Positions 1-58,533 of a stretch of DNA of 58,533 bases are shown in pieces (positions within the stretch are counted from its first letter, which is position 1; the number at the start of each line of letters is the position of its first letter). The DNA is from Candidatus Firestonebacteria bacterium RIFOXYA2_FULL_40_8. Lineage in GTDB: Bacteria; Oederibacteriota; D2-FULL-39-29. A model generated the notes under the pieces. It had not been told where the DNA came from and did no database searches. It was given only the letters and a program-made list of their open reading frames with translations. The stretch lies in contig MFGS01000039.1 in the NCBI GenBank assembly GCA_001778355.1, positions 1 through 58,533 of the forward strand, written 5' to 3'. Made by a program: the position numbers and the translations under genes.

Positions 1-5
1 TAAAA

Positions 6-1790
6 ATGGCAAAAGAGCTGGACCCGACGCGGCTTCTTATCGATACGTGCGCGCACGGGGAGTTCGACCGCGACTATGTGGATTTTGATGTCCAGCACAT
101 GTCTTATTATTACCCGTTTGGAAAAACGTATACTATGTTTGAGAACACGCAGAACTGGTTGATCTACGGCTCCTGCACGGGGCTTCCTCTTATTGAACAA
201 GACAAGCCCGAGGATTACTCGTACCGTATCCAGAGGACGATTGCGGCAAAAAGGCCTGTTATCGCCCATGAGGTCTGTCATTATGTGGCAATGCGGGATA
301 TTAAGGCGCTGGAAGATAAACTTAAAAAGTTCAAAGCAGAAACACCCTGGTGGCTTCCTGAGTTAAAAAAGCTTATCAAATTAAAAGGCCTGGAAAAAGA
401 CTATGCTCAAATGTTCAAAGCAAGTAAATTTATGCAGTCGCTCAGCTGGAAACTGGGAATTGAAGCGGCGCGCAGAAGCCCGCTCCTTTGCGGATTTCAC
501 TTCCTTCAATTGGCGGATTCAAATGATTATGAGAACAGCAACGGAGTTCTCGACTTTTTTGACGATCCGACCGGAGTAGACCCGAAAGAGTTCAACAAAT
601 TCAGTTCTGACTGTGTATTGCTTGCGGACCTTCCGCGGCGGACTTTCTTTGAAAAAGAAAAAGTTATTATCCCCGTGCTCGTTTCGCACTTTTCGCCCGA
701 GATAAAAGGTAAGGCCGACTTCAGGTTTGAATTAAAAAGTAAGAAAGGTAAGGTCGTTCTCCTGACCGGCGGGCTGAAAGAAATAAATATGGAACTGGGG
801 GGAAGGCGCGATCTTTGCAGATTGGAAATAAAAATGCCGGAAGTGAAAACTCCGGAGGCGCTTTCTATTTCTTTCTTCTTAGAGGCTGTTGACGGCTCTT
901 ATACTGTGGAAAACACCTGGAATCTCTGGCTGTATCCTGACCGGCCGGAGGCTCTGCCAAAAGTTGAATGCACTTTGGCTCTTGATGAAATAGACCTTGA
1001 TACCCGTTATCCGCAGATAAAAAGTAAAGGTTCGCCGGCAAAACCGGAAAAGCTTCTGGTCGTTAACAGGTTTACGCCTCACGTATTTCAACAGCTGGAT
1101 AAAGGCGGAGACGTGCTTATGCTTTATCGCGTGCCGGAGACCAGAGACCGTCTGGTTCCTGCGGAAAAAGAAAAATATTATCTCCCGGTGACGTGGGACC
1201 GTTTAAAAGGCGTTATCTGGGACAGAGGAACAAATTGCGGCGCTTTCATGAGAGAAAGTAAAGCGCTTGCGGGTTTTCCACATGAAGGTTATCTGGATCT
1301 GCAGTTTCATGGATTAGTAGATGACTGTGATAAAATAAATCTGGACGGATTTCCCGTGCATGTGGATCCCATAATGCAGGGAGTGGATAAAGCAGCGCGG
1401 GACAGATTTGATGTTTTCACTTTTAAACTTTCCGAACTCCAGCCGGAGTGGACCATGCGGAAGTTCGGATATCTGTTCGAACTGAAAGTCGGAAAAGGCC
1501 GTCTTCTTGTCAGCGGGTTTAATTTTACGGGAATTAATAAAGAAGTTCCCGAGACGTGCGCTATGTTTGAATCCCTGATGCGCTACGTCACCTCCACTGA
1601 TTTCAAACCTAAAGCTTCAATTTCTGTTAAAGAACTCGAAAGTTATCTTCTTGAAAAAGGAAAAGGAAAGCGTATTCGGGAACGTATGATGACCCAGTAC
1701 TGGCAGTTAAATAACGAGCCTCTCGAATCCGCCAAATACTGGAAAGAAGCGGAAGAGTACATAAGAAAAAACGAAGGGACCGAAAAATAA
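6..1790 (+). CDS. Glycoside-hydrolase-like protein (GH2-type barrel C-terminal part plus accessory domains), 5-prime partial
   Basis: The reading frame stays open to the window edge (codon 3-5 is AAA), so the real start lies upstream. Motifs ELDPTR, IAHEVCHY and GFHFLQLAD resemble GH2-type catalytic barrel strands. Assignment is by eye only. Confidence 0.4.
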   Translation: MAKELDPTRLLIDTCAHGEFDRDYVDFDVQHMSYYYPFGKTYTMFENTQNWLIYGSCTGLPLIEQDKPEDYSYRIQRTIAAKRPVIAHEVCHYVAMRDIKALEDKLKKFKAETPWWLPELKKLIKLKGLEKDYAQMFKASKFMQSLSWKLGIEAARRSPLLCGFHFLQLADSNDYENSNGVLDFFDDPTGVDPKEFNKFSSDCVLLADLPRRTFFEKEKVIIPVLVSHFSPEIKGKADFRFELKSKKGKVVLLTGGLKEINMELGGRRDLCRLEIKMPEVKTPEALSISFFLEAVDGSYTVENTWNLWLYPDRPEALPKVECTLALDEIDLDTRYPQIKSKGSPAKPEKLLVVNRFTPHVFQQLDKGGDVLMLYRVPETRDRLVPAEKEKYYLPVTWDRLKGVIWDRGTNCGAFMRESKALAGFPHEGYLDLQFHGLVDDCDKINLDGFPVHVDPIMQGVDKAARDRFDVFTFKLSELQPEWTMRKFGYLFELKVGKGRLLVSGFNFTGINKEVPETCAMFESLMRYVTSTDFKPKASISVKELESYLLEKGKGKRIRERMMTQYWQLNNEPLESAKYWKEAEEYIRKNEGTEK

Positions 1791-2031
1791 TCTGTAGCGC
1801 CGCCTGATAATGCGACGACTCCTCCGTAAGGAGGTAGAATCCGAGAGCTTGCATGCGGCGCTGCATAATACTATCTCTAGCGTAAATATATATCCCAACC
1901 ACAATATATTGTATTATATACACCCGCCAAGTTTTAAGGCGGGTATACATTAAATTGTCAATCGTAAATCGTCAATTGTAAATTCCTTTTCACTCTGTTA
2001 TCAAATTCACATGGAAGAATAAGCATTATTT

Positions 2032-2040
2032 TGATATAAT
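2032..2040 (+). promoter_or_regulatory. Extended -10 promoter element TGATATAAT upstream of the exporter gene
   Basis: Exact TGnTATAAT at 2032-2040, about 100 nt upstream of ATG 2143. The same 9-mer recurs at 22529-22537 ahead of the second half of the glycan locus. Confidence 0.5.
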
Positions 2041-2142
2041 ATACTTTCACCGAAGAAAAGGTGACGAGTAATTAGAAAATAAATGAGTAGTTCCTAGCGC
2101 CTAGAACCTGAATATGGGAATCATATTCAAGAGGAGTTACAT

Positions 2143-4626
2143 ATGACCACATCAAAGTTACTTATTAGCAGTCTTGCTTTATTATTTGCCGTCTCAGGGT
2201 ATTCCCAGACGGCGGACCTGAAGCAGGAGTTATTGAATAAAGGTGTTGTAAGCAAGACTGATCTCGAAAAGCTTACTGATACTACTGTTAACAATAAAGA
2301 AACCGGTGAAACAAAAGCCGCCTTGCCCTCTAAAGAGGAGAAAAAGCCGGAAATTGAACTTCCTTCGGTCATTGAAGAGCTTTTTATAAGGGAAGTGAAG
2401 GAAAGGCATGATGGGTATATAGAGGCAGGGAAAGCAAGTACAGCAGAGAAAGCAAATACAGGAAGTACGGAAGAAGGGGAAGCAAGTACAGGGAAAAAAG
2501 ATAAAGAACAGAAGTTTTTAAAGCAATTTGGGTATAATATATTTAAGGCGGCTTCTACTACGTTTGCGCCTACGGATAATGTTCCTGTCGGTCCGGACTA
2601 TATTGTAGGGCCGGGGGACAATTTTGTTGTTTACGTCTGGGGTAAGCTGGTTCAGGAGACGTTCAGCCTGACCGTGGACAGAGACGGTAAGATCTCTCTT
2701 CCCAAAGCCGGGGCTGTGTTTTTATGGGGTATGAAGTTCGGGGAAGCGGAAAAACTTATAAAAGACGCTCTCTCTCAAAATTACGCTAACTTCTCCATTA
2801 ATGTAACAATGGGCAAGCTTCGCACTATCCGTGTTTTTGTCCTCGGGGAAGTAAAAAAACCGGGCGGGTACACCATCAGCTCTCTTTCAACGCTCTTTCA
2901 CTCTCTTTACGAAGCCGGCGGCCCGACAAAAGTGGGATCGCTTCGGAAAATTAAACTTATCAGAGATAATAAAGTTGTTTCGACCGTAGATTTGTATGAT
3001 TTCCTCCTGATTGGCGAGAAAGGCCTGGATGTAAAACTTCAGTCCAATGATACGGTGTTTGTCCCATCAATCGGCGCGGTAGCAGGAGTAACCGGTAATA
3101 TTAAAAAACCCGGCATTTACGAACTCGCGGGTGAGACAAAACTTTCCTCTCTCATGAAAATGGTCGGTGGCGTTACACCTTCCGGTTATATTTCCCGCAT
3201 ACAGATAGAGCGGACGATAAACGGAGAGAGAAAAGCAGTTCTTGATATTGAGTTGAAAACCGCGGATGCGATGAAAGACAGTAAGGATATCACAATAAAT
3301 GATGGCGACCTCGTCACTGTTTTCCCAATTAACAAATTAAAATATAATTATGTCACCCTGTACGGCAATGTTGGCAGGCCTGCGGAGTACGAACTCACCC
3401 CGGGACTTAAAGTAAAGGACCTTATAGAAAAAGCCGGCGGAGTTCTTCCGGGAACGTATATGAACAGAGCCGAAATAAGCAGATATAAAAATGACAAAGC
3501 AAGAGAGATAGTTGCGTTTGACCCGGATAAACTTTTAAAAGGCGATGCGAAAGAAAACCAGTTGCTCAAAGAATGGGATGAAGTCACAATTTATGCCCAG
3601 TCTGAGATAATCCCAGTTTCACATGTAGAAATAAGCGGCGCGGTAAACAAAGAAGGAATGTTCGAACTTGCAGAAAAAATGAAGGTCTCGGATTTGATAT
3701 TCAAAGCTAAGGGGCTGAAAAAAACGGCATCAATGGATTCCGCCGAACTCTTTAAGATTGTCTTCGGTAAACAGCCGGAAATTAAAAAGATAAACCTGAA
3801 AAAGCTCCTGGTCGAAGGTGTTTCAGATGAAGACTATATTCTTGAAGCCGGCGACCATTTATTCATAAGAGAAGAAACCTCCTGGACGAATAAAAAGAAA
3901 ATAACTTTAAGTGGCGAGGTAAAATACCCCGGCACTTACGTAGCAGACAGCAATGAAAAGCTTTCAAGTATACTGGAAAGAGCCGGTGGTTATTCTGAAA
4001 AGGCCTGCCCTAAAGCAGCTGTTTTCACAAGAGAATCCGTAAAGACAATCCAGCAGAAGACCATGCTAAAGTATATGCAGCGCTTACAGCAACAAGTTGC
4101 CGCCGAAGGTGCAAAACTAGCTTCCTCTGCAAATGATGCTGAAACTAAAAAAGCAGCAGAAACGGTAAAAAGAAAAGAAGACCTGGTAAAAGTTTTAGGT
4201 AGTATTGATGTTCCCGGCAGACTGATAATCAAACTTGAGGACCTCAAGACATTCAAAGAAGGAAAAGACGATATAATCATCGAAGATGGCGACACTCTGT
4301 ATATTCCGCAAATTCCGTCAACGGTAAATGTCATAGGCAGTGTTTACAACCCCACAAGTATAGTTTACGAACAAGATAAAAATATCCATTTCTACCTTGA
4401 CCGAGTAGGCGGCACCACCAAAGATGCGGACAGAGGCGATGTATACATAGTCCGGGCCAGCGGCGAAGTAGACAAAAACAACGCCTGGGGAAAGAATATA
4501 GAACGCGGCGACACCATAATAGTCCCCGCCGAACTAAAAACCGAAACAAATTGGTTAAAAATACTGACTGATACTTCGACGATATTCTTCAATGCGGCAG
4601 TTGGTGTCTCCGCGATAAATAGGTAA
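2143..4626 (+). CDS. Polysaccharide export protein (Wza-like Poly_export domain plus multiple SLBB domains)
   Basis: 827 aa. Signal peptide MTTSKLLISSLALLFAVSGYSQ. GPDYIVGPGDNFVVYVWG export motif, followed by repeated SLBB-like units (GDLVTVFP, GDHLFIRE, GDTLYIPQ, GDTIIVP). RBS GAGGAG upstream. The N-terminus carries a low-complexity A/S/T/E/K insert encoded by a purine-rich tract (2421-2515). Confidence 0.8.
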   Translation: MTTSKLLISSLALLFAVSGYSQTADLKQELLNKGVVSKTDLEKLTDTTVNNKETGETKAALPSKEEKKPEIELPSVIEELFIREVKERHDGYIEAGKASTAEKANTGSTEEGEASTGKKDKEQKFLKQFGYNIFKAASTTFAPTDNVPVGPDYIVGPGDNFVVYVWGKLVQETFSLTVDRDGKISLPKAGAVFLWGMKFGEAEKLIKDALSQNYANFSINVTMGKLRTIRVFVLGEVKKPGGYTISSLSTLFHSLYEAGGPTKVGSLRKIKLIRDNKVVSTVDLYDFLLIGEKGLDVKLQSNDTVFVPSIGAVAGVTGNIKKPGIYELAGETKLSSLMKMVGGVTPSGYISRIQIERTINGERKAVLDIELKTADAMKDSKDITINDGDLVTVFPINKLKYNYVTLYGNVGRPAEYELTPGLKVKDLIEKAGGVLPGTYMNRAEISRYKNDKAREIVAFDPDKLLKGDAKENQLLKEWDEVTIYAQSEIIPVSHVEISGAVNKEGMFELAEKMKVSDLIFKAKGLKKTASMDSAELFKIVFGKQPEIKKINLKKLLVEGVSDEDYILEAGDHLFIREETSWTNKKKITLSGEVKYPGTYVADSNEKLSSILERAGGYSEKACPKAAVFTRESVKTIQQKTMLKYMQRLQQQVAAEGAKLASSANDAETKKAAETVKRKEDLVKVLGSIDVPGRLIIKLEDLKTFKEGKDDIIIEDGDTLYIPQIPSTVNVIGSVYNPTSIVYEQDKNIHFYLDRVGGTTKDADRGDVYIVRASGEVDKNNAWGKNIERGDTIIVPAELKTETNWLKILTDTSTIFFNAAVGVSAINR

Positions 4627-4639
4627 CTAAAATATTGTC

Positions 4640-4664
4640 ATCCCCGAATGTTGTTATCGGGGAT
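4640..4664 (+). other. Stem-loop ATCCCCGA-N9-TCGGGGAT just after the exporter stop codon
   Basis: 8-bp perfect stem at 4640-4647 / 4657-4664. No T-run follows, so an intrinsic-terminator role is uncertain. Confidence 0.4.
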
Positions 4665-4882
4665 CCAGTGTCTTTGTTCATAAGGTTTGTAAGCAAAGCT
4701 TTTCTCGATAGGAATGAGATATAGATGTCAACTACCGTTGACATAGCGAGATAAGGTCTAAAATCATGGAAGGATATTTAAAAGTTAGAAAGCAGCAAAA
4801 GTAGGGTGACTGTCCCGCTCTCTGTCGTAAGATCTCGACACAAAGTGGCGGAGCGACTGTCCACCCGGTGTTTACATCCTCA

Positions 4883-4911
4883 TTGACAATGAGGATAAAG
4901 CGTGTTATACT
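4883..4911 (+). promoter_or_regulatory. Sigma-70-type promoter TTGACA-17 nt-TATACT for the first DUF4143 ATPase gene
   Basis: TTGACA at 4883-4888, a 17-nt spacer, then TATACT at 4906-4911. The -35 box sits in the loop of a 9-bp hairpin (ATCCTCATT/AATGAGGAT). Confidence 0.6.
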
Positions 4912-4982
4912 CTCAATGGCATTGCGAATAGCAAATGACGGAGGGTCTATTTTGACCCACCAACGCTTTGTGGAGGGTTGCG

Positions 4983-6254
4983 GTGAACATAAGGGTTTTA
5001 AAGGAAATAATAGCCGAGCAGAGGGAATATATTGATTCTGCCGTTACTGGTGTTGAAAGGGATGTGCTTCCGCTCTTTGAAAAATATGTGAAACTGCCTC
5101 ACACGGTTGTGGTCTCCGGCTTAAGAAGAGCCGGGAAATCTACTTTGCTGTGTCAGGTCATGAGAAAGCATTATAAAAATGACTGCTATTATCTGAGTTT
5201 TGAAGATGAGCGGCTTCTTGATTTTACAAAAGACGATTTTAACCTGTTGTACGAAGCCTTTATGGAAACGCAGGGAGAAAAAAAGGTTTTCTTTTTTGAT
5301 GAAATCCAGAATGTGCCGGAATGGGAAGCTTTTGTAAGACGGATGCAGGATCGGGGTTTCAAATTCTTTATAACCGGTTCCAATGCTTCTTTGCTGAGCA
5401 AAGAGCTGTCGACCAAGCTTACCGGCCGGTGTGTCACGGTGGAACTTTTTCCTTTTTCCTTCGGCGAATATCTCAGGTTCAAAGGTGTTGTGTTTGAAAA
5501 TGACCCGCTTACCGCGAAGAAAAAGGCGGGGCTTAAAAAAGAATGCTCGGAATATTTAACGGAAGGCGGTCTTCCGGAATTTCTGAAATATAAAGAAACT
5601 GTGATACAGGCGAGAGTTTACGAAGATATACTTTACAGAGATATTGTATCGAGGCATGGTATAAAGGAAATCAAGTCTCTTAGGGAAATGGCGCACTATT
5701 ATATAAGTAATGTAGGTAAGGAGTATTCATACAATAACATAAAGGAAATGCTCAAGCTGGGAAGTGAGAACACGGTCAAGAGCTACACCGGCTATATGGA
5801 GGATTCCTATCTCTTTCTATCGCTTAACAAGTTCTCGTTTTCTTTGAAAAAGCAGAATCTTGCGAATAAGAAGATCTACTGCATTGACACGGGAATAGCG
5901 CACACTATGGCTTTCAAGTTCTCTATGGATCACGGCCATCTTCTTGAAAATATGGCCGCTGTTGAGCTTCGGCGAAGGTATAAAGATATTTATTACTATA
6001 AGACCGATGACGGACTCGAAGTCGACTTCCTGGCAAAAGAACAGGGTAAATATATCCTTCTTCAGGTAACATCTGATATGTCAGATAAGAAGGTAAGAGA
6101 AAGAGAAATAGCAGCTCTAACCGCTTCCATGAAAGAACTGAAAACAAAAGAAGGTTTTATCCTTACTGAGAATGAAGAAGAAGACATAAAGATAAAGGCC
6201 TTGAAGATAACAGTAATCCCCCTTTACAAATGGCTTCTCTCGGTAAAACCGTAA
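4983..6254 (+). CDS. AAA+ ATPase with C-terminal DUF4143 domain (COG1373-type)
   Basis: Walker A GLRRAGKST, Walker B VFFFDEIQ, and a C-terminal nuclease-like GLEVDFLA motif. The ORF track starts at TTG 4968; GTG 4983 is preferred because GGAGGG lies 5 nt upstream. Confidence 0.8.
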   Translation: MNIRVLKEIIAEQREYIDSAVTGVERDVLPLFEKYVKLPHTVVVSGLRRAGKSTLLCQVMRKHYKNDCYYLSFEDERLLDFTKDDFNLLYEAFMETQGEKKVFFFDEIQNVPEWEAFVRRMQDRGFKFFITGSNASLLSKELSTKLTGRCVTVELFPFSFGEYLRFKGVVFENDPLTAKKKAGLKKECSEYLTEGGLPEFLKYKETVIQARVYEDILYRDIVSRHGIKEIKSLREMAHYYISNVGKEYSYNNIKEMLKLGSENTVKSYTGYMEDSYLFLSLNKFSFSLKKQNLANKKIYCIDTGIAHTMAFKFSMDHGHLLENMAAVELRRRYKDIYYYKTDDGLEVDFLAKEQGKYILLQVTSDMSDKKVREREIAALTASMKELKTKEGFILTENEEEDIKIKALKITVIPLYKWLLSVKP

Positions 6255-6460
6255 TATCAAAGAAAGTGCGGTCACTGACCGCACAATGTTCCGCTTCTCT
6301 GTCGTTATTTTGGCTAAGAAAGTGGAGACAACAAAAGCAAGTACAAAGTAAGAAGTACAAGGTTCAAAGTAGAAACTTTAATCTTGTTATTCCGCCTAGG
6401 CGGATTTCGCAAAGGGTAATGGATAGATATTTATACCTTTGCTCAATTTGTTGCTTGTAG

Positions 6461-6482
6461 CCCGTAACTCGTAACCCGCTAC
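6461..6482 (+). repeat. 22-nt motif CCCGTAACTCGTAACCCGCTAC (heptad-like GTAACYC units), copy 1, upstream of wzz-like gene
   Basis: Identical 22-mer at 24356-24377 upstream of gmhB. Both copies lie 20-50 nt before a start codon in the same glycan locus. Confidence 0.7.
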
Positions 6483-6529
6483 CCGCAACCAGTAAGTGTA
6501 TCAATGTAATCGGAATACTGGAGGACAGA

Positions 6530-7210
6530 ATGAGTGAAATTAGTAATGAAACCAAAGAGCCAACTCTTTTAGACTATTGGAACATAATCTACAAATACAA
6601 GACCTTTATCATTTCCGTCACCACCATCGCCTGTATCCTTACTCTTATCATAAGCTTGCTTATGCCAAAGATCTACACCGCCACCACAGTCGTTCTTCCT
6701 CCGGAAGCCGAAAAAGGCGGCAAGCTATCTTTCCTGGGAAGCAGTTTCCTTTCTTCTTCTCTTCCTGACTTGATGGGTGGAGATGCAAATACAAACATGG
6801 TCCTTGCAATGCTAAAAAGCAAAAGAATGGCAGAAGACGTTGTTAATAAATTCAATTTGATTGAAATATATAAAGTAAAAACAATTGGCACGGCGATAGC
6901 ATCTTTACAGAAAAATACTAATATTTTGTTAACAAAAGAAAAAGCTATTACACTTAATGTTGATTCTCCTTTGCCTCAGCTTTCATCGGATATTGCTAAT
7001 TTCTATATTAACAATCTTGATCTAATGAATTCAGATTTATCAATTACCTCTGCCAAACCGGTTGTGAGAGTTCTTGACAGGGCCTATCCTCCGGAAAAGA
7101 AGTCAAAACCAAATATTTCTTCAAATTTAACTATGACTTTTTTCATAGCTTTTATCATCTCTGTTCTTATTGCTTTTATAAGAGATTATATAAAAGGGAA
7201 AGGAAAATAG
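6530..7210 (+). CDS. Wzz-type chain-length determinant domain protein
   Basis: 226 aa. N-terminal LLDYWNIIYKYKTFII followed by a TM helix, a periplasmic segment, and a C-terminal TM helix: the typical PCP/Wzz layout. No kinase domain. Confidence 0.7.
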   Translation: MSEISNETKEPTLLDYWNIIYKYKTFIISVTTIACILTLIISLLMPKIYTATTVVLPPEAEKGGKLSFLGSSFLSSSLPDLMGGDANTNMVLAMLKSKRMAEDVVNKFNLIEIYKVKTIGTAIASLQKNTNILLTKEKAITLNVDSPLPQLSSDIANFYINNLDLMNSDLSITSAKPVVRVLDRAYPPEKKSKPNISSNLTMTFFIAFIISVLIAFIRDYIKGKGK

Positions 7211-8527
7211 ATGAAAGTTTCTGTTATTGGCCTTGGAAAACTTGGTGTCTGTGTTTTGGCGTCCCTGACCGCAAGAGGAATCAAAGTAATCGGTTATGAT
7301 ATTAATAAAAAGACGATGGATACTCTTTCAAAAGGAATCGCACCCGTTGTTGAACCCGAACTCCATGAACATATTATTAAAGGCAAGAAAAACATTAGCG
7401 TCTCAAGCGATTTTAACGAAATAATAAAGAACACAGATGTATCAATATTTGTTCTACCCACACCAAGTAAATCAGATGGTAGCTTTACAGATGAATATTT
7501 AAAATCCGCAATACAACCTATAGCTTTAGCTCTGAAAAACAGCAAGAAAAAATATCATTTATTTGTTGTTGCTTCGACTTTATCACCCGGGACTATGGAT
7601 AAAAGTATTATCCCTTTTATTGTAAAAAACTCCGGCAGAAAACTGAATAAAGGATTTGGCGTTTGCTATAATCCGGTATTCATTGCGCTGGGAAGTGTCA
7701 TAAGGGATTATCTAAATCCAAGCTTACTTCTAATAGGCGAGAGTGATAAAAAAGCCGGCGACATTATGGTTAACATTTACAAAAAGGTATTAAACACAAA
7801 ACCTCATTATGGCAGAATGTCTATTGTAAGCGCAGAAATAGCTAAAATAAGCTTAAATTCATATATAACAATGAAAATAAGCTTTGCTAATACACTGTCA
7901 ACAATATGTGAAAATATCCCAAATTCAAACGTAGATGATATTACGAAGGCTCTTGGTGCCGATAAACGAATCTCCCCTTACTATTTGAAAGGCGGCCTTC
8001 CTTTTGCAGGTCCTTGCTTTCCCAGGGATAACAGAGCTTTTGCGGTATTTGCAAAAGAATATGGTTGTGAAGCAAATTTAGCCGTAGCAACCGATGAAGT
8101 AAACGATACCCAGGTAAATCATATTACCGATTTGATAGTAACGAATGTTTTAAAAACAAGAATTAAAAAAGTAGCAGTAATCGGCCTTGCATACAAAAAA
8201 GACACAAATGTCCTGGATGAATCCCCCGCAATTAAAGTAATTAAATTGCTCTTGAAAAAGAAAATCAAAGTTTTGGTTTACGATCCCCTGGCAATAGATA
8301 ACACTAGAAAGGTGTTTGGACATGAGCTTGAATATTTAACCGGAGTAAAAGAATGCTTTAAAGAATCCCAGTTAATCTGTATTTTCACCGCATTCGATGA
8401 AATAAAGAACATAAATAACAGCTACATTAAACACAACCCAACAACCATTATAGATTGTTGGCGCGCCATAGACACAAGCAAATTAAAAAACATCAAATAT
8501 ATAGCCCTAGGCAAAGCCAGTAAATAA
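7211..8527 (+). CDS. Nucleotide-sugar dehydrogenase (UDP-glucose/GDP-mannose dehydrogenase family)
   Basis: N-terminal Rossmann VSVIGLGKLG. Catalytic-cysteine motif AGPCFPRD. The C-terminal UDP-binding domain is present. The start abuts the wzz stop codon. Confidence 0.8.
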   Translation: MKVSVIGLGKLGVCVLASLTARGIKVIGYDINKKTMDTLSKGIAPVVEPELHEHIIKGKKNISVSSDFNEIIKNTDVSIFVLPTPSKSDGSFTDEYLKSAIQPIALALKNSKKKYHLFVVASTLSPGTMDKSIIPFIVKNSGRKLNKGFGVCYNPVFIALGSVIRDYLNPSLLLIGESDKKAGDIMVNIYKKVLNTKPHYGRMSIVSAEIAKISLNSYITMKISFANTLSTICENIPNSNVDDITKALGADKRISPYYLKGGLPFAGPCFPRDNRAFAVFAKEYGCEANLAVATDEVNDTQVNHITDLIVTNVLKTRIKKVAVIGLAYKKDTNVLDESPAIKVIKLLLKKKIKVLVYDPLAIDNTRKVFGHELEYLTGVKECFKESQLICIFTAFDEIKNINNSYIKHNPTTIIDCWRAIDTSKLKNIKYIALGKASK

Positions 8528-8540
8528 TATTTTATTATGT

Positions 8541-8590
8541 GTAGTTGCCTGATTTATCAGGCCGCTCAATGCAATTGAGCAACAACAATA
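8541..8590 (+). repeat. Structured intergenic repeat GTAGTTGCCTGATTTATCAGGC..., copy 1
   Basis: Hairpins GCCTGA-TTTA-TCAGGC and GCTCAAT-GCA-ATTGAGC are enclosed by GTAGTTGC / GCAACAAC. A homologous element lies at 55409-55471. Confidence 0.6.
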
Positions 8591-9424
8591 ATGTTGTATA
8601 AAAGCGAGGACAGTTTGTCAGAACTAGAACCCGTAAAAACATATTGGAACACGCGCCCTTGCAACATCCGTCATTCCACAAAAGAAGTCGGCACCAAGGA
8701 ATACTTCGATGAAGTCGAAGCACGCAAATATTTAGTAGAGCCTCATATCCCTCTCTTTGCTCAATTTGAAAAATGGAAAGGAAAGAAAGTATTGGAAGTG
8801 GGCTGCGGCATAGGAACCGATTCAATAAATTTTGCGAGAGCAGGCGCCGACCTCACCGTTCTAGAGCTCTCCGAGAAAAGCCTGGAGATATGTAAAAAAA
8901 GATTTGAAGTATTCGGTTTAAAAGCTAAATTCTATTCCGGGAATGCAGAAGAGTTAAGCAAGATCATCCCTGTGGAAAAATACGATCTGGTGTATTCTTT
9001 CGGTGTTATCCATCATACCCCAAACCCAAAGAACGTTTTAGAAGAAATAAAGAAGTATTGTGATAAAGACACCGAAGTAAGATTAATGATGTATTCGAAA
9101 TACTGTTGGAAAACATTCTGGATAATTTGCACTTACGGAAAATGTGCTTTCTGGAAATTTAGTGAGTTGGTAAAAAAACATGCTGAAGCCCAAACAGGCT
9201 GTCCTGTAGCATATACACATTCATTTAAAGAATTTAGAGAATTAATGAGCGGCTACAATATCTTGGAAATGGAAAAGGATCATATATTTCCTTATGTAAT
9301 AAAAGATTATATAAATTATAAATATAATAGAGTCTGGTATTTTAAGATCCTTCCAAAAGCTGTATTTCGCAGTTTAGAAAAATATTTTGGTTGGCACACT
9401 TTAATAACGGCAAAAATCAAGTAA
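8591..9424 (+). CDS. Class I SAM-dependent methyltransferase
   Basis: Motif [13 protein letters not shown], followed by the acidic loop LTVLELS. 277 aa. Confidence 0.75.
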
Positions 9425-9426
9425 TC

Positions 9427-10641
9427 ATGAAAATCCTTTTTATTCAACCCACCATGGACAAAAGAGGTCATTATGGCGTTTATACGTCGAACCTTTGCCA
9501 GGAATTAGGCAAAATATCCGAGCTAACCCTATTTACTAATAAATCAGTCGTTAGCAAGTATATTTCTGAAACTCCCTCGTTTGAGATTGTAGAATATAAA
9601 AATGGCAAATACGGTTTTGAGAAATTCGATGAAAAGAAAAATAAAATTCCATTTTATTATACATTTGGCTACTTAAGAAACTCTTTCATCATCATAAGGG
9701 CCGCCTTAAAGTATATTAGGAAGAACAAATATGATCTTATTCAGATATTTGATACAGAATACAGTATATTGTCATTATTGCTTTTGTTTTACGGGAGTTC
9801 GTCTTCAAAAGTCGTAGTACATATTAGTGCTCCAAATTTTGCTTACAATGAATACAATGGACCTTTTATTTTAAAATTATATAAAATGCTGCAAAGAAAC
9901 ATCCTGGCATATTGTATTAAAAAAAGAGTGAACGGAATAAACTCCCTGGGTGAATATCACAGAGAAATGTTGATAAAACAACTGGAAATACCGGAAAGCA
10001 TTGCCATGGGGGTTATTTATGACGGTGCCGACTTCCAGAAGATTGAATATACTCAAGAAATTGCCAGGAATAAACTGAATATTGATTACAAAGGGTTTGT
10101 TTTTCTATTTTTTGGAATCTTAAGAAGAGATAAAGGGATTGAATATTTATTAGAAGCAGTATCTATTATTAAAGACCTTGATTTCAAAATCATAATTGCC
10201 GGTGCATTGTTTGATTATAAAGAAGCTGAGTTACAAGCGCTCATTAGTAAATACGGTATAAAAGACAAATTAATTGTTAAATTTGAATATATAAAGGATG
10301 AAGAAATCCCGTACTATTTTTTTTCTGCGGATGTCGTTGTTTTTCCTTATATAAAAAAATACAGGGGGGGTAGCGGCCCGTTATTAAAGCAAGCTGCAAT
10401 TTATAAAAAACCAGTTTTGGTTACAGCTGTTTCAGAAATGGGAAGACTGGTTAAGAGTAGAAATATGGGGATTGTCGTAACATCGGAAAATGTTACAGCT
10501 TTGGCTGATGCAATGAAAGGATATATGCAAATTCCCCGAGAGAAAAGACAACAATACGGAGAAAATGCTTCAAAAACTGCGAACACCTGGAAGAGTATGG
10601 CTCAAAAGTATTTAAATTATTTTGAGATAGTGGTCAAATGA
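9427..10641 (+). CDS. Glycosyltransferase, GT4/GT1 (GT-B fold) family
   Basis: Starts MKILFIQP. The C-terminal half carries the typical GT-B EX7E-like region (YRGGSGPLLKQAAIYKKPVLVT). ATG 9427 is preferred over the track start 9391 because it follows the upstream stop at 9424. Confidence 0.7.
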   Translation: MKILFIQPTMDKRGHYGVYTSNLCQELGKISELTLFTNKSVVSKYISETPSFEIVEYKNGKYGFEKFDEKKNKIPFYYTFGYLRNSFIIIRAALKYIRKNKYDLIQIFDTEYSILSLLLLFYGSSSSKVVVHISAPNFAYNEYNGPFILKLYKMLQRNILAYCIKKRVNGINSLGEYHREMLIKQLEIPESIAMGVIYDGADFQKIEYTQEIARNKLNIDYKGFVFLFFGILRRDKGIEYLLEAVSIIKDLDFKIIIAGALFDYKEAELQALISKYGIKDKLIVKFEYIKDEEIPYYFFSADVVVFPYIKKYRGGSGPLLKQAAIYKKPVLVTAVSEMGRLVKSRNMGIVVTSENVTALADAMKGYMQIPREKRQQYGENASKTANTWKSMAQKYLNYFEIVVK

Positions 10642-12095
10642 AAAGAATAAAAGCATTGTTATTTCAAAATACTAGCGTTAAACAGACAATATTCAAGAAT
10701 ACATTCTGGATAACTTTTGCAGAGATTGTAACAAGATTACTAAAGTTTATTTTATTTGTATATGTAATTAGATTTTATGGCGCCCTGGAGTTCGGAATAT
10801 TTTCGTTCGCATATTCTATTGTCGCACTCATAGGAATATTTTTTGATTTTGGTCTGTCAAATATTATCACAAGAGAATTTGCAAAGCATAAAAATGAAGA
10901 AAGAGTATTTCCTTCTATCATCGCCTTAAAACTGATAATGGGCATACTTACAGTCGTACTTATCTTGATAGTTTCATTATTGCTGTCTAAAGACCCTTTA
11001 GTAATTCAAAATGTCGGGATATTGGCAATATATTTGTTTTTAAGTGATTTGAGCGCAACATATTATGCTTTTATAAGGGCAAAACAAAAGATGGAATATG
11101 AAGGGTGGTTGAAAATATTAAGTTCTGTAATGTTGGTTGTATTAGGGTTTCTGACCTTTATTTTTATTCCTAAAAGTACAGGTCTAAGTCTAGCTCATCT
11201 TGTTTCAATGCTAATACTATGGGTTTGCATTATAAGCTTATTCAAGAAGGGCCAAGCTAAATATGAGATAGATCTCGAAAAAGATATAATTATCTGGAAA
11301 AAGTATTTAAGTTATTCCTGGCCATTGGCAATTACGACTGTAATATTGACTGTATGTTACTATACTGATTCTGTAATGTTGGGATATTTTGGATTAATTA
11401 AAGATACCGGTGTTTACAACGCAATATATAAGGTTATTGGGATATCAGCAATTGCAATACCTCTGATTACACAAGGATTTTATCCGCTTTTGAGCAAGAA
11501 CGCTAGAGAAAATAAAACATTGGAAAAGTCTTGGGGATATCAAAATCAAGCATTGATGTTTTTAGCAATTCCTATAACTATTGGAGGCTGGTATTTAGCT
11601 GGAGATATTATAACTCTGTTGTTTGGTGTTGAATACATTCAGGGTGTAGTTGCTTTGAAAATATTATTTATAAGTTCATTTATGCTGTATGTTGCAGTAT
11701 CTTGCAATCAATTATTAATAGTAAAGAATTATCAGAAGGAAATGTTTTTTCCAGTTTCTTTTGGAGCCGTGTTGAATATTATCTTAAACTATTTGCTAAT
11801 TCCCAAATACGGATTAAATGGAGCAGCGATGGCCACCGCGATTTCAAATATGTATTTACTTGTCGTTGGTCTTATTTTGGTGAGAAAGTTTTTAAATTAT
11901 AATATGATAAGTTCTGAATATTTAAAGACAATTCTGTGTTCGATGGTTGCAGGGGTTCTGATGCTGTTTTTAATTAAAACTTTGAAAGTAAGTTTGATAA
12001 TAAATATTGCGATATCCGGAAATATTTATATTATTTGTTTTTATGTGATGAATAAATATTTAATGAGGAGGAGTATTTATGAATTTGAAAAATAA
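10638..12095 (+). CDS. wzx: Oligosaccharide flippase (Wzx / polysaccharide biosynthesis protein family)
   Basis: 485 aa with about 12-14 predicted TM helices and an N-terminal KNTFWITFAEIVTRLLKF signature. ATGA overlap with the upstream gene. Confidence 0.75.
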   Translation: MKRIKALLFQNTSVKQTIFKNTFWITFAEIVTRLLKFILFVYVIRFYGALEFGIFSFAYSIVALIGIFFDFGLSNIITREFAKHKNEERVFPSIIALKLIMGILTVVLILIVSLLLSKDPLVIQNVGILAIYLFLSDLSATYYAFIRAKQKMEYEGWLKILSSVMLVVLGFLTFIFIPKSTGLSLAHLVSMLILWVCIISLFKKGQAKYEIDLEKDIIIWKKYLSYSWPLAITTVILTVCYYTDSVMLGYFGLIKDTGVYNAIYKVIGISAIAIPLITQGFYPLLSKNARENKTLEKSWGYQNQALMFLAIPITIGGWYLAGDIITLLFGVEYIQGVVALKILFISSFMLYVAVSCNQLLIVKNYQKEMFFPVSFGAVLNIILNYLLIPKYGLNGAAMATAISNMYLLVVGLILVRKFLNYNMISSEYLKTILCSMVAGVLMLFLIKTLKVSLIINIAISGNIYIICFYVMNKYLMRRSIYEFEK

Positions 12096-13017
12096 GAGAG
12101 TTATGGTAATCGGAGGAGCAGGCTTTATTGGCTCACATACTGTTGATGAACTTATTAAAAGGAAAGCGAAAGTCGTTATTGTTGATAACCTGTCAACTGG
12201 AAGAAAGGAAAACATTAATTCGCTAGCCAAGTTTTATAAGTTGAATATTGCCAATGATAAAATTAAGGATATAATAATTAAAGAGAAACCAGAAGTAATG
12301 TATATTTTTTCTTTCTTTGTTCTAGTTCCGCGATCAACCAAAGACCCTTTGCTAGATATTGATAATATAGTCGGAGCAATTAAAATATTACAGACAGCGA
12401 AGGATATAGGTGTTAAGAAAATAATTTATAGTTCTTCCGGTTTTTTATACGGAAATAATCCTAATATGCCGGTTAAAGAAACAGAACCGATAGATCCTGT
12501 TACTCCATATGTTGTATCAAAAAGTGCTATTGAAAATTACCTGAGATTTTATAAAAAAGCATATAATTTGCCTTTTGTTATACTCAGGTATTCGGCCGTA
12601 TACGGCCCAAGACAGGTAACAGGCGCAATGGCAGATTATATTAGAAAATTATATAATAACAAACAGGCCGACATTTGGGGCGATGGAAGAAAAACAAGGG
12701 ACTATGTGTTCATAAAAGATATTGTTCGGGCGAATATAATGGCATTAGATGTTGCGAATAATCACGAGAATCCGGTTTTTAACCTCGGAGGTGGGGTTGA
12801 AACTACATTAAATAAATTATATCAGACAATCGCATCATTATTAAAAAAAGAATCTAAACCAATATATCATTCTGATAGACCCGGCGAACAAATAAGATAT
12901 TGCCTGGATAATGAAAAAATTAACAAGTATTTAGGGTGGGATGTTTCATGTCCTCTTGCCAAAGGCTTAAAAGAAACTGTAGAATATTGGAAAAATACCT
13001 GGTCGAAAAAGAAATAA
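12079..13017 (+). CDS. NAD-dependent nucleotide-sugar epimerase/dehydratase (extended SDR)
   Basis: GGAGFIGSH Rossmann motif and YVVSK catalytic YxxxK. RBS GGAGGAG 8 nt upstream. Confidence 0.8.
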   Translation: MNLKNKRVMVIGGAGFIGSHTVDELIKRKAKVVIVDNLSTGRKENINSLAKFYKLNIANDKIKDIIIKEKPEVMYIFSFFVLVPRSTKDPLLDIDNIVGAIKILQTAKDIGVKKIIYSSSGFLYGNNPNMPVKETEPIDPVTPYVVSKSAIENYLRFYKKAYNLPFVILRYSAVYGPRQVTGAMADYIRKLYNNKQADIWGDGRKTRDYVFIKDIVRANIMALDVANNHENPVFNLGGGVETTLNKLYQTIASLLKKESKPIYHSDRPGEQIRYCLDNEKINKYLGWDVSCPLAKGLKETVEYWKNTWSKKK

Positions 13018-13063
13018 TAATATATTCTATATAATAAAAAGCATTTAAATGGAGAATATCAGA

Positions 13064-13978
13064 ATGAGTAAAGTTTCAGTAATAATTACAACATTTAACA
13101 GAGAAAAGCACATTGGTTGTGCAGTAGAGAGCGTATTGAATCAATCTTATAAAGATTTTGAATTGTTAATACTTGATAATAGTTCAACTGACAATACAAG
13201 AAAAATAGTTGAAGGAATTAAAGACAGCAGAATTAGATATATTATTCATCCTGCAATGAGCATTTCTAGCGCGAGAAATCTTGGAGTTAGAGAGTCAAAG
13301 GGCGAATTCATTGCGTTTCTCGATGACGATGATGAATGGTTGCCTGCAAAAATAGAAAAGCAATTGAAAGTGTTCAATAACAAAGATACCGCTCTTGTAT
13401 ATGGAGGATTTGAAAAAATAGATAGTGATGGTAAAAACATTGGAAATCACAGGCCGGTTCTCAAAGGGAAAATACTAAATGATCTTTTATCTCTAAAGGA
13501 TGATTTTACGGCATCTGCATCAAATCCCATGCTTAGGAAATCTGTCATTATTGAATTGGGTTTGTACAATGAAAAGGTATTAACCGGAGAAGATTATGAA
13601 TTGTATCTGCGTATAGCAAAAAAGTATTTGATAGATTACACGCCAGAAATAGTTTTAAAAATAAAAACTCATTATGGGTCGAGACTTGGAGATAGACTAA
13701 AGGATGCTGCAGAGCTAGAGCTAATGTTACTTGATGATTATTGTGAAATATTTGATAACGACGGGAGATTAAAAAGTTTTTATTTACAACGAATTGGAGG
13801 AAAGTATATTCGGATAGGTGAAAATAAATTAGGCAGAAGTTATATAATCAAATCAATAAGATCTTATAGTTTAAATCTGATTGCCTATGCTCAATATCTA
13901 GTGTCTTTCTTAAACATAAAAGTATACAGATTCTTACATGATAAATATCTAAAAATACAAAGAAAATTAAGGAGCTAG
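13064..13978 (+). CDS. Glycosyltransferase family 2
   Basis: VSVIITTFN start, then LILDNSSTD and FLDDDD (DXD) motifs. ATG 13064 with GGAGA upstream is preferred over 13049. Confidence 0.8.
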   Translation: MSKVSVIITTFNREKHIGCAVESVLNQSYKDFELLILDNSSTDNTRKIVEGIKDSRIRYIIHPAMSISSARNLGVRESKGEFIAFLDDDDEWLPAKIEKQLKVFNNKDTALVYGGFEKIDSDGKNIGNHRPVLKGKILNDLLSLKDDFTASASNPMLRKSVIIELGLYNEKVLTGEDYELYLRIAKKYLIDYTPEIVLKIKTHYGSRLGDRLKDAAELELMLLDDYCEIFDNDGRLKSFYLQRIGGKYIRIGENKLGRSYIIKSIRSYSLNLIAYAQYLVSFLNIKVYRFLHDKYLKIQRKLRS

Positions 13979-13981
13979 TTG

Positions 13982-14929
13982 ATGAATTGTATAGTATGTA
14001 AAAATAGCAATAATAATTTGATTTATAAAAATCTCAAAGACCGTCTTCATCAAGATATCGAAGGCAAATATAATTTGAAAAGGTGCAATGTTTGCGGTTT
14101 AATATTTCTAGATCCTCAACCCACAACTAAGGAAATAACGAGGCATTATCCTAGTGAATATGGCGTATATAATAGTTCAAGCGAAAGTAGGAAAAAGTTC
14201 TTAGTAGCAAAATGGATAAATAATGTATTCCTTAAAAAAGAAAATAGTAATATATTTCTAAAAGCAGGTTTAATATTTTTCTATTACAAATTGGCACATT
14301 TGCCTGATTTTATAAAAAGTGGGAGAGTTCTGGATGTCGGGTGTAGTCTCGGAGATAGATTGTTAATGTTAAAATACTTGGGTTGGCAAGTCGAAGGGGT
14401 AGAGATAAGCAAAAAAGCTGCAGTTATTGCAAGGTGTAGGCTGAAAAAATCAATATATAATAGTACATTTGAAAAAGCCAAATTGCCTAACAACTATTAC
14501 GATGCTGTTTATCTTAACAATGTATTTGAACATTTTAAAAAGCCAATGTTTTGCCTCAAAAAAATAAGACATATTCTAAAGAAAGGTGGACAACTAATAG
14601 TTGTTGTTCCAAATAGTAGTAGTTTGTCATTTAGAATATTTAAACAAAATACATTATTAATTGATGTTCCAAGGCATTATTATACATATAATGAAAATAA
14701 CTTAACAAGAATTTTAAAAGAAGAGGGATTTATTGTTAATACGGTAGTATATTCTAATTGTTTTTCGTCGTTTTCTTCTGGCTTTGCATTATTGTTAGGG
14801 AAGAAAGTAGATTATTTCAAGCTATTAGATAAGATGCTATGGCTTATGGGGTTTGTTTTAGATCCCATCCTAAATGTATTTGGAGTTGGAGATTATTTGA
14901 TTATTAAAGCCGAAAAGGTCAATAAATGA
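13982..14929 (+). CDS. Class I SAM-dependent methyltransferase with N-terminal Cys-rich zinc-ribbon-like segment
   Basis: CIVCKN...CNVCG pair, then motif I VLDVGCSLGDR and YDAVYLNNVFEH. ATG 13982 lies 7 nt after AAGGAG. Confidence 0.7.
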   Translation: MNCIVCKNSNNNLIYKNLKDRLHQDIEGKYNLKRCNVCGLIFLDPQPTTKEITRHYPSEYGVYNSSSESRKKFLVAKWINNVFLKKENSNIFLKAGLIFFYYKLAHLPDFIKSGRVLDVGCSLGDRLLMLKYLGWQVEGVEISKKAAVIARCRLKKSIYNSTFEKAKLPNNYYDAVYLNNVFEHFKKPMFCLKKIRHILKKGGQLIVVVPNSSSLSFRIFKQNTLLIDVPRHYYTYNENNLTRILKEEGFIVNTVVYSNCFSSFSSGFALLLGKKVDYFKLLDKMLWLMGFVLDPILNVFGVGDYLIIKAEKVNK

Positions 14930-15969
14930 AGATATTTTATTATATGCCATATCATAAGAGTCTGGGAGCCGATTATTGGATTTATGAAGGTTGGAAATAT
15001 GCTTTTATTGATTTGGGTCATGAATTTATAGAGATTAATAATTTCTCGAGAGATATAAAAGAGTATACGAAATTTGGATTTCCAGAGATATTATTTATCC
15101 CCAATATCGGTGATGTAATGATAAATGAATGCGATACACTTGAATGGGTTAGGAAAAATGGTACTGTTGTTTTTATGGTTGTTCATTGGCCAATGAAAGA
15201 ACAGGAAATAAAGTCTATACGATCGCGGGACATTGCAGATGTTTATTTTAGTGAAAGAGAACCGGAATCTATGGGTGAATTTTACAACATTACCGGAAAA
15301 AAGTATTTTAATATCCCTCAAGCCGCAAATAAAAATTGGCATTTTCCCGTAGAATCTGCTAAAGACTATGAGTATGATATTTTATATTTAGGCGCCAGAT
15401 TACCAAAAAAGGAGGCAATGTTTAAGAGTGTGCTATTGCCCCTTAAAAAGAAGTATAAAGTGGGAATATTTGGCCCTTATTGGAATAATGAAGACAATTT
15501 CCTGCGTTTAGTACAAAAAATATTCAGAAAAATTAAATATGAAAAGTGGGCAAACAAAATCAACGAAATAAGATTTAAGAAATATATTTTTCCAAAAGAG
15601 ATTCAGAATATGCTATATTCGTCATCAAAAATATGTTTAAACTTTCATGAAAGGGAGAAAGACGGGAGTCAGCCACATCTAATATTAACTCAAAGGACTT
15701 TTGTTATTCCGGCTTGCGGAGGCTTTGAAATATGTGATTATGTGCCACCTTTAAGAAAGTATTTTTCCGAAGAAGAAATGGTAATGGCAACAATGGATAA
15801 AGAGGATTGGTTTAAAAAGATAGAATATTACATGAATAATGAAAAGGAGCGAAACACGATAAGACAAAAAGGTACTAAACGTGCGTTGTCTGATCATACA
15901 TATCATAACAGAGTAAAGACGGTAATTGATATTTACACCGAAGTAAGAAATAAAATGTCAGAATATTAG
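14926..15969 (+). CDS. CgeB-family / DUF3880-type glycosyltransferase (GT-B C-terminal domain)
   Basis: C-terminal TQRTFVIPACGGFEICDY...NNEKERNTIRQKGTKRALSDHTYHNRV matches the CgeB-like Glyco_trans_1_2 pattern. ATGA overlap upstream. Confidence 0.55.
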   Translation: MKIFYYMPYHKSLGADYWIYEGWKYAFIDLGHEFIEINNFSRDIKEYTKFGFPEILFIPNIGDVMINECDTLEWVRKNGTVVFMVVHWPMKEQEIKSIRSRDIADVYFSEREPESMGEFYNITGKKYFNIPQAANKNWHFPVESAKDYEYDILYLGARLPKKEAMFKSVLLPLKKKYKVGIFGPYWNNEDNFLRLVQKIFRKIKYEKWANKINEIRFKKYIFPKEIQNMLYSSSKICLNFHEREKDGSQPHLILTQRTFVIPACGGFEICDYVPPLRKYFSEEEMVMATMDKEDWFKKIEYYMNNEKERNTIRQKGTKRALSDHTYHNRVKTVIDIYTEVRNKMSEY

Positions 15970-16042
15970 GGACGTGAACTTGTGCAAGCAATAAGGTCTA
16001 TAGTATTTTAGCAGACTCAAATTCAATAGGTGAGGTCATTAA

Positions 16043-16660
16043 ATGAAAAATATAAAAATACGATTTAGCAGAAAAATGCCGTTTTTGATTTTCTGGTACA
16101 TTAAGCAATATTCAAGAGCAATAAGATGGATGCTTACAAAAAAAGATAAAGATATAACCGCAATTATTAAGCACAGGATGATTAGAAATTGGGCTAAGGA
16201 GGTTAAAATATTTGTTGAGACAGGTACATATTTAGGTGATACTTCATGGGCCGTTAGAAATACATTCAGAGAGATACATACTGTTGAGATGAGTGAAGAA
16301 CTATATAATGAGGCTCTAAAAAGATTTAAAAATACAAGACATGTTCATTTGTATCAGGGAAATAGTGAAGATATTCTACCATCGATTACATCAAAAATAA
16401 CGGAAAATGCTGTATTCTTTCTTGATGCCCATCATTCTGGAGGGGTAACTACAAAAGGAAACGATAATACCCCAATTGTAAAAGAAATAAAGGAGATATT
16501 TAAGCGTGAAAGAGTCGGTGATATTGTCATCGTAGACGATGCCGATTCATTCACCGGTAAAGATGGATATCCTACAGCTAAAGAAATGCAAATACTCGCT
16601 GAAGCCAATGGATTTGCAATGGAAATAGAATGTAACATGATGAAACTGGTGAAAAAATGA
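16043..16660 (+). CDS. Putative SAM-dependent methyltransferase (Rossmann fold, CmcI/TylF-like)
   Basis: VETGTYLGDTS glycine-rich loop, HTVEMS acidic strand, FFLDAHH and IVIVDDAD. By-eye resemblance only. Confidence 0.45.
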   Translation: MKNIKIRFSRKMPFLIFWYIKQYSRAIRWMLTKKDKDITAIIKHRMIRNWAKEVKIFVETGTYLGDTSWAVRNTFREIHTVEMSEELYNEALKRFKNTRHVHLYQGNSEDILPSITSKITENAVFFLDAHHSGGVTTKGNDNTPIVKEIKEIFKRERVGDIVIVDDADSFTGKDGYPTAKEMQILAEANGFAMEIECNMMKLVKK

Positions 16661-18150
16661 AGATATTATTAATAAATCCTCCTCATCTGCAAAAAAAAGG
16701 CGCTTTTCCGAGAATAGTATTTGAACCAATAGGATTAAGTTATATTGCTGCGATTCTATTAGAAAATAATTATAAAGTCGAAATTCTAGACACAATTGGA
16801 TTAGGTTTTAATAAAAAGACTGAGTTGGACGAAAAAAGAGAATTAATTGGGTTGAATTACTTGGAGATTGAAAATGTAATCAGAGAAAAAAATCCTGACA
16901 TTGTTGGAATAGCGGTTCCTTTTACAATGAGAGCAGAAAGCGCATTTAAAATTGCATCAATAGTTAAACTGATAAATAGCAAAACTATTACGATCCTTGG
17001 AGGCATACATATTAGTTCATACTCCGAGGAAAGCATTAAGAATCCAAATGTTGATTATGTTGTCACCGGCGAAGGTGAGATAGCAACCTTAAAACTGGTA
17101 AAAGCTATTAAAAAAAATGACATTGAATCTATGAAATTTATTGATGGAATAGGTTATAAGTTAAATGAACAATATATACTAAATCCGCAAATTTCAAAGA
17201 TCGACAATCTGGATGAAATACCTTTTCCGGCCAGGCAACTATTACCAATGAGCGAGTATGTGAAAGCTTCAAAATTATTATTAACAGGAAGGACTGGAAA
17301 TAGGTTTAACAGTGTGGTTACCAGTCGAGGATGTCCTTTTAAATGTACTTTCTGTGTTTCGTACAAGCTGATGGGCAGGCAATGGAGATTTAGAAGTCCT
17401 GAAAATGTTGTTAACGAAATAGAACACTTAGTAAAAACCTACAAAACGGATTTTATTCATTTCGAAGATGATAATCTAACCTATAAAAAAGAAAGAATAA
17501 TGAAAATATGTGATTTAATTATTGAAAGAAAGCTAAAAATAAAATGGGATACTCCAAACGGCGTTAGAGCAGATACATTGGACGAAGAGGTTGTCAGAAA
17601 AATGAAAGAGTCTGGATGCTCCAAAATTTATGTTGCCCCAGAGTCAGGGAATCAATATGTAGTAGACAATATTATAAAAAAGAAAATGAATCTTCAAAAA
17701 GTTGAGGAAGTTGTTAAATTATGTAAAAAACATGGAATAAAAGTAGAAGCTTTTTATGTTATTGGAAATATGGGAGAAACAAAAGAACAAATACAGGATA
17801 CTATTAATTACGCAAAAAAACTCAGAAAATATGGAGTATCTAAGTCGCATTTTCATATTGCTACACCTTTTGAAGGGACAGAATTATACATAAAAGCGAA
17901 AAATGAAGGGTGTCTGGTTGATGCCTACGAGAATGGTGTTAAAGCTGAAGCACAAAGGATACAAACGAAAGAATTTACAGTCAAAGATATTGATGATTTT
18001 CTGATGAAGGGTAGTAAAACTAACCCAAAAATACCATTAGATAAAATACATCTAAGTATATTACTATTTATAAGAAACCCTTTGAGATTATTTAAAGCCG
18101 TAGTAAGTTACATTTTCAAGGGTAATAGCGGATTGAATAGCTTTTTATAA
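16657..18150 (+). CDS. B12-binding-domain radical SAM enzyme (class B)
   Basis: N-terminal B12-binding-like domain (KILLINPP...IGLSYIAAIL...VGIAV...ILGGIH). CX3CX2C cluster motif SRGCPFKCTFCV. ATGA overlap upstream. Confidence 0.8.
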   Translation: MKILLINPPHLQKKGAFPRIVFEPIGLSYIAAILLENNYKVEILDTIGLGFNKKTELDEKRELIGLNYLEIENVIREKNPDIVGIAVPFTMRAESAFKIASIVKLINSKTITILGGIHISSYSEESIKNPNVDYVVTGEGEIATLKLVKAIKKNDIESMKFIDGIGYKLNEQYILNPQISKIDNLDEIPFPARQLLPMSEYVKASKLLLTGRTGNRFNSVVTSRGCPFKCTFCVSYKLMGRQWRFRSPENVVNEIEHLVKTYKTDFIHFEDDNLTYKKERIMKICDLIIERKLKIKWDTPNGVRADTLDEEVVRKMKESGCSKIYVAPESGNQYVVDNIIKKKMNLQKVEEVVKLCKKHGIKVEAFYVIGNMGETKEQIQDTINYAKKLRKYGVSKSHFHIATPFEGTELYIKAKNEGCLVDAYENGVKAEAQRIQTKEFTVKDIDDFLMKGSKTNPKIPLDKIHLSILLFIRNPLRLFKAVVSYIFKGNSGLNSFL

Positions 18151-18173
18151 TAACAATTAGTGTGGAGAGAAAT

Positions 18174-19436
18174 ATGCTTTTTGTGTTATTTGTTTTACTG
18201 ATAATAGCATTAGTACAAAGTAAGCTGTTTTACAAAAAAATATTAAATCCGTCTTTAATATTTTTTATTGTATGGTTTGTCGATTTCATATTTTATCAGA
18301 TAGATCAATCGTATTATGGATATTTTACGCCAATAAGTACCCGAGCCCAGATAATATTTATTGTAAGTGCAATATTTTTTTTAATTGGAACTTTTACTGT
18401 AAAGAGAACGAATGGCTTAATAAATAATGTAGAAAATGTAATTAATGACTTACAGTTGAATTTACTGTATAAAATATGTAAATTCATTATGCCGGTGTTC
18501 ATTATAAGTATTATAGCGAAATGCGTAATATTTGTTAAAAGATATGGCAATCCATTTCAAAGCATGATTTTAATACGGGATGAATATGTTCAAGGTGTAT
18601 TCAATTTTCCATTTCATTTGGACTTTATTATAAATGTATGTGGCTATCTATTAGTGTTGAATCTGGTAATCATTTACATGCTCAAGAAAAATAAGAAAAT
18701 ATTGCTATTTATTGTTATTGCATTTTTAGGTGTATTTATAAATGATTTTACAGTTGCTGGCAGAGGATGGACGCTTGTTTGGTTTTTTATGCTGATTGGT
18801 GTGATATTTATGACTTACAATGTCGTAAATATAAAATTTAAATTACGTCATATTACAGTCCCTACTTTTTTAGCTGCCATTTTTACAGTAATGATATATA
18901 TTATTTTTGGATTAAGATCTCAGAAAAGTGATGTATCATTTTATGGAATGGTTGTATTAAATACTTTTCAGTATTTTGTATGTAATATTTCTTCATATGG
19001 TTATTTTGTTAGCAATCCACTTCCTTCTGGAGTGTTCGGATATTACACATTTGGAGGATTATATAAGATATTCGACGACATTATTAATAGTATATTTAGC
19101 ATGCATATATATCCAACTTACGACTCATATTATTACTATGCTAATATAAGCGATGGACCAGTTAATTCATCAATTCACCTGAGTTTTTTTTATGCTGATT
19201 TTGGAATTGCTGGCGTCATTTTAATAAGTTTTCTTTGGGGATTGTTAGCTTCATATCTATTCTATAAATTGATTTATCGTAAGAGAATAATTGATATACA
19301 GCTAGCAGCAATTGCAATTTCAACAATTTTGTTCAGTGTTAGAGGAATATATGGAGAGGGAAGGTTTTTTTGGATGTTAATATTGCTGGTGTTTATTCAG
19401 CATAAATATATCAAGTTATATGGGAAAGCAAAATGA
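18174..19436 (+). CDS. Wzy-like oligosaccharide repeat-unit polymerase (polytopic membrane protein)
   Basis: About 420 aa, very hydrophobic, with 10 or more predicted TM segments and one larger loop. Its position between the flippase and the GT2 genes fits this role. There is no sequence-specific motif, so the call rests on context. Confidence 0.5.
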   Translation: MLFVLFVLLIIALVQSKLFYKKILNPSLIFFIVWFVDFIFYQIDQSYYGYFTPISTRAQIIFIVSAIFFLIGTFTVKRTNGLINNVENVINDLQLNLLYKICKFIMPVFIISIIAKCVIFVKRYGNPFQSMILIRDEYVQGVFNFPFHLDFIINVCGYLLVLNLVIIYMLKKNKKILLFIVIAFLGVFINDFTVAGRGWTLVWFFMLIGVIFMTYNVVNIKFKLRHITVPTFLAAIFTVMIYIIFGLRSQKSDVSFYGMVVLNTFQYFVCNISSYGYFVSNPLPSGVFGYYTFGGLYKIFDDIINSIFSMHIYPTYDSYYYYANISDGPVNSSIHLSFFYADFGIAGVILISFLWGLLASYLFYKLIYRKRIIDIQLAAIAISTILFSVRGIYGEGRFFWMLILLVFIQHKYIKLYGKAK

Positions 19437-20398
19437 AAAACTATCCTCTTGTTTCCATAATAATGCTTGCTTATAACTCAGAGCTGTACATTAAAAGAGG
19501 AATAATAAGTGCGTTAAATCAAGATTACAAGAATATTGAATTGTTGATAATAGATAGTAGTCCTAACAAAAAGACAAAAGAGGTAGCTGACGAAATTAAG
19601 GATTTAAGAATTAAATATCATTATATTCCAAATTTGGAAATAGGAGCTGCCAGGAATGCTGGAATAAGATTTAGTACTGGAAAATATATTACTTTTTTAG
19701 ATTCTGACGACAAGTATCTTCCGGAAAAAGTAAAAAAACAGGTTGAATATTTACAAGACAACAGTAAATATAAAATCGCATACTGTAATGCGCTTCATTA
19801 TTATCAAAATAAGCCCGGTGTGTTTTATAAAAAAGAAATATGTTGTAAGAGCGGAAACGTTTTGTATGATTTACTGGAAACATCTTTGGTAAATCCAAAT
19901 ACAATAATGTTTGAAAAAGAAGTAATGAAGAAAGTAGGGCTAATAAATGAAAGTAAATATTTCCCTGAAGATTGGGACCTCTGTTTAAGAATGGCAGTTG
20001 AAGGTTATGAATTTGGATATTTAAATGAAGATCTCGTAATTGTAGAAATGAGAGAGAATAGTAACACAACGTTTGATATCCAAAGTAAATTAAAAGAAAA
20101 TGCAATTATAATGTTCAATAGCTTGAAGGAAAAAGTTGATAAAGAATATGGGAGTGCATTCAATAATATTATTTTCAAAACAAAAAGATCGCTAGCGCTT
20201 GCCTATCTTATAAATAACAACAAAATAATGTTTAGTAAAACTATTTTTGAAATATATAATAAAGGCATTGTAATTCAGGTTATTGTCTTCATGGTTTGCC
20301 TCATTCCTAAAGAGATATTAAGAAATATTGTGATATTTACATGGAAAATGAAAAGAAAAAAGAGTTTTGGGCAGGTGGTAAAAAATGACCAAAGATAA
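19433..20398 (+). CDS. Glycosyltransferase family 2
   Basis: VSIIMLAYN start, LLIIDSSPN, and the FLDSDD DXD motif. ATGA overlap upstream. Confidence 0.8.
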   Translation: MKNYPLVSIIMLAYNSELYIKRGIISALNQDYKNIELLIIDSSPNKKTKEVADEIKDLRIKYHYIPNLEIGAARNAGIRFSTGKYITFLDSDDKYLPEKVKKQVEYLQDNSKYKIAYCNALHYYQNKPGVFYKKEICCKSGNVLYDLLETSLVNPNTIMFEKEVMKKVGLINESKYFPEDWDLCLRMAVEGYEFGYLNEDLVIVEMRENSNTTFDIQSKLKENAIIMFNSLKEKVDKEYGSAFNNIIFKTKRSLALAYLINNNKIMFSKTIFEIYNKGIVIQVIVFMVCLIPKEILRNIVIFTWKMKRKKSFGQVVKNDQR

Positions 20399-21425
20399 TA
20401 TATTAAGTCCCTATATTTCAATTATACTCCCGATTAGAAACGAAGAAAGATATATTGATAGATGTTTAGCCGGTATCTTAAAGCAGTCTATTCCAAAAGA
20501 AAAATATGAAGTTATTGTGATAGATGCAAAAAGCAAAGATAAAAGTAAAGAATTATTGAATAAATATACAAAAGTAATTAATATCCGGATATTCGATGAT
20601 AATAAAGGCAAAATAGCAAGCGGGTTGAATATTGGTATAAAAAACGCATTAGGTAGAATAATAATAAGAGTTGATGCAAGAACAGTTCTTTCGGAAAATT
20701 ATATTAAGATGCTGCTTGAAACACAAGAGGAAACAGGGGCCGACAATGTTGGTGGAGTACAAAAACCAATTGCAGATGGGGTAACACAGCAGGCTATCGG
20801 GATTTCTATGTCAAGCCCTTTTGGGGTTGGAAATGCTCAATTCAGGCTTGGGAACAAAAGCGGTTTTGTGGATACTGTTTACCTGGGGTGCTTTAAACGG
20901 GAAATATTCGATAGGATAGGCTATTTTGATGAAGGAAACTCGCTGATCAGTGAGGATTCTGATATGAATCAAAGAATCAGAGAAACTGGTGGTAAAGTTT
21001 ATTTAAACAAGGATATAATCGCATATTATTATCCGAGAGAGAGTTTTCTCGATTTCTGGAAACTATATTTTCATTATGGCGAAGCGAGGGCCGGAAATAT
21101 TATTAAAACAAAAAAACTTACCTCTTGGCGTCAAAGTGTGCCACCACTCCTGATAATATCTCTTTTGTTAACTTTGATTGGTGGACTATTTAGTATAGTT
21201 TTAATATATATATTTATAAGTATTGTTGGCTTGTATTTGGTTTTGGATCTAATTATATCTGGTATTGTAAGTTTTAATAAGAAACAAGCTCGATTGCTTC
21301 CATTACTATTTATAGCTTTTCCATGTATGCATTTTTCATGGGGATCTGGACTAATAATACGGCTATTTACAGTTCTAAATCAGGTGGTACTAAGAAGACT
21401 CTTTAATTACAATCCTCAGGTTTAA
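20385..21425 (+). CDS. Glycosyltransferase family 2 with C-terminal TM helices
   Basis: ISIILPIRNEE, VIVIDAKSKD and RVDAR motifs, plus 3-4 C-terminal TM helices. Confidence 0.75.
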   Translation: MTKDNILSPYISIILPIRNEERYIDRCLAGILKQSIPKEKYEVIVIDAKSKDKSKELLNKYTKVINIRIFDDNKGKIASGLNIGIKNALGRIIIRVDARTVLSENYIKMLLETQEETGADNVGGVQKPIADGVTQQAIGISMSSPFGVGNAQFRLGNKSGFVDTVYLGCFKREIFDRIGYFDEGNSLISEDSDMNQRIRETGGKVYLNKDIIAYYYPRESFLDFWKLYFHYGEARAGNIIKTKKLTSWRQSVPPLLIISLLLTLIGGLFSIVLIYIFISIVGLYLVLDLIISGIVSFNKKQARLLPLLFIAFPCMHFSWGSGLIIRLFTVLNQVVLRRLFNYNPQV

Positions 21426-22320
21426 AAACAACATTATCTGCTTCAGTAAATACATTAATATCTTTCTCGTAATTCGAATTTAAAATATTATATGCTTTGT
21501 ATCCATATTGTTTCATATACTCTAATAGATCATTTCTAGTATGTTTGATAAATTGATATGCTTGAGGCACTATTTCACATATAATAATTGGCCTATCTTT
21601 TGTCTTCTCGAAATATTTTGACAATCCTTTGAGAATAAAATATTCAAACCCTTCCGCATCTATTTTTATTATTCTAATTTTATTTAAATTATTATTTAGC
21701 AAATAATCATCTAGTCGTATAACTGGTACCTGAATCGTCTCTATAGGGATAGCCGCATTTGCATTCTTCACTAGTCCTTTAACTAATGAGCTGCCTCCCC
21801 AATGGGGAGGTTTTAAATAATCCATTTCTATCATCCCATCCTTCTCTCCTAAAGCTTTATTATTTGCTTTTATCTTATAGGATGGATTCATCTTGGTAAA
21901 TTCATTTACATATTTATAATAGTTTGGAACTGGCTCAAAACTATGAATTTCGCCTTCCGTTCCAACTATACTGGCAGCAATAGCTGACATATATCCAATA
22001 TTTGCTCCCACATCAATAAAAATATCTCCTTTTTTCAAATACTTATATAAATTATAAACAGTTGATACTTCATAACAATTATAGAATATTTGTTTGCTGG
22101 CTCGGTCAATGCCAAGAGATTTAAAATCTATTAGTAACTTCACATTCCCTAATGTCAAAATATTGTTTTTCGGTTTAAATTGAAAATCGCTTAAAAATAA
22201 TAAGAAATTAGATTTAAGATATTGAAATAGTATTGTGGGATTCAAAAATAAGGTAGTAAATCCTTTTTTTACTCTGCGAAGCTCATAAGTTATTCTTTTT
22301 TTGTTCATTAATTCCTCCAA
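21403..22320 (-). CDS. FkbM-family methyltransferase
   Basis: IFIDVGANIGYMS glycine loop, IHSFEPVP, IKIDAEGFE: the FkbM (TIGR01444-like) pattern. Convergent with the upstream GT2 gene, overlapping it by 23 nt. Confidence 0.75.
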   Translation of the reverse strand: MEELMNKKRITYELRRVKKGFTTLFLNPTILFQYLKSNFLLFLSDFQFKPKNNILTLGNVKLLIDFKSLGIDRASKQIFYNCYEVSTVYNLYKYLKKGDIFIDVGANIGYMSAIAASIVGTEGEIHSFEPVPNYYKYVNEFTKMNPSYKIKANNKALGEKDGMIEMDYLKPPHWGGSSLVKGLVKNANAAIPIETIQVPVIRLDDYLLNNNLNKIRIIKIDAEGFEYFILKGLSKYFEKTKDRPIIICEIVPQAYQFIKHTRNDLLEYMKQYGYKAYNILNSNYEKDINVFTEADNVVFKPEDCN

Positions 22321-22528
22321 ATATATTCTATAGAAAACATTTGTGCGTGAAATATTATAATTATTTAATGCAATTTCAGATTTTGATATTCATTCAAATA
22401 CTCCTAGATTTGCTTGCAAAATATTATGCTAAGGCAACCTACGTTAGTATATAGAAAAAGAGTGTTAAAAACAAGAATTTAATTCACTGCTGGCATGTTA
22501 ATGAAGTGATGAAATTATGATGAATATC

Positions 22529-22537
22529 TGATATAAT
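22529..22537 (+). promoter_or_regulatory. Extended -10 promoter element TGATATAAT ahead of the heptose/GME gene block
   Basis: Exact TGnTATAAT about 35 nt upstream of ATG 22571; RBS GGAGGG follows. Confidence 0.5.
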
Positions 22538-22570
22538 AATACGATTTTTAAATTTACGGAGGGTAAAATA

Positions 22571-23539
22571 ATGTTTAGGAACAAGAAAATACTGGTAACT
22601 GGTGGCGGTGGTTTTATTGGCAGTCATCTTTCGAAGGTGTTGTTAAACAATGGGAATTTTGTGAGGGTGGCGGATATTAAGTGGGATGATTATATGAAGG
22701 AAAAGTATTATAGTGAAAAAATGACGGCTGACCTTCGGGAGAAAAAGAACTGCATTAAAGCTACAAAGGGTATGGATTTTGTATTCAATTTAGCGGCAAA
22801 TATGGGGGGAATAGGGTTTATAGAAGAAGTTGCGGCGGAAGTGATGCATGACAATGTGCTTATAAATACTCATATGTTGCAATCATGTGTTGAGAATAAG
22901 ATAAAAAGGATGTTCTACTCTTCCTCGGCTTGTATCTATCCTACATACAAACAGACGAAATCTTCTATTGTTCCTTTAAAGGAAGAGCATGCTTATCCTG
23001 CTGATCCGGATAATTTCTATGGTTGGGAGAAATTGTTTGTTGAAAAAGAATGTGAGGCCTACCAGAGGGATTATGGATTATGTGTAAGGGTGGCAAGATT
23101 CCATAATATTTACGGGCCTGAAGGTACATACAAAGGTGGGCGCGAGAAATCACCGGCAGCTATATGCAGGAAGGTGGCGTTTGCAAAGAATCCGGGTACA
23201 ATAAATATTTGGGGTGACGGGAAACAGACAAGGTCCTATTGCTATATTGATGATTGCGTAAGAGGGATAATAATGCTTATGGAATCAAAATATGAAAAAC
23301 CGATAAATATTGGTTCTGATAGAGGTATTTCGATCAACGACATGGTTGATATTGTCGCTGGTTTTGAAAATAAAAAACTAAAAAGAACGCATGATTTAAG
23401 CGCGGCGCAGGGAGTTCGTGGGCGTAACGCGGATTTAACGCTTGTGAAAAAGGTTCTTGGTTGGAAACCGGAGATTAGATTGGAGGATGGATTGAGGAAT
23501 GTGTATTTCTGGATAAAGAAGATGGAAGGGTTACGATAG
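22571..23539 (+). CDS. GDP-mannose 3,5-epimerase-like extended SDR (GME family)
   Basis: Long colinear matches to remembered GME signatures: GGGGFIGSH, FNLAANMGGIGFI, SSACIYP, RFHNIYGPEGTYKGGREKSPAAICRK, WGDGKQTRSY, PINIGSD, GVRGRNADLTLVKKVLGW. Confidence 0.75.
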   Translation: MFRNKKILVTGGGGFIGSHLSKVLLNNGNFVRVADIKWDDYMKEKYYSEKMTADLREKKNCIKATKGMDFVFNLAANMGGIGFIEEVAAEVMHDNVLINTHMLQSCVENKIKRMFYSSSACIYPTYKQTKSSIVPLKEEHAYPADPDNFYGWEKLFVEKECEAYQRDYGLCVRVARFHNIYGPEGTYKGGREKSPAAICRKVAFAKNPGTINIWGDGKQTRSYCYIDDCVRGIIMLMESKYEKPINIGSDRGISINDMVDIVAGFENKKLKRTHDLSAAQGVRGRNADLTLVKKVLGWKPEIRLEDGLRNVYFWIKKMEGLR

Positions 23540-23682
23540 AACAAATTCGAAGAACTAAACTCGAAATTCGAAACAAAATCGGTGTAAGATATGGGGAAAG
23601 TGCAAAACGAAATAAATGACCCCCAACCATACCTTCCCCCTATTAAGTGGAGGGGGAAGAGAACGAAGGTGAGGAAGACAAC

Positions 23683-24285
23683 ATGAAAAAGAATTTTTGT
23701 AAAGAGTTTTTGAAAGAGATGAAGAAAGCGGCTGACCTGATTGAGGTTAGTAAGGTTGAAAGTATTGTTAATGAGCTGGTGAAGGTTAGGAAGAATAAAG
23801 GTCGGGTGTTTATGCTGGGAGTCGGCGGAAGTGCGGCTTCGGCAAGTCATGTTGTTAATGATTTGAGAAAGCTTTGCAGTGTGGAAACTTACGCGCCTAT
23901 GGATAATGTGTCGGAACTGACAGCCAGGACAAACGATGAAGGGTGGGATACCGTGTTTGCGGAATATCTCAGAGGTTCTAGGCTTTCAAAAAAGGATGCG
24001 ATATTTATTCTTTCTGTTGGCGGCGGTAATGCTGAAAAGAATATCAGTCCGAATCTTGTTAAGGCAATTGATTTTGCAAAAGAAGTAAAAGCTTCTATTC
24101 TTGGCGTTGTCGGGAAAGACGGCGGCTATACGGCAAAATCTTCAAAAAATGTAGTAATAATACCGACGATTGATCCAAGCCACATTACTCCGGTAACGGA
24201 GTCGTTTCATTCAGTTATTTGCCATTTGATAGTAACTCATCCGAAATTGAAGACGATGCCGACGAAATGGGAGTCTACGCGATAA
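23683..24285 (+). CDS. gmhA: Sedoheptulose-7-phosphate isomerase (SIS domain, GmhA-like)
   Basis: SIS motif MLGVGGSAASASH, then NDEGWDTVFAEYL, ILSVGGGN and ILGVVGKDGG, colinear with GmhA. ATG 23683 follows RBS GAGGAAG; the track start 23647 is a GTG inside a purine-rich tract. Confidence 0.7.
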   Translation: MKKNFCKEFLKEMKKAADLIEVSKVESIVNELVKVRKNKGRVFMLGVGGSAASASHVVNDLRKLCSVETYAPMDNVSELTARTNDEGWDTVFAEYLRGSRLSKKDAIFILSVGGGNAEKNISPNLVKAIDFAKEVKASILGVVGKDGGYTAKSSKNVVIIPTIDPSHITPVTESFHSVICHLIVTHPKLKTMPTKWESTR

Positions 24286-24355
24286 CCGAAGGTTATCTGG
24301 ATGCTTGGCAAGAGCAGTAGAGCAGGGAATGCAATTGGCGAATAAAAAGCTTTTA

Positions 24356-24377
24356 CCCGTAACTCGTAACCCGCTAC
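24356..24377 (+). repeat. 22-nt motif CCCGTAACTCGTAACCCGCTAC, copy 2, upstream of gmhB
   Basis: Identical to 6461-6482 and followed by a further TCGTAAC unit. Confidence 0.7.
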
Positions 24378-24402
24378 TCGTAACTAATAGGAAAATGCAA
24401 AT

Positions 24403-24930
24403 ATGCAAAATAAAGCCGTATTCTTTGACCGAGATGGGGTCATTAACAAACCGGTGATAATAGATAATAAACCGTTTACGCCGGAGAGTTTAAAGGAACT
24501 TGTTTTTACTGATGGGATAAGGGAAACGCTAGTAGAGTTAAAGAAATCTGGGTTTCTTTTGTTTGTTATTACGAATCAGGCGGATGTGGCTCGAGGGAAG
24601 AGAACTAAAGAAAACGTTGAAGAAATAAGCGCTTATATATTAAAAGAATTACCGTTGGATAAGGTGTATTGCTGCTATCATGACAATAAAGATAACTGTA
24701 ATTGCAGAAAACCAAAGCCCGGAATGCTTTTAACTGCTTCAAAGGAATTTGATGTTGACCTGACAAAAAGTTATGTTGTTGGCGACAGGTGGAGCGACGT
24801 TGAAGCAGGAAAGAATGCGGGATGCAAAACGATATTTGTAGATTACAACTATGATGAGAAACTGAGAAGTGAACCGGATTATACGATAAGTAACGTAACC
24901 GGAATTTTGGGATGTATTAGGAGCCTGTAA
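24403..24930 (+). CDS. gmhB: D,D-heptose 1,7-bisphosphate phosphatase (HAD-IIIA)
   Basis: FFDRDGVIN nucleophile motif, ITNQ, a zinc-site-like CCYH...CNCRKP, and GDRWSDVEAG. Confidence 0.8.
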   Translation: MQNKAVFFDRDGVINKPVIIDNKPFTPESLKELVFTDGIRETLVELKKSGFLLFVITNQADVARGKRTKENVEEISAYILKELPLDKVYCCYHDNKDNCNCRKPKPGMLLTASKEFDVDLTKSYVVGDRWSDVEAGKNAGCKTIFVDYNYDEKLRSEPDYTISNVTGILGCIRSL

Positions 24931-25646
24931 TGAAAAAAGTAAAAGATCTAAAAATAAAAATATTTGCGGATGGGGCGGATAAAAAAGGGATGATGGAGAT
25001 GCACAAAAAACCCTTTATCAAGGGCTTTACAACAAATCCGACCTTAATGAAAAAAGCCGGGATAAAAGATTTTAAAGCATTTTCTTTGGATATTTTAAAA
25101 GCGATTCCTGATATGCCGGTGTCTTTAAGCGTTTTTTCGGATGACTTTGCCGATATGGAAAAACAGGCATTGGAAGTGAGCAAATGGGGAAAGAATGTTT
25201 ATGTTAAAATTCCGATTACTAATACTAAAGGCGAAGGAAGTTATGCTCTGATAGAAAGACTTGCGAAGCAAGGTGTTAAGCTGAATGTGACGGCGCTCTT
25301 ATCATTGGAGCAAGTACAAGGTGTCGCGGATGCGGTGAAAAATAACGTTTCCTGCTTTGTTTCTGTTTTTGCGGGAAGAGTTGCCGATACAGCGGTTGAT
25401 CCTGTTGTACTTATGACTGAAGCTATGAAGATAATCAAGCCGTACAAAAAAATGGAATTGCTTTGGGCAAGTCCCAGAGAGCTTTTAAATATTTTCCAGG
25501 CGGATGAGATAGGATGCCATATAATTACTGTCACAAATGATATTTTAAAAAAGCTGGATCTCGTAGGGAAAGATTTGAACGAGTACTCTCTTGAAACAGT
25601 GAAGATGTTCCATAATGATTCAGTAGAATCCGGATATAAGCTATAG
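24930..25646 (+). CDS. Transaldolase / fructose-6-phosphate aldolase family (short type)
   Basis: 238 aa. FADGAD, GFTTNPTL, and a Schiff-base-lysine context VYVKIPIT. Confidence 0.7.
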   Translation: MKKVKDLKIKIFADGADKKGMMEMHKKPFIKGFTTNPTLMKKAGIKDFKAFSLDILKAIPDMPVSLSVFSDDFADMEKQALEVSKWGKNVYVKIPITNTKGEGSYALIERLAKQGVKLNVTALLSLEQVQGVADAVKNNVSCFVSVFAGRVADTAVDPVVLMTEAMKIIKPYKKMELLWASPRELLNIFQADEIGCHIITVTNDILKKLDLVGKDLNEYSLETVKMFHNDSVESGYKL

Positions 25647-25662
25647 TTAAATAAAAATTATT

Positions 25663-25715
25663 GGTAGCCGCATCCCTTTAGGGTGCGTCTCGCAGGCTAA
25701 AGCCGTGCGCCTACC
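25663..25715 (+). other. GC-rich branched stem-loop element followed by a short T-run (possible terminator)
   Basis: Outer stem GGTAGCCGCA / TGCGCCTACC (9 of 10 pairs) encloses three mini-hairpins: CCC-TTTA-GGG, GCG-TCT-CGC and GGC-TAAA-GCC. TTTT follows. Confidence 0.4.
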
Positions 25716-25750
25716 TTTTACAAAAGAACTATTACCAAAGAGGACAATAA

Positions 25751-26704
25751 ATGAAATATTTTGTGACAGGCGGGGCGGGTTTCATAGCGAGTAATCTTGT
25801 TGATAGATTATTATTTAACGGAGAGCAGGTTGTCGTATATGATAACTTTTCTACAGGAATTGAGGAATTTTTAACTGAATCGAAGAAAAATAAGAGATTC
25901 AAATTAATACGCGGGGATCTGCTCGATCAAAAAAAGCTTGGCAGGGCAATGACCGGTTGTGATTTTGTTTTTCATCTGGCTGCAAATGCAGATGTCAGAT
26001 TCGGGTTGAATCATCCGGAAAAAGATTTACAGCAAAATACTATAGCTACTTTCAATGTATTGGAAGCAATGAGGAAAAACAAGATCAAAAAAATAGCTTT
26101 TTCTTCAACAGGGTCAATATATGGAGAAGCAACGGTAATCCCCACCCCTGAAGATGCTCCACTCCCTATCCAAACATCTTTATACGGTTCTTCAAAACTG
26201 TCAGGAGAAGGTTTGATTTCTTCTTATTGCGAAGGGTATGGCTATCAGGCATGGATATTCAGGTTTGTATCTATTCTCGGGGAAAGATATACTCACGGGC
26301 ATGTGTTTGATTTTTATAAAAGCTTATTGAAAAATCCTAAGGAATTGTATGTTTTAGGCAATGGTAAACAAAGAAAATCGTATTTATATGTTCAGGATTG
26401 TATTGATGCCATTTTCTTTGCCATAACCAAATCTAAAGATAAAGTAAACATTTTCAATCTTGGGACGAATGAATATTGCTGTGTCAATGATTCAATCGGC
26501 TGGATAACCGGTTATCTTGGAATGAAGCCGAAGTTAAAATACTCCGGAGGGGAAAGAGGATGGATAGGTGACAATCCTTTCATTTTTCTGGAGACGAAGA
26601 AAATCAGAAAGCTCGGATGGAAGCCTAAACTAACAATAGAAGAAGCCATAATAAAGACGGTTAAATATCTGGAAAACAATAAGCAAATATTAGGAAAAAG
26701 ATAA
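25751..26704 (+). CDS. NAD-dependent nucleotide-sugar epimerase/dehydratase (extended SDR)
   Basis: TGGAGFIASN Rossmann motif and YGSSK catalytic motif. 317 aa. Confidence 0.8.
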   Translation: MKYFVTGGAGFIASNLVDRLLFNGEQVVVYDNFSTGIEEFLTESKKNKRFKLIRGDLLDQKKLGRAMTGCDFVFHLAANADVRFGLNHPEKDLQQNTIATFNVLEAMRKNKIKKIAFSSTGSIYGEATVIPTPEDAPLPIQTSLYGSSKLSGEGLISSYCEGYGYQAWIFRFVSILGERYTHGHVFDFYKSLLKNPKELYVLGNGKQRKSYLYVQDCIDAIFFAITKSKDKVNIFNLGTNEYCCVNDSIGWITGYLGMKPKLKYSGGERGWIGDNPFIFLETKKIRKLGWKPKLTIEEAIIKTVKYLENNKQILGKR

Positions 26705-27987
26705 TGAAGATCTGTGTTTTTGGTCTATGGCATTTGGGAACAGTTGTTTCTAACTGCCTTGCGAAAATTGGACATGATGTGGCCGGGTTGGATTTTGATA
26801 AGAAAGTAATAGCAGGTTTAAATGAGGGAAAAGCGCCGCTTTTTGAACCCGGACTGGATTATTTATTAAAAGAAACCCTGAAAAACGGGAAAATCCGATT
26901 TACATCAGAAAAGAACGCTGTAAAAGAATGCGAAGTATTGTGGATTGCTTTTGATACTCCGGTTGATGCCGATGATAATGCGAATGTGGAGTTTGTTGAA
27001 AAGCAAATCCTATCTGTTATCAAATATTTAAAAAATGATTCTAAAGTCGTAATCTCCTCTCAAGTACCCGCGGGCTTTACCAGAAAACTAAAAAATAAAT
27101 ATGCAAAACTTTTCCCCGGCACAAAGGTATATTTTGCCTGCTCTCCTGAGAATCTCCGGCTGGGCAAAGCAATTAAAGTGTTTATGGAGCCGGACAGAAT
27201 AATTATAGGAACTGAAAAAGAAGAGAAAATAAAATTTGAAGAACTATTCCTTTCAATAAGCAGCAAGCTTGAATGGATGGGCATTGAATCCGCGGAAATG
27301 ACAAAACACGCGATAAACGCGTTTCTGGCCGCAGAAGTTAGTTTTGCCAACGAACTGGGTACGATATGCGAGCAGATTGGCGCCGATATGAAGGAAGTCG
27401 AAAGAGGACTTAAAACGGAAGAAAGAATCGGACCGAAAGCCTATCTCAAAGCAGGGACGGCTTTCTCAGGCGGTACGCTGGCAAGAGATATAAGGTTTCT
27501 TTCCGTTCTGGGGGATAAATACAAACTACCTTTGCACCTTATCAGGTCTGTAAAGAAAAGCAACGATGAACATAAAAATTGGATACAAAACAAATGCAAA
27601 GAATGTCTGGGTGGGTTAAAAAATAAGAAAATTGCAATCCTGGGACTAACATATAAACCCGGCACGGACACGTTAAGAAGGTCTCTTTCGGTTGAATTGT
27701 GTAAGGAGCTTAAAAAAGCAGGAGCTGTTATTTTGGCATTTGACCCTGCGGTTAAAAAATTACCCGCTGACTTGAGTAAAATAATTAAACTTTGCGGAGA
27801 TATCAAAGAAACTGTAAAATCTGCTGATTGTGTTGTTATCTCCACGGAATGGCCGTTTTTCAGGGAAATGTCATCAGGCAATACTGATATTATAGCTTCG
27901 AAACATGTGATTGACGCGAACGGATTTATGAAAGAGCTATTCAAAAAATATAATAAAATGAAATATTATTCTGTCGGAGGGAAGTAA
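26704..27987 (+). CDS. Nucleotide-sugar dehydrogenase family paralog lacking the canonical catalytic cysteine
   Basis: Family-typical N-terminus ICVFGLWHLG and three-domain layout. The catalytic motif reads SGGTLARD, where the paralog at 7211 has AGPCFPRD. Confidence 0.7.
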   Translation: MKICVFGLWHLGTVVSNCLAKIGHDVAGLDFDKKVIAGLNEGKAPLFEPGLDYLLKETLKNGKIRFTSEKNAVKECEVLWIAFDTPVDADDNANVEFVEKQILSVIKYLKNDSKVVISSQVPAGFTRKLKNKYAKLFPGTKVYFACSPENLRLGKAIKVFMEPDRIIIGTEKEEKIKFEELFLSISSKLEWMGIESAEMTKHAINAFLAAEVSFANELGTICEQIGADMKEVERGLKTEERIGPKAYLKAGTAFSGGTLARDIRFLSVLGDKYKLPLHLIRSVKKSNDEHKNWIQNKCKECLGGLKNKKIAILGLTYKPGTDTLRRSLSVELCKELKKAGAVILAFDPAVKKLPADLSKIIKLCGDIKETVKSADCVVISTEWPFFREMSSGNTDIIASKHVIDANGFMKELFKKYNKMKYYSVGGK

Positions 27988-28850
27988 TGGAGCTTGAAAA
28001 CAGAAGCGCAATTGTTACCGGCGCTAATCAGGGTTTAGGACTTGAAATTGCGAAAGAATATTTAAAAGAAGGCGCGTCGATTCTTATCTGCGCCAGGAAC
28101 AATGCTAAACTTAAAGAAGCGGAAAAAATATTAAGAGCAGGACTTACAAATAAACAAAAGCTTATTGCTGTTCAGGCAGACGTCTCCAAAGAAGCTGATG
28201 TTAAAAATATTATTAATTCGGCAATAAAAGAGTTTAAAAAAGTAGATATAGTTGTGAACAACGCCGGTGTTTACGGACCAAAAGGGGCAATAGAAGACGT
28301 AAACGGTAAAGAATGGATAGATGCTGTAACTATAAACCTGTATAGCGTATTTTATATGTGCAAATATATAATCCCTCATATGAAGGCAAATAATTACGGG
28401 AAAATTGTAAATCTATCAGGCGGTGGGGCAACTGCGCCTTTGCCAAGAATAAGCGCTTATGCGGCTTCAAAAGCGGCTGTGGTAAGGTTGACGGAAACAT
28501 TGGCGAAAGAATGCGAATTAAATAAAATAGATATAAACGCAATTGCTCCCGGTGCATTGAACACCCGGCTTATTGATGAAGTTCTTGAAGCAGGGCCGGA
28601 AAAAGTCGGAAAAGCGTTTTATGAAAAAACAGTTAAGCAAAAGCAAGACGGTGGCACTCCTTTAAATGTCGGCGCGGCTCTTTCTGTTTACCTTGCCTCA
28701 GCAAAAAGCGACGGGATAAGCGGAAGATTAATAAGCGCAGTATGGGATCCCTGGAAAGACCTTGAGAAACATAAAGCTGATATGCAAAAAAGCGATATAT
28801 ATACTTTAAGACGGATTGTTCCTGAAGACAGAGGACAGAAGTGGAGCTAA
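27987..28850 (+). CDS. Classical short-chain dehydrogenase/reductase
   Basis: TGANQGLG, NNAG and YAASKAAV motifs. Confidence 0.8.
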   Translation: MELENRSAIVTGANQGLGLEIAKEYLKEGASILICARNNAKLKEAEKILRAGLTNKQKLIAVQADVSKEADVKNIINSAIKEFKKVDIVVNNAGVYGPKGAIEDVNGKEWIDAVTINLYSVFYMCKYIIPHMKANNYGKIVNLSGGGATAPLPRISAYAASKAAVVRLTETLAKECELNKIDINAIAPGALNTRLIDEVLEAGPEKVGKAFYEKTVKQKQDGGTPLNVGAALSVYLASAKSDGISGRLISAVWDPWKDLEKHKADMQKSDIYTLRRIVPEDRGQKWS

Positions 28851-28851
28851 A

Positions 28852-29841
28852 ATGAATATTGGGATAATTGGCTGCGGTCTAATTGGAAAAAAGCGGGCGT
28901 TAAATATTTCTTCCGAAGATAAGATATTTGCTGTTTGCGATATTAATTCTGTTTCCGCAAAAGAGCTTGGCAGTTTATATAATTGCAAAAGCCTAAACAA
29001 CTGGAAGGAGCTTATTGCAGATAAAAGTGTAGACATTGTTGTAGTTTCTACTACTCATAATCTGCTTGCAGAAATATCTTTAGCCGCTATAAAAAATGGC
29101 AAGCATGTTCTAGTCGAAAAACCTGCCGCAAGAAATGCTGATGAGCTTCAAAAGGTCTTAAAAATATATAATAAAACAAAAAAGATAATAGTAAAAGTCG
29201 GTTTTAATCATCGGTTCCATCCTGCAATGCAAAAAGCAAAAGCCATGATAAGTAGCGGAGACATTGGCAAATTGATGTTTATTCGGGGAAGGTATGGCCA
29301 TGGCGGCAGGGTTGGCTATGATAAAGAATGGAGAGCTGTTCCTCAAATCTCAGGTGGTGGCGAATTATTAGACCAGGGAATGCATTTAATAGACCTGTCG
29401 AGATGGTATATGGGCGACTTTTCAAAGTCAACCGGAATAACGAAAACATATTTTTGGAATATGAAAGTTGAGGATAATGCTTTTATGCTGCTTACAACTA
29501 AGAATAGGCAGGTGGCACAGCTTCATGTAAGCTGGACAGAATGGAAAAACACATTTTCCCTTGAAATATACGGCAAAACGGGTAAAATAGCAATTGACGG
29601 CTTAGGCAAGAGTTATGGAACAGAGAAGTTAACATATTATAAAATGAGTGAGAAGATGGGACCTCCTGATACAAAAGTATTTGAATTTCCCGGAGAGGAT
29701 AACTCATGGAAAGAAGAATGGCTGGATTTTAAAAAAGCAATTAAAACAGGAAAAGAACCGTGCGGCAACTTAGAAGATGCTTGTAAGGCTTTACAAATAG
29801 TAAAAGCAATCTATAAGGAGAACAGGAATGATTATCGTTAG
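28852..29841 (+). CDS. Gfo/Idh/MocA-family oxidoreductase
   Basis: NIGIIGCGLIGKKR Rossmann start and a VLVEKPAA motif. ATG 28852 follows the upstream stop. Confidence 0.8.
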   Translation: MNIGIIGCGLIGKKRALNISSEDKIFAVCDINSVSAKELGSLYNCKSLNNWKELIADKSVDIVVVSTTHNLLAEISLAAIKNGKHVLVEKPAARNADELQKVLKIYNKTKKIIVKVGFNHRFHPAMQKAKAMISSGDIGKLMFIRGRYGHGGRVGYDKEWRAVPQISGGGELLDQGMHLIDLSRWYMGDFSKSTGITKTYFWNMKVEDNAFMLLTTKNRQVAQLHVSWTEWKNTFSLEIYGKTGKIAIDGLGKSYGTEKLTYYKMSEKMGPPDTKVFEFPGEDNSWKEEWLDFKKAIKTGKEPCGNLEDACKALQIVKAIYKENRNDYR

Positions 29842-30808
29842 AAGCCCTTTGAGAATATCCCTCGGCGGCGGAGGCACCGACTTGCCTTCCTATTATAAAA
29901 AGTTCGGCGGGTTTTTAATTGCCTCTGCTATCGATAAATACATCTATATTACCGTGCATGAAACATTTATTGACGATATGATAATAAAATATTCTAAACT
30001 TGAAAGGGTGCCGGCAATACATAAGATTGAGCATCCGATAATAAGAGAAACTGTAAAAATGCTGGATATTAAAAATATGAATATTGAATTAACCAGCATG
30101 GCTGACATTCCTGCCGGGACGGGGCTGGGGTCTTCGGGGAGCTTTACTACGGCGCTCCTGCAGGCGCTCCATGCATATAAGCGGAACCTGGTACATCCTC
30201 ATGAACTGGCGGAACAGGCGTGTCATATTGAAATAGATCTATTGAAAGAGCCGATAGGAAAACAGGATCAGTACATTGCTGCCTACGGAGGGATTACTTG
30301 TTTTGAATTTCACAAGGATGACAAAGTCAGGGCGTATCCTTTAAAAATAGATAAGGAAACATTATATAATCTGGAGGATAATTTACTTTTGTTTTTCACG
30401 GGGTATTCGAGGTCTGCAAGCGGAATATTAAAAGACCAGCATGAAAAAAGTAATAAAGATGACAAAGAGATGCTGGATAATCTTCATTTTATAAAAGACA
30501 TAGGGCATAAGACAAAAGAAGCTCTTGAAAACGGCAACTTGCATGAGTTTGCAAGGCTTATGGATGTACATTGGCAAAAGAAGCGGGAACGCACCAAAGG
30601 TATGTCGAATGATAAGATAAACGAGTGGTATGAGCTGGCAAAGGATAACGGCGCTTTAGGCGGAAAACTAATCGGGGCAGGCGGCGGCGGATTTTTGATG
30701 TTTTATGCGGAAGATAAGACAAAGCTCCGCCATGTAATGAAGGAAGCGGGCCTTAAGGAAGTAAGGTTTAAATTTGATTTTGAAGGAACCAAGGTTATTG
30801 TTTCATGA
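29828..30808 (+). CDS. hddA: GHMP kinase, D-glycero-alpha-D-manno-heptose 7-phosphate kinase-like
   Basis: N-terminal MIIVRSPLRISLGGGGTDLPSYY is typical of HddA-type kinases. GHMP motif PAGTGLGSSGS. Confidence 0.75.
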   Translation: MIIVRSPLRISLGGGGTDLPSYYKKFGGFLIASAIDKYIYITVHETFIDDMIIKYSKLERVPAIHKIEHPIIRETVKMLDIKNMNIELTSMADIPAGTGLGSSGSFTTALLQALHAYKRNLVHPHELAEQACHIEIDLLKEPIGKQDQYIAAYGGITCFEFHKDDKVRAYPLKIDKETLYNLEDNLLLFFTGYSRSASGILKDQHEKSNKDDKEMLDNLHFIKDIGHKTKEALENGNLHEFARLMDVHWQKKRERTKGMSNDKINEWYELAKDNGALGGKLIGAGGGGFLMFYAEDKTKLRHVMKEAGLKEVRFKFDFEGTKVIVS

Positions 30809-31617
30809 AAGGAATTAGTGTTGTAATAATTGCCGGAGGTCTTGCTACAAGGCTCCGGCCTATCACGGAAAAGATTCCCAAGTCCTTAATAGATATAAAC
30901 GGAAAGCCCTTTCTGGAATACCAGCTAAGATTACTAAAAGAAAAAGGATTTACGGATGTTGTTTTATGTTTGGGGTATTTAGGATCAATGATTGAGAAAG
31001 AGTTTAAAGACGGCAGTAATCTGGGAATGAGTATACAATACAGCTACGACGGTGACAAGCTCTTAGGCACCGGCGGGGCGGTTAGGAAGGCGTTACCGCT
31101 GCTTAGCGATGTTTTTATAGTGATGTATGGGGATTCTTACCTTGATGTTGATTATAATGCAATAGTAGAAGCTTTTAATAATGACAAAGAGAAGCCACTG
31201 GGAATGATGACAGTTTACAGGAATGACAACAAATTTGACAAAAGTAATATAGTATATAAAGACGGCAGAATAATCGCCTATGACAAAAAGAACAAATTAC
31301 CCGGAATGGATTATATAGATTGGGGATTAAGTGTTTTCAGGAAGGAAGCGTTTGAAGAAGTGAATAAAGCAAAAAATGCAAGTAAAGCAAGTACAGAAAC
31401 AAAAGAGAGTAAAGAAAAGTTTGATCTTGAAGAATTGATGAAAATATTGATTGCAAAGAAAAAAATGGCGGGATATGAAGTAAGAGACAGGTTTTATGAG
31501 ATAGGTTCAGTTGAGGGCTTGGAAGAGTTAAGAAAGAAGCTGGCGAACGAAGTGAGTAAAGTGAATAAAGTGGGAACAGCAAAAGAAGTAACTGAAGCAA
31601 AAACAGAGAAATATTGA
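30805..31617 (+). CDS. hddC: Sugar-1-phosphate nucleotidyltransferase, heptose-1-phosphate guanylyltransferase-like
   Basis: VIIAGGLATRLRPITEKIPKSL, GKPFLEY, LGTGGA. It carries an internal low-complexity insert (about 31355-31419) and a K/E/T/V tail (31545-31614), both encoded by purine-rich tract sequence. ATGA overlap upstream. Confidence 0.75.
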   Translation: MKGISVVIIAGGLATRLRPITEKIPKSLIDINGKPFLEYQLRLLKEKGFTDVVLCLGYLGSMIEKEFKDGSNLGMSIQYSYDGDKLLGTGGAVRKALPLLSDVFIVMYGDSYLDVDYNAIVEAFNNDKEKPLGMMTVYRNDNKFDKSNIVYKDGRIIAYDKKNKLPGMDYIDWGLSVFRKEAFEEVNKAKNASKASTETKESKEKFDLEELMKILIAKKKMAGYEVRDRFYEIGSVEGLEELRKKLANEVSKVNKVGTAKEVTEAKTEKY

Positions 31618-31675
31618 AGTTGCAACTTCTAAAATTCCCAAGAAAGATTACTCTTTTCTGAAGCCTATTTGCTTT
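31411..31675 (+). repeat. Left copy of a long imperfect direct repeat (hddC 3-prime end plus 3-prime UTR)
   Basis: 31411-31480 matches 36443-36511, with 2 substitutions and one 1-nt indel. 31563-31675 matches 36622-36734, with 5 mismatches in 113 nt. Order and orientation are the same in both copies. Confidence 0.9.
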
Positions 31676-31708
31676 ACTTTTTTAACTTTTTTTGGGGAGT
31701 CTTACTAA
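31647..31708 (+). repeat. Left copy of a 62-nt direct repeat flanking the second ATPase module
   Basis: Matches 33468-33529: the last 42 nt are identical and the first 20 nt have 4 mismatches. Confidence 0.9.
31674..31708 (-). pseudogene. Orphan 3-prime fragment of a DUF1016 nuclease gene (last 8 codons TPQKKLKK plus stop)
   Basis: Identical to the true 3-prime end of the DUF1016 gene at 33495-33529. Upstream of it the reading frame has no similarity to that gene. Confidence 0.7.
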
Positions 31709-32145
31709 TGAAGAAAGAGGGACAGCCACACTTGTAGGTTGAATTCCTCCCCTCGATGAGACCTTTAAAACGTTTATGATCGCCGTAATTGTCGGCTTTT
31801 AACCTTTCCAATCGGACAAAGATTCTACTCACCCCTTGAGCAACCGAAAGGTTGATCATACCGAATGAGAATGGCGGGAGCCCTCTAAAAATTACTGTTA
31901 TAGGTTTTTCATTAATAGGTTTGTGCTTTCCCCTAGAGAGCATAAGCCGAAGAGCTTGTAACATTAAAAGGCAAGCTACTGTGAAGTCCAGGGCGAGAGG
32001 TTGCGCCTGCGTAAATGGCTTCTCCGTAGCCGGCCGGCGAATATTAGATTGTGCCCTCCATTTATTTGATAAACCTCGAGACTGGTATCAAGTAAAATAC
32101 AGCCAAAATAAGCGATTTTAACGAAAAATACTATATGCTATTACA
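31709..32145. ncRNA. ORF-poor, visibly GC-richer segment; candidate structured RNA or decayed element end (class and strand unknown)
   Basis: No credible ORF. Hairpins include CAACC-GAAA-GGTTG (31841-31854) and GAGAGG-N18-CTTCTC (31995-32024). 31984-32005 resembles 33350-33371. Confidence 0.3.
31724..31752 (+). repeat. Boundary motif AGCCACACTTGTAGGTTGAATTCCTCCCC, copy 1
   Basis: 27 of 29 nt identical to 33393-33421. A 14-nt core CCTTATAGGTTGAA recurs at 39210-39228. All three copies are in direct orientation. Confidence 0.8.
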
Positions 32146-32174
32146 TTGACATATAGTACTTTTTGTGATATATT
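32146..32174 (+). promoter_or_regulatory. Sigma-70-type promoter TTGACA-17 nt-TATATT for the second DUF4143 ATPase gene
   Basis: TTGACA at 32146-32151 and TATATT at 32169-32174. The ATG at 32184 is only 9 nt after the -10 box and has no RBS, suggesting a leaderless or near-leaderless mRNA. Confidence 0.6.
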
Positions 32175-32183
32175 TCTTTTGTT

Positions 32184-33335
32184 ATGATAAAAAGAACATT
32201 TTGGCAAAATAATATTGAAGCGGCTTGGAAAAGACACTCAGTAATCTGGCTTTCCGGTATAAGAAGAGCCGGCAAGACATTTCTTTGCAGAAATATTGAA
32301 GGTGCCGATTATTATGATTGCGAACTTCCAAGTATTAGAGAAAAGCTTAAAGATCCTGAGAAATTTCTTAATAATAATAAAAATAGAATACTGGTTTTTG
32401 ATGAAATCCATAGATTGGGTAATCCTTCCGAACTGCTTAAAATAGCCGCAGATTATCACCAAAATATAAAAGTTATTGCTACTGGCTCATCAACACTTGG
32501 CGCATCGTCAAAGTTTAGGGATACTCTTACGGGGAGAAAGAGTAATATCTGGATGACACCAATGATTTATACCGATATTTCAGAATTTTCAAATGTTAAT
32601 ATCAAACATCGAATGTTAAAAGGAGGGCTTCCTCCATTTTTTATGGCAAAAACTGATAATGAAAAAGACTATCAGGACTGGATAGATTCATACTGGGCAA
32701 AAGATGTACAGGAATTATTTAGATTAGAAAGCAAGAGTTCATTTCAAAAGTTTTTAGAGCTTCTTATTTATAATAGCGGTGGAATGTTTGAAGCAAACAC
32801 ATATGCTGTTCCTTGCGAAGTAAGTAGAGGTACCATCTCAAATTATTTAAAAATACTTGAGGAAACATATGTTGTTACTGTTGTTAAACCTTTTAATTCA
32901 CATAAACCTACGGAGATTGTGTCTGCTCCAAAAGTATATGTTTTTGACACCGGTTTTGTATCTCACTTTAAGGGATGGCATGATTTAAAAAATAAAGATT
33001 GCGGAATACTCTGGGAACATCTAATTTTAAATGAAATATTAGCAATTAGTCAAAGAAATATGGCATATTATTGGAGGACTAAAAAAGACTGCGAGGTTGA
33101 TTTTATTATTCCATTAAAAAACAAAAGCCAAGTAGCAATTGAATGTAAATGGAGCTTCAAGTCATTTGATGCGCAAAACGTTGTTATTTTTCGTAAAAAC
33201 TATCCTACGGGAGACAATATTGTTGTAGCACATGATGTAGAGGATGAATTCTTTAAAGATATAAACGGAGTAAAAATTAGATTTCTGAATTTAAAAAACT
33301 TTGAAAAATATTTAGTTTCATTGTTTCCTGCATAA
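32184..33335 (+). CDS. AAA+ ATPase with C-terminal DUF4143 domain (second copy, diverged)
   Basis: Walker A GIRRAGKTF, Walker B ILVFDEIH, and C-terminal CEVDFII. Same architecture as the gene at 4983-6254. Confidence 0.8.
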   Translation: MIKRTFWQNNIEAAWKRHSVIWLSGIRRAGKTFLCRNIEGADYYDCELPSIREKLKDPEKFLNNNKNRILVFDEIHRLGNPSELLKIAADYHQNIKVIATGSSTLGASSKFRDTLTGRKSNIWMTPMIYTDISEFSNVNIKHRMLKGGLPPFFMAKTDNEKDYQDWIDSYWAKDVQELFRLESKSSFQKFLELLIYNSGGMFEANTYAVPCEVSRGTISNYLKILEETYVVTVVKPFNSHKPTEIVSAPKVYVFDTGFVSHFKGWHDLKNKDCGILWEHLILNEILAISQRNMAYYWRTKKDCEVDFIIPLKNKSQVAIECKWSFKSFDAQNVVIFRKNYPTGDNIVVAHDVEDEFFKDINGVKIRFLNLKNFEKYLVSLFPA

Positions 33336-33392
33336 ATTATTATTTTGAGAGTAGCCAAGGCGAGAGATTGCATTAGCATCTTGAGTCTACCC

Positions 33393-33421
33393 AGCCACCC
33401 TTATAGGTTGAATTCCTCCCC
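33393..33421 (+). repeat. Boundary motif AGCCACCCTTATAGGTTGAATTCCTCCCC, copy 2
   Basis: See 31724-31752. Confidence 0.8.
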
Positions 33422-33467
33422 GGAAAAAGGTAAGAATAAATGAGGGACATTAATGTTTTTGAAAAAT

Positions 33468-33529
33468 ACTACTCTTTCCTGAAACCGATTTGCTTTACTT
33501 TTTTAACTTTTTTTGGGGAGTCTTACTAA
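33468..33529 (+). repeat. Right copy of the 62-nt direct repeat (covers the true DUF1016 gene 3-prime end)
   Basis: See 31647-31708. Confidence 0.9.
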
Positions 33530-34550
33530 GTCCAACTTCCAATTCTTTAATTGTAGGAAAGCTTGATTTAAGTTTCTTTGGTAATGAATGGGACAATATA
33601 TATTGAGAAATGCCGATTGGTTTACGAATATCACTCAAAGCATATTCGGCGACCATTTTATCTCTATTTTTACAAAGCAAGAGTCCTATGGTTGGCAGAT
33701 CTCCTTCGCTGCGTAACCGGTTATCAACTGCCTTGAGGTAAAAATTCAGTTTTCCTGCATGTTCCGGTTCGAAATCTCCGGTCTTTAGTTCAAGCACCAC
33801 ATAACAATGAAGACGAGTATGGTAGAACAAAAGATCGATAAAAAACTCGCGTTCCCCTACTTGAACAGGCACCTGTCTGCCAAGAAATGCGAACCCTGTG
33901 CCCAGTTCCAGCAAAAACTTCATTACATGATTTACCAAGGCATTTTCAAGTTCGTTTTCGTCATGTTCTTTTGACATGTTCAGAAAATCGAAGATGAATG
34001 GATCTTTAAGCGCTTGTTCGGCGAGGTCTGAGTTTGACTTTGGCAAGACAGACGCAAAATTATTAATGGACCTGCCTTTACGTTTATATAGGCCATTTTC
34101 TATCTGATGGACAAGAACATTACGGCTCCAGCTATTTGAAAGAGTGTTCTGTATATAAAATAGGGCTTCGTTTATGTTTTTACATTTGGACATAATGGCG
34201 ATATTATGCCCCCATGGTATTTGGGTTAATTGGGCAACAACTTGTTGCCCAATTGGACTATTTTTTGTATAAAACAGATACCATTGACGGATATACTTAA
34301 GATTTCGTAATGAAAAGCCTTGCATGGCGGGGAATTCCGAAGCAAGGTCTTTACTTAAATGGATTAATAATCCTTCTCCCCATTTTGTTTCTTTTTGTTT
34401 AAGTACAATATCTTTTCCCATACTCCAATACAACTCGAGTAATTCAGTGTTGACCTTCAGAGTTGCTTTAATCTGAGCATTACGCACTCTTATCTTAATA
34501 TCAGAGAGCCATGCCTTATAGACTTTATCAAAATGAATTTCAGATTTCAT
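33495..34550 (-). CDS. DUF1016 / YhcG-family PD-(D/E)XK nuclease domain protein
   Basis: The N-terminal helical region begins MKSEIHFDKVYKAWL. The C-terminal nuclease core is FIDLLFYHTRLHCYVVLELKTGDFEPEHAGKLNFY. ATG 34550 is preceded by GGGAGA. The 68 Leu-rich residues upstream in the track are the complement of a purine-rich tract. Confidence 0.85.
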   Translation of the reverse strand: MKSEIHFDKVYKAWLSDIKIRVRNAQIKATLKVNTELLELYWSMGKDIVLKQKETKWGEGLLIHLSKDLASEFPAMQGFSLRNLKYIRQWYLFYTKNSPIGQQVVAQLTQIPWGHNIAIMSKCKNINEALFYIQNTLSNSWSRNVLVHQIENGLYKRKGRSINNFASVLPKSNSDLAEQALKDPFIFDFLNMSKEHDENELENALVNHVMKFLLELGTGFAFLGRQVPVQVGEREFFIDLLFYHTRLHCYVVLELKTGDFEPEHAGKLNFYLKAVDNRLRSEGDLPTIGLLLCKNRDKMVAEYALSDIRKPIGISQYILSHSLPKKLKSSFPTIKELEVGLSKTPQKKLKK

Positions 34551-34553
34551 ATA

Positions 34554-34630
34554 TTTCTCCCTTGAGAAAATAGATAATAGTATTTTACAGAAAAACAGAA
34601 GAAAAAGCAAATAAAGAAAGAGAAGCAGGG
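34554..34630 (-). promoter_or_regulatory. Conserved 5-prime flank (RBS plus promoter region) shared with the ORF6N gene, copy 1
   Basis: About 70 of 78 positions are identical to 37279-37356. It begins immediately upstream of the start codon on the minus strand. Confidence 0.7.
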
Positions 34631-34776
34631 GAAGCAAGAACAGGAATAACAGTGAGTAAAGTGAAGAAAGTGGAAACAGGGACGACAGTAAGAGAAGCAG
34701 GAGAAGTAAAGGAAGCAAGTACAGTAAGTGAAGCAAAAGAAGTAAGAACAGCAAAAACAGAGAAATATTTAAATTC

Positions 34777-34806
34777 TTGCCGTTACTCTCTTTAATCTGC
34801 TATAAT
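34777..34806 (+). promoter_or_regulatory. Promoter TTGCCG-18 nt-TATAAT for the AlbA_2 gene
   Basis: TTGCCG at 34777-34782 and TATAAT at 34801-34806. The resulting leader of about 140 nt contains the hairpin repeat at 34857-34877. Confidence 0.5.
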
Positions 34807-34951
34807 TAGTCCAAGGTCACCTAAGGGGTGAGATAAAGGCAAATTCGAAGCACTAACCCTCCAAAAAGATTGGCGGGTGACTAATATTTATATACTAAGG
34901 TCAGTCAAATTCGAAACTTATTGTATTAATAAAGCTCAAGGGGGAAAGGGT

Positions 34952-36292
34952 ATGTTTTTGAAAGAATCCGAAGTATTAGAGTTGAAAAAATCAACGTCTG
35001 AAATTAAAGAGGCAATAGTTTCTATCTCTTCTATCCTGAATAAACATCAGAGGGGCGAGTTATATTTTGGCGTTAAGAATGACGGGGAGATTGTAGGTCA
35101 GACAATCGGAGCGTCTACTCTGCGGGATATTTCTCAGGCAATATCGAATCATATCGAACCAAAGATATATCCTTCAATAGATGCGGTTAATATCAGAGGT
35201 AAAACCTGCATTAAGATTGAGTTTCAAGGCGAAGATATTCCCTACCATGCTTATGGCCGGGTTTATATTAGAGTCGCAGATGAAGATAGGCAGTTAAGCC
35301 CTAATGAAATAAGAAAAGTTATTTTAAAAAAGAATAAGGATAAATATATATGGGAATCGGAATATTCAGGTTTCGATATTAAAAAGGTAAGCGAAAAGGC
35401 AGTAAAAAGCTTTATCAAAAAAGCGAAAATATTTAAAAGAATAGATTTTGGTTTCAGTGGTGTAAAAACAGTTCTAAATAAATTAGGATTGATGCGCAAT
35501 CAGAAGCTGTTAAAGCCGGCAGAGCTGCTGTTTTGTAATAATGATACATTTGAAGTACAGGCTGCGGTCTTTGCCGGTACTGATAAAATAACATTTTTGG
35601 ATATAGATAAATTTACTGGAAATTTGTTTGATATTTTGGAGAAATCCGAAGCTTATATAAGAGAGCACATTAATTGGGGCGTAAAATTCGGGAGATTGGA
35701 GAGGGAGGAAGTTCCGGAAATACCTATTAAAGCGATAAGAGAAGCTCTGGTAAATTCGTTGTGTCATAGAGATTATTCAGTTCCCAAGGGCAATGAAATT
35801 GCGATTTTTAAGAACAGGGTTGAAATATACAATCCTGGTGAATTTCCGGAAGAGTTATCGCCGGAAGATTTTATAAAAGGTAAAGAAAGATCTGTTTTAC
35901 GAAATCCGCTTATTGCCGAAGTATTTTATAAAGCAAAAGAAATAGAAAAGTGGGGTTCCGGGCTAAAACGAATTAATGATGAATGCAAGGCGGTTAAAAT
36001 AAAAGTTGAATTTAAAGTTCTTAAAACAGGATTTATGGTTGTCTTCTATAGGCGGGAAAAAGCCGAAGCACCAGTTCCTAATAAAACACACAGAAAACAC
36101 ACAGAAAACACACAGAAAATAATAGAGGCTATAATTAAAAATCCGGCAATATCAAGAAAGCAGCTTTCAAGAGATACTAAAATGAGTGTCAGCAGTGTTA
36201 TTCATCAGCTGAGAACATTGCAGAAAGACAAATATATAAAACGTGTTGGCCCGGACAAAGGCGGCTATTGGGAAGTAATAGAAAACAGCTAA
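34952..36292 (+). CDS. AlbA_2 (Schlafen-type) domain + HATPase_c_4 + winged-HTH protein (the RecG-like putative transcriptional regulator architecture)
   Basis: N-terminal ESEVLELKKS...ELYFGVKNDGEIVG (AlbA_2). Central IREALVNSLCHRDY...EKWGSGLKRI (HATPase_c_4). C-terminal HTH ISRKQLSRDTKMSVSSVIHQLRTL. ATG 34952 follows a G-rich RBS. Confidence 0.8.
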   Translation: MFLKESEVLELKKSTSEIKEAIVSISSILNKHQRGELYFGVKNDGEIVGQTIGASTLRDISQAISNHIEPKIYPSIDAVNIRGKTCIKIEFQGEDIPYHAYGRVYIRVADEDRQLSPNEIRKVILKKNKDKYIWESEYSGFDIKKVSEKAVKSFIKKAKIFKRIDFGFSGVKTVLNKLGLMRNQKLLKPAELLFCNNDTFEVQAAVFAGTDKITFLDIDKFTGNLFDILEKSEAYIREHINWGVKFGRLEREEVPEIPIKAIREALVNSLCHRDYSVPKGNEIAIFKNRVEIYNPGEFPEELSPEDFIKGKERSVLRNPLIAEVFYKAKEIEKWGSGLKRINDECKAVKIKVEFKVLKTGFMVVFYRREKAEAPVPNKTHRKHTENTQKIIEAIIKNPAISRKQLSRDTKMSVSSVIHQLRTLQKDKYIKRVGPDKGGYWEVIENS

Positions 36293-36442
36293 GGGAAGAA
36301 GAGAAAGCAGTAACAGTAAAAAAAAGCAAAAACAGTAGAAGAATTAAGAGAAGTAAGAACAGAAAGAAAAGACCCTGGATCTCCACCACAAAGCGTTGGT
36401 GGATCAAAGACCCGCTATTAAAAACTACAGGATGACAAAGGG

Positions 36443-36511
36443 AAAGAAAAGTTTGACCTGGAAGAATTGATGAAAATATTGATTGCAAAGAAAAAATGGC
36501 GGGATATGAAG
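36443..36511 (+). pseudogene. Displaced, frameshifted copy of a 70-nt internal segment near the hddC 3-prime end
   Basis: Matches 31411-31480 except for 2 substitutions and loss of one A in the A-run. It is not part of any ORF. Confidence 0.8.
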
Positions 36512-36734
36512 AAAGGGAAGCAGGGGAAGCAAACAAAGCAAGTACAGTAAGTGAAGTGAAGGAAGTTGAGGAAAGTCTAAATATCAGACAGGTATACTTT
36601 CCGAAATCCACCTAGGCGGATGAATAAAGTGGGAACAGCAAAAGAAGTAACTGAAGCAAAAACAGAGAAATATTGAAGTTGCAACTTCTAATATTCCTAT
36701 GAAAGATTACTCTTTTCTGAAACCGATTTGCTTT
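36443..36734 (+). repeat. Right copy of the long imperfect direct repeat
   Basis: See 31411-31675. The central part (36512-36621) is replaced by purine-rich tract sequence and a TCCACCTAGGCGGA hairpin. Confidence 0.9.
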
Positions 36735-37274
36735 TTGGGTTTGGTTGGTTGATTTATCATCCTTCGAATCTGGCCAATTATATCTTTTATTACCTCGCTC
36801 CTCCAAAAAGATTGGCGGACAGGCGTGGGTTTCTATTTTGTTGTCATGTAATTCCATTTTGCTTTCAATTTTTGCAAGTTTTTCAAGTATTTCCTTGTGG
36901 GTTAATAAATACCTTCTAAATGAAACAAAAACACGCATTATTTCTATGTTAATTGTGATGGCTCTATCGCTGTTTAAAACACCCGATAGCATTGCGATAC
37001 CTTGCTCTGTAAAGGCATAAGGATTGTAGCCGCCTAGATATTTCCTGGATGGTATCGCAAATTGCGATACCATGGTCGCGACTTCTTCATCTGTTAATTG
37101 AAACATGAAATCTGCAGGGAAGCGCTTTATGTTTCTTTTAACTGCCTCGTTTAAAATTCTGGTCTCAACCGCATACAATTCCGCAAGATCCGAGCTTAAC
37201 ATTACGTATTCGTTCCTTATAAGGTGTATTTTGCTTTCTATTGCTTTTAAAACTATCGGATGTTTTTCAATCAT
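36612..37274 (-). CDS. ORF6N (KilA-N-like) DNA-binding domain protein; C-terminal about 60 aa read through repeat sequences
   Basis: LSSDLAELYAVETRILNEAVKRNIKRFPADFMFQLT...NPYAFTEQGIAMLSGVLNSDRAI is a textbook ORF6N pattern. After HDNKIE the frame runs through a CCGCCAA hairpin repeat (36800-36818) and the 113-nt repeat, so the native C-terminus is probably disrupted. Confidence 0.75.
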   Translation of the reverse strand: MIEKHPIVLKAIESKIHLIRNEYVMLSSDLAELYAVETRILNEAVKRNIKRFPADFMFQLTDEEVATMVSQFAIPSRKYLGGYNPYAFTEQGIAMLSGVLNSDRAITINIEIMRVFVSFRRYLLTHKEILEKLAKIESKMELHDNKIETHACPPIFLEERGNKRYNWPDSKDDKSTNQTQKANRFQKRVIFHRNIRSCNFNISLFLLQLLLLLFPLYSSA

Positions 37275-37278
37275 TTTG

Positions 37279-37356
37279 TTTCTCCCTTGAGAAAATAGAT
37301 AAGAGTATTATGCAAAAAAATAGTAGAAAAAGCAAATTAAAGAAAGAGAAGCAGGG
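37279..37356 (-). promoter_or_regulatory. Conserved 5-prime flank shared with the DUF1016 gene, copy 2
   Basis: See 34554-34630. Confidence 0.7.
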
Positions 37357-37735
37357 AAAGTGCGGACAATGAGCAAAGTGGAGAAAGCAAGAGTAGCAAG
37401 TACGAAGTACGAGGTCCAAAGTAAGAAGTTAAAGCAGGAAAAACAAAAGCAGTGAAAAGGGATGACAAACAGGGAAAAGTGAGGCAGGATAAAGACAGAG
37501 GTTTAGATGGTTGTCCGCCAATTATGTTAGGCGGATCTCTGGAAGAGATGCTTGGAGGCTTGGCGATTGCAAAAAAAACAAAGGGATGACAAACTAGGAA
37601 ATGTGAGATACAATGAAGATAGACGCGCGGAGGCTCAGAAGCGCAGCAAGAACTGATATATTGGATGGATTTTTATCTACTCTCGATTTTCGATTGTCTA
37701 TTTTCTGCCATGACTGCTTCATGGCTAGGGGGATT

Positions 37736-38119
37736 ATGAAAACCTTTAAATTACACTCCAGGGTGATAATAATTGTTTTGGTGTTGGTTCTTTTTGCTAT
37801 GAATAGCAAGGCGAGGGCGGTGGAGATTCCTGATGATAAGTTTAACCATGCTATGATAGGGTTTGCCATCGGGGCTATTTCTACAAAATGGATGGACGCG
37901 CAATATACTTTGGAGTATAAGACTTGTACTACAGAAGGACTCCTTAAGATTTGTGATAGAAGAATGAAAGAAAAAGACCTGTGGTTCTATACCGTTCCGG
38001 TTCTCACGATTATAGGTTATGCTCTTATAAAAGAAATAACGGATAGTAATTTTGATGAAAATGATTTTCTTTATTCGGTAGTGGGTGGAGTAGCGGGAAT
38101 AACGCTCATTTCATGGTAA
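37736..38119 (+). CDS. Small secreted/membrane protein (possibly YfiM/DUF2279-like)
   Basis: 127 aa. Signal/TM start MKTFKLHSRVIIIVLVLVLFAMNSKA. DKFNHAMIGFAIG and IKEITDS motifs. Second TM near the C-terminus. ATG 37736 follows AGGGGGA. Confidence 0.4.
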   Translation: MKTFKLHSRVIIIVLVLVLFAMNSKARAVEIPDDKFNHAMIGFAIGAISTKWMDAQYTLEYKTCTTEGLLKICDRRMKEKDLWFYTVPVLTIIGYALIKEITDSNFDENDFLYSVVGGVAGITLISW

Positions 38120-38453
38120 CGGATGGAAGCGCAGAGGCTCGGATGCTTGGAGGCGCGGCAAAAACAGAAAAAACAGTGAAGAAAGTGGGTAAAGAAAAAA
38201 GCCTGGTCGCCGGCTTTTAGGCGAGCAGTCCGCCAACGCTTTTTGGCGGAAAGAGCAGTAGAAGAAGGAATAGAATCAAGAACTGCTCCTCATTAATTTT
38301 GCACTCATTGTGTGCCGATTTCCGGAAAGATTGTGAACGCTTTGCGTTCATAATTGAAAATTAGGTTTCTTTGAAAGTCAATTCTTGACGCAGTCTGTCG
38401 ATAATATTATGACTGAGTTGACCAACAGGTTGTTGGCTGATTTAGCCCTCCTC

Positions 38454-38482
38454 TTGACATTATAGACATATGTTGCTATAAT
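38454..38482 (+). promoter_or_regulatory. Consensus sigma-70 promoter TTGACA-17 nt-TATAAT for vapBC
   Basis: TTGACA at 38454-38459 and TATAAT at 38477-38482. Confidence 0.65.
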
Positions 38483-38543
38483 TACTGTAGTATATATGAC
38501 AGCATTGTAAGGTGGTCAAATATACAAAAAGGAGAATAATAAG

Positions 38544-38798
38544 ATGAAAAAAATTAAGACGATGGTTTATCTTGATCGAGACTGTAAAAAGAAAGCTTTA
38601 GAACTCAAAAACATTACTCATAAGAGTTTAAGCTTTCTGGTTGAGGAAGGTCTGGAAGCAGTTATATTAAAGTATTCATTGAAGCCTAAAACAATGAAAG
38701 AAGCGATAAAAACTTCTTACGGATCCATACCAAGCATTAAAAATATGAGAGATGAATTAAACAAAGATTTTGAGAAACGCGCTGAGAGGATAAGATAA
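38544..38798 (+). CDS. Type II antitoxin (VapB-like, RHH/CopG-type)
   Basis: 84 aa. The start MVYLDRDCKKKALELK fits a ribbon-helix-helix fold. The stop overlaps the toxin start (TAATG). Confidence 0.6.
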   Translation: MKKIKTMVYLDRDCKKKALELKNITHKSLSFLVEEGLEAVILKYSLKPKTMKEAIKTSYGSIPSIKNMRDELNKDFEKRAERIR

Positions 38799-39202
38799 TG
38801 AAAGAAAATGCAAAGTATGGCATTGAAAAAACTAAATATCTCCTGGATACGGATGTTTTAATAAACCATCTTAGTAAAAAAAGAGATACTTTGAATAAAC
38901 TTTCAGAAAAGGAAAATATAAGCATTTCTTTAAGCGTGCTGAATAAATTTGAGCTATTTCGCGGCATAGATGATATTAAAGATAAAGATACAGCGGACGA
39001 TGTTATCAGGTATTTTGATGTATATCCGGTAAGTGAATTAATTGCTGATAGAGCTTCAGAACTGGCTAAATTAAAAAATATCCCGGCCGGACCTGTAGAT
39101 ATTTTGATTGCGGCTACTTGTATAGAAAACAACCTGATTTTAGTTACAGAAAATATAAAACATTTCAAGAATATACCGGGACTTGTAATTTATAAGGAAT
39201 GA
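38798..39202 (+). CDS. vapC: PIN-domain toxin VapC
   Basis: 134 aa. YLLDTDVLI (first acidic residue), ELIADRASEL, DILIAATCIENNLILVTEN. Confidence 0.8.
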   Translation: MKENAKYGIEKTKYLLDTDVLINHLSKKRDTLNKLSEKENISISLSVLNKFELFRGIDDIKDKDTADDVIRYFDVYPVSELIADRASELAKLKNIPAGPVDILIAATCIENNLILVTENIKHFKNIPGLVIYKE

Positions 39203-39209
39203 AAAGGGA

Positions 39210-39228
39210 CACCTTATAGGTTGAAATC
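39210..39228 (+). repeat. Boundary motif, copy 3 (CACCTTATAGGTTGAAATC)
   Basis: 14-nt core identical to copy 2. It lies 8 nt after the vapC stop, at the right edge of the accessory island. Confidence 0.6.
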
Positions 39229-39325
39229 ACTTAAAGGGAAAGCAGGTGAAGTAAAATAAGTACTTAGATAAAATAATACCACCAATGAAAAAGACTTTCG
39301 ACCTTACGAACCTTATGGACGGTTT

Positions 39326-39988
39326 TTAAGAGCCCTTTTTTGAGACTATTATCCAGAGGGTTTTTATCAGGATTATTATGTCCAGGGCTACGGACATGTG
39401 TTGGATGTAGAATTCGTCGAAGAACCATTTTTCGTGGGGCTTAAAATGATATGTGCCTTCTACCTGGGCGAGGCCGGTAAGGCCGGGGTTTACGCTAAGG
39501 CGGTCGCCCTGAAGCTCTCTATGTTGTCTTACGAAGAAAGGGCGTTCTGGCCTCGGGCCTACCAGACTCATATCGTCTTTAATAACATTCCAAAACTGTG
39601 GGAGTTCGTCGATACGGGTTCTTCTTAAGAACTTTCCTAAAGTTGTAACTCTATTATCATTGTGTTTTGCCCAGACGGGGCCTGTGTGTTTTTCTGCATC
39701 AGCAACCATGCTGCGGAATTTATAAAGTACAAAAATCCTGCCGTACCTGCCGACACGCTCCTGCGCGTAGATAGCAGGGCCTTTGGAAGAAAACCTTATA
39801 AGAATAGCAATAATTAATAATAAAGGGCTTAGAACAAATAAGGCAAATATGGAAAGTATAAGGTCTATAATACGTTTTACAACAAAGAAAGCAGCCTTAT
39901 TTTCTTTAATATGCAGCCATTTGTTTTTACTGCGGTAATCCAGTCCAAGCAGGTCTTTGTATGCTTTCAGTTTGCTATGCGGCGACAC
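39326..39988 (-). CDS. Initiating phosphoglycosyl transferase (bacterial sugar transferase family, WbaP/PglC-like)
   Basis: KRIIDLILSIFALFVLSPLLLIIAILI re-entrant helix. KFRSM, and RIDELPQFWNVIKDDMSLVGPRPE. Confidence 0.85.
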   Translation of the reverse strand: MSPHSKLKAYKDLLGLDYRSKNKWLHIKENKAAFFVVKRIIDLILSIFALFVLSPLLLIIAILIRFSSKGPAIYAQERVGRYGRIFVLYKFRSMVADAEKHTGPVWAKHNDNRVTTLGKFLRRTRIDELPQFWNVIKDDMSLVGPRPERPFFVRQHRELQGDRLSVNPGLTGLAQVEGTYHFKPHEKWFFDEFYIQHMSVALDIIILIKTLWIIVSKKGS

Positions 39989-40316
39989 GTTTGTTCCTTT
40001 CTATTCGATATCAAACATCCGCATTAATATACAGTGAAAACAGGTGTTTGTCAATCCTTATAAGCCCTTTATAACCGGCTTAAATTGTGAGTTTTTACAC
40101 AAGCGAATATACATTACATTGCCTAATCAGCAGCCCGCCTGAGGCGGGTTCAATCGAACCCGAAACTAACCTGGAATCTCAATATTTTAATGCGCAAAGG
40201 TAAGTGTTTTCTGCTTCGAATTCGGGTTCCATTGTACTCTTTAATTTATGCCGGCTAAAGTGTATACTATTAGAAAATCGCTTTGCTGCGATAATGTATG
40301 AAAAGAAAGGGAAAAT

Positions 40317-41573
40317 ATGAAGAAAATAATATATTTAGCAGGTGTTCTGGTCTTTTGTTTTTGCTTTCAGCTCAGGGCGGAATACACTCACCTCACCTGG
40401 GAGGATGATCCTAAAACTTCAATGACCGTTATCTGGCAGAAATCCGAAAAAATTGACGGGAAAGTTAAATATGGTTTGGAAAAGGAAAACCTGGATCAAA
40501 CGGTAACTGCCAGGATGGAGACAGTTAAAGATATAGAAACCGAGAGAAAAAAACGTATTGAAACAGAAAAAGAAATATTTTTTAGAGATGTTAAAACGGA
40601 GAAAGGCCTTGTTTATATTTATAAAGCAAAACTTTCCGGGCTGAAGGCGGGAACGCAGTATTTCTATTCTATAGAAGGAGACAGTAAAGGAATAAATACT
40701 TTTACTACTGCTCCGGAAGGGGATGCAAATTTTACTTTTATTGCAGGCGGCGACAGCGGGGATAATAATACAATGCTGGTCCAGTTAATGAGAGCCATCC
40801 AGCGTTACAGGGCAAAATTTTTCCTTCACGCGGGAGATATGGCGCATGAAGCGGCGGATAGCGCAAAAATATGGAATGAATTTCTTATCTCTATTCAGCC
40901 GTTCTCATTTTCGATGCCGGTCATGCCGACTCCCGGTAATCATGACGGGGATGAAGACCCGGAGTTTGTCAACTATTTAGCGCGTTTTGCTTTGCCTAAA
41001 GGAAAAGATAACGGGCTTAACTACAGTTTTAATTACGGTAATTGTCATTTTGTCTCACTTTTTGCTTCGGAAACAAAAGTCAGCACGGATAAATATTCAA
41101 AAACAGCCGTGTGGCTCGAAGAGGACCTCCGCTTGGCAAACTCCGCCAGATACAAGATAGTTTTTGCCCATGCGCCGCTTTTCAGCACGGGCGATCACGG
41201 TTCGGATGAAAAAGCCAGAGAGCTGTTCGCTCCTCTTTTTGATAAATACCGGGTTAACCTTTATATTGACGGGCATGACCATGGGTATGAACGTTCCAAA
41301 TCCATAAATTACACAGTATCCAAGAAAAGCGCGCAAACCAGTTATAAGAACGGAACGTGTTATGTCGTAGCCGCGGGACTGGCATCTGCCTACCGTAAAG
41401 TCAGAGGCGACTGGTGGACAGCCAAAAGCATGCAAAGAGATTCGAAAGGTAATAACAAGGACAAACATTATATAATGAAGATAGACGTTACCGACGACAA
41501 ACTCAAGGTGCAGGCGATAGGTGATGACGGTAAAGCCCTCGACGATTTTGACCTTCCTAAACGGGACAAATAA
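40317..41573 (+). CDS. Secreted metallophosphoesterase with purple-acid-phosphatase-type N-terminal domain
   Basis: Signal peptide, an FN3-like N-terminal domain (TSMTVIWQ), and the metallophosphoesterase motifs GDSGD, HAGDMAHE, GNHD and GHDHGYER. Confidence 0.7.
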   Translation: MKKIIYLAGVLVFCFCFQLRAEYTHLTWEDDPKTSMTVIWQKSEKIDGKVKYGLEKENLDQTVTARMETVKDIETERKKRIETEKEIFFRDVKTEKGLVYIYKAKLSGLKAGTQYFYSIEGDSKGINTFTTAPEGDANFTFIAGGDSGDNNTMLVQLMRAIQRYRAKFFLHAGDMAHEAADSAKIWNEFLISIQPFSFSMPVMPTPGNHDGDEDPEFVNYLARFALPKGKDNGLNYSFNYGNCHFVSLFASETKVSTDKYSKTAVWLEEDLRLANSARYKIVFAHAPLFSTGDHGSDEKARELFAPLFDKYRVNLYIDGHDHGYERSKSINYTVSKKSAQTSYKNGTCYVVAAGLASAYRKVRGDWWTAKSMQRDSKGNNKDKHYIMKIDVTDDKLKVQAIGDDGKALDDFDLPKRDK

Positions 41574-41577
41574 GACC

Positions 41578-41606
41578 TTGACAAACTCCCTTTTGTAGCG
41601 TACACT
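41578..41606 (+). promoter_or_regulatory. Promoter TTGACA-17 nt-TACACT for abiEi/abiEii
   Basis: TTGACA at 41578-41583 and TACACT at 41601-41606. Confidence 0.6.
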
Positions 41607-41608
41607 GT

Positions 41609-41629
41609 TAGTAACAATATATGTTACTA
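41609..41629 (+). promoter_or_regulatory. Inverted repeat TAGTAACA-N5-TGTTACTA; candidate AbiEi operator
   Basis: Perfect 8-bp arms lie immediately downstream of the -10 box. AbiEi antitoxins are known to autorepress through inverted repeats in their promoters. Confidence 0.5.
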
Positions 41630-41646
41630 GTGGAGTATGAGCAAAT

Positions 41647-42231
41647 ATGCTTAAAAACGAGATGAATTACATACTAAGAAATACCGCAACGGTTTTTACG
41701 ATCAGGGAATTGGAGATGCAGCTTGGCATGGAAAAAGCCGGGCTGTTAAAAAGGCGTCTTAATTATCATGTTAAGACCGGCGATTTGTATGCTCCCCGGC
41801 GGGGAGTATACTCAAAAGACAAAAAATACGATAGTTTTGAACTGGCGGCAAAACTCTACTCCCCGTCCTATATAAGTTTTGAATCGGTACTTTCAAAAGA
41901 AGGGGTTATTTTCCAGAGATATCCGGGGATTTATATTGCTTCATACCTGCGCAGAACACTTGAAGTTGATGGCAGGGAATTTAATTACAGAAAGCTATCG
42001 GAGAAAATCCTGTATAATCCGTCCGGTGTAGAAAATACCCGCGGTTATGCCATGGCTGTAAAAGAAAGAGCTTTTCTTGATATGCTATATTTGAATAAAA
42101 GATATCAATTTGATAATATTCGGGGTTTAGACAAAGAAAAATTATCGGCACTTTCCGCTCTGTATCAGGACTCCAAGCTTGAAAAACGGTTAGCCGAAAT
42201 ATTGGGAAAGAAGAGGGGAAAAGAGTGTTGA
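41647..42231 (+). CDS. AbiEi-family type IV antitoxin (winged-HTH transcriptional regulator)
   Basis: TVFTIRELEMQLG...LNYHVKTGDLYAPRRGVYS fits the AbiEi_4 pattern. 7-nt overlap with the downstream toxin gene. Confidence 0.7.
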   Translation: MLKNEMNYILRNTATVFTIRELEMQLGMEKAGLLKRRLNYHVKTGDLYAPRRGVYSKDKKYDSFELAAKLYSPSYISFESVLSKEGVIFQRYPGIYIASYLRRTLEVDGREFNYRKLSEKILYNPSGVENTRGYAMAVKERAFLDMLYLNKRYQFDNIRGLDKEKLSALSALYQDSKLEKRLAEILGKKRGKEC

Positions 42232-42920
42232 TAATTAATAAACATAAAAAAATATTGCTCGACACCCTTTTTGCGATTTATTCGGACAGAGAACTGGCTC
42301 CGGTCCTTGGCTTTAAAGGCGGGACAGCGGCTCTTTTGTTTTACGGTCTTGACCGTTTCTCTGTGGACCTGGATTTTGATCTTCTTCAATTAAATATGAA
42401 AGACAGGGTCTTCGCCTGTCTTTTTAAAATAACAGGTGCTCAGGGCATAATAAAGGAAAAGTATATAAAGAAAAATACCATTCTGTTTGTAGTGTCCTAC
42501 TCGGAATTAAACCAGAATATCAAGCTCGAGGTCTCGACAAGGGATTTTGGTTCAAAATATGCCATAATGAATTATCTTGGCATTCCGATGAAAGTAATGG
42601 TAAAGGAAGATATGCTTGCCCATAAATTAGCCGCTATGAGTGAGAGGATGGGGAGCTCGAACAGGGATATATATGACGTAAACTACTTTCTGAAGAATAA
42701 CTGGTCTCTCAATGAAGGAATGCTCGCAAAAAGGGTTGGCGGGGACTTAAAAAGTTTTCTTGAAAAAACGGCAAAACAAGTGGAGAAAATTAAAACAAAT
42801 AAAATATTGGACGGAATAGGAGAACTCCTTGATAATAAAGCAAAAGCTTGGGTCAAAAATAACCTGGCTAAAGAAACCGCGGGAAGATTAAGGATTCTCA
42901 AAGAAAGTATTAATAATTAG
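42225..42920 (+). CDS. AbiEii/AbiGii-family nucleotidyltransferase toxin (DUF1814)
   Basis: LGFKGGTAALLFYGLDRFSVDLDFD matches the GGTAL...R.S.DLDF NTase motif. GTG start preceded by GAGGGGA. Confidence 0.75.
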   Translation: MLIINKHKKILLDTLFAIYSDRELAPVLGFKGGTAALLFYGLDRFSVDLDFDLLQLNMKDRVFACLFKITGAQGIIKEKYIKKNTILFVVSYSELNQNIKLEVSTRDFGSKYAIMNYLGIPMKVMVKEDMLAHKLAAMSERMGSSNRDIYDVNYFLKNNWSLNEGMLAKRVGGDLKSFLEKTAKQVEKIKTNKILDGIGELLDNKAKAWVKNNLAKETAGRLRILKESINN

Positions 42921-43031
42921 CCCGGGATGGTAATATAACTTGCGGACGATTGATTATGCATTTGCGCAAAGTTTATGGAATACGGCTGAACAAAACCGGT
43001 TTTTCTGCTACTAAGTATGCAGGAGGAACCA

Positions 43032-43916
43032 ATGAAAAACAGTATACTAAAATGCTCAATTTTGCCTCTGCTTTTTCAGTTCCTATTTATAACGCCTTTT
43101 AACGCGGAAGCAAACCCTCCTGTTGACACCGTAGAGCATGAATCCTCCGCAAAGTCCGCTGTACGGCCCGAGGATAACGCCGCGGCAGAATTCTTTGCCC
43201 AGCCGGAGTATAAATCCAGGGATTATGTCCAGCCGGTGGAATTTAAAAATGAAGGTCTTTATTGGGCTCTTAGAAGACTGCGCTTAGAGGTGAATTCAAT
43301 AAATTTTGTTATAGATTTGAAGTTCGAAGAAAAAATGGAAGAAAATACTATAGCGTATGCAGGTGTCAAAAACATAACAGTAAATTTTAAAGAGAGAACG
43401 GAACTCCACGAAGCTTTAAAGCAGGTCCTTGAACCTCTTGGTTTGGCGTTTTATATTGATAATGTTACCGGCGCAGAAAAAGTTTATCATATTAACTATA
43501 AGAACAATCCTGATAAGCTTAAAAGAATATTCGTAAAATACCCGTTTCAGAATAACATCTACGCGGATATAAAGAAGTTGAATTCAAAAGACGGTATAAT
43601 GAATTTATTATATTCAGAACTGTCTGTCCAGGTAAACGACTATCCCGAAGTACATAAAAAGATAAGAGAACTCTACAGGAATATCAGGGAGTCCGGACAA
43701 AAAGTAGCGGAAAAAGAGAGAGGCAAAATAGTGGCAAAAATTTATCCTATTACATATGTCAACGCAGGGGAACTGACACGACAGATTATGTCCGTGCTTA
43801 CAAAAGATGGTACAATAGAGTTTAATACTAAAGGTAATTATCTGACAATTACAGATATTGCCGAAAATCATATTGCAATTGGAACCCTTCTTAAAGAACT
43901 TGATAGTACCCGGTAA
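43032..43916 (+). CDS. Secreted protein with secretin N0/N1-like domains but no secretin pore domain
   Basis: Signal peptide MKNSILKCSILPLLFQFLFITPFNAEA. C-terminal IYPITYVNAGELTRQIMSVLTKDGTIEFNTKGNYLTITDIAENHIAIGTLLKELD matches the Secretin_N pattern. RBS AGGAGG. Confidence 0.45.
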   Translation: MKNSILKCSILPLLFQFLFITPFNAEANPPVDTVEHESSAKSAVRPEDNAAAEFFAQPEYKSRDYVQPVEFKNEGLYWALRRLRLEVNSINFVIDLKFEEKMEENTIAYAGVKNITVNFKERTELHEALKQVLEPLGLAFYIDNVTGAEKVYHINYKNNPDKLKRIFVKYPFQNNIYADIKKLNSKDGIMNLLYSELSVQVNDYPEVHKKIRELYRNIRESGQKVAEKERGKIVAKIYPITYVNAGELTRQIMSVLTKDGTIEFNTKGNYLTITDIAENHIAIGTLLKELDSTR

Positions 43917-44033
43917 ATATAAATCTTTCAGTGAACCGCTTTTAAATAAAATAATCTTGTTTTGTTGTGAATTTATGTTGTAAGATATCTGATATTGCTT
44001 TTAATTAACTACAGCTAAAAGGACGGAAAAAGT

Positions 44034-45623
44034 ATGAAAAAGAAAATGCCGGGGTGGTTATCTAACGCGGTTTTTTATGAGATATATCCCCAGAGTTTTA
44101 AGGATACGAACGGGGACGGGATAGGCGATTTAAAAGGTATTACGTCAAAGCTTGACTATATCAAAGGTCTCGGCTGCACGGCGATCTGGATTAATCCTTG
44201 CTTTGTGTCACCTTTCCAGGACGCCGGGTATGATATTGCGGATTATTACAAAGTGGCTCCCAGGTATGGTTCAAATGCGGACTTGAAAAAGCTTTTTAAA
44301 GAAGCTCACAACCGCGGTATGCGGGTTATCCTGGACCTGGTTCCGGGGCACACTTCAATACAGCACCCGTGGTTTAAGCAGTCCTGCGAGCCAAAAAGAA
44401 ATAAATATACCGACCGGTTCATCTGGACGGACGGAACTTTCATTACGGCTATGCCCGAATGCCGTTCTATATCCGGGTATTGCGACCGCGTCGGACAGTA
44501 TGTAGTAAACTTTTTTTACAGCCAGCCTGCGTTAAATTACGGGTTTGGACGTCCGGATCCGAAGAAAAAATGGCAGCAGGGGTATAATGATCCCGGTCCG
44601 AAATCTACCCGGGCGGAGCTTAAAAAGATTATGAGATTCTGGCTGGATATGGGAGCCGACGGCTTCCGCGTGGATATGGCGGCGTCGCTTATGAAAGGTC
44701 CTAAGAGTTCGAGATATATTAATAAAATCTGGCGCGAGATACGACAGATGCTGGACCGTGATTATCCGGAAGCAATGATAGTTTCCGAATGGGGAAGTCC
44801 CGACAGGGCTATCAAAGCGGGGTTCCATTGCGACTTTATGCTTCATTTCGGCCCTCCGGCGTATAACTCCCTTTTCCGCTATGAGACCGAAACAAAGAAT
44901 AAAAAAAGTTTCTTTAACCGTAAAGGCGGTGGAAGCGTAGTTGAATTTGTTGATTATTATAAGGAGATATATAAAGAAGCCGATAAGAAGGGATATATAT
45001 GTATTCCGTCAGGTAATCATGATATGTTCCGTCTCGGATCGGGAAGGACCGATGCAGATCTCAAAGTTATTTTTGCTTTCCTTTTGACGATGCCCGGAGT
45101 TCCTTTCGTTTATGCCGGGGATGAAATCGGGATGAAACATAATGTAAAGGTCCGGAGTAAAGAAGGCGGTTTTGAAAGGACCGGCGCCAGGACCCCGATG
45201 CAATGGGACAGCTCCAAAAATAAAGGTTTTTCAAAAGCCGTCCCGGGAAAACTGTATCTGCCGGTAGATAAAAAAGGCCCCGAGGTGGAAAAGCAGATGA
45301 ACACCGAAGGTTCATTATGGCAGACTGTGAAAAGATTAATTGCTTTGCGGCATAAAATCCCGGCTCTTTCCTCGGACGGTTCCTTTAAGGTGCTTTACGC
45401 CCGCCATCGTAAAAGTCCGTTCGTATACGAGCGCGAACTTAGCGGTCAAAAGTATATCATCGCGGTAAACCCGCTGGCAAAAAAAGTGAAAGCGGTTTTT
45501 CCATATAAGAAGCATAATTCCTACACATGTGAAGTAGAAGGCTCGGGGAATGAGCTGAAGCTGTCAAAATCCCGCGTATCAATAGCAATGGGTCCGGTGT
45601 CGTATTCCATCTATAAGGTTTAA
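44034..45623 (+). CDS. GH13 alpha-amylase-family glycosidase (oligo-1,6-glucosidase/trehalose-synthase-like)
   Basis: AVFYEIYPQSFKDTNGDGIGDLKG, DLVPGHTS, GFRVDMA, VSEWG, PSGNHD: the conserved GH13 regions I-IV. Confidence 0.85.
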   Translation: MKKKMPGWLSNAVFYEIYPQSFKDTNGDGIGDLKGITSKLDYIKGLGCTAIWINPCFVSPFQDAGYDIADYYKVAPRYGSNADLKKLFKEAHNRGMRVILDLVPGHTSIQHPWFKQSCEPKRNKYTDRFIWTDGTFITAMPECRSISGYCDRVGQYVVNFFYSQPALNYGFGRPDPKKKWQQGYNDPGPKSTRAELKKIMRFWLDMGADGFRVDMAASLMKGPKSSRYINKIWREIRQMLDRDYPEAMIVSEWGSPDRAIKAGFHCDFMLHFGPPAYNSLFRYETETKNKKSFFNRKGGGSVVEFVDYYKEIYKEADKKGYICIPSGNHDMFRLGSGRTDADLKVIFAFLLTMPGVPFVYAGDEIGMKHNVKVRSKEGGFERTGARTPMQWDSSKNKGFSKAVPGKLYLPVDKKGPEVEKQMNTEGSLWQTVKRLIALRHKIPALSSDGSFKVLYARHRKSPFVYERELSGQKYIIAVNPLAKKVKAVFPYKKHNSYTCEVEGSGNELKLSKSRVSIAMGPVSYSIYKV

Positions 45624-45717
45624 AGAAGCAAGGAAAGCAAAGGAAGAAACAACAGTAAAGGAAGTAAAAGAAGGAAGGGAAAAAAGAGTCAATCCGAATT
45701 AAAATTAAGGGACTGTA

Positions 45718-46287
45718 ATGCAGAATATATTTGAGAAAAAAACGTTTGAAAATGAAGATTGGTCTAAAAGAAAAATAGCTTCTTTTGATATTTCCAATTG
45801 CGCATTTAGCGGTTGTGATTTTACGGGAGCGGATTTTCTAAACACAAAATTCATTGACTGTGTTTTTACAAGATGTAATTTTTCGAATTCCAAAGTTTCC
45901 GGGTGTAGTTTTCGTAATGTTAGTTTCAGAGAATGCAAGATAATAGGCGTCGTCTTCAGCGAGATAAACAAATTCCTTCTCTCCTGGGAGTTCAGCAAAT
46001 GCACGTTAAACCTCTGTGTTTTTAGTAATCTGGATATCAGAAAGTCAAAATTTACAGAATGCCTGATAAAAGAAACAGATTTTACAGATGTTAATCTGAC
46101 AGAATCCGATTTTTCAAATTCCGACCTGAGAGAAAGCCGATTTGCAAATGTAAACTTAACCGGTTCAAATTTCACCGGCGCCAAAAACTATTTCATAAAT
46201 CCCACAACGAATAAGATAGCCAAAGCCAAATTTTCCTACCCCGAAGTCCTTGCACTGCTAGCCGCTTTTAATATAACTATTAAGTAA
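45718..46287 (+). CDS. Pentapeptide-repeat protein
   Basis: Continuous A(D/N)LXX-type pentads (FSGCDFTGADFLNTKFIDCVFTRCNFSNSKVSGCSF...). Confidence 0.85.
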   Translation: MQNIFEKKTFENEDWSKRKIASFDISNCAFSGCDFTGADFLNTKFIDCVFTRCNFSNSKVSGCSFRNVSFRECKIIGVVFSEINKFLLSWEFSKCTLNLCVFSNLDIRKSKFTECLIKETDFTDVNLTESDFSNSDLRESRFANVNLTGSNFTGAKNYFINPTTNKIAKAKFSYPEVLALLAAFNITIK

Positions 46288-46324
46288 ATGCCAATAAAAG
46301 ACACAAAGAAGAGTTCTAAATTCC

Positions 46325-46353
46325 TTGACTTCATCATCTATAGCCTATATAAT
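46325..46353 (+). promoter_or_regulatory. Promoter TTGACT-17 nt-TATAAT about 300 nt upstream of the giant surface-protein gene
   Basis: TTGACT at 46325-46330 and TATAAT at 46348-46353. This implies a long 5-prime UTR or a separate small transcript. Confidence 0.5.
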
Positions 46354-46651
46354 CCAGTAAGGTGAAACAAATACAATTATATGAAATAAACAGAGGATCT
46401 TTTCAAATCTCTTTCAACTGTTTTCATTTGTTTTAATGTAATTATTCTGCTATGGAAAAGATTGCATAAGTATGGAATCAAATCCATAACAAACAGGGTG
46501 GAAAATTAAGTTATAGAAAATATTATAAATTCGCTTATAATTAAAGGGCTAGTACTGGTAAAATACCTGAAACATGGCATGATGTTTGCTACACTAAAAA
46601 GTAGGTATATTGAAATATGAAAAGATATTTTATCTTTAATTAGAGAGGTAT

Positions 46652-49210
46652 ATGAAAAAAGCGTTATTATTAAACATAATATTTTGGGTTGCTTTATTAG
46701 CTACTAATGTATCTGGATTTGTAGTAACAGGCATTCCTACTATTGGTGGTTATTCACCAAAGGTGGTTGTTGATTCAAACTATATATATATTGCAGGAAT
46801 TTCAGGGTTTAGTACATGGCAGATAGAAAAAAGGGATATAACTACAGGGGCATTAATAAATGGATTTGGAACAAATGGAGTTGTTGATAATGGTGTAAAT
46901 GGATTAGTCATGTCCATGGCAATAGATACTAATTATATATATATTGCTGGCGGGGATGATAATACTACTTGGCGGATAGAGAAAAGAGATAAAATAACAG
47001 GAGCGTTAATTGTGGGATTTGGTACAAATGGAAATTTAGTTTATGTTCCGCATGTTGGTGAAAATGGAATTGCTCGAGATATTTGTCTTGATGCTAATTA
47101 TATATATTTATGCGGAGGCGGCGGGGCCTTTCCGTGGCGGATAGAGAAAAGAGATATTGTTACCGGGGCGTTAATAAATGGATTTGGTACTAGTGGAGGC
47201 ATTGATGAATCTCTTGCCTGGGGACAGGCATCTTCTTTATCAATAGATACTAATTATATCTATATTGTCGGGTGTGACAATCTTGGTGGCGTAGAATGGC
47301 GGATAGAGAAAAGAGATATTGTTACCGGGGCGTTAATAAATGGATTTGGTACTAGTGGTGTTGTTGAAAGTGTTAATGGTGGAGTAGCTAGTTCGGTTAT
47401 TATAGACTCGCTATATGTATATATTATTGGTGATACTAATAACAAAGGCCGGATAGAGAAAAGAAACATTACAACAGGAGCATTGATAAATGCGTTTGGT
47501 TCAAGTGGAATTGTTGAAAGCGAAGCTGTTTCATATATTGGTTTTGCTTCAGGTTCTATTGATTCTAGTTATATTTATGTCGGAGGTATTCATCAAGGAC
47601 CTGGTGTTGGTGAATGGCGGACAGAAAAAAGAGATATTACTACCGGAGCGTTAATAAATGGGTTTGGAACAAATGGGGTTGTGCAAAATGATCCGAGTGA
47701 TAGTGATTCGGAGTTTGTTGGCTCTATAACCGTTGATTTAAATTGTATCTATTTGGCGGGTATTTGCAGATATCCTGATAATTTACAATGGTTGTGGCGT
47801 CTTGAAACGAGAGATATTACTTCTGGTAATTCAAATCCCAATTTGGAAAATGCAAGCGTGAGTCCGAGTTCTGGCGATCCCAATACAAATTTCTTGTTTA
47901 GTGTTAAATATACTGATATAGATAATGATTTGCCATTGAGCGGATGTCCAAAGTTAAGAATAAAAAAAGATGGAAGCGAAATTTTAGGCAGCCCTTTTAA
48001 TATGTCCTCCTCCGGTGTAGATTATAAAAATGGAGTAACTTACACCTGCACGTCTCAGCTTTCTGTTACTGGTGATTATACATATTACTTTGAGGTCAAG
48101 GATATCAATAGCCTTGATGGTGTTGGTAGCGCCGCTCTATCTCAAAATGGCCCACACATTACAAATGCTCCTATTCTATCTTGGACCGGAGAAGAAAACT
48201 ATACCTCCGACGGAATAAATCTCGAAAGCGGTAGTGCAAATACTGCTTTTATTTACAGGGTAAAATATTCTGATATTGATGGCGATGCGCCTTTGGCCGA
48301 GCAACCAAAGGTGCATATCCTAAAAAATAGTTCAGAAATATCGGGAAGTCCTTTTTCTATGAGCCTGGTAAGCGGTAACAGCCTAACCGGTGCCAGTTAC
48401 AGCTATTCAGCTTCATTGCCGGTATCGGGAAACGATTATTCTTACTATTTTGAAGCAAAGGATATTTGGAGCGGTACTGCGACCGGAGTACCAACCTCAA
48501 CCACTAATGGGCCTACAGTATTGGGTAATAATTTAGGCAAAGACTTAGATAATCAGAAATCATATTCTGATGATGGTACTAATACATATATAACTATTCC
48601 TAAAGGTTCATTGATCTCAAATGTAACATTGACTGTTAAGAAGGATGATTCTATTACGGATGGTTTAGCATATAATTTTGAAATGAAAGATATGGCGGGC
48701 AATATTGTTCATGAATTTTTAAAACCTGTTACAATAATTATTAATTATTCAATTACCAATGGAAAGATAACAAATACTAATATTTTAGAACCAGAAGCGG
48801 CAACAAAATTAGCGTTATATTATTTTGATGGTGCAAAATGGCAGCAAATGGCTAGTGCGGTAGATACTTCAACTAAAACTATTTCTGCAACGACATCTCA
48901 TTGTTCATTATATGCGGCCAAAGTGAAAACAAGCTATGGTGATAAAGCATATGCTTATCCAAATCCCTTTACGCCAAATGGTGACGGGGTAAATGATACA
49001 GTTGGCTTTTATTTTGATAATTCAAATAGCGAACAAGCAACAATCACAATATTTAATAAAGAAAATAAACTAGTACGTACGTTGACTGCAATTAATCCTA
49101 TCTGGGATGGAAAAGACGACTCCGGTAGTCTATGCCGGACAGGTATCTATATTTATCAATTGACTGTAGTTGGACAGCAAAAGAGAGGGATAATCTCATT
49201 AGCCAGATAA
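46652..49210 (+). CDS. Giant secreted repeat protein: about 8 delta-60-type repeats, two Ig-like repeat domains, and a T9SS type-B-like (CHU_C / gliding-motility) C-terminal domain
   Basis: Signal peptide. The repeat unit is WRIEKRDITTGALINGFGTNGVV...IDTNYIYI. There are two copies of a (S/T)xFxFxVKYxDIDxDxP...YxYYFEAKD domain. The C-terminus reads YPNPFTPNGDGVNDT...IWDGKDDSG...GIYIYQL. Confidence 0.7.
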   Translation: MKKALLLNIIFWVALLATNVSGFVVTGIPTIGGYSPKVVVDSNYIYIAGISGFSTWQIEKRDITTGALINGFGTNGVVDNGVNGLVMSMAIDTNYIYIAGGDDNTTWRIEKRDKITGALIVGFGTNGNLVYVPHVGENGIARDICLDANYIYLCGGGGAFPWRIEKRDIVTGALINGFGTSGGIDESLAWGQASSLSIDTNYIYIVGCDNLGGVEWRIEKRDIVTGALINGFGTSGVVESVNGGVASSVIIDSLYVYIIGDTNNKGRIEKRNITTGALINAFGSSGIVESEAVSYIGFASGSIDSSYIYVGGIHQGPGVGEWRTEKRDITTGALINGFGTNGVVQNDPSDSDSEFVGSITVDLNCIYLAGICRYPDNLQWLWRLETRDITSGNSNPNLENASVSPSSGDPNTNFLFSVKYTDIDNDLPLSGCPKLRIKKDGSEILGSPFNMSSSGVDYKNGVTYTCTSQLSVTGDYTYYFEVKDINSLDGVGSAALSQNGPHITNAPILSWTGEENYTSDGINLESGSANTAFIYRVKYSDIDGDAPLAEQPKVHILKNSSEISGSPFSMSLVSGNSLTGASYSYSASLPVSGNDYSYYFEAKDIWSGTATGVPTSTTNGPTVLGNNLGKDLDNQKSYSDDGTNTYITIPKGSLISNVTLTVKKDDSITDGLAYNFEMKDMAGNIVHEFLKPVTIIINYSITNGKITNTNILEPEAATKLALYYFDGAKWQQMASAVDTSTKTISATTSHCSLYAAKVKTSYGDKAYAYPNPFTPNGDGVNDTVGFYFDNSNSEQATITIFNKENKLVRTLTAINPIWDGKDDSGSLCRTGIYIYQLTVVGQQKRGIISLAR

Positions 49211-50589
49211 AGAGTTACATATTAGTAATACTGTTTTTAACCGGACTTGTATCGGTAATGTCTGCGTCATTTGAAGATATTCCCGGAGCGAGGCCTATCG
49301 GAATGAGCGGAGCGTTCACAAGCATTGCTGATGATGTAAATGCTTTGTTTTACAACCCTGCGGGTTTAAGTAAGTTGGGGCGGATTGAAGTTACAGGACT
49401 TTACGAACAACAATATGCGGGATTGGGAGAAAATATTTGCTACAGTTACTTTGGCTCTGTTCTTCCGTTGGGAGATTTGGGCAGATTTGGAATAAGTGGT
49501 TCAATGTCCTATACTTCCTTATATCAGGAATATATGGTTGCTCTTTCTTATGGCTTGAAGGTCAGCAAAAGTCCTTCTGTGAGTTTGGGTGTCAACATTA
49601 AATGGCTTTCCAAAACATTTACGCAAAATGAATATACCGCAATAGACCCTTTATTTTTGAATAGTGGGTTAAATATGAATTTCTGGAGTTATGATATTGG
49701 AGGGTTAATAGATATAACGAAACAATCTCGCATTGGGGTAATGCTTATGAACATAAATCAGCCGGTGGATTCTTATGACGGAGATAGATTGCCGCTTAAA
49801 ATAAAAGCAGGGGGGATGTATAATTTCGATATTTTAACTGCTTCAGTTGAAGGAGAATATGGTTTGGCAAGTATTAACGGACATAAAGACCTGAACCTTT
49901 CGGCCGGTATAGAAAAATGGATCTGTGAAAACAACCTGGGACTAAGAGCAGGGATTTCATTTTTAAGATACAGCATAAGATCTATTTCCGTAGGGGCAAC
50001 GTATAAAATTGACGGTTTACAAATTGATTACGCACTTCAATATCCAATATCAGGCATTACCGGGACGCTTGGAAATCATATTGTTCAGTTGACCTATAAG
50101 TTCGGTTCCCCGATAAGCGATGAACCGTTAATAAAAGTTGATGTAAAGCTGCCTGATGGAATGAAGAAGATGGCTATTGCTGTGCTGGATTTAGAAGGGA
50201 AGAATATTTCTTCTGAAACTACTTTGTATGCTTCGGAGCTTTTACGGTCAAAGTTATTTAAAGCGCGGCTTTATGATGTTGTAGAAAGAAATAATATGGA
50301 TAAAATATTAAAAGAGCAATCATTCCAGCTTACAGGTTGTACCAGTTCAGAATGTGCCGTAGAAGTTGGAAAGATACTGAACGCTTATTATGTTGTAATG
50401 GGTAATATCATAAAGCTGGAAAACAGCATTTCTATACAGGTTCGATTTGTAGATGTGGAAAAAGGCAATATTGTAATGGCTGAAGAAACAACTTGCAAGA
50501 ACGAAGATGGTTTAGGAGAAGCAATTTCTGTAATGGTTAACAAAATAAGCGAGCAAATAAATATAACGGGTAAGGATGTTGTGAAATAA
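49132..50589 (+). CDS. Outer-membrane beta-barrel (PorV/PorQ- or PorP/SprF-like) fused to a CsgG/LpoB-like periplasmic domain
   Basis: N-terminal ARPIGMSGAFTSIADDVNALFYNPAGL matches the PorV-like signature. C-terminal AIAVLDLEG...YDVVERNNMDKILKEQSFQLTG...VGKILNAYYVVMGNI...VRFVDVEKGNIV matches the CsgG/LpoB-like pattern. The start is uncertain: the only canonical in-frame ATG overlaps the upstream gene by 79 nt. Confidence 0.45.
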   Translation: MPDRYLYLSIDCSWTAKERDNLISQIKSYILVILFLTGLVSVMSASFEDIPGARPIGMSGAFTSIADDVNALFYNPAGLSKLGRIEVTGLYEQQYAGLGENICYSYFGSVLPLGDLGRFGISGSMSYTSLYQEYMVALSYGLKVSKSPSVSLGVNIKWLSKTFTQNEYTAIDPLFLNSGLNMNFWSYDIGGLIDITKQSRIGVMLMNINQPVDSYDGDRLPLKIKAGGMYNFDILTASVEGEYGLASINGHKDLNLSAGIEKWICENNLGLRAGISFLRYSIRSISVGATYKIDGLQIDYALQYPISGITGTLGNHIVQLTYKFGSPISDEPLIKVDVKLPDGMKKMAIAVLDLEGKNISSETTLYASELLRSKLFKARLYDVVERNNMDKILKEQSFQLTGCTSSECAVEVGKILNAYYVVMGNIIKLENSISIQVRFVDVEKGNIVMAEETTCKNEDGLGEAISVMVNKISEQINITGKDVVK

Positions 50590-50629
50590 GGTAATTAGTT
50601 TCAGAATTTGACCTTCCTGAAGATTCAAC

Positions 50630-50658
50630 TTGAAGAAAACCCTTATAGAGGTTATAAT
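50630..50658 (+). promoter_or_regulatory. Promoter TTGAAG-17 nt-TATAAT for the LolA-like gene
   Basis: TTGAAG at 50630-50635 and TATAAT at 50653-50658. Confidence 0.5.
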
Positions 50659-50804
50659 ACCCGAATAGCGTATTTTAGTAGTCAAAAAGTGAGCCTCTAT
50701 TAAGCCATAGGCTTCTCTTAGAAGAATATATCTAAATACTCATTTCTGCCTGTTCTATTTAAACATGAATAAGAGGAACAATAGCAATTAGCTTAAGGAA
50801 TAAA

Positions 50805-51557
50805 ATGAATAAAATAGTTTTGCTTGCTTTAATAATACTTTCTTCCGTTACTGCTGCTTCCGAGACTTTTGATATTAAAAAAATAGCAGAAAAAGCGAAG
50901 CAGAAGTTTAGTGTTTTTATGAACGATGAAAAAAATATTCAATTTGAATCAATTGAGACCTGGGAAACAAGCCGTATGGTTTATAAGAAAAAAAACGAAA
51001 TATTAATAGAATTGATCACTTCATGTTTAAGCCCGGATTTGAAAACAAAACAGACAATAGGGAAATTGTTTTATGATGAAACTATAGGGAGTAAATTCGT
51101 TGTGAGTAAGGAGCCTCCGATAAAATTTAGTAAAAGTTCTAATGATTTTCCTCTTGGAGGTGGTTTTTACATTGTTTTTAAAGATTGGTGGAATCTTGAT
51201 TTGCGTACCGCGCATGTGGAAAAAATAGAAAGAATCGGATCCAAGGATTGTTATCTTATTAAATTTGATGAATTGGATCAAGTAACAAAAAATTACAGGA
51301 TTTGGGTGGACATGAAGGAATTCTGCATAATTAAAGAAGAAATCAAAAATGGCCTAACAAATAAAAGTGAAGAAACAAAATATACCGATTTTAGAAGAAT
51401 AACTGACACTCGGGAAATGGCATTTGTTATTGAGCATTATTATGACAAGAGGATTGTATATAAGACAAAGATTAATTTAGTTGGAAATTTTAAGAAATTT
51501 CCAGATAATCTATTCAAGGAATTTGATGAATACATAGCTGGAATCAAAAAACAGTAG
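50805..51557 (+). CDS. LolA-like outer-membrane lipoprotein-sorting / carrier-fold protein
   Basis: Signal peptide. About 250 aa, with a beta-rich pattern and a CYLIKF...YRIWVDMKEF segment typical of LolA_like proteins. By-eye call. Confidence 0.4.
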   Translation: MNKIVLLALIILSSVTAASETFDIKKIAEKAKQKFSVFMNDEKNIQFESIETWETSRMVYKKKNEILIELITSCLSPDLKTKQTIGKLFYDETIGSKFVVSKEPPIKFSKSSNDFPLGGGFYIVFKDWWNLDLRTAHVEKIERIGSKDCYLIKFDELDQVTKNYRIWVDMKEFCIIKEEIKNGLTNKSEETKYTDFRRITDTREMAFVIEHYYDKRIVYKTKINLVGNFKKFPDNLFKEFDEYIAGIKKQ

Positions 51558-51897
51558 GAAGGAAAACATCTTCAAGTAATATTTTAAATTATGAAAAGAC
51601 ATGTATAGATCTGCAAATCATTAAAGTAGCAGTCGAAATGAAAACCCTACCATTTGAAAATATCATATGATATAATACAAAAACTGTAAATTGAGCAGCA
51701 GCAGAAGAAGCAAATGAAGAAAAGGAAGTAAAAAACTGAGCAAAGCGAAGTTGTGGCGCATTGGTCGTCATATTCCGTTATGTAGCGAAAGCGAAATGAT
51801 TCAATATTAAGTTCCAATCGGATCAGACGAATGCAGTCAAGTAGAACATTAGAATTCAAGAAATATAGAGTTATAGCAAGTTTACAAGTAAACCCAT

Positions 51898-51974
51898 GGC
51901 GCATTCGTCTATTTGGTTAGGACGCCACCCTCTCAAGGTGGAGATGACGGGTTCGAATCCCGTATGCGCCACCA
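51898..51974 (+). tRNA. tRNA-Glu (anticodon CUC), CCA encoded
   Basis: Manual cloverleaf fold. Acceptor GGCGCAT/ATGCGCC. D stem GTCT/GGAC. Anticodon stem CCACC/GGTGG with loop CTCTCAA (anticodon CTC). T arm ACGGG-TTCGAAT-CCCGT. 3-prime ACCA. Confidence 0.9.
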
Positions 51975-52061
51975 AAATTTGCTGGACAAATTTTGGAGAA
52001 AATCGAGATTTGATGAAATCTTGAATGAAATCTAAAAACCCATCAACTAAAAGGTGCAATC

Positions 52062-52409
52062 TTGACAAAAGGACAGATAGAAGGGCAAATATCGGAAGCT
52101 ATCATTAAATTTGAAAAGGAGTACATGGGGCGGGGACCCGTGGAAACCAGGACTTTTATTATTGAAGACCTTGTTGTGGTCCGCTTAAAGGGAGTGCTTA
52201 CTCCGGCGGAAGAACAGCTTACGAAAACCAAGGACGGGGCTGAGCTGATAAAGAGAACGAGAGCTTTACTTATAGAGGAAGGAAAGACACTACTTTCCGA
52301 AATGATAAACAAGATAACAGGAATAAAAGTTATAAGTTTACATACCGATGTATCCACCAAGACCGGCGAAAGAATAATAGTTTTCACATTAGAAAAAAAG
52401 TTCGAATAA
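52062..52409 (+). CDS. DUF2294 / MpsC-family protein
   Basis: MTKGQIEGQISEAIIKFEKEYMGRGP is the typical DUF2294 N-terminus. TTG start, with AAAGGTG 5 nt upstream. Confidence 0.7.
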   Translation: MTKGQIEGQISEAIIKFEKEYMGRGPVETRTFIIEDLVVVRLKGVLTPAEEQLTKTKDGAELIKRTRALLIEEGKTLLSEMINKITGIKVISLHTDVSTKTGERIIVFTLEKKFE

Positions 52410-52525
52410 TTCAAATTTGAGAACCTAACATTTTTCATCTTTAAATCAGTGGAATCCCGTAGCTTTGTAATCGGTGGAATCAATCCCGAATAGTATATAT
52501 ATCATTCTAAAATTCGGGATATAAA

Positions 52526-52554
52526 TTGACATAGCTGTAAATATTGTGTATAAT
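52526..52554 (+). promoter_or_regulatory. Consensus sigma-70 promoter TTGACA-17 nt-TATAAT upstream of the gamma-CA leader
   Basis: TTGACA at 52526-52531 and TATAAT at 52549-52554. Confidence 0.7.
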
Positions 52555-52599
52555 TACTTTCGGAAGATTTGACGGGTTCCAAAAGGGAAGCCGGATAAT

Positions 52600-52645
52600 A
52601 AGCCAACTAAGCTCAAAAAGAGCGCAGTTGGCTTTTTTGTTTTTT
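52600..52645 (+). terminator. Intrinsic terminator inside the leader between promoter and gamma-CA start
   Basis: Stem GCCAACT / AGTTGGC (52602-52608 / 52626-52632) with an inner GCTC-AAAAA-GAGC, followed by TTTTTTGTTTTTT. Confidence 0.7.
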
Positions 52646-52730
52646 GTCTGCGTATCTTAAAAGAGAAAGAGAGTTTTTCAGTTTAGTGCTTAGAATTTAG
52701 ATCTTAGTTATTATTTTTTATGGGGGTTTT

Positions 52731-53303
52731 ATGAAGACAAAAACAAAGGCAAAGATCGCGTCACCAAAAGTGGCGAAGTCGGCGTACTTAAGCCCGTCAG
52801 CGCTTGTGACGGGGAATGTTCTTATCGGCGGAGATGTTTTTGTCGGACCTCACGCAGTTATCAGAGCCGATGAGCCCGGAAGTAAAGTAAAAATAGAAAA
52901 GGGTTGCAATATTCAAGACGGCGTAATAATTCACGCGCTTAAGAAAACCGCTGTAAACGTGGGGGAGCATAGCTCGCTTACCCACGGCTGTATAATACAC
53001 GGCCCGTGCAGGATCGGCAAAGATGTTTTTATAGGATTCAGGTCCGTTATTTTTGATGCCAACATCGGGAATAATTCAGTCGTTAAAAATATGTGTCATA
53101 TAGAATGTGTGGATATCCCTGCAGGCCGTACAGTTCCCTCTTGCAGTAATGTTGACCTTAACAATGCTTCTTTAATACTTGCCGAGACAAGTACGAAAGA
53201 AAAGAAATTTTCCAGGTCTATTGTGAGAGTGAATAAATATCTGATTAAGGCGTACAAAGGAAAGAAGATAAAAACTGCTAAAACGCACGCGCATCATTAT
53301 TAG
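52731..53303 (+). CDS. Gamma-class carbonic anhydrase family protein (left-handed beta-helix, Cam/CcmM-like)
   Basis: VIRADEPGSKVKIEKGCNIQDGVIIHAL...LTHGCIIHG keeps the three histidines expected for the zinc site. Hexapeptide periodicity throughout. Confidence 0.65.
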   Translation: MKTKTKAKIASPKVAKSAYLSPSALVTGNVLIGGDVFVGPHAVIRADEPGSKVKIEKGCNIQDGVIIHALKKTAVNVGEHSSLTHGCIIHGPCRIGKDVFIGFRSVIFDANIGNNSVVKNMCHIECVDIPAGRTVPSCSNVDLNNASLILAETSTKEKKFSRSIVRVNKYLIKAYKGKKIKTAKTHAHHY

Positions 53304-53450
53304 CAGGCTGCTGGAGAACTAAATAATGGACCTTGAGCAGCCTAATACCTCGCCATTTGGTCTCAAATGGCGGGTAAAATGATCAAAACGGAAGCTGAAA
53401 AAGTGTCAAAAAAGTTTTTCAGCAATCTGTTAAAATGGTTTAACAAAATG

Positions 53451-53479
53451 TTGACAATCCGGTTGATTGCCTGTAAAAT
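53451..53479 (+). promoter_or_regulatory. Promoter TTGACA-17 nt-TAAAAT for pckG
   Basis: TTGACA at 53451-53456 and TAAAAT at 53474-53479. Three hairpins with 8-9 bp stems precede it (53307-53345, 53351-53372, 53391-53420). Confidence 0.6.
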
Positions 53480-53532
53480 ACTTTACCAATACAGCAAAGT
53501 AACGGATTACGACGAAAACGGAGGCAAAAACC

Positions 53533-55296
53533 TTGGCAACACCGCTTGAGAAATGGATAGAAGAGATAGCAGAGCTTACAAAACCCGAGAAAATCCACTG
53601 GTGTGACGGCTCGGAAAAAGAAGCCAGAGAACTGGTAAAAATCGGTATTGAAAAAGAAAAACTTAACGGAAACCCTATATTTTCCGAGTTAAACAAAACT
53701 ACCTATCCGGACAGTTATCTTCATAGAAGTCATCCTAACGATGTAGCCCGTACAGAAAACCTTACATTTGTATGTCATCCAAACAAAGAAATGGCGGGGC
53801 CTAATAATAACTGGATGGACCCGAAAGAAGCAAAAGCCAAGATGCTTGGTTTGTATGCAGGTTGTATGAAGGGGAAGACGATGTATGTAATGCCCTATAT
53901 GATGGGGCACCCGGATTCTCCTTATGCAAAGGCGTGTGTACAGGTTACGGACTCTGTTTATGTCGCGGTCTCGATGAGAATAATGACCCGCCTTGGCGGT
54001 AAAGTTGTAGAAAAGATAGGCAGCAGTGATAAATTTGTAAAAGGCGTGCATTCGGTCGGCGAACTTGATCCGAATAGAAGATATATTATGCACTTCCCTG
54101 ATGAGGGACTGGTAATGTCCTACGGTTCCGGCTACGGCGGGAATGCGCTTCTCGGGAAAAAATGTTTTTCCCTCCGCATTGCCTCGTATCTCGGACTTAA
54201 AGAGGGGTGGCTGGCGGAACATATGATAATTATGGGAATAACCGGTCCGGATAAAAAGACTTTTTATGTCGCGGCCGCGCTTCCTTCGGCTTGCGGTAAG
54301 ACTAACCTTGCAATGATGCAGCCGACTATACCCGGCTATACTATTACGACTCTGGGTGATGATATTGCATGGATGAATGTAGGCCCGGACGGACAGTTGT
54401 ATGCCATCAATCCCGAGTACGGATTCTTTGGCGTGGCTTCCGGTACTTCCATGAAGACCAATCCCAATATGATGAAGACGCTCCACGCTAACAAGTTTTA
54501 TCCGACGCTCTACACCAATGTAGGGCTTGATACGGATAAGAACGAACCGTGGTGGGAAGGAATGAGCGAAGCGCCGAAAAATGTAATTGACTGGCAGGGA
54601 AAGAAGTACGACGGCAAAGAAAAAGCCGCCCATGCTAACTCGAGATTTACCGTATCCATCAGAAATTGTGAAACTCTCTCGCCCGAGGAAGAAAATCCGA
54701 AGGGTGTACCGATATCAGCAATAATATTCGGAGGCAGAAGGAGTTCGCTCCTTCCTCTCGTTTACGAAAGTAAATCCTGGCAGCACGGAGTGTTCTCCGG
54801 CTCCATTATGGGTTCGGAAACCACCGCCGCCGCCGCGCATGCAGCAGGTGTTCTAAGGCGCGACCCGATGGCGATGCTTCCCTTCTGCGGCTACAATATG
54901 GGAGATTACTTCTTTCACTGGCTGGAAGTAGGCAAGAAGATGAAAAATGCCCCGAAGATATTCTTTGTTAACTGGTTTCGGACAAATGAAGAGGGCAAAT
55001 TCATGTGGCCCGGTTTCGGCGAAAACATCCGCGTAATGAAATGGATACTGGAAAGAGCTATCGGTAAAGGCAAAGCAAAAGAAACCCCTATCGGAAGCGT
55101 CCCCACAGTAGACGGTTTTGATATGACAGGACTTGATGTTTCCAAATCCGATATGGAAAAACTTTTCCGGGTAAATATAAAAGAATGGGGCGAAGAAATA
55201 AAATCCATAGAAGAACACTATAAAAAATTCGGCGCAACAATGCCGAAAGAGTTGCTGGCAGAGTATGAGAGTTTGGTGAAGGAATACGAGAAATAA
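53533..55296 (+). CDS. pckG: Phosphoenolpyruvate carboxykinase (GTP)
   Basis: GSGYGGNALLGKKCFSLRIAS, kinase-1a SACGKTNLAM, DDIAWM, and FGGRR. TTG start 9 nt after GGAGG. Confidence 0.95.
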   Translation: MATPLEKWIEEIAELTKPEKIHWCDGSEKEARELVKIGIEKEKLNGNPIFSELNKTTYPDSYLHRSHPNDVARTENLTFVCHPNKEMAGPNNNWMDPKEAKAKMLGLYAGCMKGKTMYVMPYMMGHPDSPYAKACVQVTDSVYVAVSMRIMTRLGGKVVEKIGSSDKFVKGVHSVGELDPNRRYIMHFPDEGLVMSYGSGYGGNALLGKKCFSLRIASYLGLKEGWLAEHMIIMGITGPDKKTFYVAAALPSACGKTNLAMMQPTIPGYTITTLGDDIAWMNVGPDGQLYAINPEYGFFGVASGTSMKTNPNMMKTLHANKFYPTLYTNVGLDTDKNEPWWEGMSEAPKNVIDWQGKKYDGKEKAAHANSRFTVSIRNCETLSPEEENPKGVPISAIIFGGRRSSLLPLVYESKSWQHGVFSGSIMGSETTAAAAHAAGVLRRDPMAMLPFCGYNMGDYFFHWLEVGKKMKNAPKIFFVNWFRTNEEGKFMWPGFGENIRVMKWILERAIGKGKAKETPIGSVPTVDGFDMTGLDVSKSDMEKLFRVNIKEWGEEIKSIEEHYKKFGATMPKELLAEYESLVKEYEK

Positions 55297-55368
55297 CAAG
55301 CTCGAAATTTAAAACTCGAAACTCGAAAAAACCAAAAAGAACAAAAAAAGCAAAAAAAGTGACAATTT

Positions 55369-55400
55369 GGGGACAGGCACGTGCCTGTCCCCTTTTTTTG
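55369..55400 (+). terminator. Intrinsic terminator of pckG
   Basis: Perfect 12-bp palindrome GGGGACAGGCAC/GTGCCTGTCCCC followed by TTTTTTT. Confidence 0.85.
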
Positions 55401-55408
55401 TTGTAAAT

Positions 55409-55471
55409 CGTAGTTGCCTGATTTTATCAGGCGCTCGCCTTCGCCGGAACGGCCTAAATCGAACAACTACG
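55409..55471 (+). repeat. Structured intergenic repeat CGTAGTTGCCTGATTTTATCAGGC..., copy 2
   Basis: Outer stem CGTAGTTG / CAACTACG encloses CCTGAT-TTT-ATCAGG. The 5-prime 24 nt match 8541-8564 apart from a 1-nt indel. Confidence 0.6.
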
Positions 55472-55568
55472 GTAAAAAACTTTGTTTTCCGGATGTGTTT
55501 GTGATAAAATAAAAATATATCAAGACTCAAGGGGGCAGGACAATGAAATTGTTTGAGGTTCCAGGTTT

Positions 55569-56372
55569 ATGAGATGCTTTAATATCTATTCTGATGAAAG
55601 TAGGCATAAAAATGAAAGATTTATGCTTTTAGGCGGGTTATGGGTTGATGAAGTAAATCTAAAAGTATTGGAAGACGAAGTGCAAAAACTTCGCAAGAAA
55701 AATGGTTTTGTAAATAATAATAGTAAACATGTTGACTTTGTTGGTGAGTTGAAATGGTGCAAGGTATCTCAAAAATACCTGCATGTATATGTAGAACTTG
55801 TTGACCTGGCGTTTGATTTGATATTTAGAGATATTATTAGAATAAATGTAATGTTGATAGATACCGGAAATTCGGCTGTTATTGAACACAGTAATATGAA
55901 AAAAGAAGGATTCTTTAAACTCCTTTATCAACTCTATTATCATAATTGCAAGATCCCCGGATATTACAAGATATATCCGGATAGCATTACTAATCCCGAG
56001 CAGGAGAAGGTTAACTTCGTTACTTTGGCAGGTTATTTAAATTCCGGATTAAAGAATAAATTTGCTTTACAGGTTAATCCTATAGAAGTTCCTTTTGGCG
56101 GAAGGTTTGTTAAAAGTATTACACCGGTCAATTCAAAGCTGAGTCAGGCTGTTCAAATAGTTGATGTTATGATCGGGGCCATTGGTTATTTTCAGAATCG
56201 CTTGTTTGAAGTACCAGGAGCAAGGCAGTCAAAGATAACCCTGATGAAACATATTTTTGAAAAGATTGTCTTATCCGGCGGGATAAAAATTGAGGGTAAA
56301 AAATATTTAGTTGCGAAGTCAACAAAGTTTAACATCTGGTTGTTTCGTCCAAATAAAAAGCCCCCTTGTTAA
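55569..56372 (+). CDS. DUF3800-family protein
   Basis: N-terminal FNIYSDESRH (the DES motif typical of DUF3800). 267 aa. Confidence 0.55.
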   Translation: MRCFNIYSDESRHKNERFMLLGGLWVDEVNLKVLEDEVQKLRKKNGFVNNNSKHVDFVGELKWCKVSQKYLHVYVELVDLAFDLIFRDIIRINVMLIDTGNSAVIEHSNMKKEGFFKLLYQLYYHNCKIPGYYKIYPDSITNPEQEKVNFVTLAGYLNSGLKNKFALQVNPIEVPFGGRFVKSITPVNSKLSQAVQIVDVMIGAIGYFQNRLFEVPGARQSKITLMKHIFEKIVLSGGIKIEGKKYLVAKSTKFNIWLFRPNKKPPC

Positions 56373-56384
56373 AGGAGGCTTTTT
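56360..56384 (+). terminator. Intrinsic terminator overlapping the DUF3800 stop codon
   Basis: GCCCCCTT-GTTA-AAGGAGGC with one mismatch, followed by TTTTT. The stop TAA overlaps the loop/stem junction. Confidence 0.6.
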
Positions 56385-56740
56385 AGAGTCCTGGGAGCTG
56401 GGTCAGTGCCCGGTGTGACATTAGTCACAGGATACGTCACCCAGTAACTCTAAGAAATTATATCAAATTATATATAGTAATGCAAATATATTTCAAAAGA
56501 ATAGAGCGTGTTATTCGTTATGTCGGCAAAATATAGTGAAATCCTAAGGTCACAATTTGTTTAATGTGGTCCAAAAGATCAGATTGTCGCGACGGTGTCA
56601 CGACAATTGGAAAACACAATAAGATTATCAAGTGCTTCGCTGTCGCTTGTTATGGTAGAATAAGTCAGATGCACGGAAGTACAGATGCTTAGATGGTTGG
56701 AAGGTCAGAGGTTTAGCAAAAACCGAAAAAAAGCAGTTTT

Positions 56741-56763
56741 TGAGGTCACAATTTGTGACCTCA
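56741..56763 (+). promoter_or_regulatory. Perfect inverted repeat TGAGGTCACA-ATT-TGTGACCTCA immediately upstream of the RBS of the 56777 gene
   Basis: 10-bp arms. The half-site AAGGTCACAATTTGT recurs at 56546-56560. Candidate operator or RNA hairpin that occludes the RBS. Confidence 0.5.
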
Positions 56764-56776
56764 AGTTGGAGAAAAG

Positions 56777-57265
56777 ATGGAAATAGATATTTTTACTAAA
56801 TTTGATATAAAAATGGATATAATGCGTATTGAAGAAATCTTATCCACAAAAATATTTGATATAGAAAATATGCATAATCCTTTTGTTAATTCTGCATTTA
56901 TTGAGATTCTTATCTTACTAAGAGACCTTATGGCTAAATGTGAGAAATATTCATCTAGGATATCTTTTAAAGATGATATAATTATTCAGTCGGATATATA
57001 TGATGTTACATGTTTAATAAAATATGTTAGAGATGCATTGTGCCATATTGATAGTGACAATCATTTGACAACCTCAGGTAGTAAAAACACTTTAAATAAA
57101 GGATATGGCAAAACACATATTGTAACTATTGGTAATATAAGAATTATGTCTGATTATGATGATGAAACTTGTTTTTGTTTTGGAGAGCAGAAAATATATT
57201 TTAAAAGGCATATCGTAAGAGCATTTGATGAGGCTAAACAAAAGTTATTTCCGTTAATATCGTAA
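56777..57265 (+). CDS. Hypothetical small protein with a HEPN-like Rx4H motif
   Basis: 162 aa, predicted mostly helical. The motif IKYVRDALCHID (R-x4-H) lies in the C-terminal half. No other recognisable family signature. Confidence 0.3.
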   Translation: MEIDIFTKFDIKMDIMRIEEILSTKIFDIENMHNPFVNSAFIEILILLRDLMAKCEKYSSRISFKDDIIIQSDIYDVTCLIKYVRDALCHIDSDNHLTTSGSKNTLNKGYGKTHIVTIGNIRIMSDYDDETCFCFGEQKIYFKRHIVRAFDEAKQKLFPLIS

Positions 57266-57302
57266 GAGATCTAGTTTTATACATATAAAATTGTGTTTTT
57301 AA

Positions 57303-58481
<1,179 letters not shown>

Positions 58482-58533
58482 AGCAAGTGCAGAAAGCGCA
58501 GTAGAAGAAGTAAAGGAAGTAAAAAAGGTTTGT

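Follow-up and report, generated by a model that had tools for sequence, protein, structure and literature searches.

Known systems compared with the locus

Transfer of core defence hotspots by homologous recombination of their conserved flanks has been proposed, and how defence islands gain or swap content without mobile-element genes is regarded as an open question (PMC10250203). By a definition quoted in PMC3082526, the minimal mobile elements of Neisseria are whole-gene cassettes, swapped between conserved sequences by homologous recombination with no recombinase of their own. The Xer-dependent dif modules of Acinetobacter plasmids hold one to a few genes between short conserved sites and rely on a host enzyme acting in trans (PMC13141974, PMC6449649).

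Here we analyzed a contig of Candidatus Firestonebacteria bacterium RIFOXYA2_FULL_40_8 (MFGS01000039.1); "the window" denotes the whole 58,533-nucleotide stretch. In it, a duplicated piece of the 3′ end of hddC brackets about 5 kb of accessory genes. For comparison we used L098, DNA of a second Candidatus Firestonebacteria genome in which an island of the same gene families lies beside another polysaccharide cluster. Our favored explanation, to which we assign about an even chance, is a modular array of defence cassettes that has been rearranged by recombination at shared modules, the hddC fragment being the scar of one such event. The island would be composed of single-gene cassettes, with a small number of conserved non-coding modules framing the genes. 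On the 5′ side this would be P or Q, with a putative promoter, 5′ UTR and ribosome-binding site, and on the 3′ side T-a or T-b.

Like the core defence hotspots, such as cDHS1 of Pseudomonas aeruginosa, the locus lacks obvious mobile-element genes and holds a possibly variable set of defence genes flanked by conserved genes of the chromosome. It differs from them in that each island gene is framed by shared promoter and 3′ modules and in the duplication of part of the adjoining core gene; to our knowledge, neither feature has been described for core hotspots. The locus shares with the Neisseria elements whole-gene cassettes between conserved sequences and the absence of an own recombinase, but the conserved sequences there are the flanking genes, whereas here they are short non-coding modules, repeated within the array in both orientations. 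Small modules that are bounded by short conserved sequences and lack a recombinase also recall the dif modules; here, however, they are chromosomal and include promoters. We found no match to ATAA-N6-TTAT or to a XerD arm in or beside P, Q and T, a motif that may not be the one used in this phylum.

Chromosomal integrons can hold defence genes, and their arrays of single-gene cassettes separated by a recurring sequence element resemble the present arrangement. In contrast to integrons, cassettes are found here in both orientations, and each has a promoter module of its own, P or Q. The T modules contain no paired RYYYAAC/GTTRRRY motifs, attC hairpins were not found, and no intI was present among the scanned ORFs of the island or seen elsewhere in the window, where the scans covered part of the ORFs upstream of 29.8 kb. 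Features of MITE- or REP-type elements were likewise not found: the modules have no inverted termini and no significant fold. In the DNA examined, their copies are confined to the islands; the rest of the 58-kb window has none, and neither does the polysaccharide part of L098.

Duplication of the hddC 3′ end

Two blocks of sequence, M1 and M2, recur downstream in the same order and orientation, as a first-pass annotation of the window had reported. The gene and the two sets of copies are as follows.

30805-31617, + strand: hddC, NTP_transferase, 270 aa (Pfam; alignment with eight homologues)
31411-31484, + strand: left copy of M1, functional hddC coding sequence, KEKFDLEELMKILIAKKKMAGYEV
31562-31675, + strand: left copy of M2, purine-rich hddC tail and stop codon, then a T-a module with the 33-nt core
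36443-36515, + strand: right copy of M1, frameshifted hddC fragment (pseudogene piece)
36516-36620, + strand: replacement segment in the right copy, purine-rich spacer and hairpin, TCCACCTAGGCGGA
36621-36734, + strand: right copy of M2, with tail, T-a module and 33-nt core (36702-36734)

The copies of M1 are 94.6% identical over 74 nt (31411-31484 versus 36443-36515; E 1.5e-25 within the window) and those of M2 95.6% identical over 114 nt (31562-31675 versus 36621-36734; E 1e-48), at offsets of 5032 and 5059 nt. Alignment with homologues identifies M1 as genuine hddC coding sequence. The left copy is in frame and completes the gene, which ends at 31617, again as first proposed. The right copy of M1 has six instead of seven A residues in an A-run, which shifts the frame, and carries two substitutions (GAT>GAC and CTT>CTG), both synonymous. 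While the first-pass annotation correctly described this lost A and the substitutions, its statement that the right copy lies in no ORF does not hold: in antisense, the right M2 encodes the last 40 codons of a 220-aa ORF6N frame (36612-37274). In these codons (residues 181-220) a frameshift has let the gene read on into M2 antisense, because a 96%-identical relative is only 180 aa long.

The sequences that separate M1 from M2 in the two copies are unrelated. The left interval (77 nt) encodes the conserved end of HddC, RFYEIGS...LEELRKKL. The right interval (105 nt) occupies the place of that end with a purine-rich spacer, 82-85% identical to 34614-34743, and a small hairpin. The hddC tail in M2 is itself a purine-rich spacer that is absent from all eight aligned homologues, and it represents read-through into a spacer of a kind common in the window; a third copy of its end lies at 34732-34775. 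Missing from the same homologues are an in-frame purine-rich insertion of hddC at 31353-31410 and its C-terminal extension of ~20 aa (about 31546-31614). Within M2, the first 64 nt (31562-31625) show no differences between the copies; the left copy contains the 14-nt palindrome of T-a at 31616-31629 and the 33-nt core at 31643-31675. As both M1 substitutions are synonymous, the copies weakly suggest (n = 2) an origin from two functional hddC alleles, that is, recombination with DNA from a relative.

Cargo genes and the defence island

Between and just beyond the repeats, we assigned the following features.

31676-31708, − strand: YhcG-type relic, last 11 codons and stop codon with no gene attached
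31714-31752, + strand: copy of M4, the end of the T-b module (GAGGGACAGCCAC.CTT.TAGGTTGAATTCC)
31753-32145, + strand: non-coding stretch, origin unassigned
32184-33335, + strand: DUF4143 AAA ATPase cassette (AAA_14/DUF4143; Pfam), PDC-S01 (PADLOC)
33392-33496, strand unassigned: T-b module separating DUF4143 from the convergent YhcG gene, with M4 at 33392-33421 and a 33-nt core copy (Y) at 33464-33496
33495-34550, − strand: YhcG/DUF1016 PD-(D/E)XK nuclease cassette (DUF1016_N/YhcG_C; Pfam), PDC-S02 (PADLOC)
34545-34634, − strand: P module of YhcG, with promoter-like hexamers, 5′ UTR and ribosome-binding site
34572-34775, + strand: purine-rich period-9 spacer, ending in the hddC tail-end copy (34732-34775, 86-89% identical to M2)
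34777-34951, + strand: Q module, TGnTATAAT promoter and 5′ UTR of the AlbA_2 gene
34952-36292, + strand: AlbA_2/HATPase_c_4/wHTH protein cassette (Pfam)
36293-36442, + strand: purine-rich spacer and small hairpin (36382-36403) before the right repeat
36612-37274, − strand: ORF6N cassette (Pfam), PDC-S05 (PADLOC), native end near 36735
37271-37360, − strand: P module of ORF6N

Pfam recovered the cargo families that had been named from the sequence: AAA_14/DUF4143, DUF1016_N/YhcG_C and AlbA_2/HATPase_c_4/HTH. The suggestion that the nuclease or ATPase cargo mobilizes the segment found no support; these families are defence-island candidates (PDC-S01, PDC-S02). Together with PDC-S05, AbiEi and AbiEii, the PADLOC calls form a cluster of known and candidate defence genes that continues beyond the right repeat to AbiE at about 43 kb. 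The island also encodes a PIN protein with a small 84-aa ORF directly before it, possibly a toxin-antitoxin pair. As part of the favored explanation, and at the same roughly even chance, a phage-defence island (about 31.6-43 kb) would lie at the end of the heptose/polysaccharide gene cluster, and the segment would form its proximal part.

The DUF4143 cassette has its own promoter (32146-32174), and its homologues occur alone in other contexts with 91% and 82% nucleotide identity (range 82-91%), the homology stopping at the gene borders. This gene thus moves singly. The non-coding stretch preceding it (31753-32145) has a G+C content that, judged by eye without a composition profile, looks higher than that of its surroundings, and folds better than shuffled sequences on the + strand (z = -4.25) and not on the − strand (z = -0.9). 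It matched no Rfam family and no protein homologue and is not conserved beside DUF4143 homologues. With Rfam, the whole window yielded only a tRNA-Glu, and 31550-32250 gave only chance-level matches at the E-value threshold. A 96-aa ORF (31674-31964, − strand) had no Pfam match; its single match among 1.84 billion representatives was a repetitive 3431-aa protein, which BLASTP did not confirm. A YhcG-like pseudogene in 31600-32200 was also considered and rejected, tblastn having matched module-encoded tails only. The relic at 31676-31708 aligns to 33497-33529 without mismatch, within a longer local repeat (31643-31708 = 33464-33529). Two more such repeats pair 31723-31752 with 33392-33421 and 34554-34634 with 37279-37360. 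The first-pass annotation had listed none of these, nor the tail-end copy at 34732-34775.

Shared modules outside the coding sequences

From the hddC stop codon onward, the repeat is a generic multi-copy 3′ inter-cassette module (T), copies of which adjoin many cassettes in the two genomes. A generic 3′ element was what the first-pass annotation had named as counting against its own reading, and this proved partly right, with at least three copies of T in the related island, each 3′ of an unrelated gene. T-a with its core lies at 31610-31692, 36669-36734 and 33464-33500 in the window and at 353-435, 6391-6459 and 7264-7328 in L098. The last two are directly 3′ of YhcGb and ORF6Na, and the first is ~400 nt 3′ of a DUF4143 gene, which M4 directly follows. 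T-a and T-b have the 33-nt core in common and may include the last codons and stop codon of a gene.

P occurs in the window at 34545-34620 and 37271-37346, the YhcG copy being 90% identical to that upstream of ORF6N, and in L098 at 5276-5352, 6680-6754, 7465-7540 and 8228-8267, where every copy closely precedes a gene. Four recurrences were found for T-b and three for Q, which also lies upstream of Abi_2 and YhcGa in L098. Scans of viral contigs with the core and P patterns gave no match; the M4 pattern gave one 18-nt match (L104), rejected as chance level. An apparent spacer-length polymorphism among samples of the related island was rejected as well, as it was a premature stop altering a gene call.

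Between the window and L098, the nucleotide identity is about 90% for P, 86% for the core and 97.5% over 40 nt for M4, compared with protein identities of 30-31% for YhcG and only 27% for DUF4143. The ORF6N homology block spans exactly T-a to P (36670-37335). The modules, much better conserved than the genes that they flank, thus appear to outlast them, which argues for the cassette array, although part of their high identity could be due to gene conversion or shared regulation and not to a role in mobility. Apart from a modest hairpin in the right T-a copy, folding of the T modules does not exceed that of shuffled sequences (z near 0); they lack notable secondary structure and do not look like strong terminators. 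A point against the cassette array is that this leaves their conservation unexplained.

A third copy of the core (33464-33496) lies within the bracketed segment, and the left copy is chimeric: the sequence to its left matches that beside the right copy, whereas the sequence to its right matches that beside this internal one. Such swapping of flanks among the three core copies, together with the confinement of the modules to the islands, supports recombination within a cassette array.

Origin of the bracketed segment

The first-pass annotation had interpreted the segment as an integrated element that supplied a replacement gene end. We consider it unlikely that a discrete integrative element, its recombinase encoded elsewhere or lost, entered the hddC 3′ end and brought a new end, leaving the displaced original to decay on the right. 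The partial duplication around 5 kb of accessory genes stands, and as in genomic islands that restore their target gene at its 3′ end, direct repeats bracket accessory DNA and the gene is intact, the left copy functional and the right one frameshifted. The synonymous-only M1 differences would fit a foreign allele, and the first 64 nt of M2, identical between copies, form a block able to hold a crossover. The idea of one coherent unit with att sites, however, is not supported. Unlike in such genomic islands, there is no integrase. The scanned cargo ORFs at 31.6-36.7 kb contain no recombinase domain (Pfam), as already noticed from the letters, and no tyrosine or serine recombinase appeared in the cargo ORFs scanned at 31.6-37.3 kb (Pfam) or in the ORFs to 46 kb (Pfam, PADLOC). 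The cargo consists of independent cassettes and is not a unit, since DUF4143 moves alone. Half of the supposed att repeat is the generic module with its many copies in the related island, the segment itself contains the third core copy, the right copy has had its middle exchanged for other sequence instead of simply decaying, and the island runs on past the right repeat.

In the cassette array that we favor, hddC would ancestrally have faced ORF6N across one shared T-a module. Recombination with DNA bearing a second hddC 3′ end would then have inserted three cassettes between the two genes, the functional end being kept on the left, while the right fragment later lost its middle and its reading frame. 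More generally, we infer that cassettes are gained, lost and swapped at the modules, which may provide portable homology or be recognized by a factor whose gene lies elsewhere. The synonymous-only M1 differences fit two hddC alleles, and the cargo of defence-island candidates, with AbiE further on, agrees with this course of events. So does the nearest hddC relative (75% identity), where upstream synteny is kept and the downstream neighbor differs.

Several observations weigh against it. The modules have been seen in two genomes only, and if homologous recombination had acted only at T, it would have duplicated T and left the 74-nt hddC fragment single, so that the explanation also calls for a second step or for an illegitimate joint at 36442/36443. 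The empty site that the first-pass annotation had proposed to look for, with hddC followed directly by ORF6N, was not found: every contig retrieved by exact match to hddC, hddA or ORF6N has the same island, including all six with an exact hddA or hddC protein. These six same-species contigs showed no alternative occupancy, and no empty site appeared in them or in wider scans of this thinly sampled lineage. HddC scans of genome and metagenome collections retrieved nothing closer than 52% identity, and the loci fetched with HddC held no further YhcG or ORF6N genes.

The joint at 36442/36443 bears on another explanation, local rearrangement without transfer, which we likewise regard as unlikely. 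In one version, a tandem duplication that began within hddC would have been trimmed by deletion from core to core; in the other, repair would have patched a copy of the hddC end in beside ORF6N through T-a homology. The left boundary of the right copy lies inside hddC coding sequence, off the module boundaries, with purine-rich DNA on both sides; the shared T core would supply the needed homology, and the YhcG-end relic (31676-31708) shows that deletions at the core have happened. However, at least two steps are required, and the ~5% divergence of the copies, with only the two synonymous substitutions in M1, fits two alleles better than a decaying copy.

A chimeric join or collapsed repeat at multi-copy modules of a metagenome assembly is very improbable. 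Contigs of the source and related population do often break at modules or at an intragenic palindrome, but three assemblies made with different pipelines agree at 100% identity over 31000-40400, which is thus not a mis-join. In addition, a short contig (L004) that starts in hddC crosses the left junction and matches the window without difference for 342 nt.

Implications and intragenic palindromes

The locus offers a concrete, testable picture in which unrelated single-gene defence candidates carry interchangeable modules, 85-97% identical in nucleotide sequence around genes of about 30% protein identity, and a single recombination event is recorded in the scar at the edge of the island. If the modules are exchange points, they would give a lineage a simple route to circulate defence genes that arrive ready for expression. 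A bolder proposal, which we think quite unlikely, is that P/Q and T are dedicated exchange sites of an undescribed chromosomal, bidirectional system, in which targeted homologous recombination, or a factor whose gene lies elsewhere, would shuffle defence cassettes with their own promoters, the conserved intragenic hairpins of YhcG and ORF6N taking part in regulation or movement of these genes.

The YhcG/DUF1016 and ORF6N families are very common in defence islands, and we know of no function for either. YhcG contains a 27-nt perfect palindrome within the gene (34228-34254) and ORF6N one of 25 nt (37049-37073). A perfect intragenic palindrome occurs at a fixed position in YhcG and ORF6N genes across phyla, and these family-wide palindromes form a separate lead.

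Duplication of the hddC 3′ end

Self-comparison of the window revealed two blocks at the 3′ end of hddC, which we refer to as M1 and M2, that recur about 5 kb downstream in the same order and on the same strand:

30805-31617: hddC (NTP_transferase), containing the left copy
31411-31484 and 36443-36515: left and right copies of M1, 94.6% identical over 74 nt (E 1e-25)
31562-31675 and 36621-36734: left and right copies of M2, 95.6% identical over 114 nt (E 1e-48)

Both blocks thus lie where the first-pass annotation had placed them. As it had also described, the left copy lies inside hddC and completes the gene, while the right copy has lost one A (an A7 run shortened to A6) and carries substitutions; the two in the coding block of right M1 are both synonymous. 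The claim that the right copy falls in no open reading frame did not hold, since the reading frame of ORF6N, which runs on the opposite strand, contains right M2. The last 40 codons of ORF6N are a frameshifted read-through over right M2, because a relative with 96% identity has only 180 aa.

Between M1 and M2 the two copies are unrelated. The left interval comprises 77 nt coding for the conserved RFYEIGS...LEELRKKL end of HddC, and the right one 105 nt of purine-rich spacer with a small hairpin. An alignment with eight homologues shows two extra segments in the window HddC, a 14-aa insertion just before M1 and a C-terminal extension of about 20 aa, both consisting of purine-rich sequence with a 9-nt periodicity. 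A third copy of the hddC tail end (AAAACAGAGAAATATT) closes another purine-rich tract at 34754, and the tail part of M2 is therefore spacer read-through rather than ancestral hddC. Genuine hddC coding sequence is confined to M1; the earlier description of the repeats as hddC sequence stands for this block and fails for the "C-terminal tail" in M2. The region 31000-40400 is identical across three assemblies, so the duplication is not a mis-join, and we regard an assembly artefact as highly improbable.

A defence island beside a polysaccharide cluster

The window derives from an aquifer metagenome bin, Candidatus Firestonebacteria bacterium RIFOXYA2_FULL_40_8, and hddC is the last gene of a long polysaccharide/heptose gene cluster. 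The genes 3′ of hddC are, in order:

1: DUF4143 AAA ATPase
2: YhcG/DUF1016 nuclease
3: AlbA_2/HATPase_c_4/HTH protein
4: ORF6N
5: small protein of 168 aa with no assigned function
6: PIN protein, with an 84-aa ORF ahead of it
7: Bac_transf sugar transferase
8: metallophosphatase
9: AbiEi/AbiEii

PADLOC assigned the DUF4143 ATPase to PDC-S01, the YhcG nuclease to PDC-S02 and ORF6N to PDC-S05. Enrichment of these families in defence islands has long been recognised, and we know of no mechanism for any of them. On these grounds the bracketed segment forms the beginning of a defence island, the class under which we file the locus; the island runs well beyond the right repeat.

Shared 5′ and 3′ modules in two genomes

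The 96%-identical ORF6N protein is encoded in an island of a second genome, Firestonebacteria RIFOXYC2_FULL_39_67 (locus L098), which also adjoins a polysaccharide cluster and has the gene order DUF4143, YhcG, Abi_2, YhcG, ORF6N, ORF6N, epimerase. Short non-coding modules of the window recur many times in this island:

P (about 76 nt): 5′ module with -35/-10-like hexamers, 5′ UTR and ribosome-binding site; upstream of YhcG and ORF6N in the window and of four genes in the relative
Q: second 5′ promoter module; upstream of the AlbA_2 gene in the window and of Abi_2 and a YhcG in the relative
T-a: 3′ module, M2 from the hddC stop onwards, with a small palindrome and a 33-nt core; three copies in the relative, two of which directly follow YhcGb and ORF6Na, the third (353-435) being separated from the 3′ end of the DUF4143 gene by about 400 nt
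T-b (about 110 nt): 3′ module formed by the core and an end termed M4; between DUF4143 and YhcG in the window, four copies in the relative

The genes have diverged far more than the modules beside them. The window YhcG shares 30–31% protein identity with the YhcGs of the relative and the DUF4143 proteins share 27%, whereas nucleotide identity is about 90% for P, 86% for the core and 97.5% for M4. Within the DNA examined the modules are confined to the islands, none being present in the rest of the window or in the polysaccharide part of the related locus, and they were seen in these two genomes only. The T modules are unstructured and, at most, weak terminators. A promoter module and a 3′ module shared gene by gene are a feature that we have not seen described before.

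The bracketed cargo is not a unit. Homologues of the DUF4143 gene with 91% and 82% nucleotide identity reside in other contexts, one of them in another Firestonebacteria bin beside a tRNA gene and an IS3 fragment. For both, homology stops close to the gene borders, a few to 100 nt away, and the T-b module is absent beside them. The nearest hddC relative (75% identity), on a 27.4-kb contig of ERZ1426827, retains synteny upstream and is followed downstream by a small ORF and a methyltransferase. No empty site was found.

Junctions at the 33-nt core and origin of the arrangement

The core occurs three times in the window:

31643: copy L, left flank hddC tail, right flank YhcG-type gene end
33464: copy Y, right flank YhcG-type gene end
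36702: copy R, left flank hddC tail, right side running into ORF6N

The right flank common to L and Y is 33 nt long and encodes the final 11 residues and the stop codon of a YhcG-type gene; in copy L it is a relic with no gene attached. Since L combines the left flank of R with the right flank of Y, the left junction consists of R-type and Y-type flanks joined at the core, the pattern that recombination at the core would produce.

We consider the chances about even that the locus is a modular array of defence-gene cassettes, rearranged by recombination at the shared 5′ and 3′ modules, with the hddC fragment as a scar. Under this model, hddC and ORF6N would initially have faced each other over a single T-a module, and one recombination event would have placed three cassettes between them, leaving the hddC fragment. 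Because recombination at T modules alone leaves the M1 duplication unexplained, a further step would be needed: either a circularised fragment would have entered by a Campbell-type single crossover, or the joint at 36442/36443 would be illegitimate. The substitutions in M1 are all synonymous; although there are just two, they hint at two functional hddC alleles and thus at DNA from a relative. The repeats could instead have come from the locus itself, by a duplication, deletion or repair patch of purely local origin, which we think unlikely.

The first-pass annotation had proposed a discrete element that entered the hddC 3′ end and supplied a replacement end. The repeats, the functional left copy and the frameshifted right copy agree with such an element, whose integrase would act in trans or have been lost, but no integrase was found in the ORFs scanned and the cargo is not a single unit, and we find this reading doubtful. 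The same two points separate the locus from 3′-end-targeting genomic islands, an otherwise analogous class. Among the closest analogues are also the minimal mobile elements of Neisseria (PMC3082526), core defence hotspots that lack mobile-element genes (PMC10250203), integrons and Xer-dependent dif modules (PMC13141974, PMC6449649). No dif-like site was found here, and the array shows none of the defining features of integrons (attC-like motifs and hairpins, co-orientation and promoter absence).

Intragenic hairpins in YhcG and ORF6N genes

All 12 YhcG/DUF1016 genes examined, from diverse phyla (Firestonebacteria, Polaromonas, Pseudanabaena, Legionella, Salmonella, Hymenobacter, Citrobacter and others; window 34228-34254, YhcGa and YhcGb of L098, plasmid loci L105-L113), contain a hairpin, usually a perfect palindrome, at a fixed position 10–25 codons ahead of the conserved W(G/S/T)H motif. 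The stem has 8–14 perfect Watson-Crick pairs in 9 of the 12. No clear G-U strand bias is seen. Stem sequences and encoded peptides vary from gene to gene, and the structure is therefore kept through compensatory change.

Of 12 ORF6N genes from Firestonebacteria, Legionella, Bacteroides, Treponema and Segatella (window 37049-37073, ORF6Na and ORF6Nb of L098, L114, L115 and L116-L123), 10 carry a perfect palindrome of 7–14 pairs, 15–25 codons ahead of the FTEQG motif. Its centre is conserved (TCGCAAWTTGCGA or TCACAAATTGTGA) and its outer stem variable and compensatory; the best other stem within these genes has 5–7 pairs, except for one of 9 pairs in L119. The YhcG and ORF6N stems account for two of the four intragenic stems of at least 9 pairs in the whole window. 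The papers searched made no mention of either hairpin.

The intergenic stretch 56520-56770, after a DUF3800 gene, contains a free-standing ORF6N-type palindrome (TTGAGGTCACAATTTGTGACCTCAA, 56740-56764), a half-site whose sequence resembles part of ORF6N (ATCCTAAGGTCACAATTTG) and an imperfect palindrome of the YhcG type (ATTGTCGCGACGGTGTCACGACAATTG). Such genes may have left them behind as relics, or they may be sites in their own right.

Spacers, other repeats and contig ends

Purine-rich tracts with 9-nt periodicity (GAAGCA / ACAGTA / AAAGTG units) occur about 13 times in the window, all of them purine-rich on the + strand and none pyrimidine-rich, in intergenic spacers, at gene 3′ ends and within coding sequence, where they insert in frame into proteins such as HddC or extend them (for example 2388-2526, 6310-6380, 31353-31421, 31529-31613, 34572-34768, 36266-36380, 36469-36576, 37289-37510, 38141-38201, 45611-45713, 51686-51756 and 58449-58529). 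In both the window and the related genome, the tracts are antisense to ORF6N.

The non-coding stretch 31753-32145 has a + strand fold of -133.8 kcal/mol (z = -4.25, 421 nt tested) with many G-U pairs, and no unusual fold on the - strand (z = -0.9). It has no Rfam match, its 96-aa ORF lacks a real homologue, and it is not present beside the DUF4143 homologues of relatives. Short intergenic repeats include CCCGTAACTCGTAACCCGCTAC-type tracts upstream of two genes (6461-6489 and 24356-24384) and small TCCGCC...GGCGGA hairpins (6395, 36608, 37507 and 38229); the related island has one of these hairpins (GTCCGCCAATTATGTTAGGCGGA) between cassettes as well.

Among short-read contigs of this population, L124 breaks exactly at the YhcG intragenic palindrome (its end corresponding to window position 34252) and L003 exactly at the T-a module, with its end at the hddC stop codon. 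Metagenome bins are therefore likely to contain islands of this type in fragments and to under-report them.

Follow-up and report, generated by a model that had tools for sequence, protein, structure and literature searches.

The DNA analysed here, referred to as the window, is the 58,533-nt contig MFGS01000039.1 of Candidatus Firestonebacteria bacterium RIFOXYA2_FULL_40_8. Following a polysaccharide operon, it holds a small cluster of candidate defence genes, which we call the islet and whose features are collected in Table 1. Within the islet the direct repeat A/A' brackets a segment of 1.76 kb, in which non-coding sequence of higher GC content and a strong promoter accompany one AAA_14+DUF4143 gene, in line with the preliminary description of this DNA, which had placed a GC-richer ORF-free segment, a consensus promoter and an ATPase gene between the two copies. 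TA and Abi genes (PIN, AbiEii) are present in the islet as well.

Table 1. Positions of the repeats, genes and other features discussed in the text (window coordinates).
Feature	Position	Strand	Remarks
First AAA_14+DUF4143 gene	4968-6254	+	other PDC-S01 subfamily; solo, after Poly_export gene; no flanking direct repeat
Outer repeat, left	31411-31675		3' part of nucleotidyltransferase gene, end of purine-rich tail, and D; R1 31411-31484, R2 31562-31675
Left copy A	31643-31708		orphan made up of shared 3' flank D (33 nt) and, after it, the DUF1016 gene end (last 33 nt)
GC-richer non-coding stretch	31709-32083	+	not common to relatives of the ATPase module
Inner repeat B	31723-31752		28/30 identical to B'; 14 nt right of A
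Conserved ATPase module	32084-33343	+	promoter and gene; the part recurring in relatives
Operator-like palindrome	32121-32166		within ATPase module
Promoter TTGACA-17-TATATT with TG	32146-32174		11/12 consensus positions
AAA_14+DUF4143 CDS (second ATPase)	32184-33335	+	PADLOC candidate PDC-S01
Spacer, ATPase stop to A'	33344-33463		unrelated to sequence 3' of the gene in relatives, except for the T-arm-like motif
Inner repeat B'	33392-33421		42 nt left of A'; contains T-arm-like AGGTTGAATTCCTC
Right copy A'	33464-33529		runs into functional DUF1016 gene; stop codon 33495-33497 and last ~11 codons inside
DUF1016_N+YhcG_C PD-(D/E)xK nuclease gene	33495-34550	-	PADLOC PDC-S02; probable insertion target
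Element U	34554-34634	-	DUF1016 promoter, 5' leader and ribosome-binding region; 90% identical to U'
SLFN_AlbA_2+HATPase_c_4+HTH gene	34877-36292	+	flanked by purine-rich spacer-end repeats 34732-34769 / 36637-36674, 89%
Outer repeat, right	36443-36734		orphan abutting ORF6N 3' end; R1' 36443-36515, 95%; R2' 36621-36734, 96%
ORF6N gene	36612-37274	-	PADLOC PDC-S05; listed ORF continues through D into spacer
Element U'	37279-37360	-	second U copy, upstream of ORF6N

The product of the bracketed gene, the second ATPase of the window, matched the PADLOC profile PDLC04789 at 8.4e-58 and the Pfam families AAA_14 and DUF4143 at 8e-20 and 1e-31. A Walker A motif (GKT30-32), a Walker B motif (DE73-74) and a nuclease motif (D306...E320-x-K322) are all readable, and G30, K31, T32, D73, E74, D306, E320 and K322 are invariant in 30 homologues. 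A structure model and a Foldseek search confirm the AAA+ fold, the proteins matched being generic AAA+ members only (ORC, RuvB, McrB, MuB); the nuclease fold was not recovered by the structure search, and comparison with solved structures gave no sequence match. Judged by its sequence, the protein is a predicted AAA+ ATPase fused to a PD-(D/E)xK nuclease, with its catalytic motifs intact, and belongs to a candidate anti-phage family. It shares with PDC-S01 the domain pair, the Walker and PD-(D/E)xK motifs and the HMM matches, as well as the position of a solo gene among other defence candidates and a patchy phyletic spread. PDC-S01 genes are reported to be among the most abundant candidate defence genes of bacteria and archaea; the family is described as ranking fourth among defence candidates by frequency, with many transfers between domains, and validation is said to be pending for most such candidate systems (PMC12988326). 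Consequently, the earlier remark that DUF4143/COG1373 ATPases are not known to be mobile was overstated.

In its widest form the repeat A/A' spans 66 nt with 61 matching positions (92%), as found by a repeat search of the window, and blastn returned it as 31649-31708 / 33470-33529 (60 nt, 95%). The mismatches of the 66-nt frame fall at positions 4, 6, 15, 21 and 24, and the last 42 nt are identical; the direct repeat of 62 nt reported before, in which all 4 mismatches fall within the initial 20 nt and the other 42 nt are identical, is the same repeat in a narrower frame. The earlier reading of the two copies, the right one carrying the true DUF1016 stop codon with the last 11 codons and the left one being an orphan that ends in TPQKKLKK, was borne out as well: the left copy supplies the end of a 96-aa ORF that is otherwise meaningless, and this end reads ...TPQKKLKK-stop as in DUF1016. 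The DUF1016-derived 33 nt of A occur twice in the window and the D part three times. No further DUF1016 remnant lies beside the orphan or to its right, tblastn with DUF1016 and ORF6N returning the known repeats only. The orphan is continuous with the native downstream flank R2-D, and the same flank adjoins ORF6N 5 kb away.

Purine repeats of low complexity abound in the islet, and A/A' could in principle be a chance similarity, a product of local replication slippage or a chimera of metagenome assembly. We give this next to no credence, since a 41-mer from the identical part of A occurs exactly twice in the window with 0.00 occurrences expected (100 shuffles), a whole foreign gene stands between copies that are 1.8 kb apart, and independent assemblies recover the structure. 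The filled structure with A/A' was seen again in a scaffold from ENA, a contig from JGI and other contigs of 50-200 kb; the left junction is spanned by an independent MEGAHIT contig (L010, corresponding to window 29792-31959), and the right side is mostly covered by a Logan contig (L003, 31759-33485). The repeat is thus real, and neither chance nor an artefact of assembly.

Within the segment, the ORF-poor stretch has a GC content of 0.435-0.445 compared with 0.29-0.36 in the neighbouring sequence, and gave no blastn match to plasmids. A pseudogene was rejected for this stretch, all six frames being full of stops or meaningless, and a structured RNA was rejected likewise: no Rfam family was found in 31709-32083 at gathering scores, at E<=1 or at E<=10, and what stands out is a single hairpin of 68 nt at 31896-31963, which forms on the + strand only. 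The inner pair B/B' has a peculiarity of its own, in that the T-arm-like AGGTTGAATTCCTC within B' stands at the distance from the ATPase stop at which the related locus L006 has the T-arm of a tRNA-Arg. For B' and 33340-33430, ARAGORN gave nothing at its default and one implausible candidate at a 50% threshold, the Rfam tRNA model had no match at E<=10, and the folding z-score of 33340-33430 was an unremarkable -0.8, so that a tRNA or tmRNA remnant was rejected for B as well as for C, a further repeat pair that was only borderline against shuffles. An 8-mer, GAGGGACA, that recurs close to both ends was treated as chance.

Comparison with relatives narrows down what is conserved. Only 32084-33343 is common to the closest relatives, L006 and L011, at 82% and 91% nucleotide identity; each belongs to the same candidate phylum or was recovered from related samples, their flanks are unrelated, and the ATPase stands in a different context each time. 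The promoter block accompanies the ATPase gene across phyla. Thus the discrete unit of about 1.8 kb with terminal motifs that had been suggested dissolves into a shorter promoter-plus-gene module in varying surroundings. Two unrelated genomes carry homologous modules with flanking repeats that are unrelated to A or B. In one of them (L092/L093), a GT9 gene has its first 12 codons duplicated, and the 25-37-nt duplicate flanks a 1.23-kb insertion of promoter and ATPase; in the other (L090/L091) the ATPase and two further genes are flanked by a 26-nt duplicate of the overlapping ends of BacA and RadC. The repeats at these other loci differ from A/A' in both sequence and length, so that the att-type repeat suggested earlier does not hold as one att site.

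Further copies of the bracketed segment or of its ends were found neither in the window nor in the viral contigs, where scans with A and B patterns gave 0 matches. A scan of the viral contigs with an ATPase profile returned 2 distant loci, neither of them with repeats, and a genome scan with the ATPase returned a single locus. Duplicated gene ends were absent from all four distant plasmid homologues (25-28% identity), and a DUF4143 gene was found at none of 64 unrelated glycan loci. Identical ATPase proteins occur on many contigs, always in one context, and hence show no sign of ongoing transposition. The search for relatives that lack the ATPase gene yielded no empty site: a metagenome scan with the nucleotidyltransferase reached at most 52% identity, and all contigs with the exact proteins were filled.

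Repetition in the islet extends well beyond A/A'. Direct repeats flank every islet module, compared with 0 of 26 control ORFs (E<1e-5). D and the purine-rich spacer ends are each present in three copies and U in two; DUF1016 and ORF6N occupy the same U...D frame, and among the duplicated parts are the ends of the upstream nucleotidyltransferase gene, those of the purine-rich spacers and those of the DUF1016/ORF6N cassettes. The idea of a nested arrangement in the preliminary description holds, in that an outer repeat pair exists in which the nucleotidyltransferase gene has its 3' end duplicated. A is not the only orphan piece of a gene: part of the nucleotidyltransferase gene lies at 36443-36515, and in the relative L076 a stretch of ORF6N (44 aa) stands beside DUF1016. 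Another sample carries a different sequence inside the spacer, at 34721/2, followed by a start that resembles that of gene 37613.

On balance we consider it probable, by a modest measure, that the ATPase segment is an insertion with a long and variable target duplication, of the type described for restriction-modification units. The reading builds on the duplication itself, the module boundaries, the lack of mobility genes and of inverted ends, the same signature at two homologous modules and the repeat-flanked neighbours in the islet, all of which we observe directly. It retains the main proposal of the preliminary description, insertion at the DUF1016 3' end with target duplication, and the continuity of the orphan with its native flank and the two homologous modules flanked in like manner both speak for it. 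A foreign segment (31709-33463) would have entered the DUF1016 nuclease gene within its final codons, carrying as cargo a self-sufficient module of operator-like palindrome, near-consensus promoter and PDC-S01 gene. The event would have duplicated 60-66 nt of the target, that is, the last 33 nt of DUF1016 and the 3' flank; with the target end duplicated, DUF1016 kept an intact end and the orphan copy was left beside the old flank. A target copy that had diverged may already have been present on the incoming DNA, with recombination taking place in the identical 42-nt core, either as one crossover of a circular intermediate or through break repair to the same effect, and repeated events of this kind could have built up the islet. 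Several points count against it. The segment contains the inner pair B in mirrored order and some 500 nt of further DNA, neither of which one simple insertion explains; among about 10 independent loci of the close ATPase family, duplications of this sort were present at only 3; and because D is itself a junction repeated three times, unequal recombination between such handles could give the same picture.

In an alternative reading no insertion took place: unequal homologous recombination between D, U and the purine-rich spacers would have duplicated D-DUF1016, and most of the duplicate would later have been deleted, with the last 33 nt remaining as the orphan. The threefold D and spacer ends, the twofold U, the common frame of DUF1016 and ORF6N, the altered spacer of the other sample (34721/2, then a start like gene 37613) and the further orphan pieces of the nucleotidyltransferase gene (36443-36515) and of ORF6N (44 aa, L076) all agree with it. 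We nevertheless think it unlikely, as no other trace of DUF1016 lies right of the orphan, the homologous ATPase modules elsewhere, bracketed by duplicated ends of unrelated genes, are left unexplained, and a perfect 42-nt core beside a D diverged by 20% favours a crossover point over an old, decayed copy. Somewhat more doubtful still is an integrative element that is non-autonomous and depends on a recombinase (tyrosine or serine) whose gene lies elsewhere in the genome, with A/A' or B/B' as attL/attR and an attP that mimics the target 3' end. The identical 42-nt core beside a diverged arm (5 mismatches within 24 nt) does resemble hybrid att sites, and the T-arm-like motif of B' lies where the relative L006 has its tRNA-Arg; 3' ends of tRNA genes are classical att sites. 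Yet the scanned 22-58 kb of the window contained no recombinase, the segment between the repeats is not preserved as a unit, L090 and L092 have flanking repeats of wholly different sequence and length, no other copy of A or B exists in the window or in viral contigs, and the tRNA model found nothing in B' even at E<=10. Site-specific integrative elements aimed at the 3' ends of tRNA or protein genes share with this locus direct repeats in which that end is duplicated, arms that diverge beside an identical core, and restoration of the gene by the element-side copy, but they differ in their integrase, their conserved unit and the relatedness of their repeats between loci, and 1.8 kb is far under their usual size.

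A classical transposon or insertion sequence that duplicates its target site would likewise place direct repeats on both sides of the segment. This is very improbable: duplication lengths vary by locus (60-66, 25-37 and 26 nt) instead of being short and fixed, the segment is single-copy, repeat finding gave no inverted terminal repeats joining its ends, and no transposase or integrase domain appeared in Pfam scans of the insert, the islet and 43-58 kb or in precomputed Pfam tables covering 22-43 kb of the window. A diversity-generating retroelement was rejected by inspection (the A/A' mismatches are not confined to adenines, and a reverse transcriptase is absent), and integron cassettes were rejected as there is no attC-like site and no IntI.

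Insertion with long target duplication, the reading preferred here, has a precedent in which direct repeats of more than 30 bp and of variable length, often covering start or stop codons, flank units without mobility genes, the cases including mcrA, a solitary Type IV nuclease gene (Furuta et al. 2010; PMC2853133). The present locus shares with that class direct repeats above 30 bp (60-66 nt, 92-95%), an insert below 20 kb (1.76 kb, one gene) without transposase, integrase or phage genes, and repeats that cover the stop (or start) of a neighbour that remains intact, with lengths varying between events. In that class the repeats are unique in the genome; here, within the window, the DUF1016 part of the repeat occurs twice and the D part three times. 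There are also differences: the cargo here is a PDC-S01 candidate ATPase-nuclease without a methyltransferase, not a restriction-modification system; an empty-site genome was a criterion there and none was found here, indirect support coming only from the left flank of the orphan, which equals that of ORF6N; the imperfection of the repeat is skewed; and there is an additional, inner pair of repeats. The locus works like this class without being a restriction-modification member in the strict sense, and it looks like one more case of a known phenomenon, insertion with long target duplication, and not like a new kind of transposon.

For the window alone, these results mostly amount to the annotation of a small defence islet. 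Their wider interest lies in three independent loci with the same footprint, a promoter-plus-gene module bracketed by the duplicated start or stop region of a neighbour. The literature consulted on PDC-S01 gives no account of how such genes move; the genes studied here have a conserved promoter and operator of their own, and the ends of their targets are duplicated at three loci. The footprint links PDC-S01 candidates to the unexplained long-target-duplication route of restriction-modification genes, and it is a concrete sequence signature that can be searched for genome-wide and is open to laboratory testing. A bolder and, in our estimate, improbable extension would make PDC-S01 genes autonomous single-gene selfish elements, in which the module of operator, promoter and gene furthers its own insertion, whose nuclease breaks DNA at gene boundaries and whose repair leaves long variable duplications, nested pairs then recording serial moves. 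If that were true, the nested pairs (A outside B, perhaps C) would be hops that carried along the rim of the previous site.

The first ATPase of the window had been taken for a similar intruder. It belongs to PDC-S01 as well (PADLOC PDC-S01 HMM, 6e-113), but it is only 23% identical to the second and has no flanking repeat, and this part of the earlier reading found no support.

The islet also invites comparison with defence hotspots that undergo allelic cassette substitution. The likeness consists in DUF1016 and ORF6N standing in the same U/D frame beside a conserved operon, in strain-level variation and in the presence of TA and Abi genes. Here, however, both alternative cassettes stand in tandem, the frame itself is duplicated, and the frame elements are short non-coding sequences, not core genes.

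The second AAA_14+DUF4143 ATPase gene of the window is enclosed by a long direct repeat, whose left and right copies are called A and A' (Table). The preliminary description had placed a direct repeat here, and repeat search and self-BLAST bear it out, as does a 41-mer of the identical part, whose two occurrences in the window compare with 0.00 expected from shuffles. As it also held, the DUF1016_N+YhcG_C gene has its stop codon and final ~11 codons in A', A is an orphan copy ending in the same ...TPQKKLKK, and a GC-richer stretch (GC 0.44; surroundings 0.29-0.36), a promoter and the ATPase gene lie between the two. An identical A/insert/A' structure is seen in an ENA scaffold, in a contig from JGI and in other long contigs, and short contigs of independent origin span the left junction (L010, window 29792-31959) and most of the insert (L003, window 31759-33485), which rules out an assembly artefact as its source.

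Coordinates of the features discussed, in the window unless another locus is named
Feature	Position	Remark
A / A'	31643-31708 / 33464-33529	66-nt direct pair, 92% identity
A / A', self-BLAST	31649-31708 / 33470-33529	95%
Inner pair B	31723-31752 / 33392-33421	28/30 identical
Possible pair C	31988-32004 / 33355-33371	15/17; borderline against shuffles
Outer pair, part 1	31411-31484 / 36443-36515	95%
Outer pair, part 2	31562-31675 / 36621-36734	96%
D (first 33 nt of A), copies	from 31643; from 33464; 36702-36734	third beside 3' end of ORF6N gene
DUF1016 promoter/leader / region upstream of ORF6N	34554-34634 / 37279-37360	90% identical
Promoter	32146-32174	TTGACA-17-TATATT
Operator-like palindrome	32121-32166	TACTATATG-N12-CATATAGTA
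Hairpin (+)	31896-31963	68 nt, 28 pairs
First ATPase gene	4968-6254	PADLOC PDC-S01
Second ATPase gene	32184-33335	PADLOC PDC-S01
DUF1016 gene	33495-34550(-)	PADLOC PDC-S02
ORF6N gene		PADLOC PDC-S05
AlbA_2/HATPase_c_4/HTH gene		matches to pAgo-associated PADLOC models
Purine-rich repeats, 9-nt period	31360-31615, 34600-34770, 36290-36570, 37300-37600, 6310-6380	intergenic
Purine-rich repeats, relative	L076 3500-3700	other strand
Motif CCGCCAAnnCTTTTTGGMGG	34856-34878, 36798-36822, 38228-38250; L076 ~5085	small hairpin
CCTAGGCGG motif	6393, 36611, 37525	
GT9 locus	L092 3914-5345	gene interrupted after codon 12
BacA/RadC locus, repeat copies	L090 3925-3950, 6833-6858	25/26 identical
MNT/HepT alleles, Nitrospiraceae	L110 862-2102; L102 1150-1350	filled; empty

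The earlier interpretation, insertion of a unit of about 1.8 kb, is supported in part: the duplicated target footprint stands and recurs at L092 and L090, but a unit of that size does not hold. The closest ATPase relative (L011, 90% at the amino acid level) has 91% nucleotide identity over 32176-33338 only, and the next (L006, 80%, from a Firestonebacteria MAG) 82% ungapped identity over 32084-33343 only; on either side the sequences are unrelated to those of the window, with an IS3-type transposase end, AT-rich DNA and tRNA-Arg at L006 and a PIG-L-like gene at L011. By these alignments the 1.8-kb segment is not a unit, and the recurrent module is promoter plus gene. Across phyla, homology runs from a conserved block, TTGCATTTAGTAgCACTaTATGCTAAtAT, 40-100 nt before the ATG, to the stop codon, the promoter block being kept together with the ATPase gene. 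The palindrome overlaps the -35 element, and palindrome or promoter-block sites also stand at L006 (~905-950) and immediately before the ATPase genes of L089, L090, L092 and L101; together with the conserved block, this suggests that the gene may be autoregulated by the winged-helix part of its protein. The DUF1016 gene behaves likewise, an 87% relative having 84% nucleotide identity over 34564-33524 only. In L076 (3715-4934) this relative stands upstream of, and divergent from, a counterpart of Poly_export gene 2143-4626 of the window, and after it comes a 44-aa piece of ORF6N.

One script served to look for repeats beside the other ATPases, and the footprint was found at some of them but not at others. 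At L092/L093 (two assemblies), a 1.23-kb insertion of promoter and ATPase only splits a GT9 glycosyltransferase gene in a glycan operon. Of the two repeat copies, the upstream one codes MKKILFIRHDNISD... and then stops, and the downstream one, its ATG lost, runs on as ...VLFIRRDNIGDLICTTP... into the GT9 domain (24/25 identical; ~37 nt if extended, with extra mismatches). At L090/L091 a 26-nt repeat corresponds to the overlap of the convergent BacA and RadC 3' ends, both intact after an insertion of 2.9 kb that holds the ATPase and two further genes. No flanking repeat was found at the window's first ATPase, at L087-L089, P0053 and P0115, or at four distant plasmid homologues. Outside the ATPases, a 1.1-kb MNT(Polbeta)/HepT toxin-antitoxin pair of Nitrospiraceae is present in one allele only, with an imperfect 28-nt direct repeat around the filled allele that is single in the empty one.

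Inserts with long target duplications have been described for restriction-modification units (Furuta et al. 2010, PMC2853133): their repeats exceed 30 bp and are frequently placed across a start or stop codon, mobility genes are absent, and the mechanism is given as unknown, with double-strand breakage suggested. The window's insert resembles them in repeat length and in the absence of mobility genes, but falls outside the strict class since its cargo is not a restriction-modification system. PDC-S01, ranked fourth among defence candidates by abundance (PMC12988326) and little studied, is now tied to a specific, searchable insertion footprint.

All five mismatches between A and A' (positions 4, 6, 15, 21 and 24 of 66) fall in the D part and the other 42 nt all match, a skew with a probability of (24/66)^5 = 0.006 under uniform decay; the L092 repeat is skewed similarly. 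This distribution suggests that the incoming DNA bore its own diverged D and DUF1016 end, and that recombination would have taken place within the identical 42-nt core. Pair B (two copies in the window, 0.03 expected) stands just inside A in mirrored order; one idea is serial transfer, each move taking a rim of the previous site, in which case the GC-rich stretch would be left over from an earlier host.

Other origins of the repeat were weighed against incoming DNA that recombined in the core. The islet does hold repeated D, promoter/leader and spacer handles between which unequal recombination could have left a deletion remnant, an origin we consider unlikely; the footprint recurs at other loci. 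An att-type element moved in trans is somewhat less probable still; no further copies of A or B were found in the window or in viral contigs. As neither transposase nor integrase nor inverted ends were found in the insert, a classical transposon is highly improbable, and chance or artefact, set against the 41-mer count and the concordant contigs, may practically be dismissed.

Direct repeats flank all islet modules and 0/26 control ORFs elsewhere in the window (uniform test, control threshold E<1e-5). The outer pair, 5 kb apart, comprises the nucleotidyltransferase gene's 3' part together with the adjoining flank and encloses the DUF1016, ATPase and AlbA_2 modules; in its right copy the middle is exchanged for purine-rich repeat. 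The unrelated minus-strand genes DUF1016 and ORF6N have promoter/leader and 3' junction sequence in common and resemble alternative cassettes for a single expression slot, now in tandem. Purine-rich spacers stand on both sides of the AlbA_2-type gene, and three end in CAAAAACAGAGAAATATT (31598, 34752, 36657). Such repeats enter reading frames, giving the nucleotidyltransferase its Lys/Glu-rich tail and extending the ORF6N ORF, and vary from sample to sample.

PIN and AbiEii genes come after the islet's PADLOC-assigned genes. In the second ATPase, Walker A (GKT30-32), Walker B (DE73-74) and D306...E320-x-K322 are invariant among 30 aligned homologues, and its structure model (pLDDT 76) matches generic AAA+ proteins only, e.g. 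ORC, RuvB, McrB and MuB; the first ATPase is 23% identical to it. PDC-S01-type ATPases recur in or beside polysaccharide biosynthesis operons, twice in the window and also at L092/L093 (within a GT9/GT4 operon at L092) and L089 (near UDP-glucose dehydrogenase). The host belongs to Candidatus Firestonebacteria; its PEPCK shares 90-92% identity with proteins assigned by name to that phylum. The tabulated hairpin, 7 of whose pairs are G-U pairs forming on the + strand only, has a folding z-score of -5.6 on that strand vs -0.2 on the other, and matched no Rfam family. The ends of Logan contig L003 recur in two samples, just right of B and inside A', and a scaffold of another sample (L085 465-579) departs in the purine-rich spacer at 34721/2 to a start resembling the one of gene 37613; taken together, these hint that the islet is heterogeneous at strain level.
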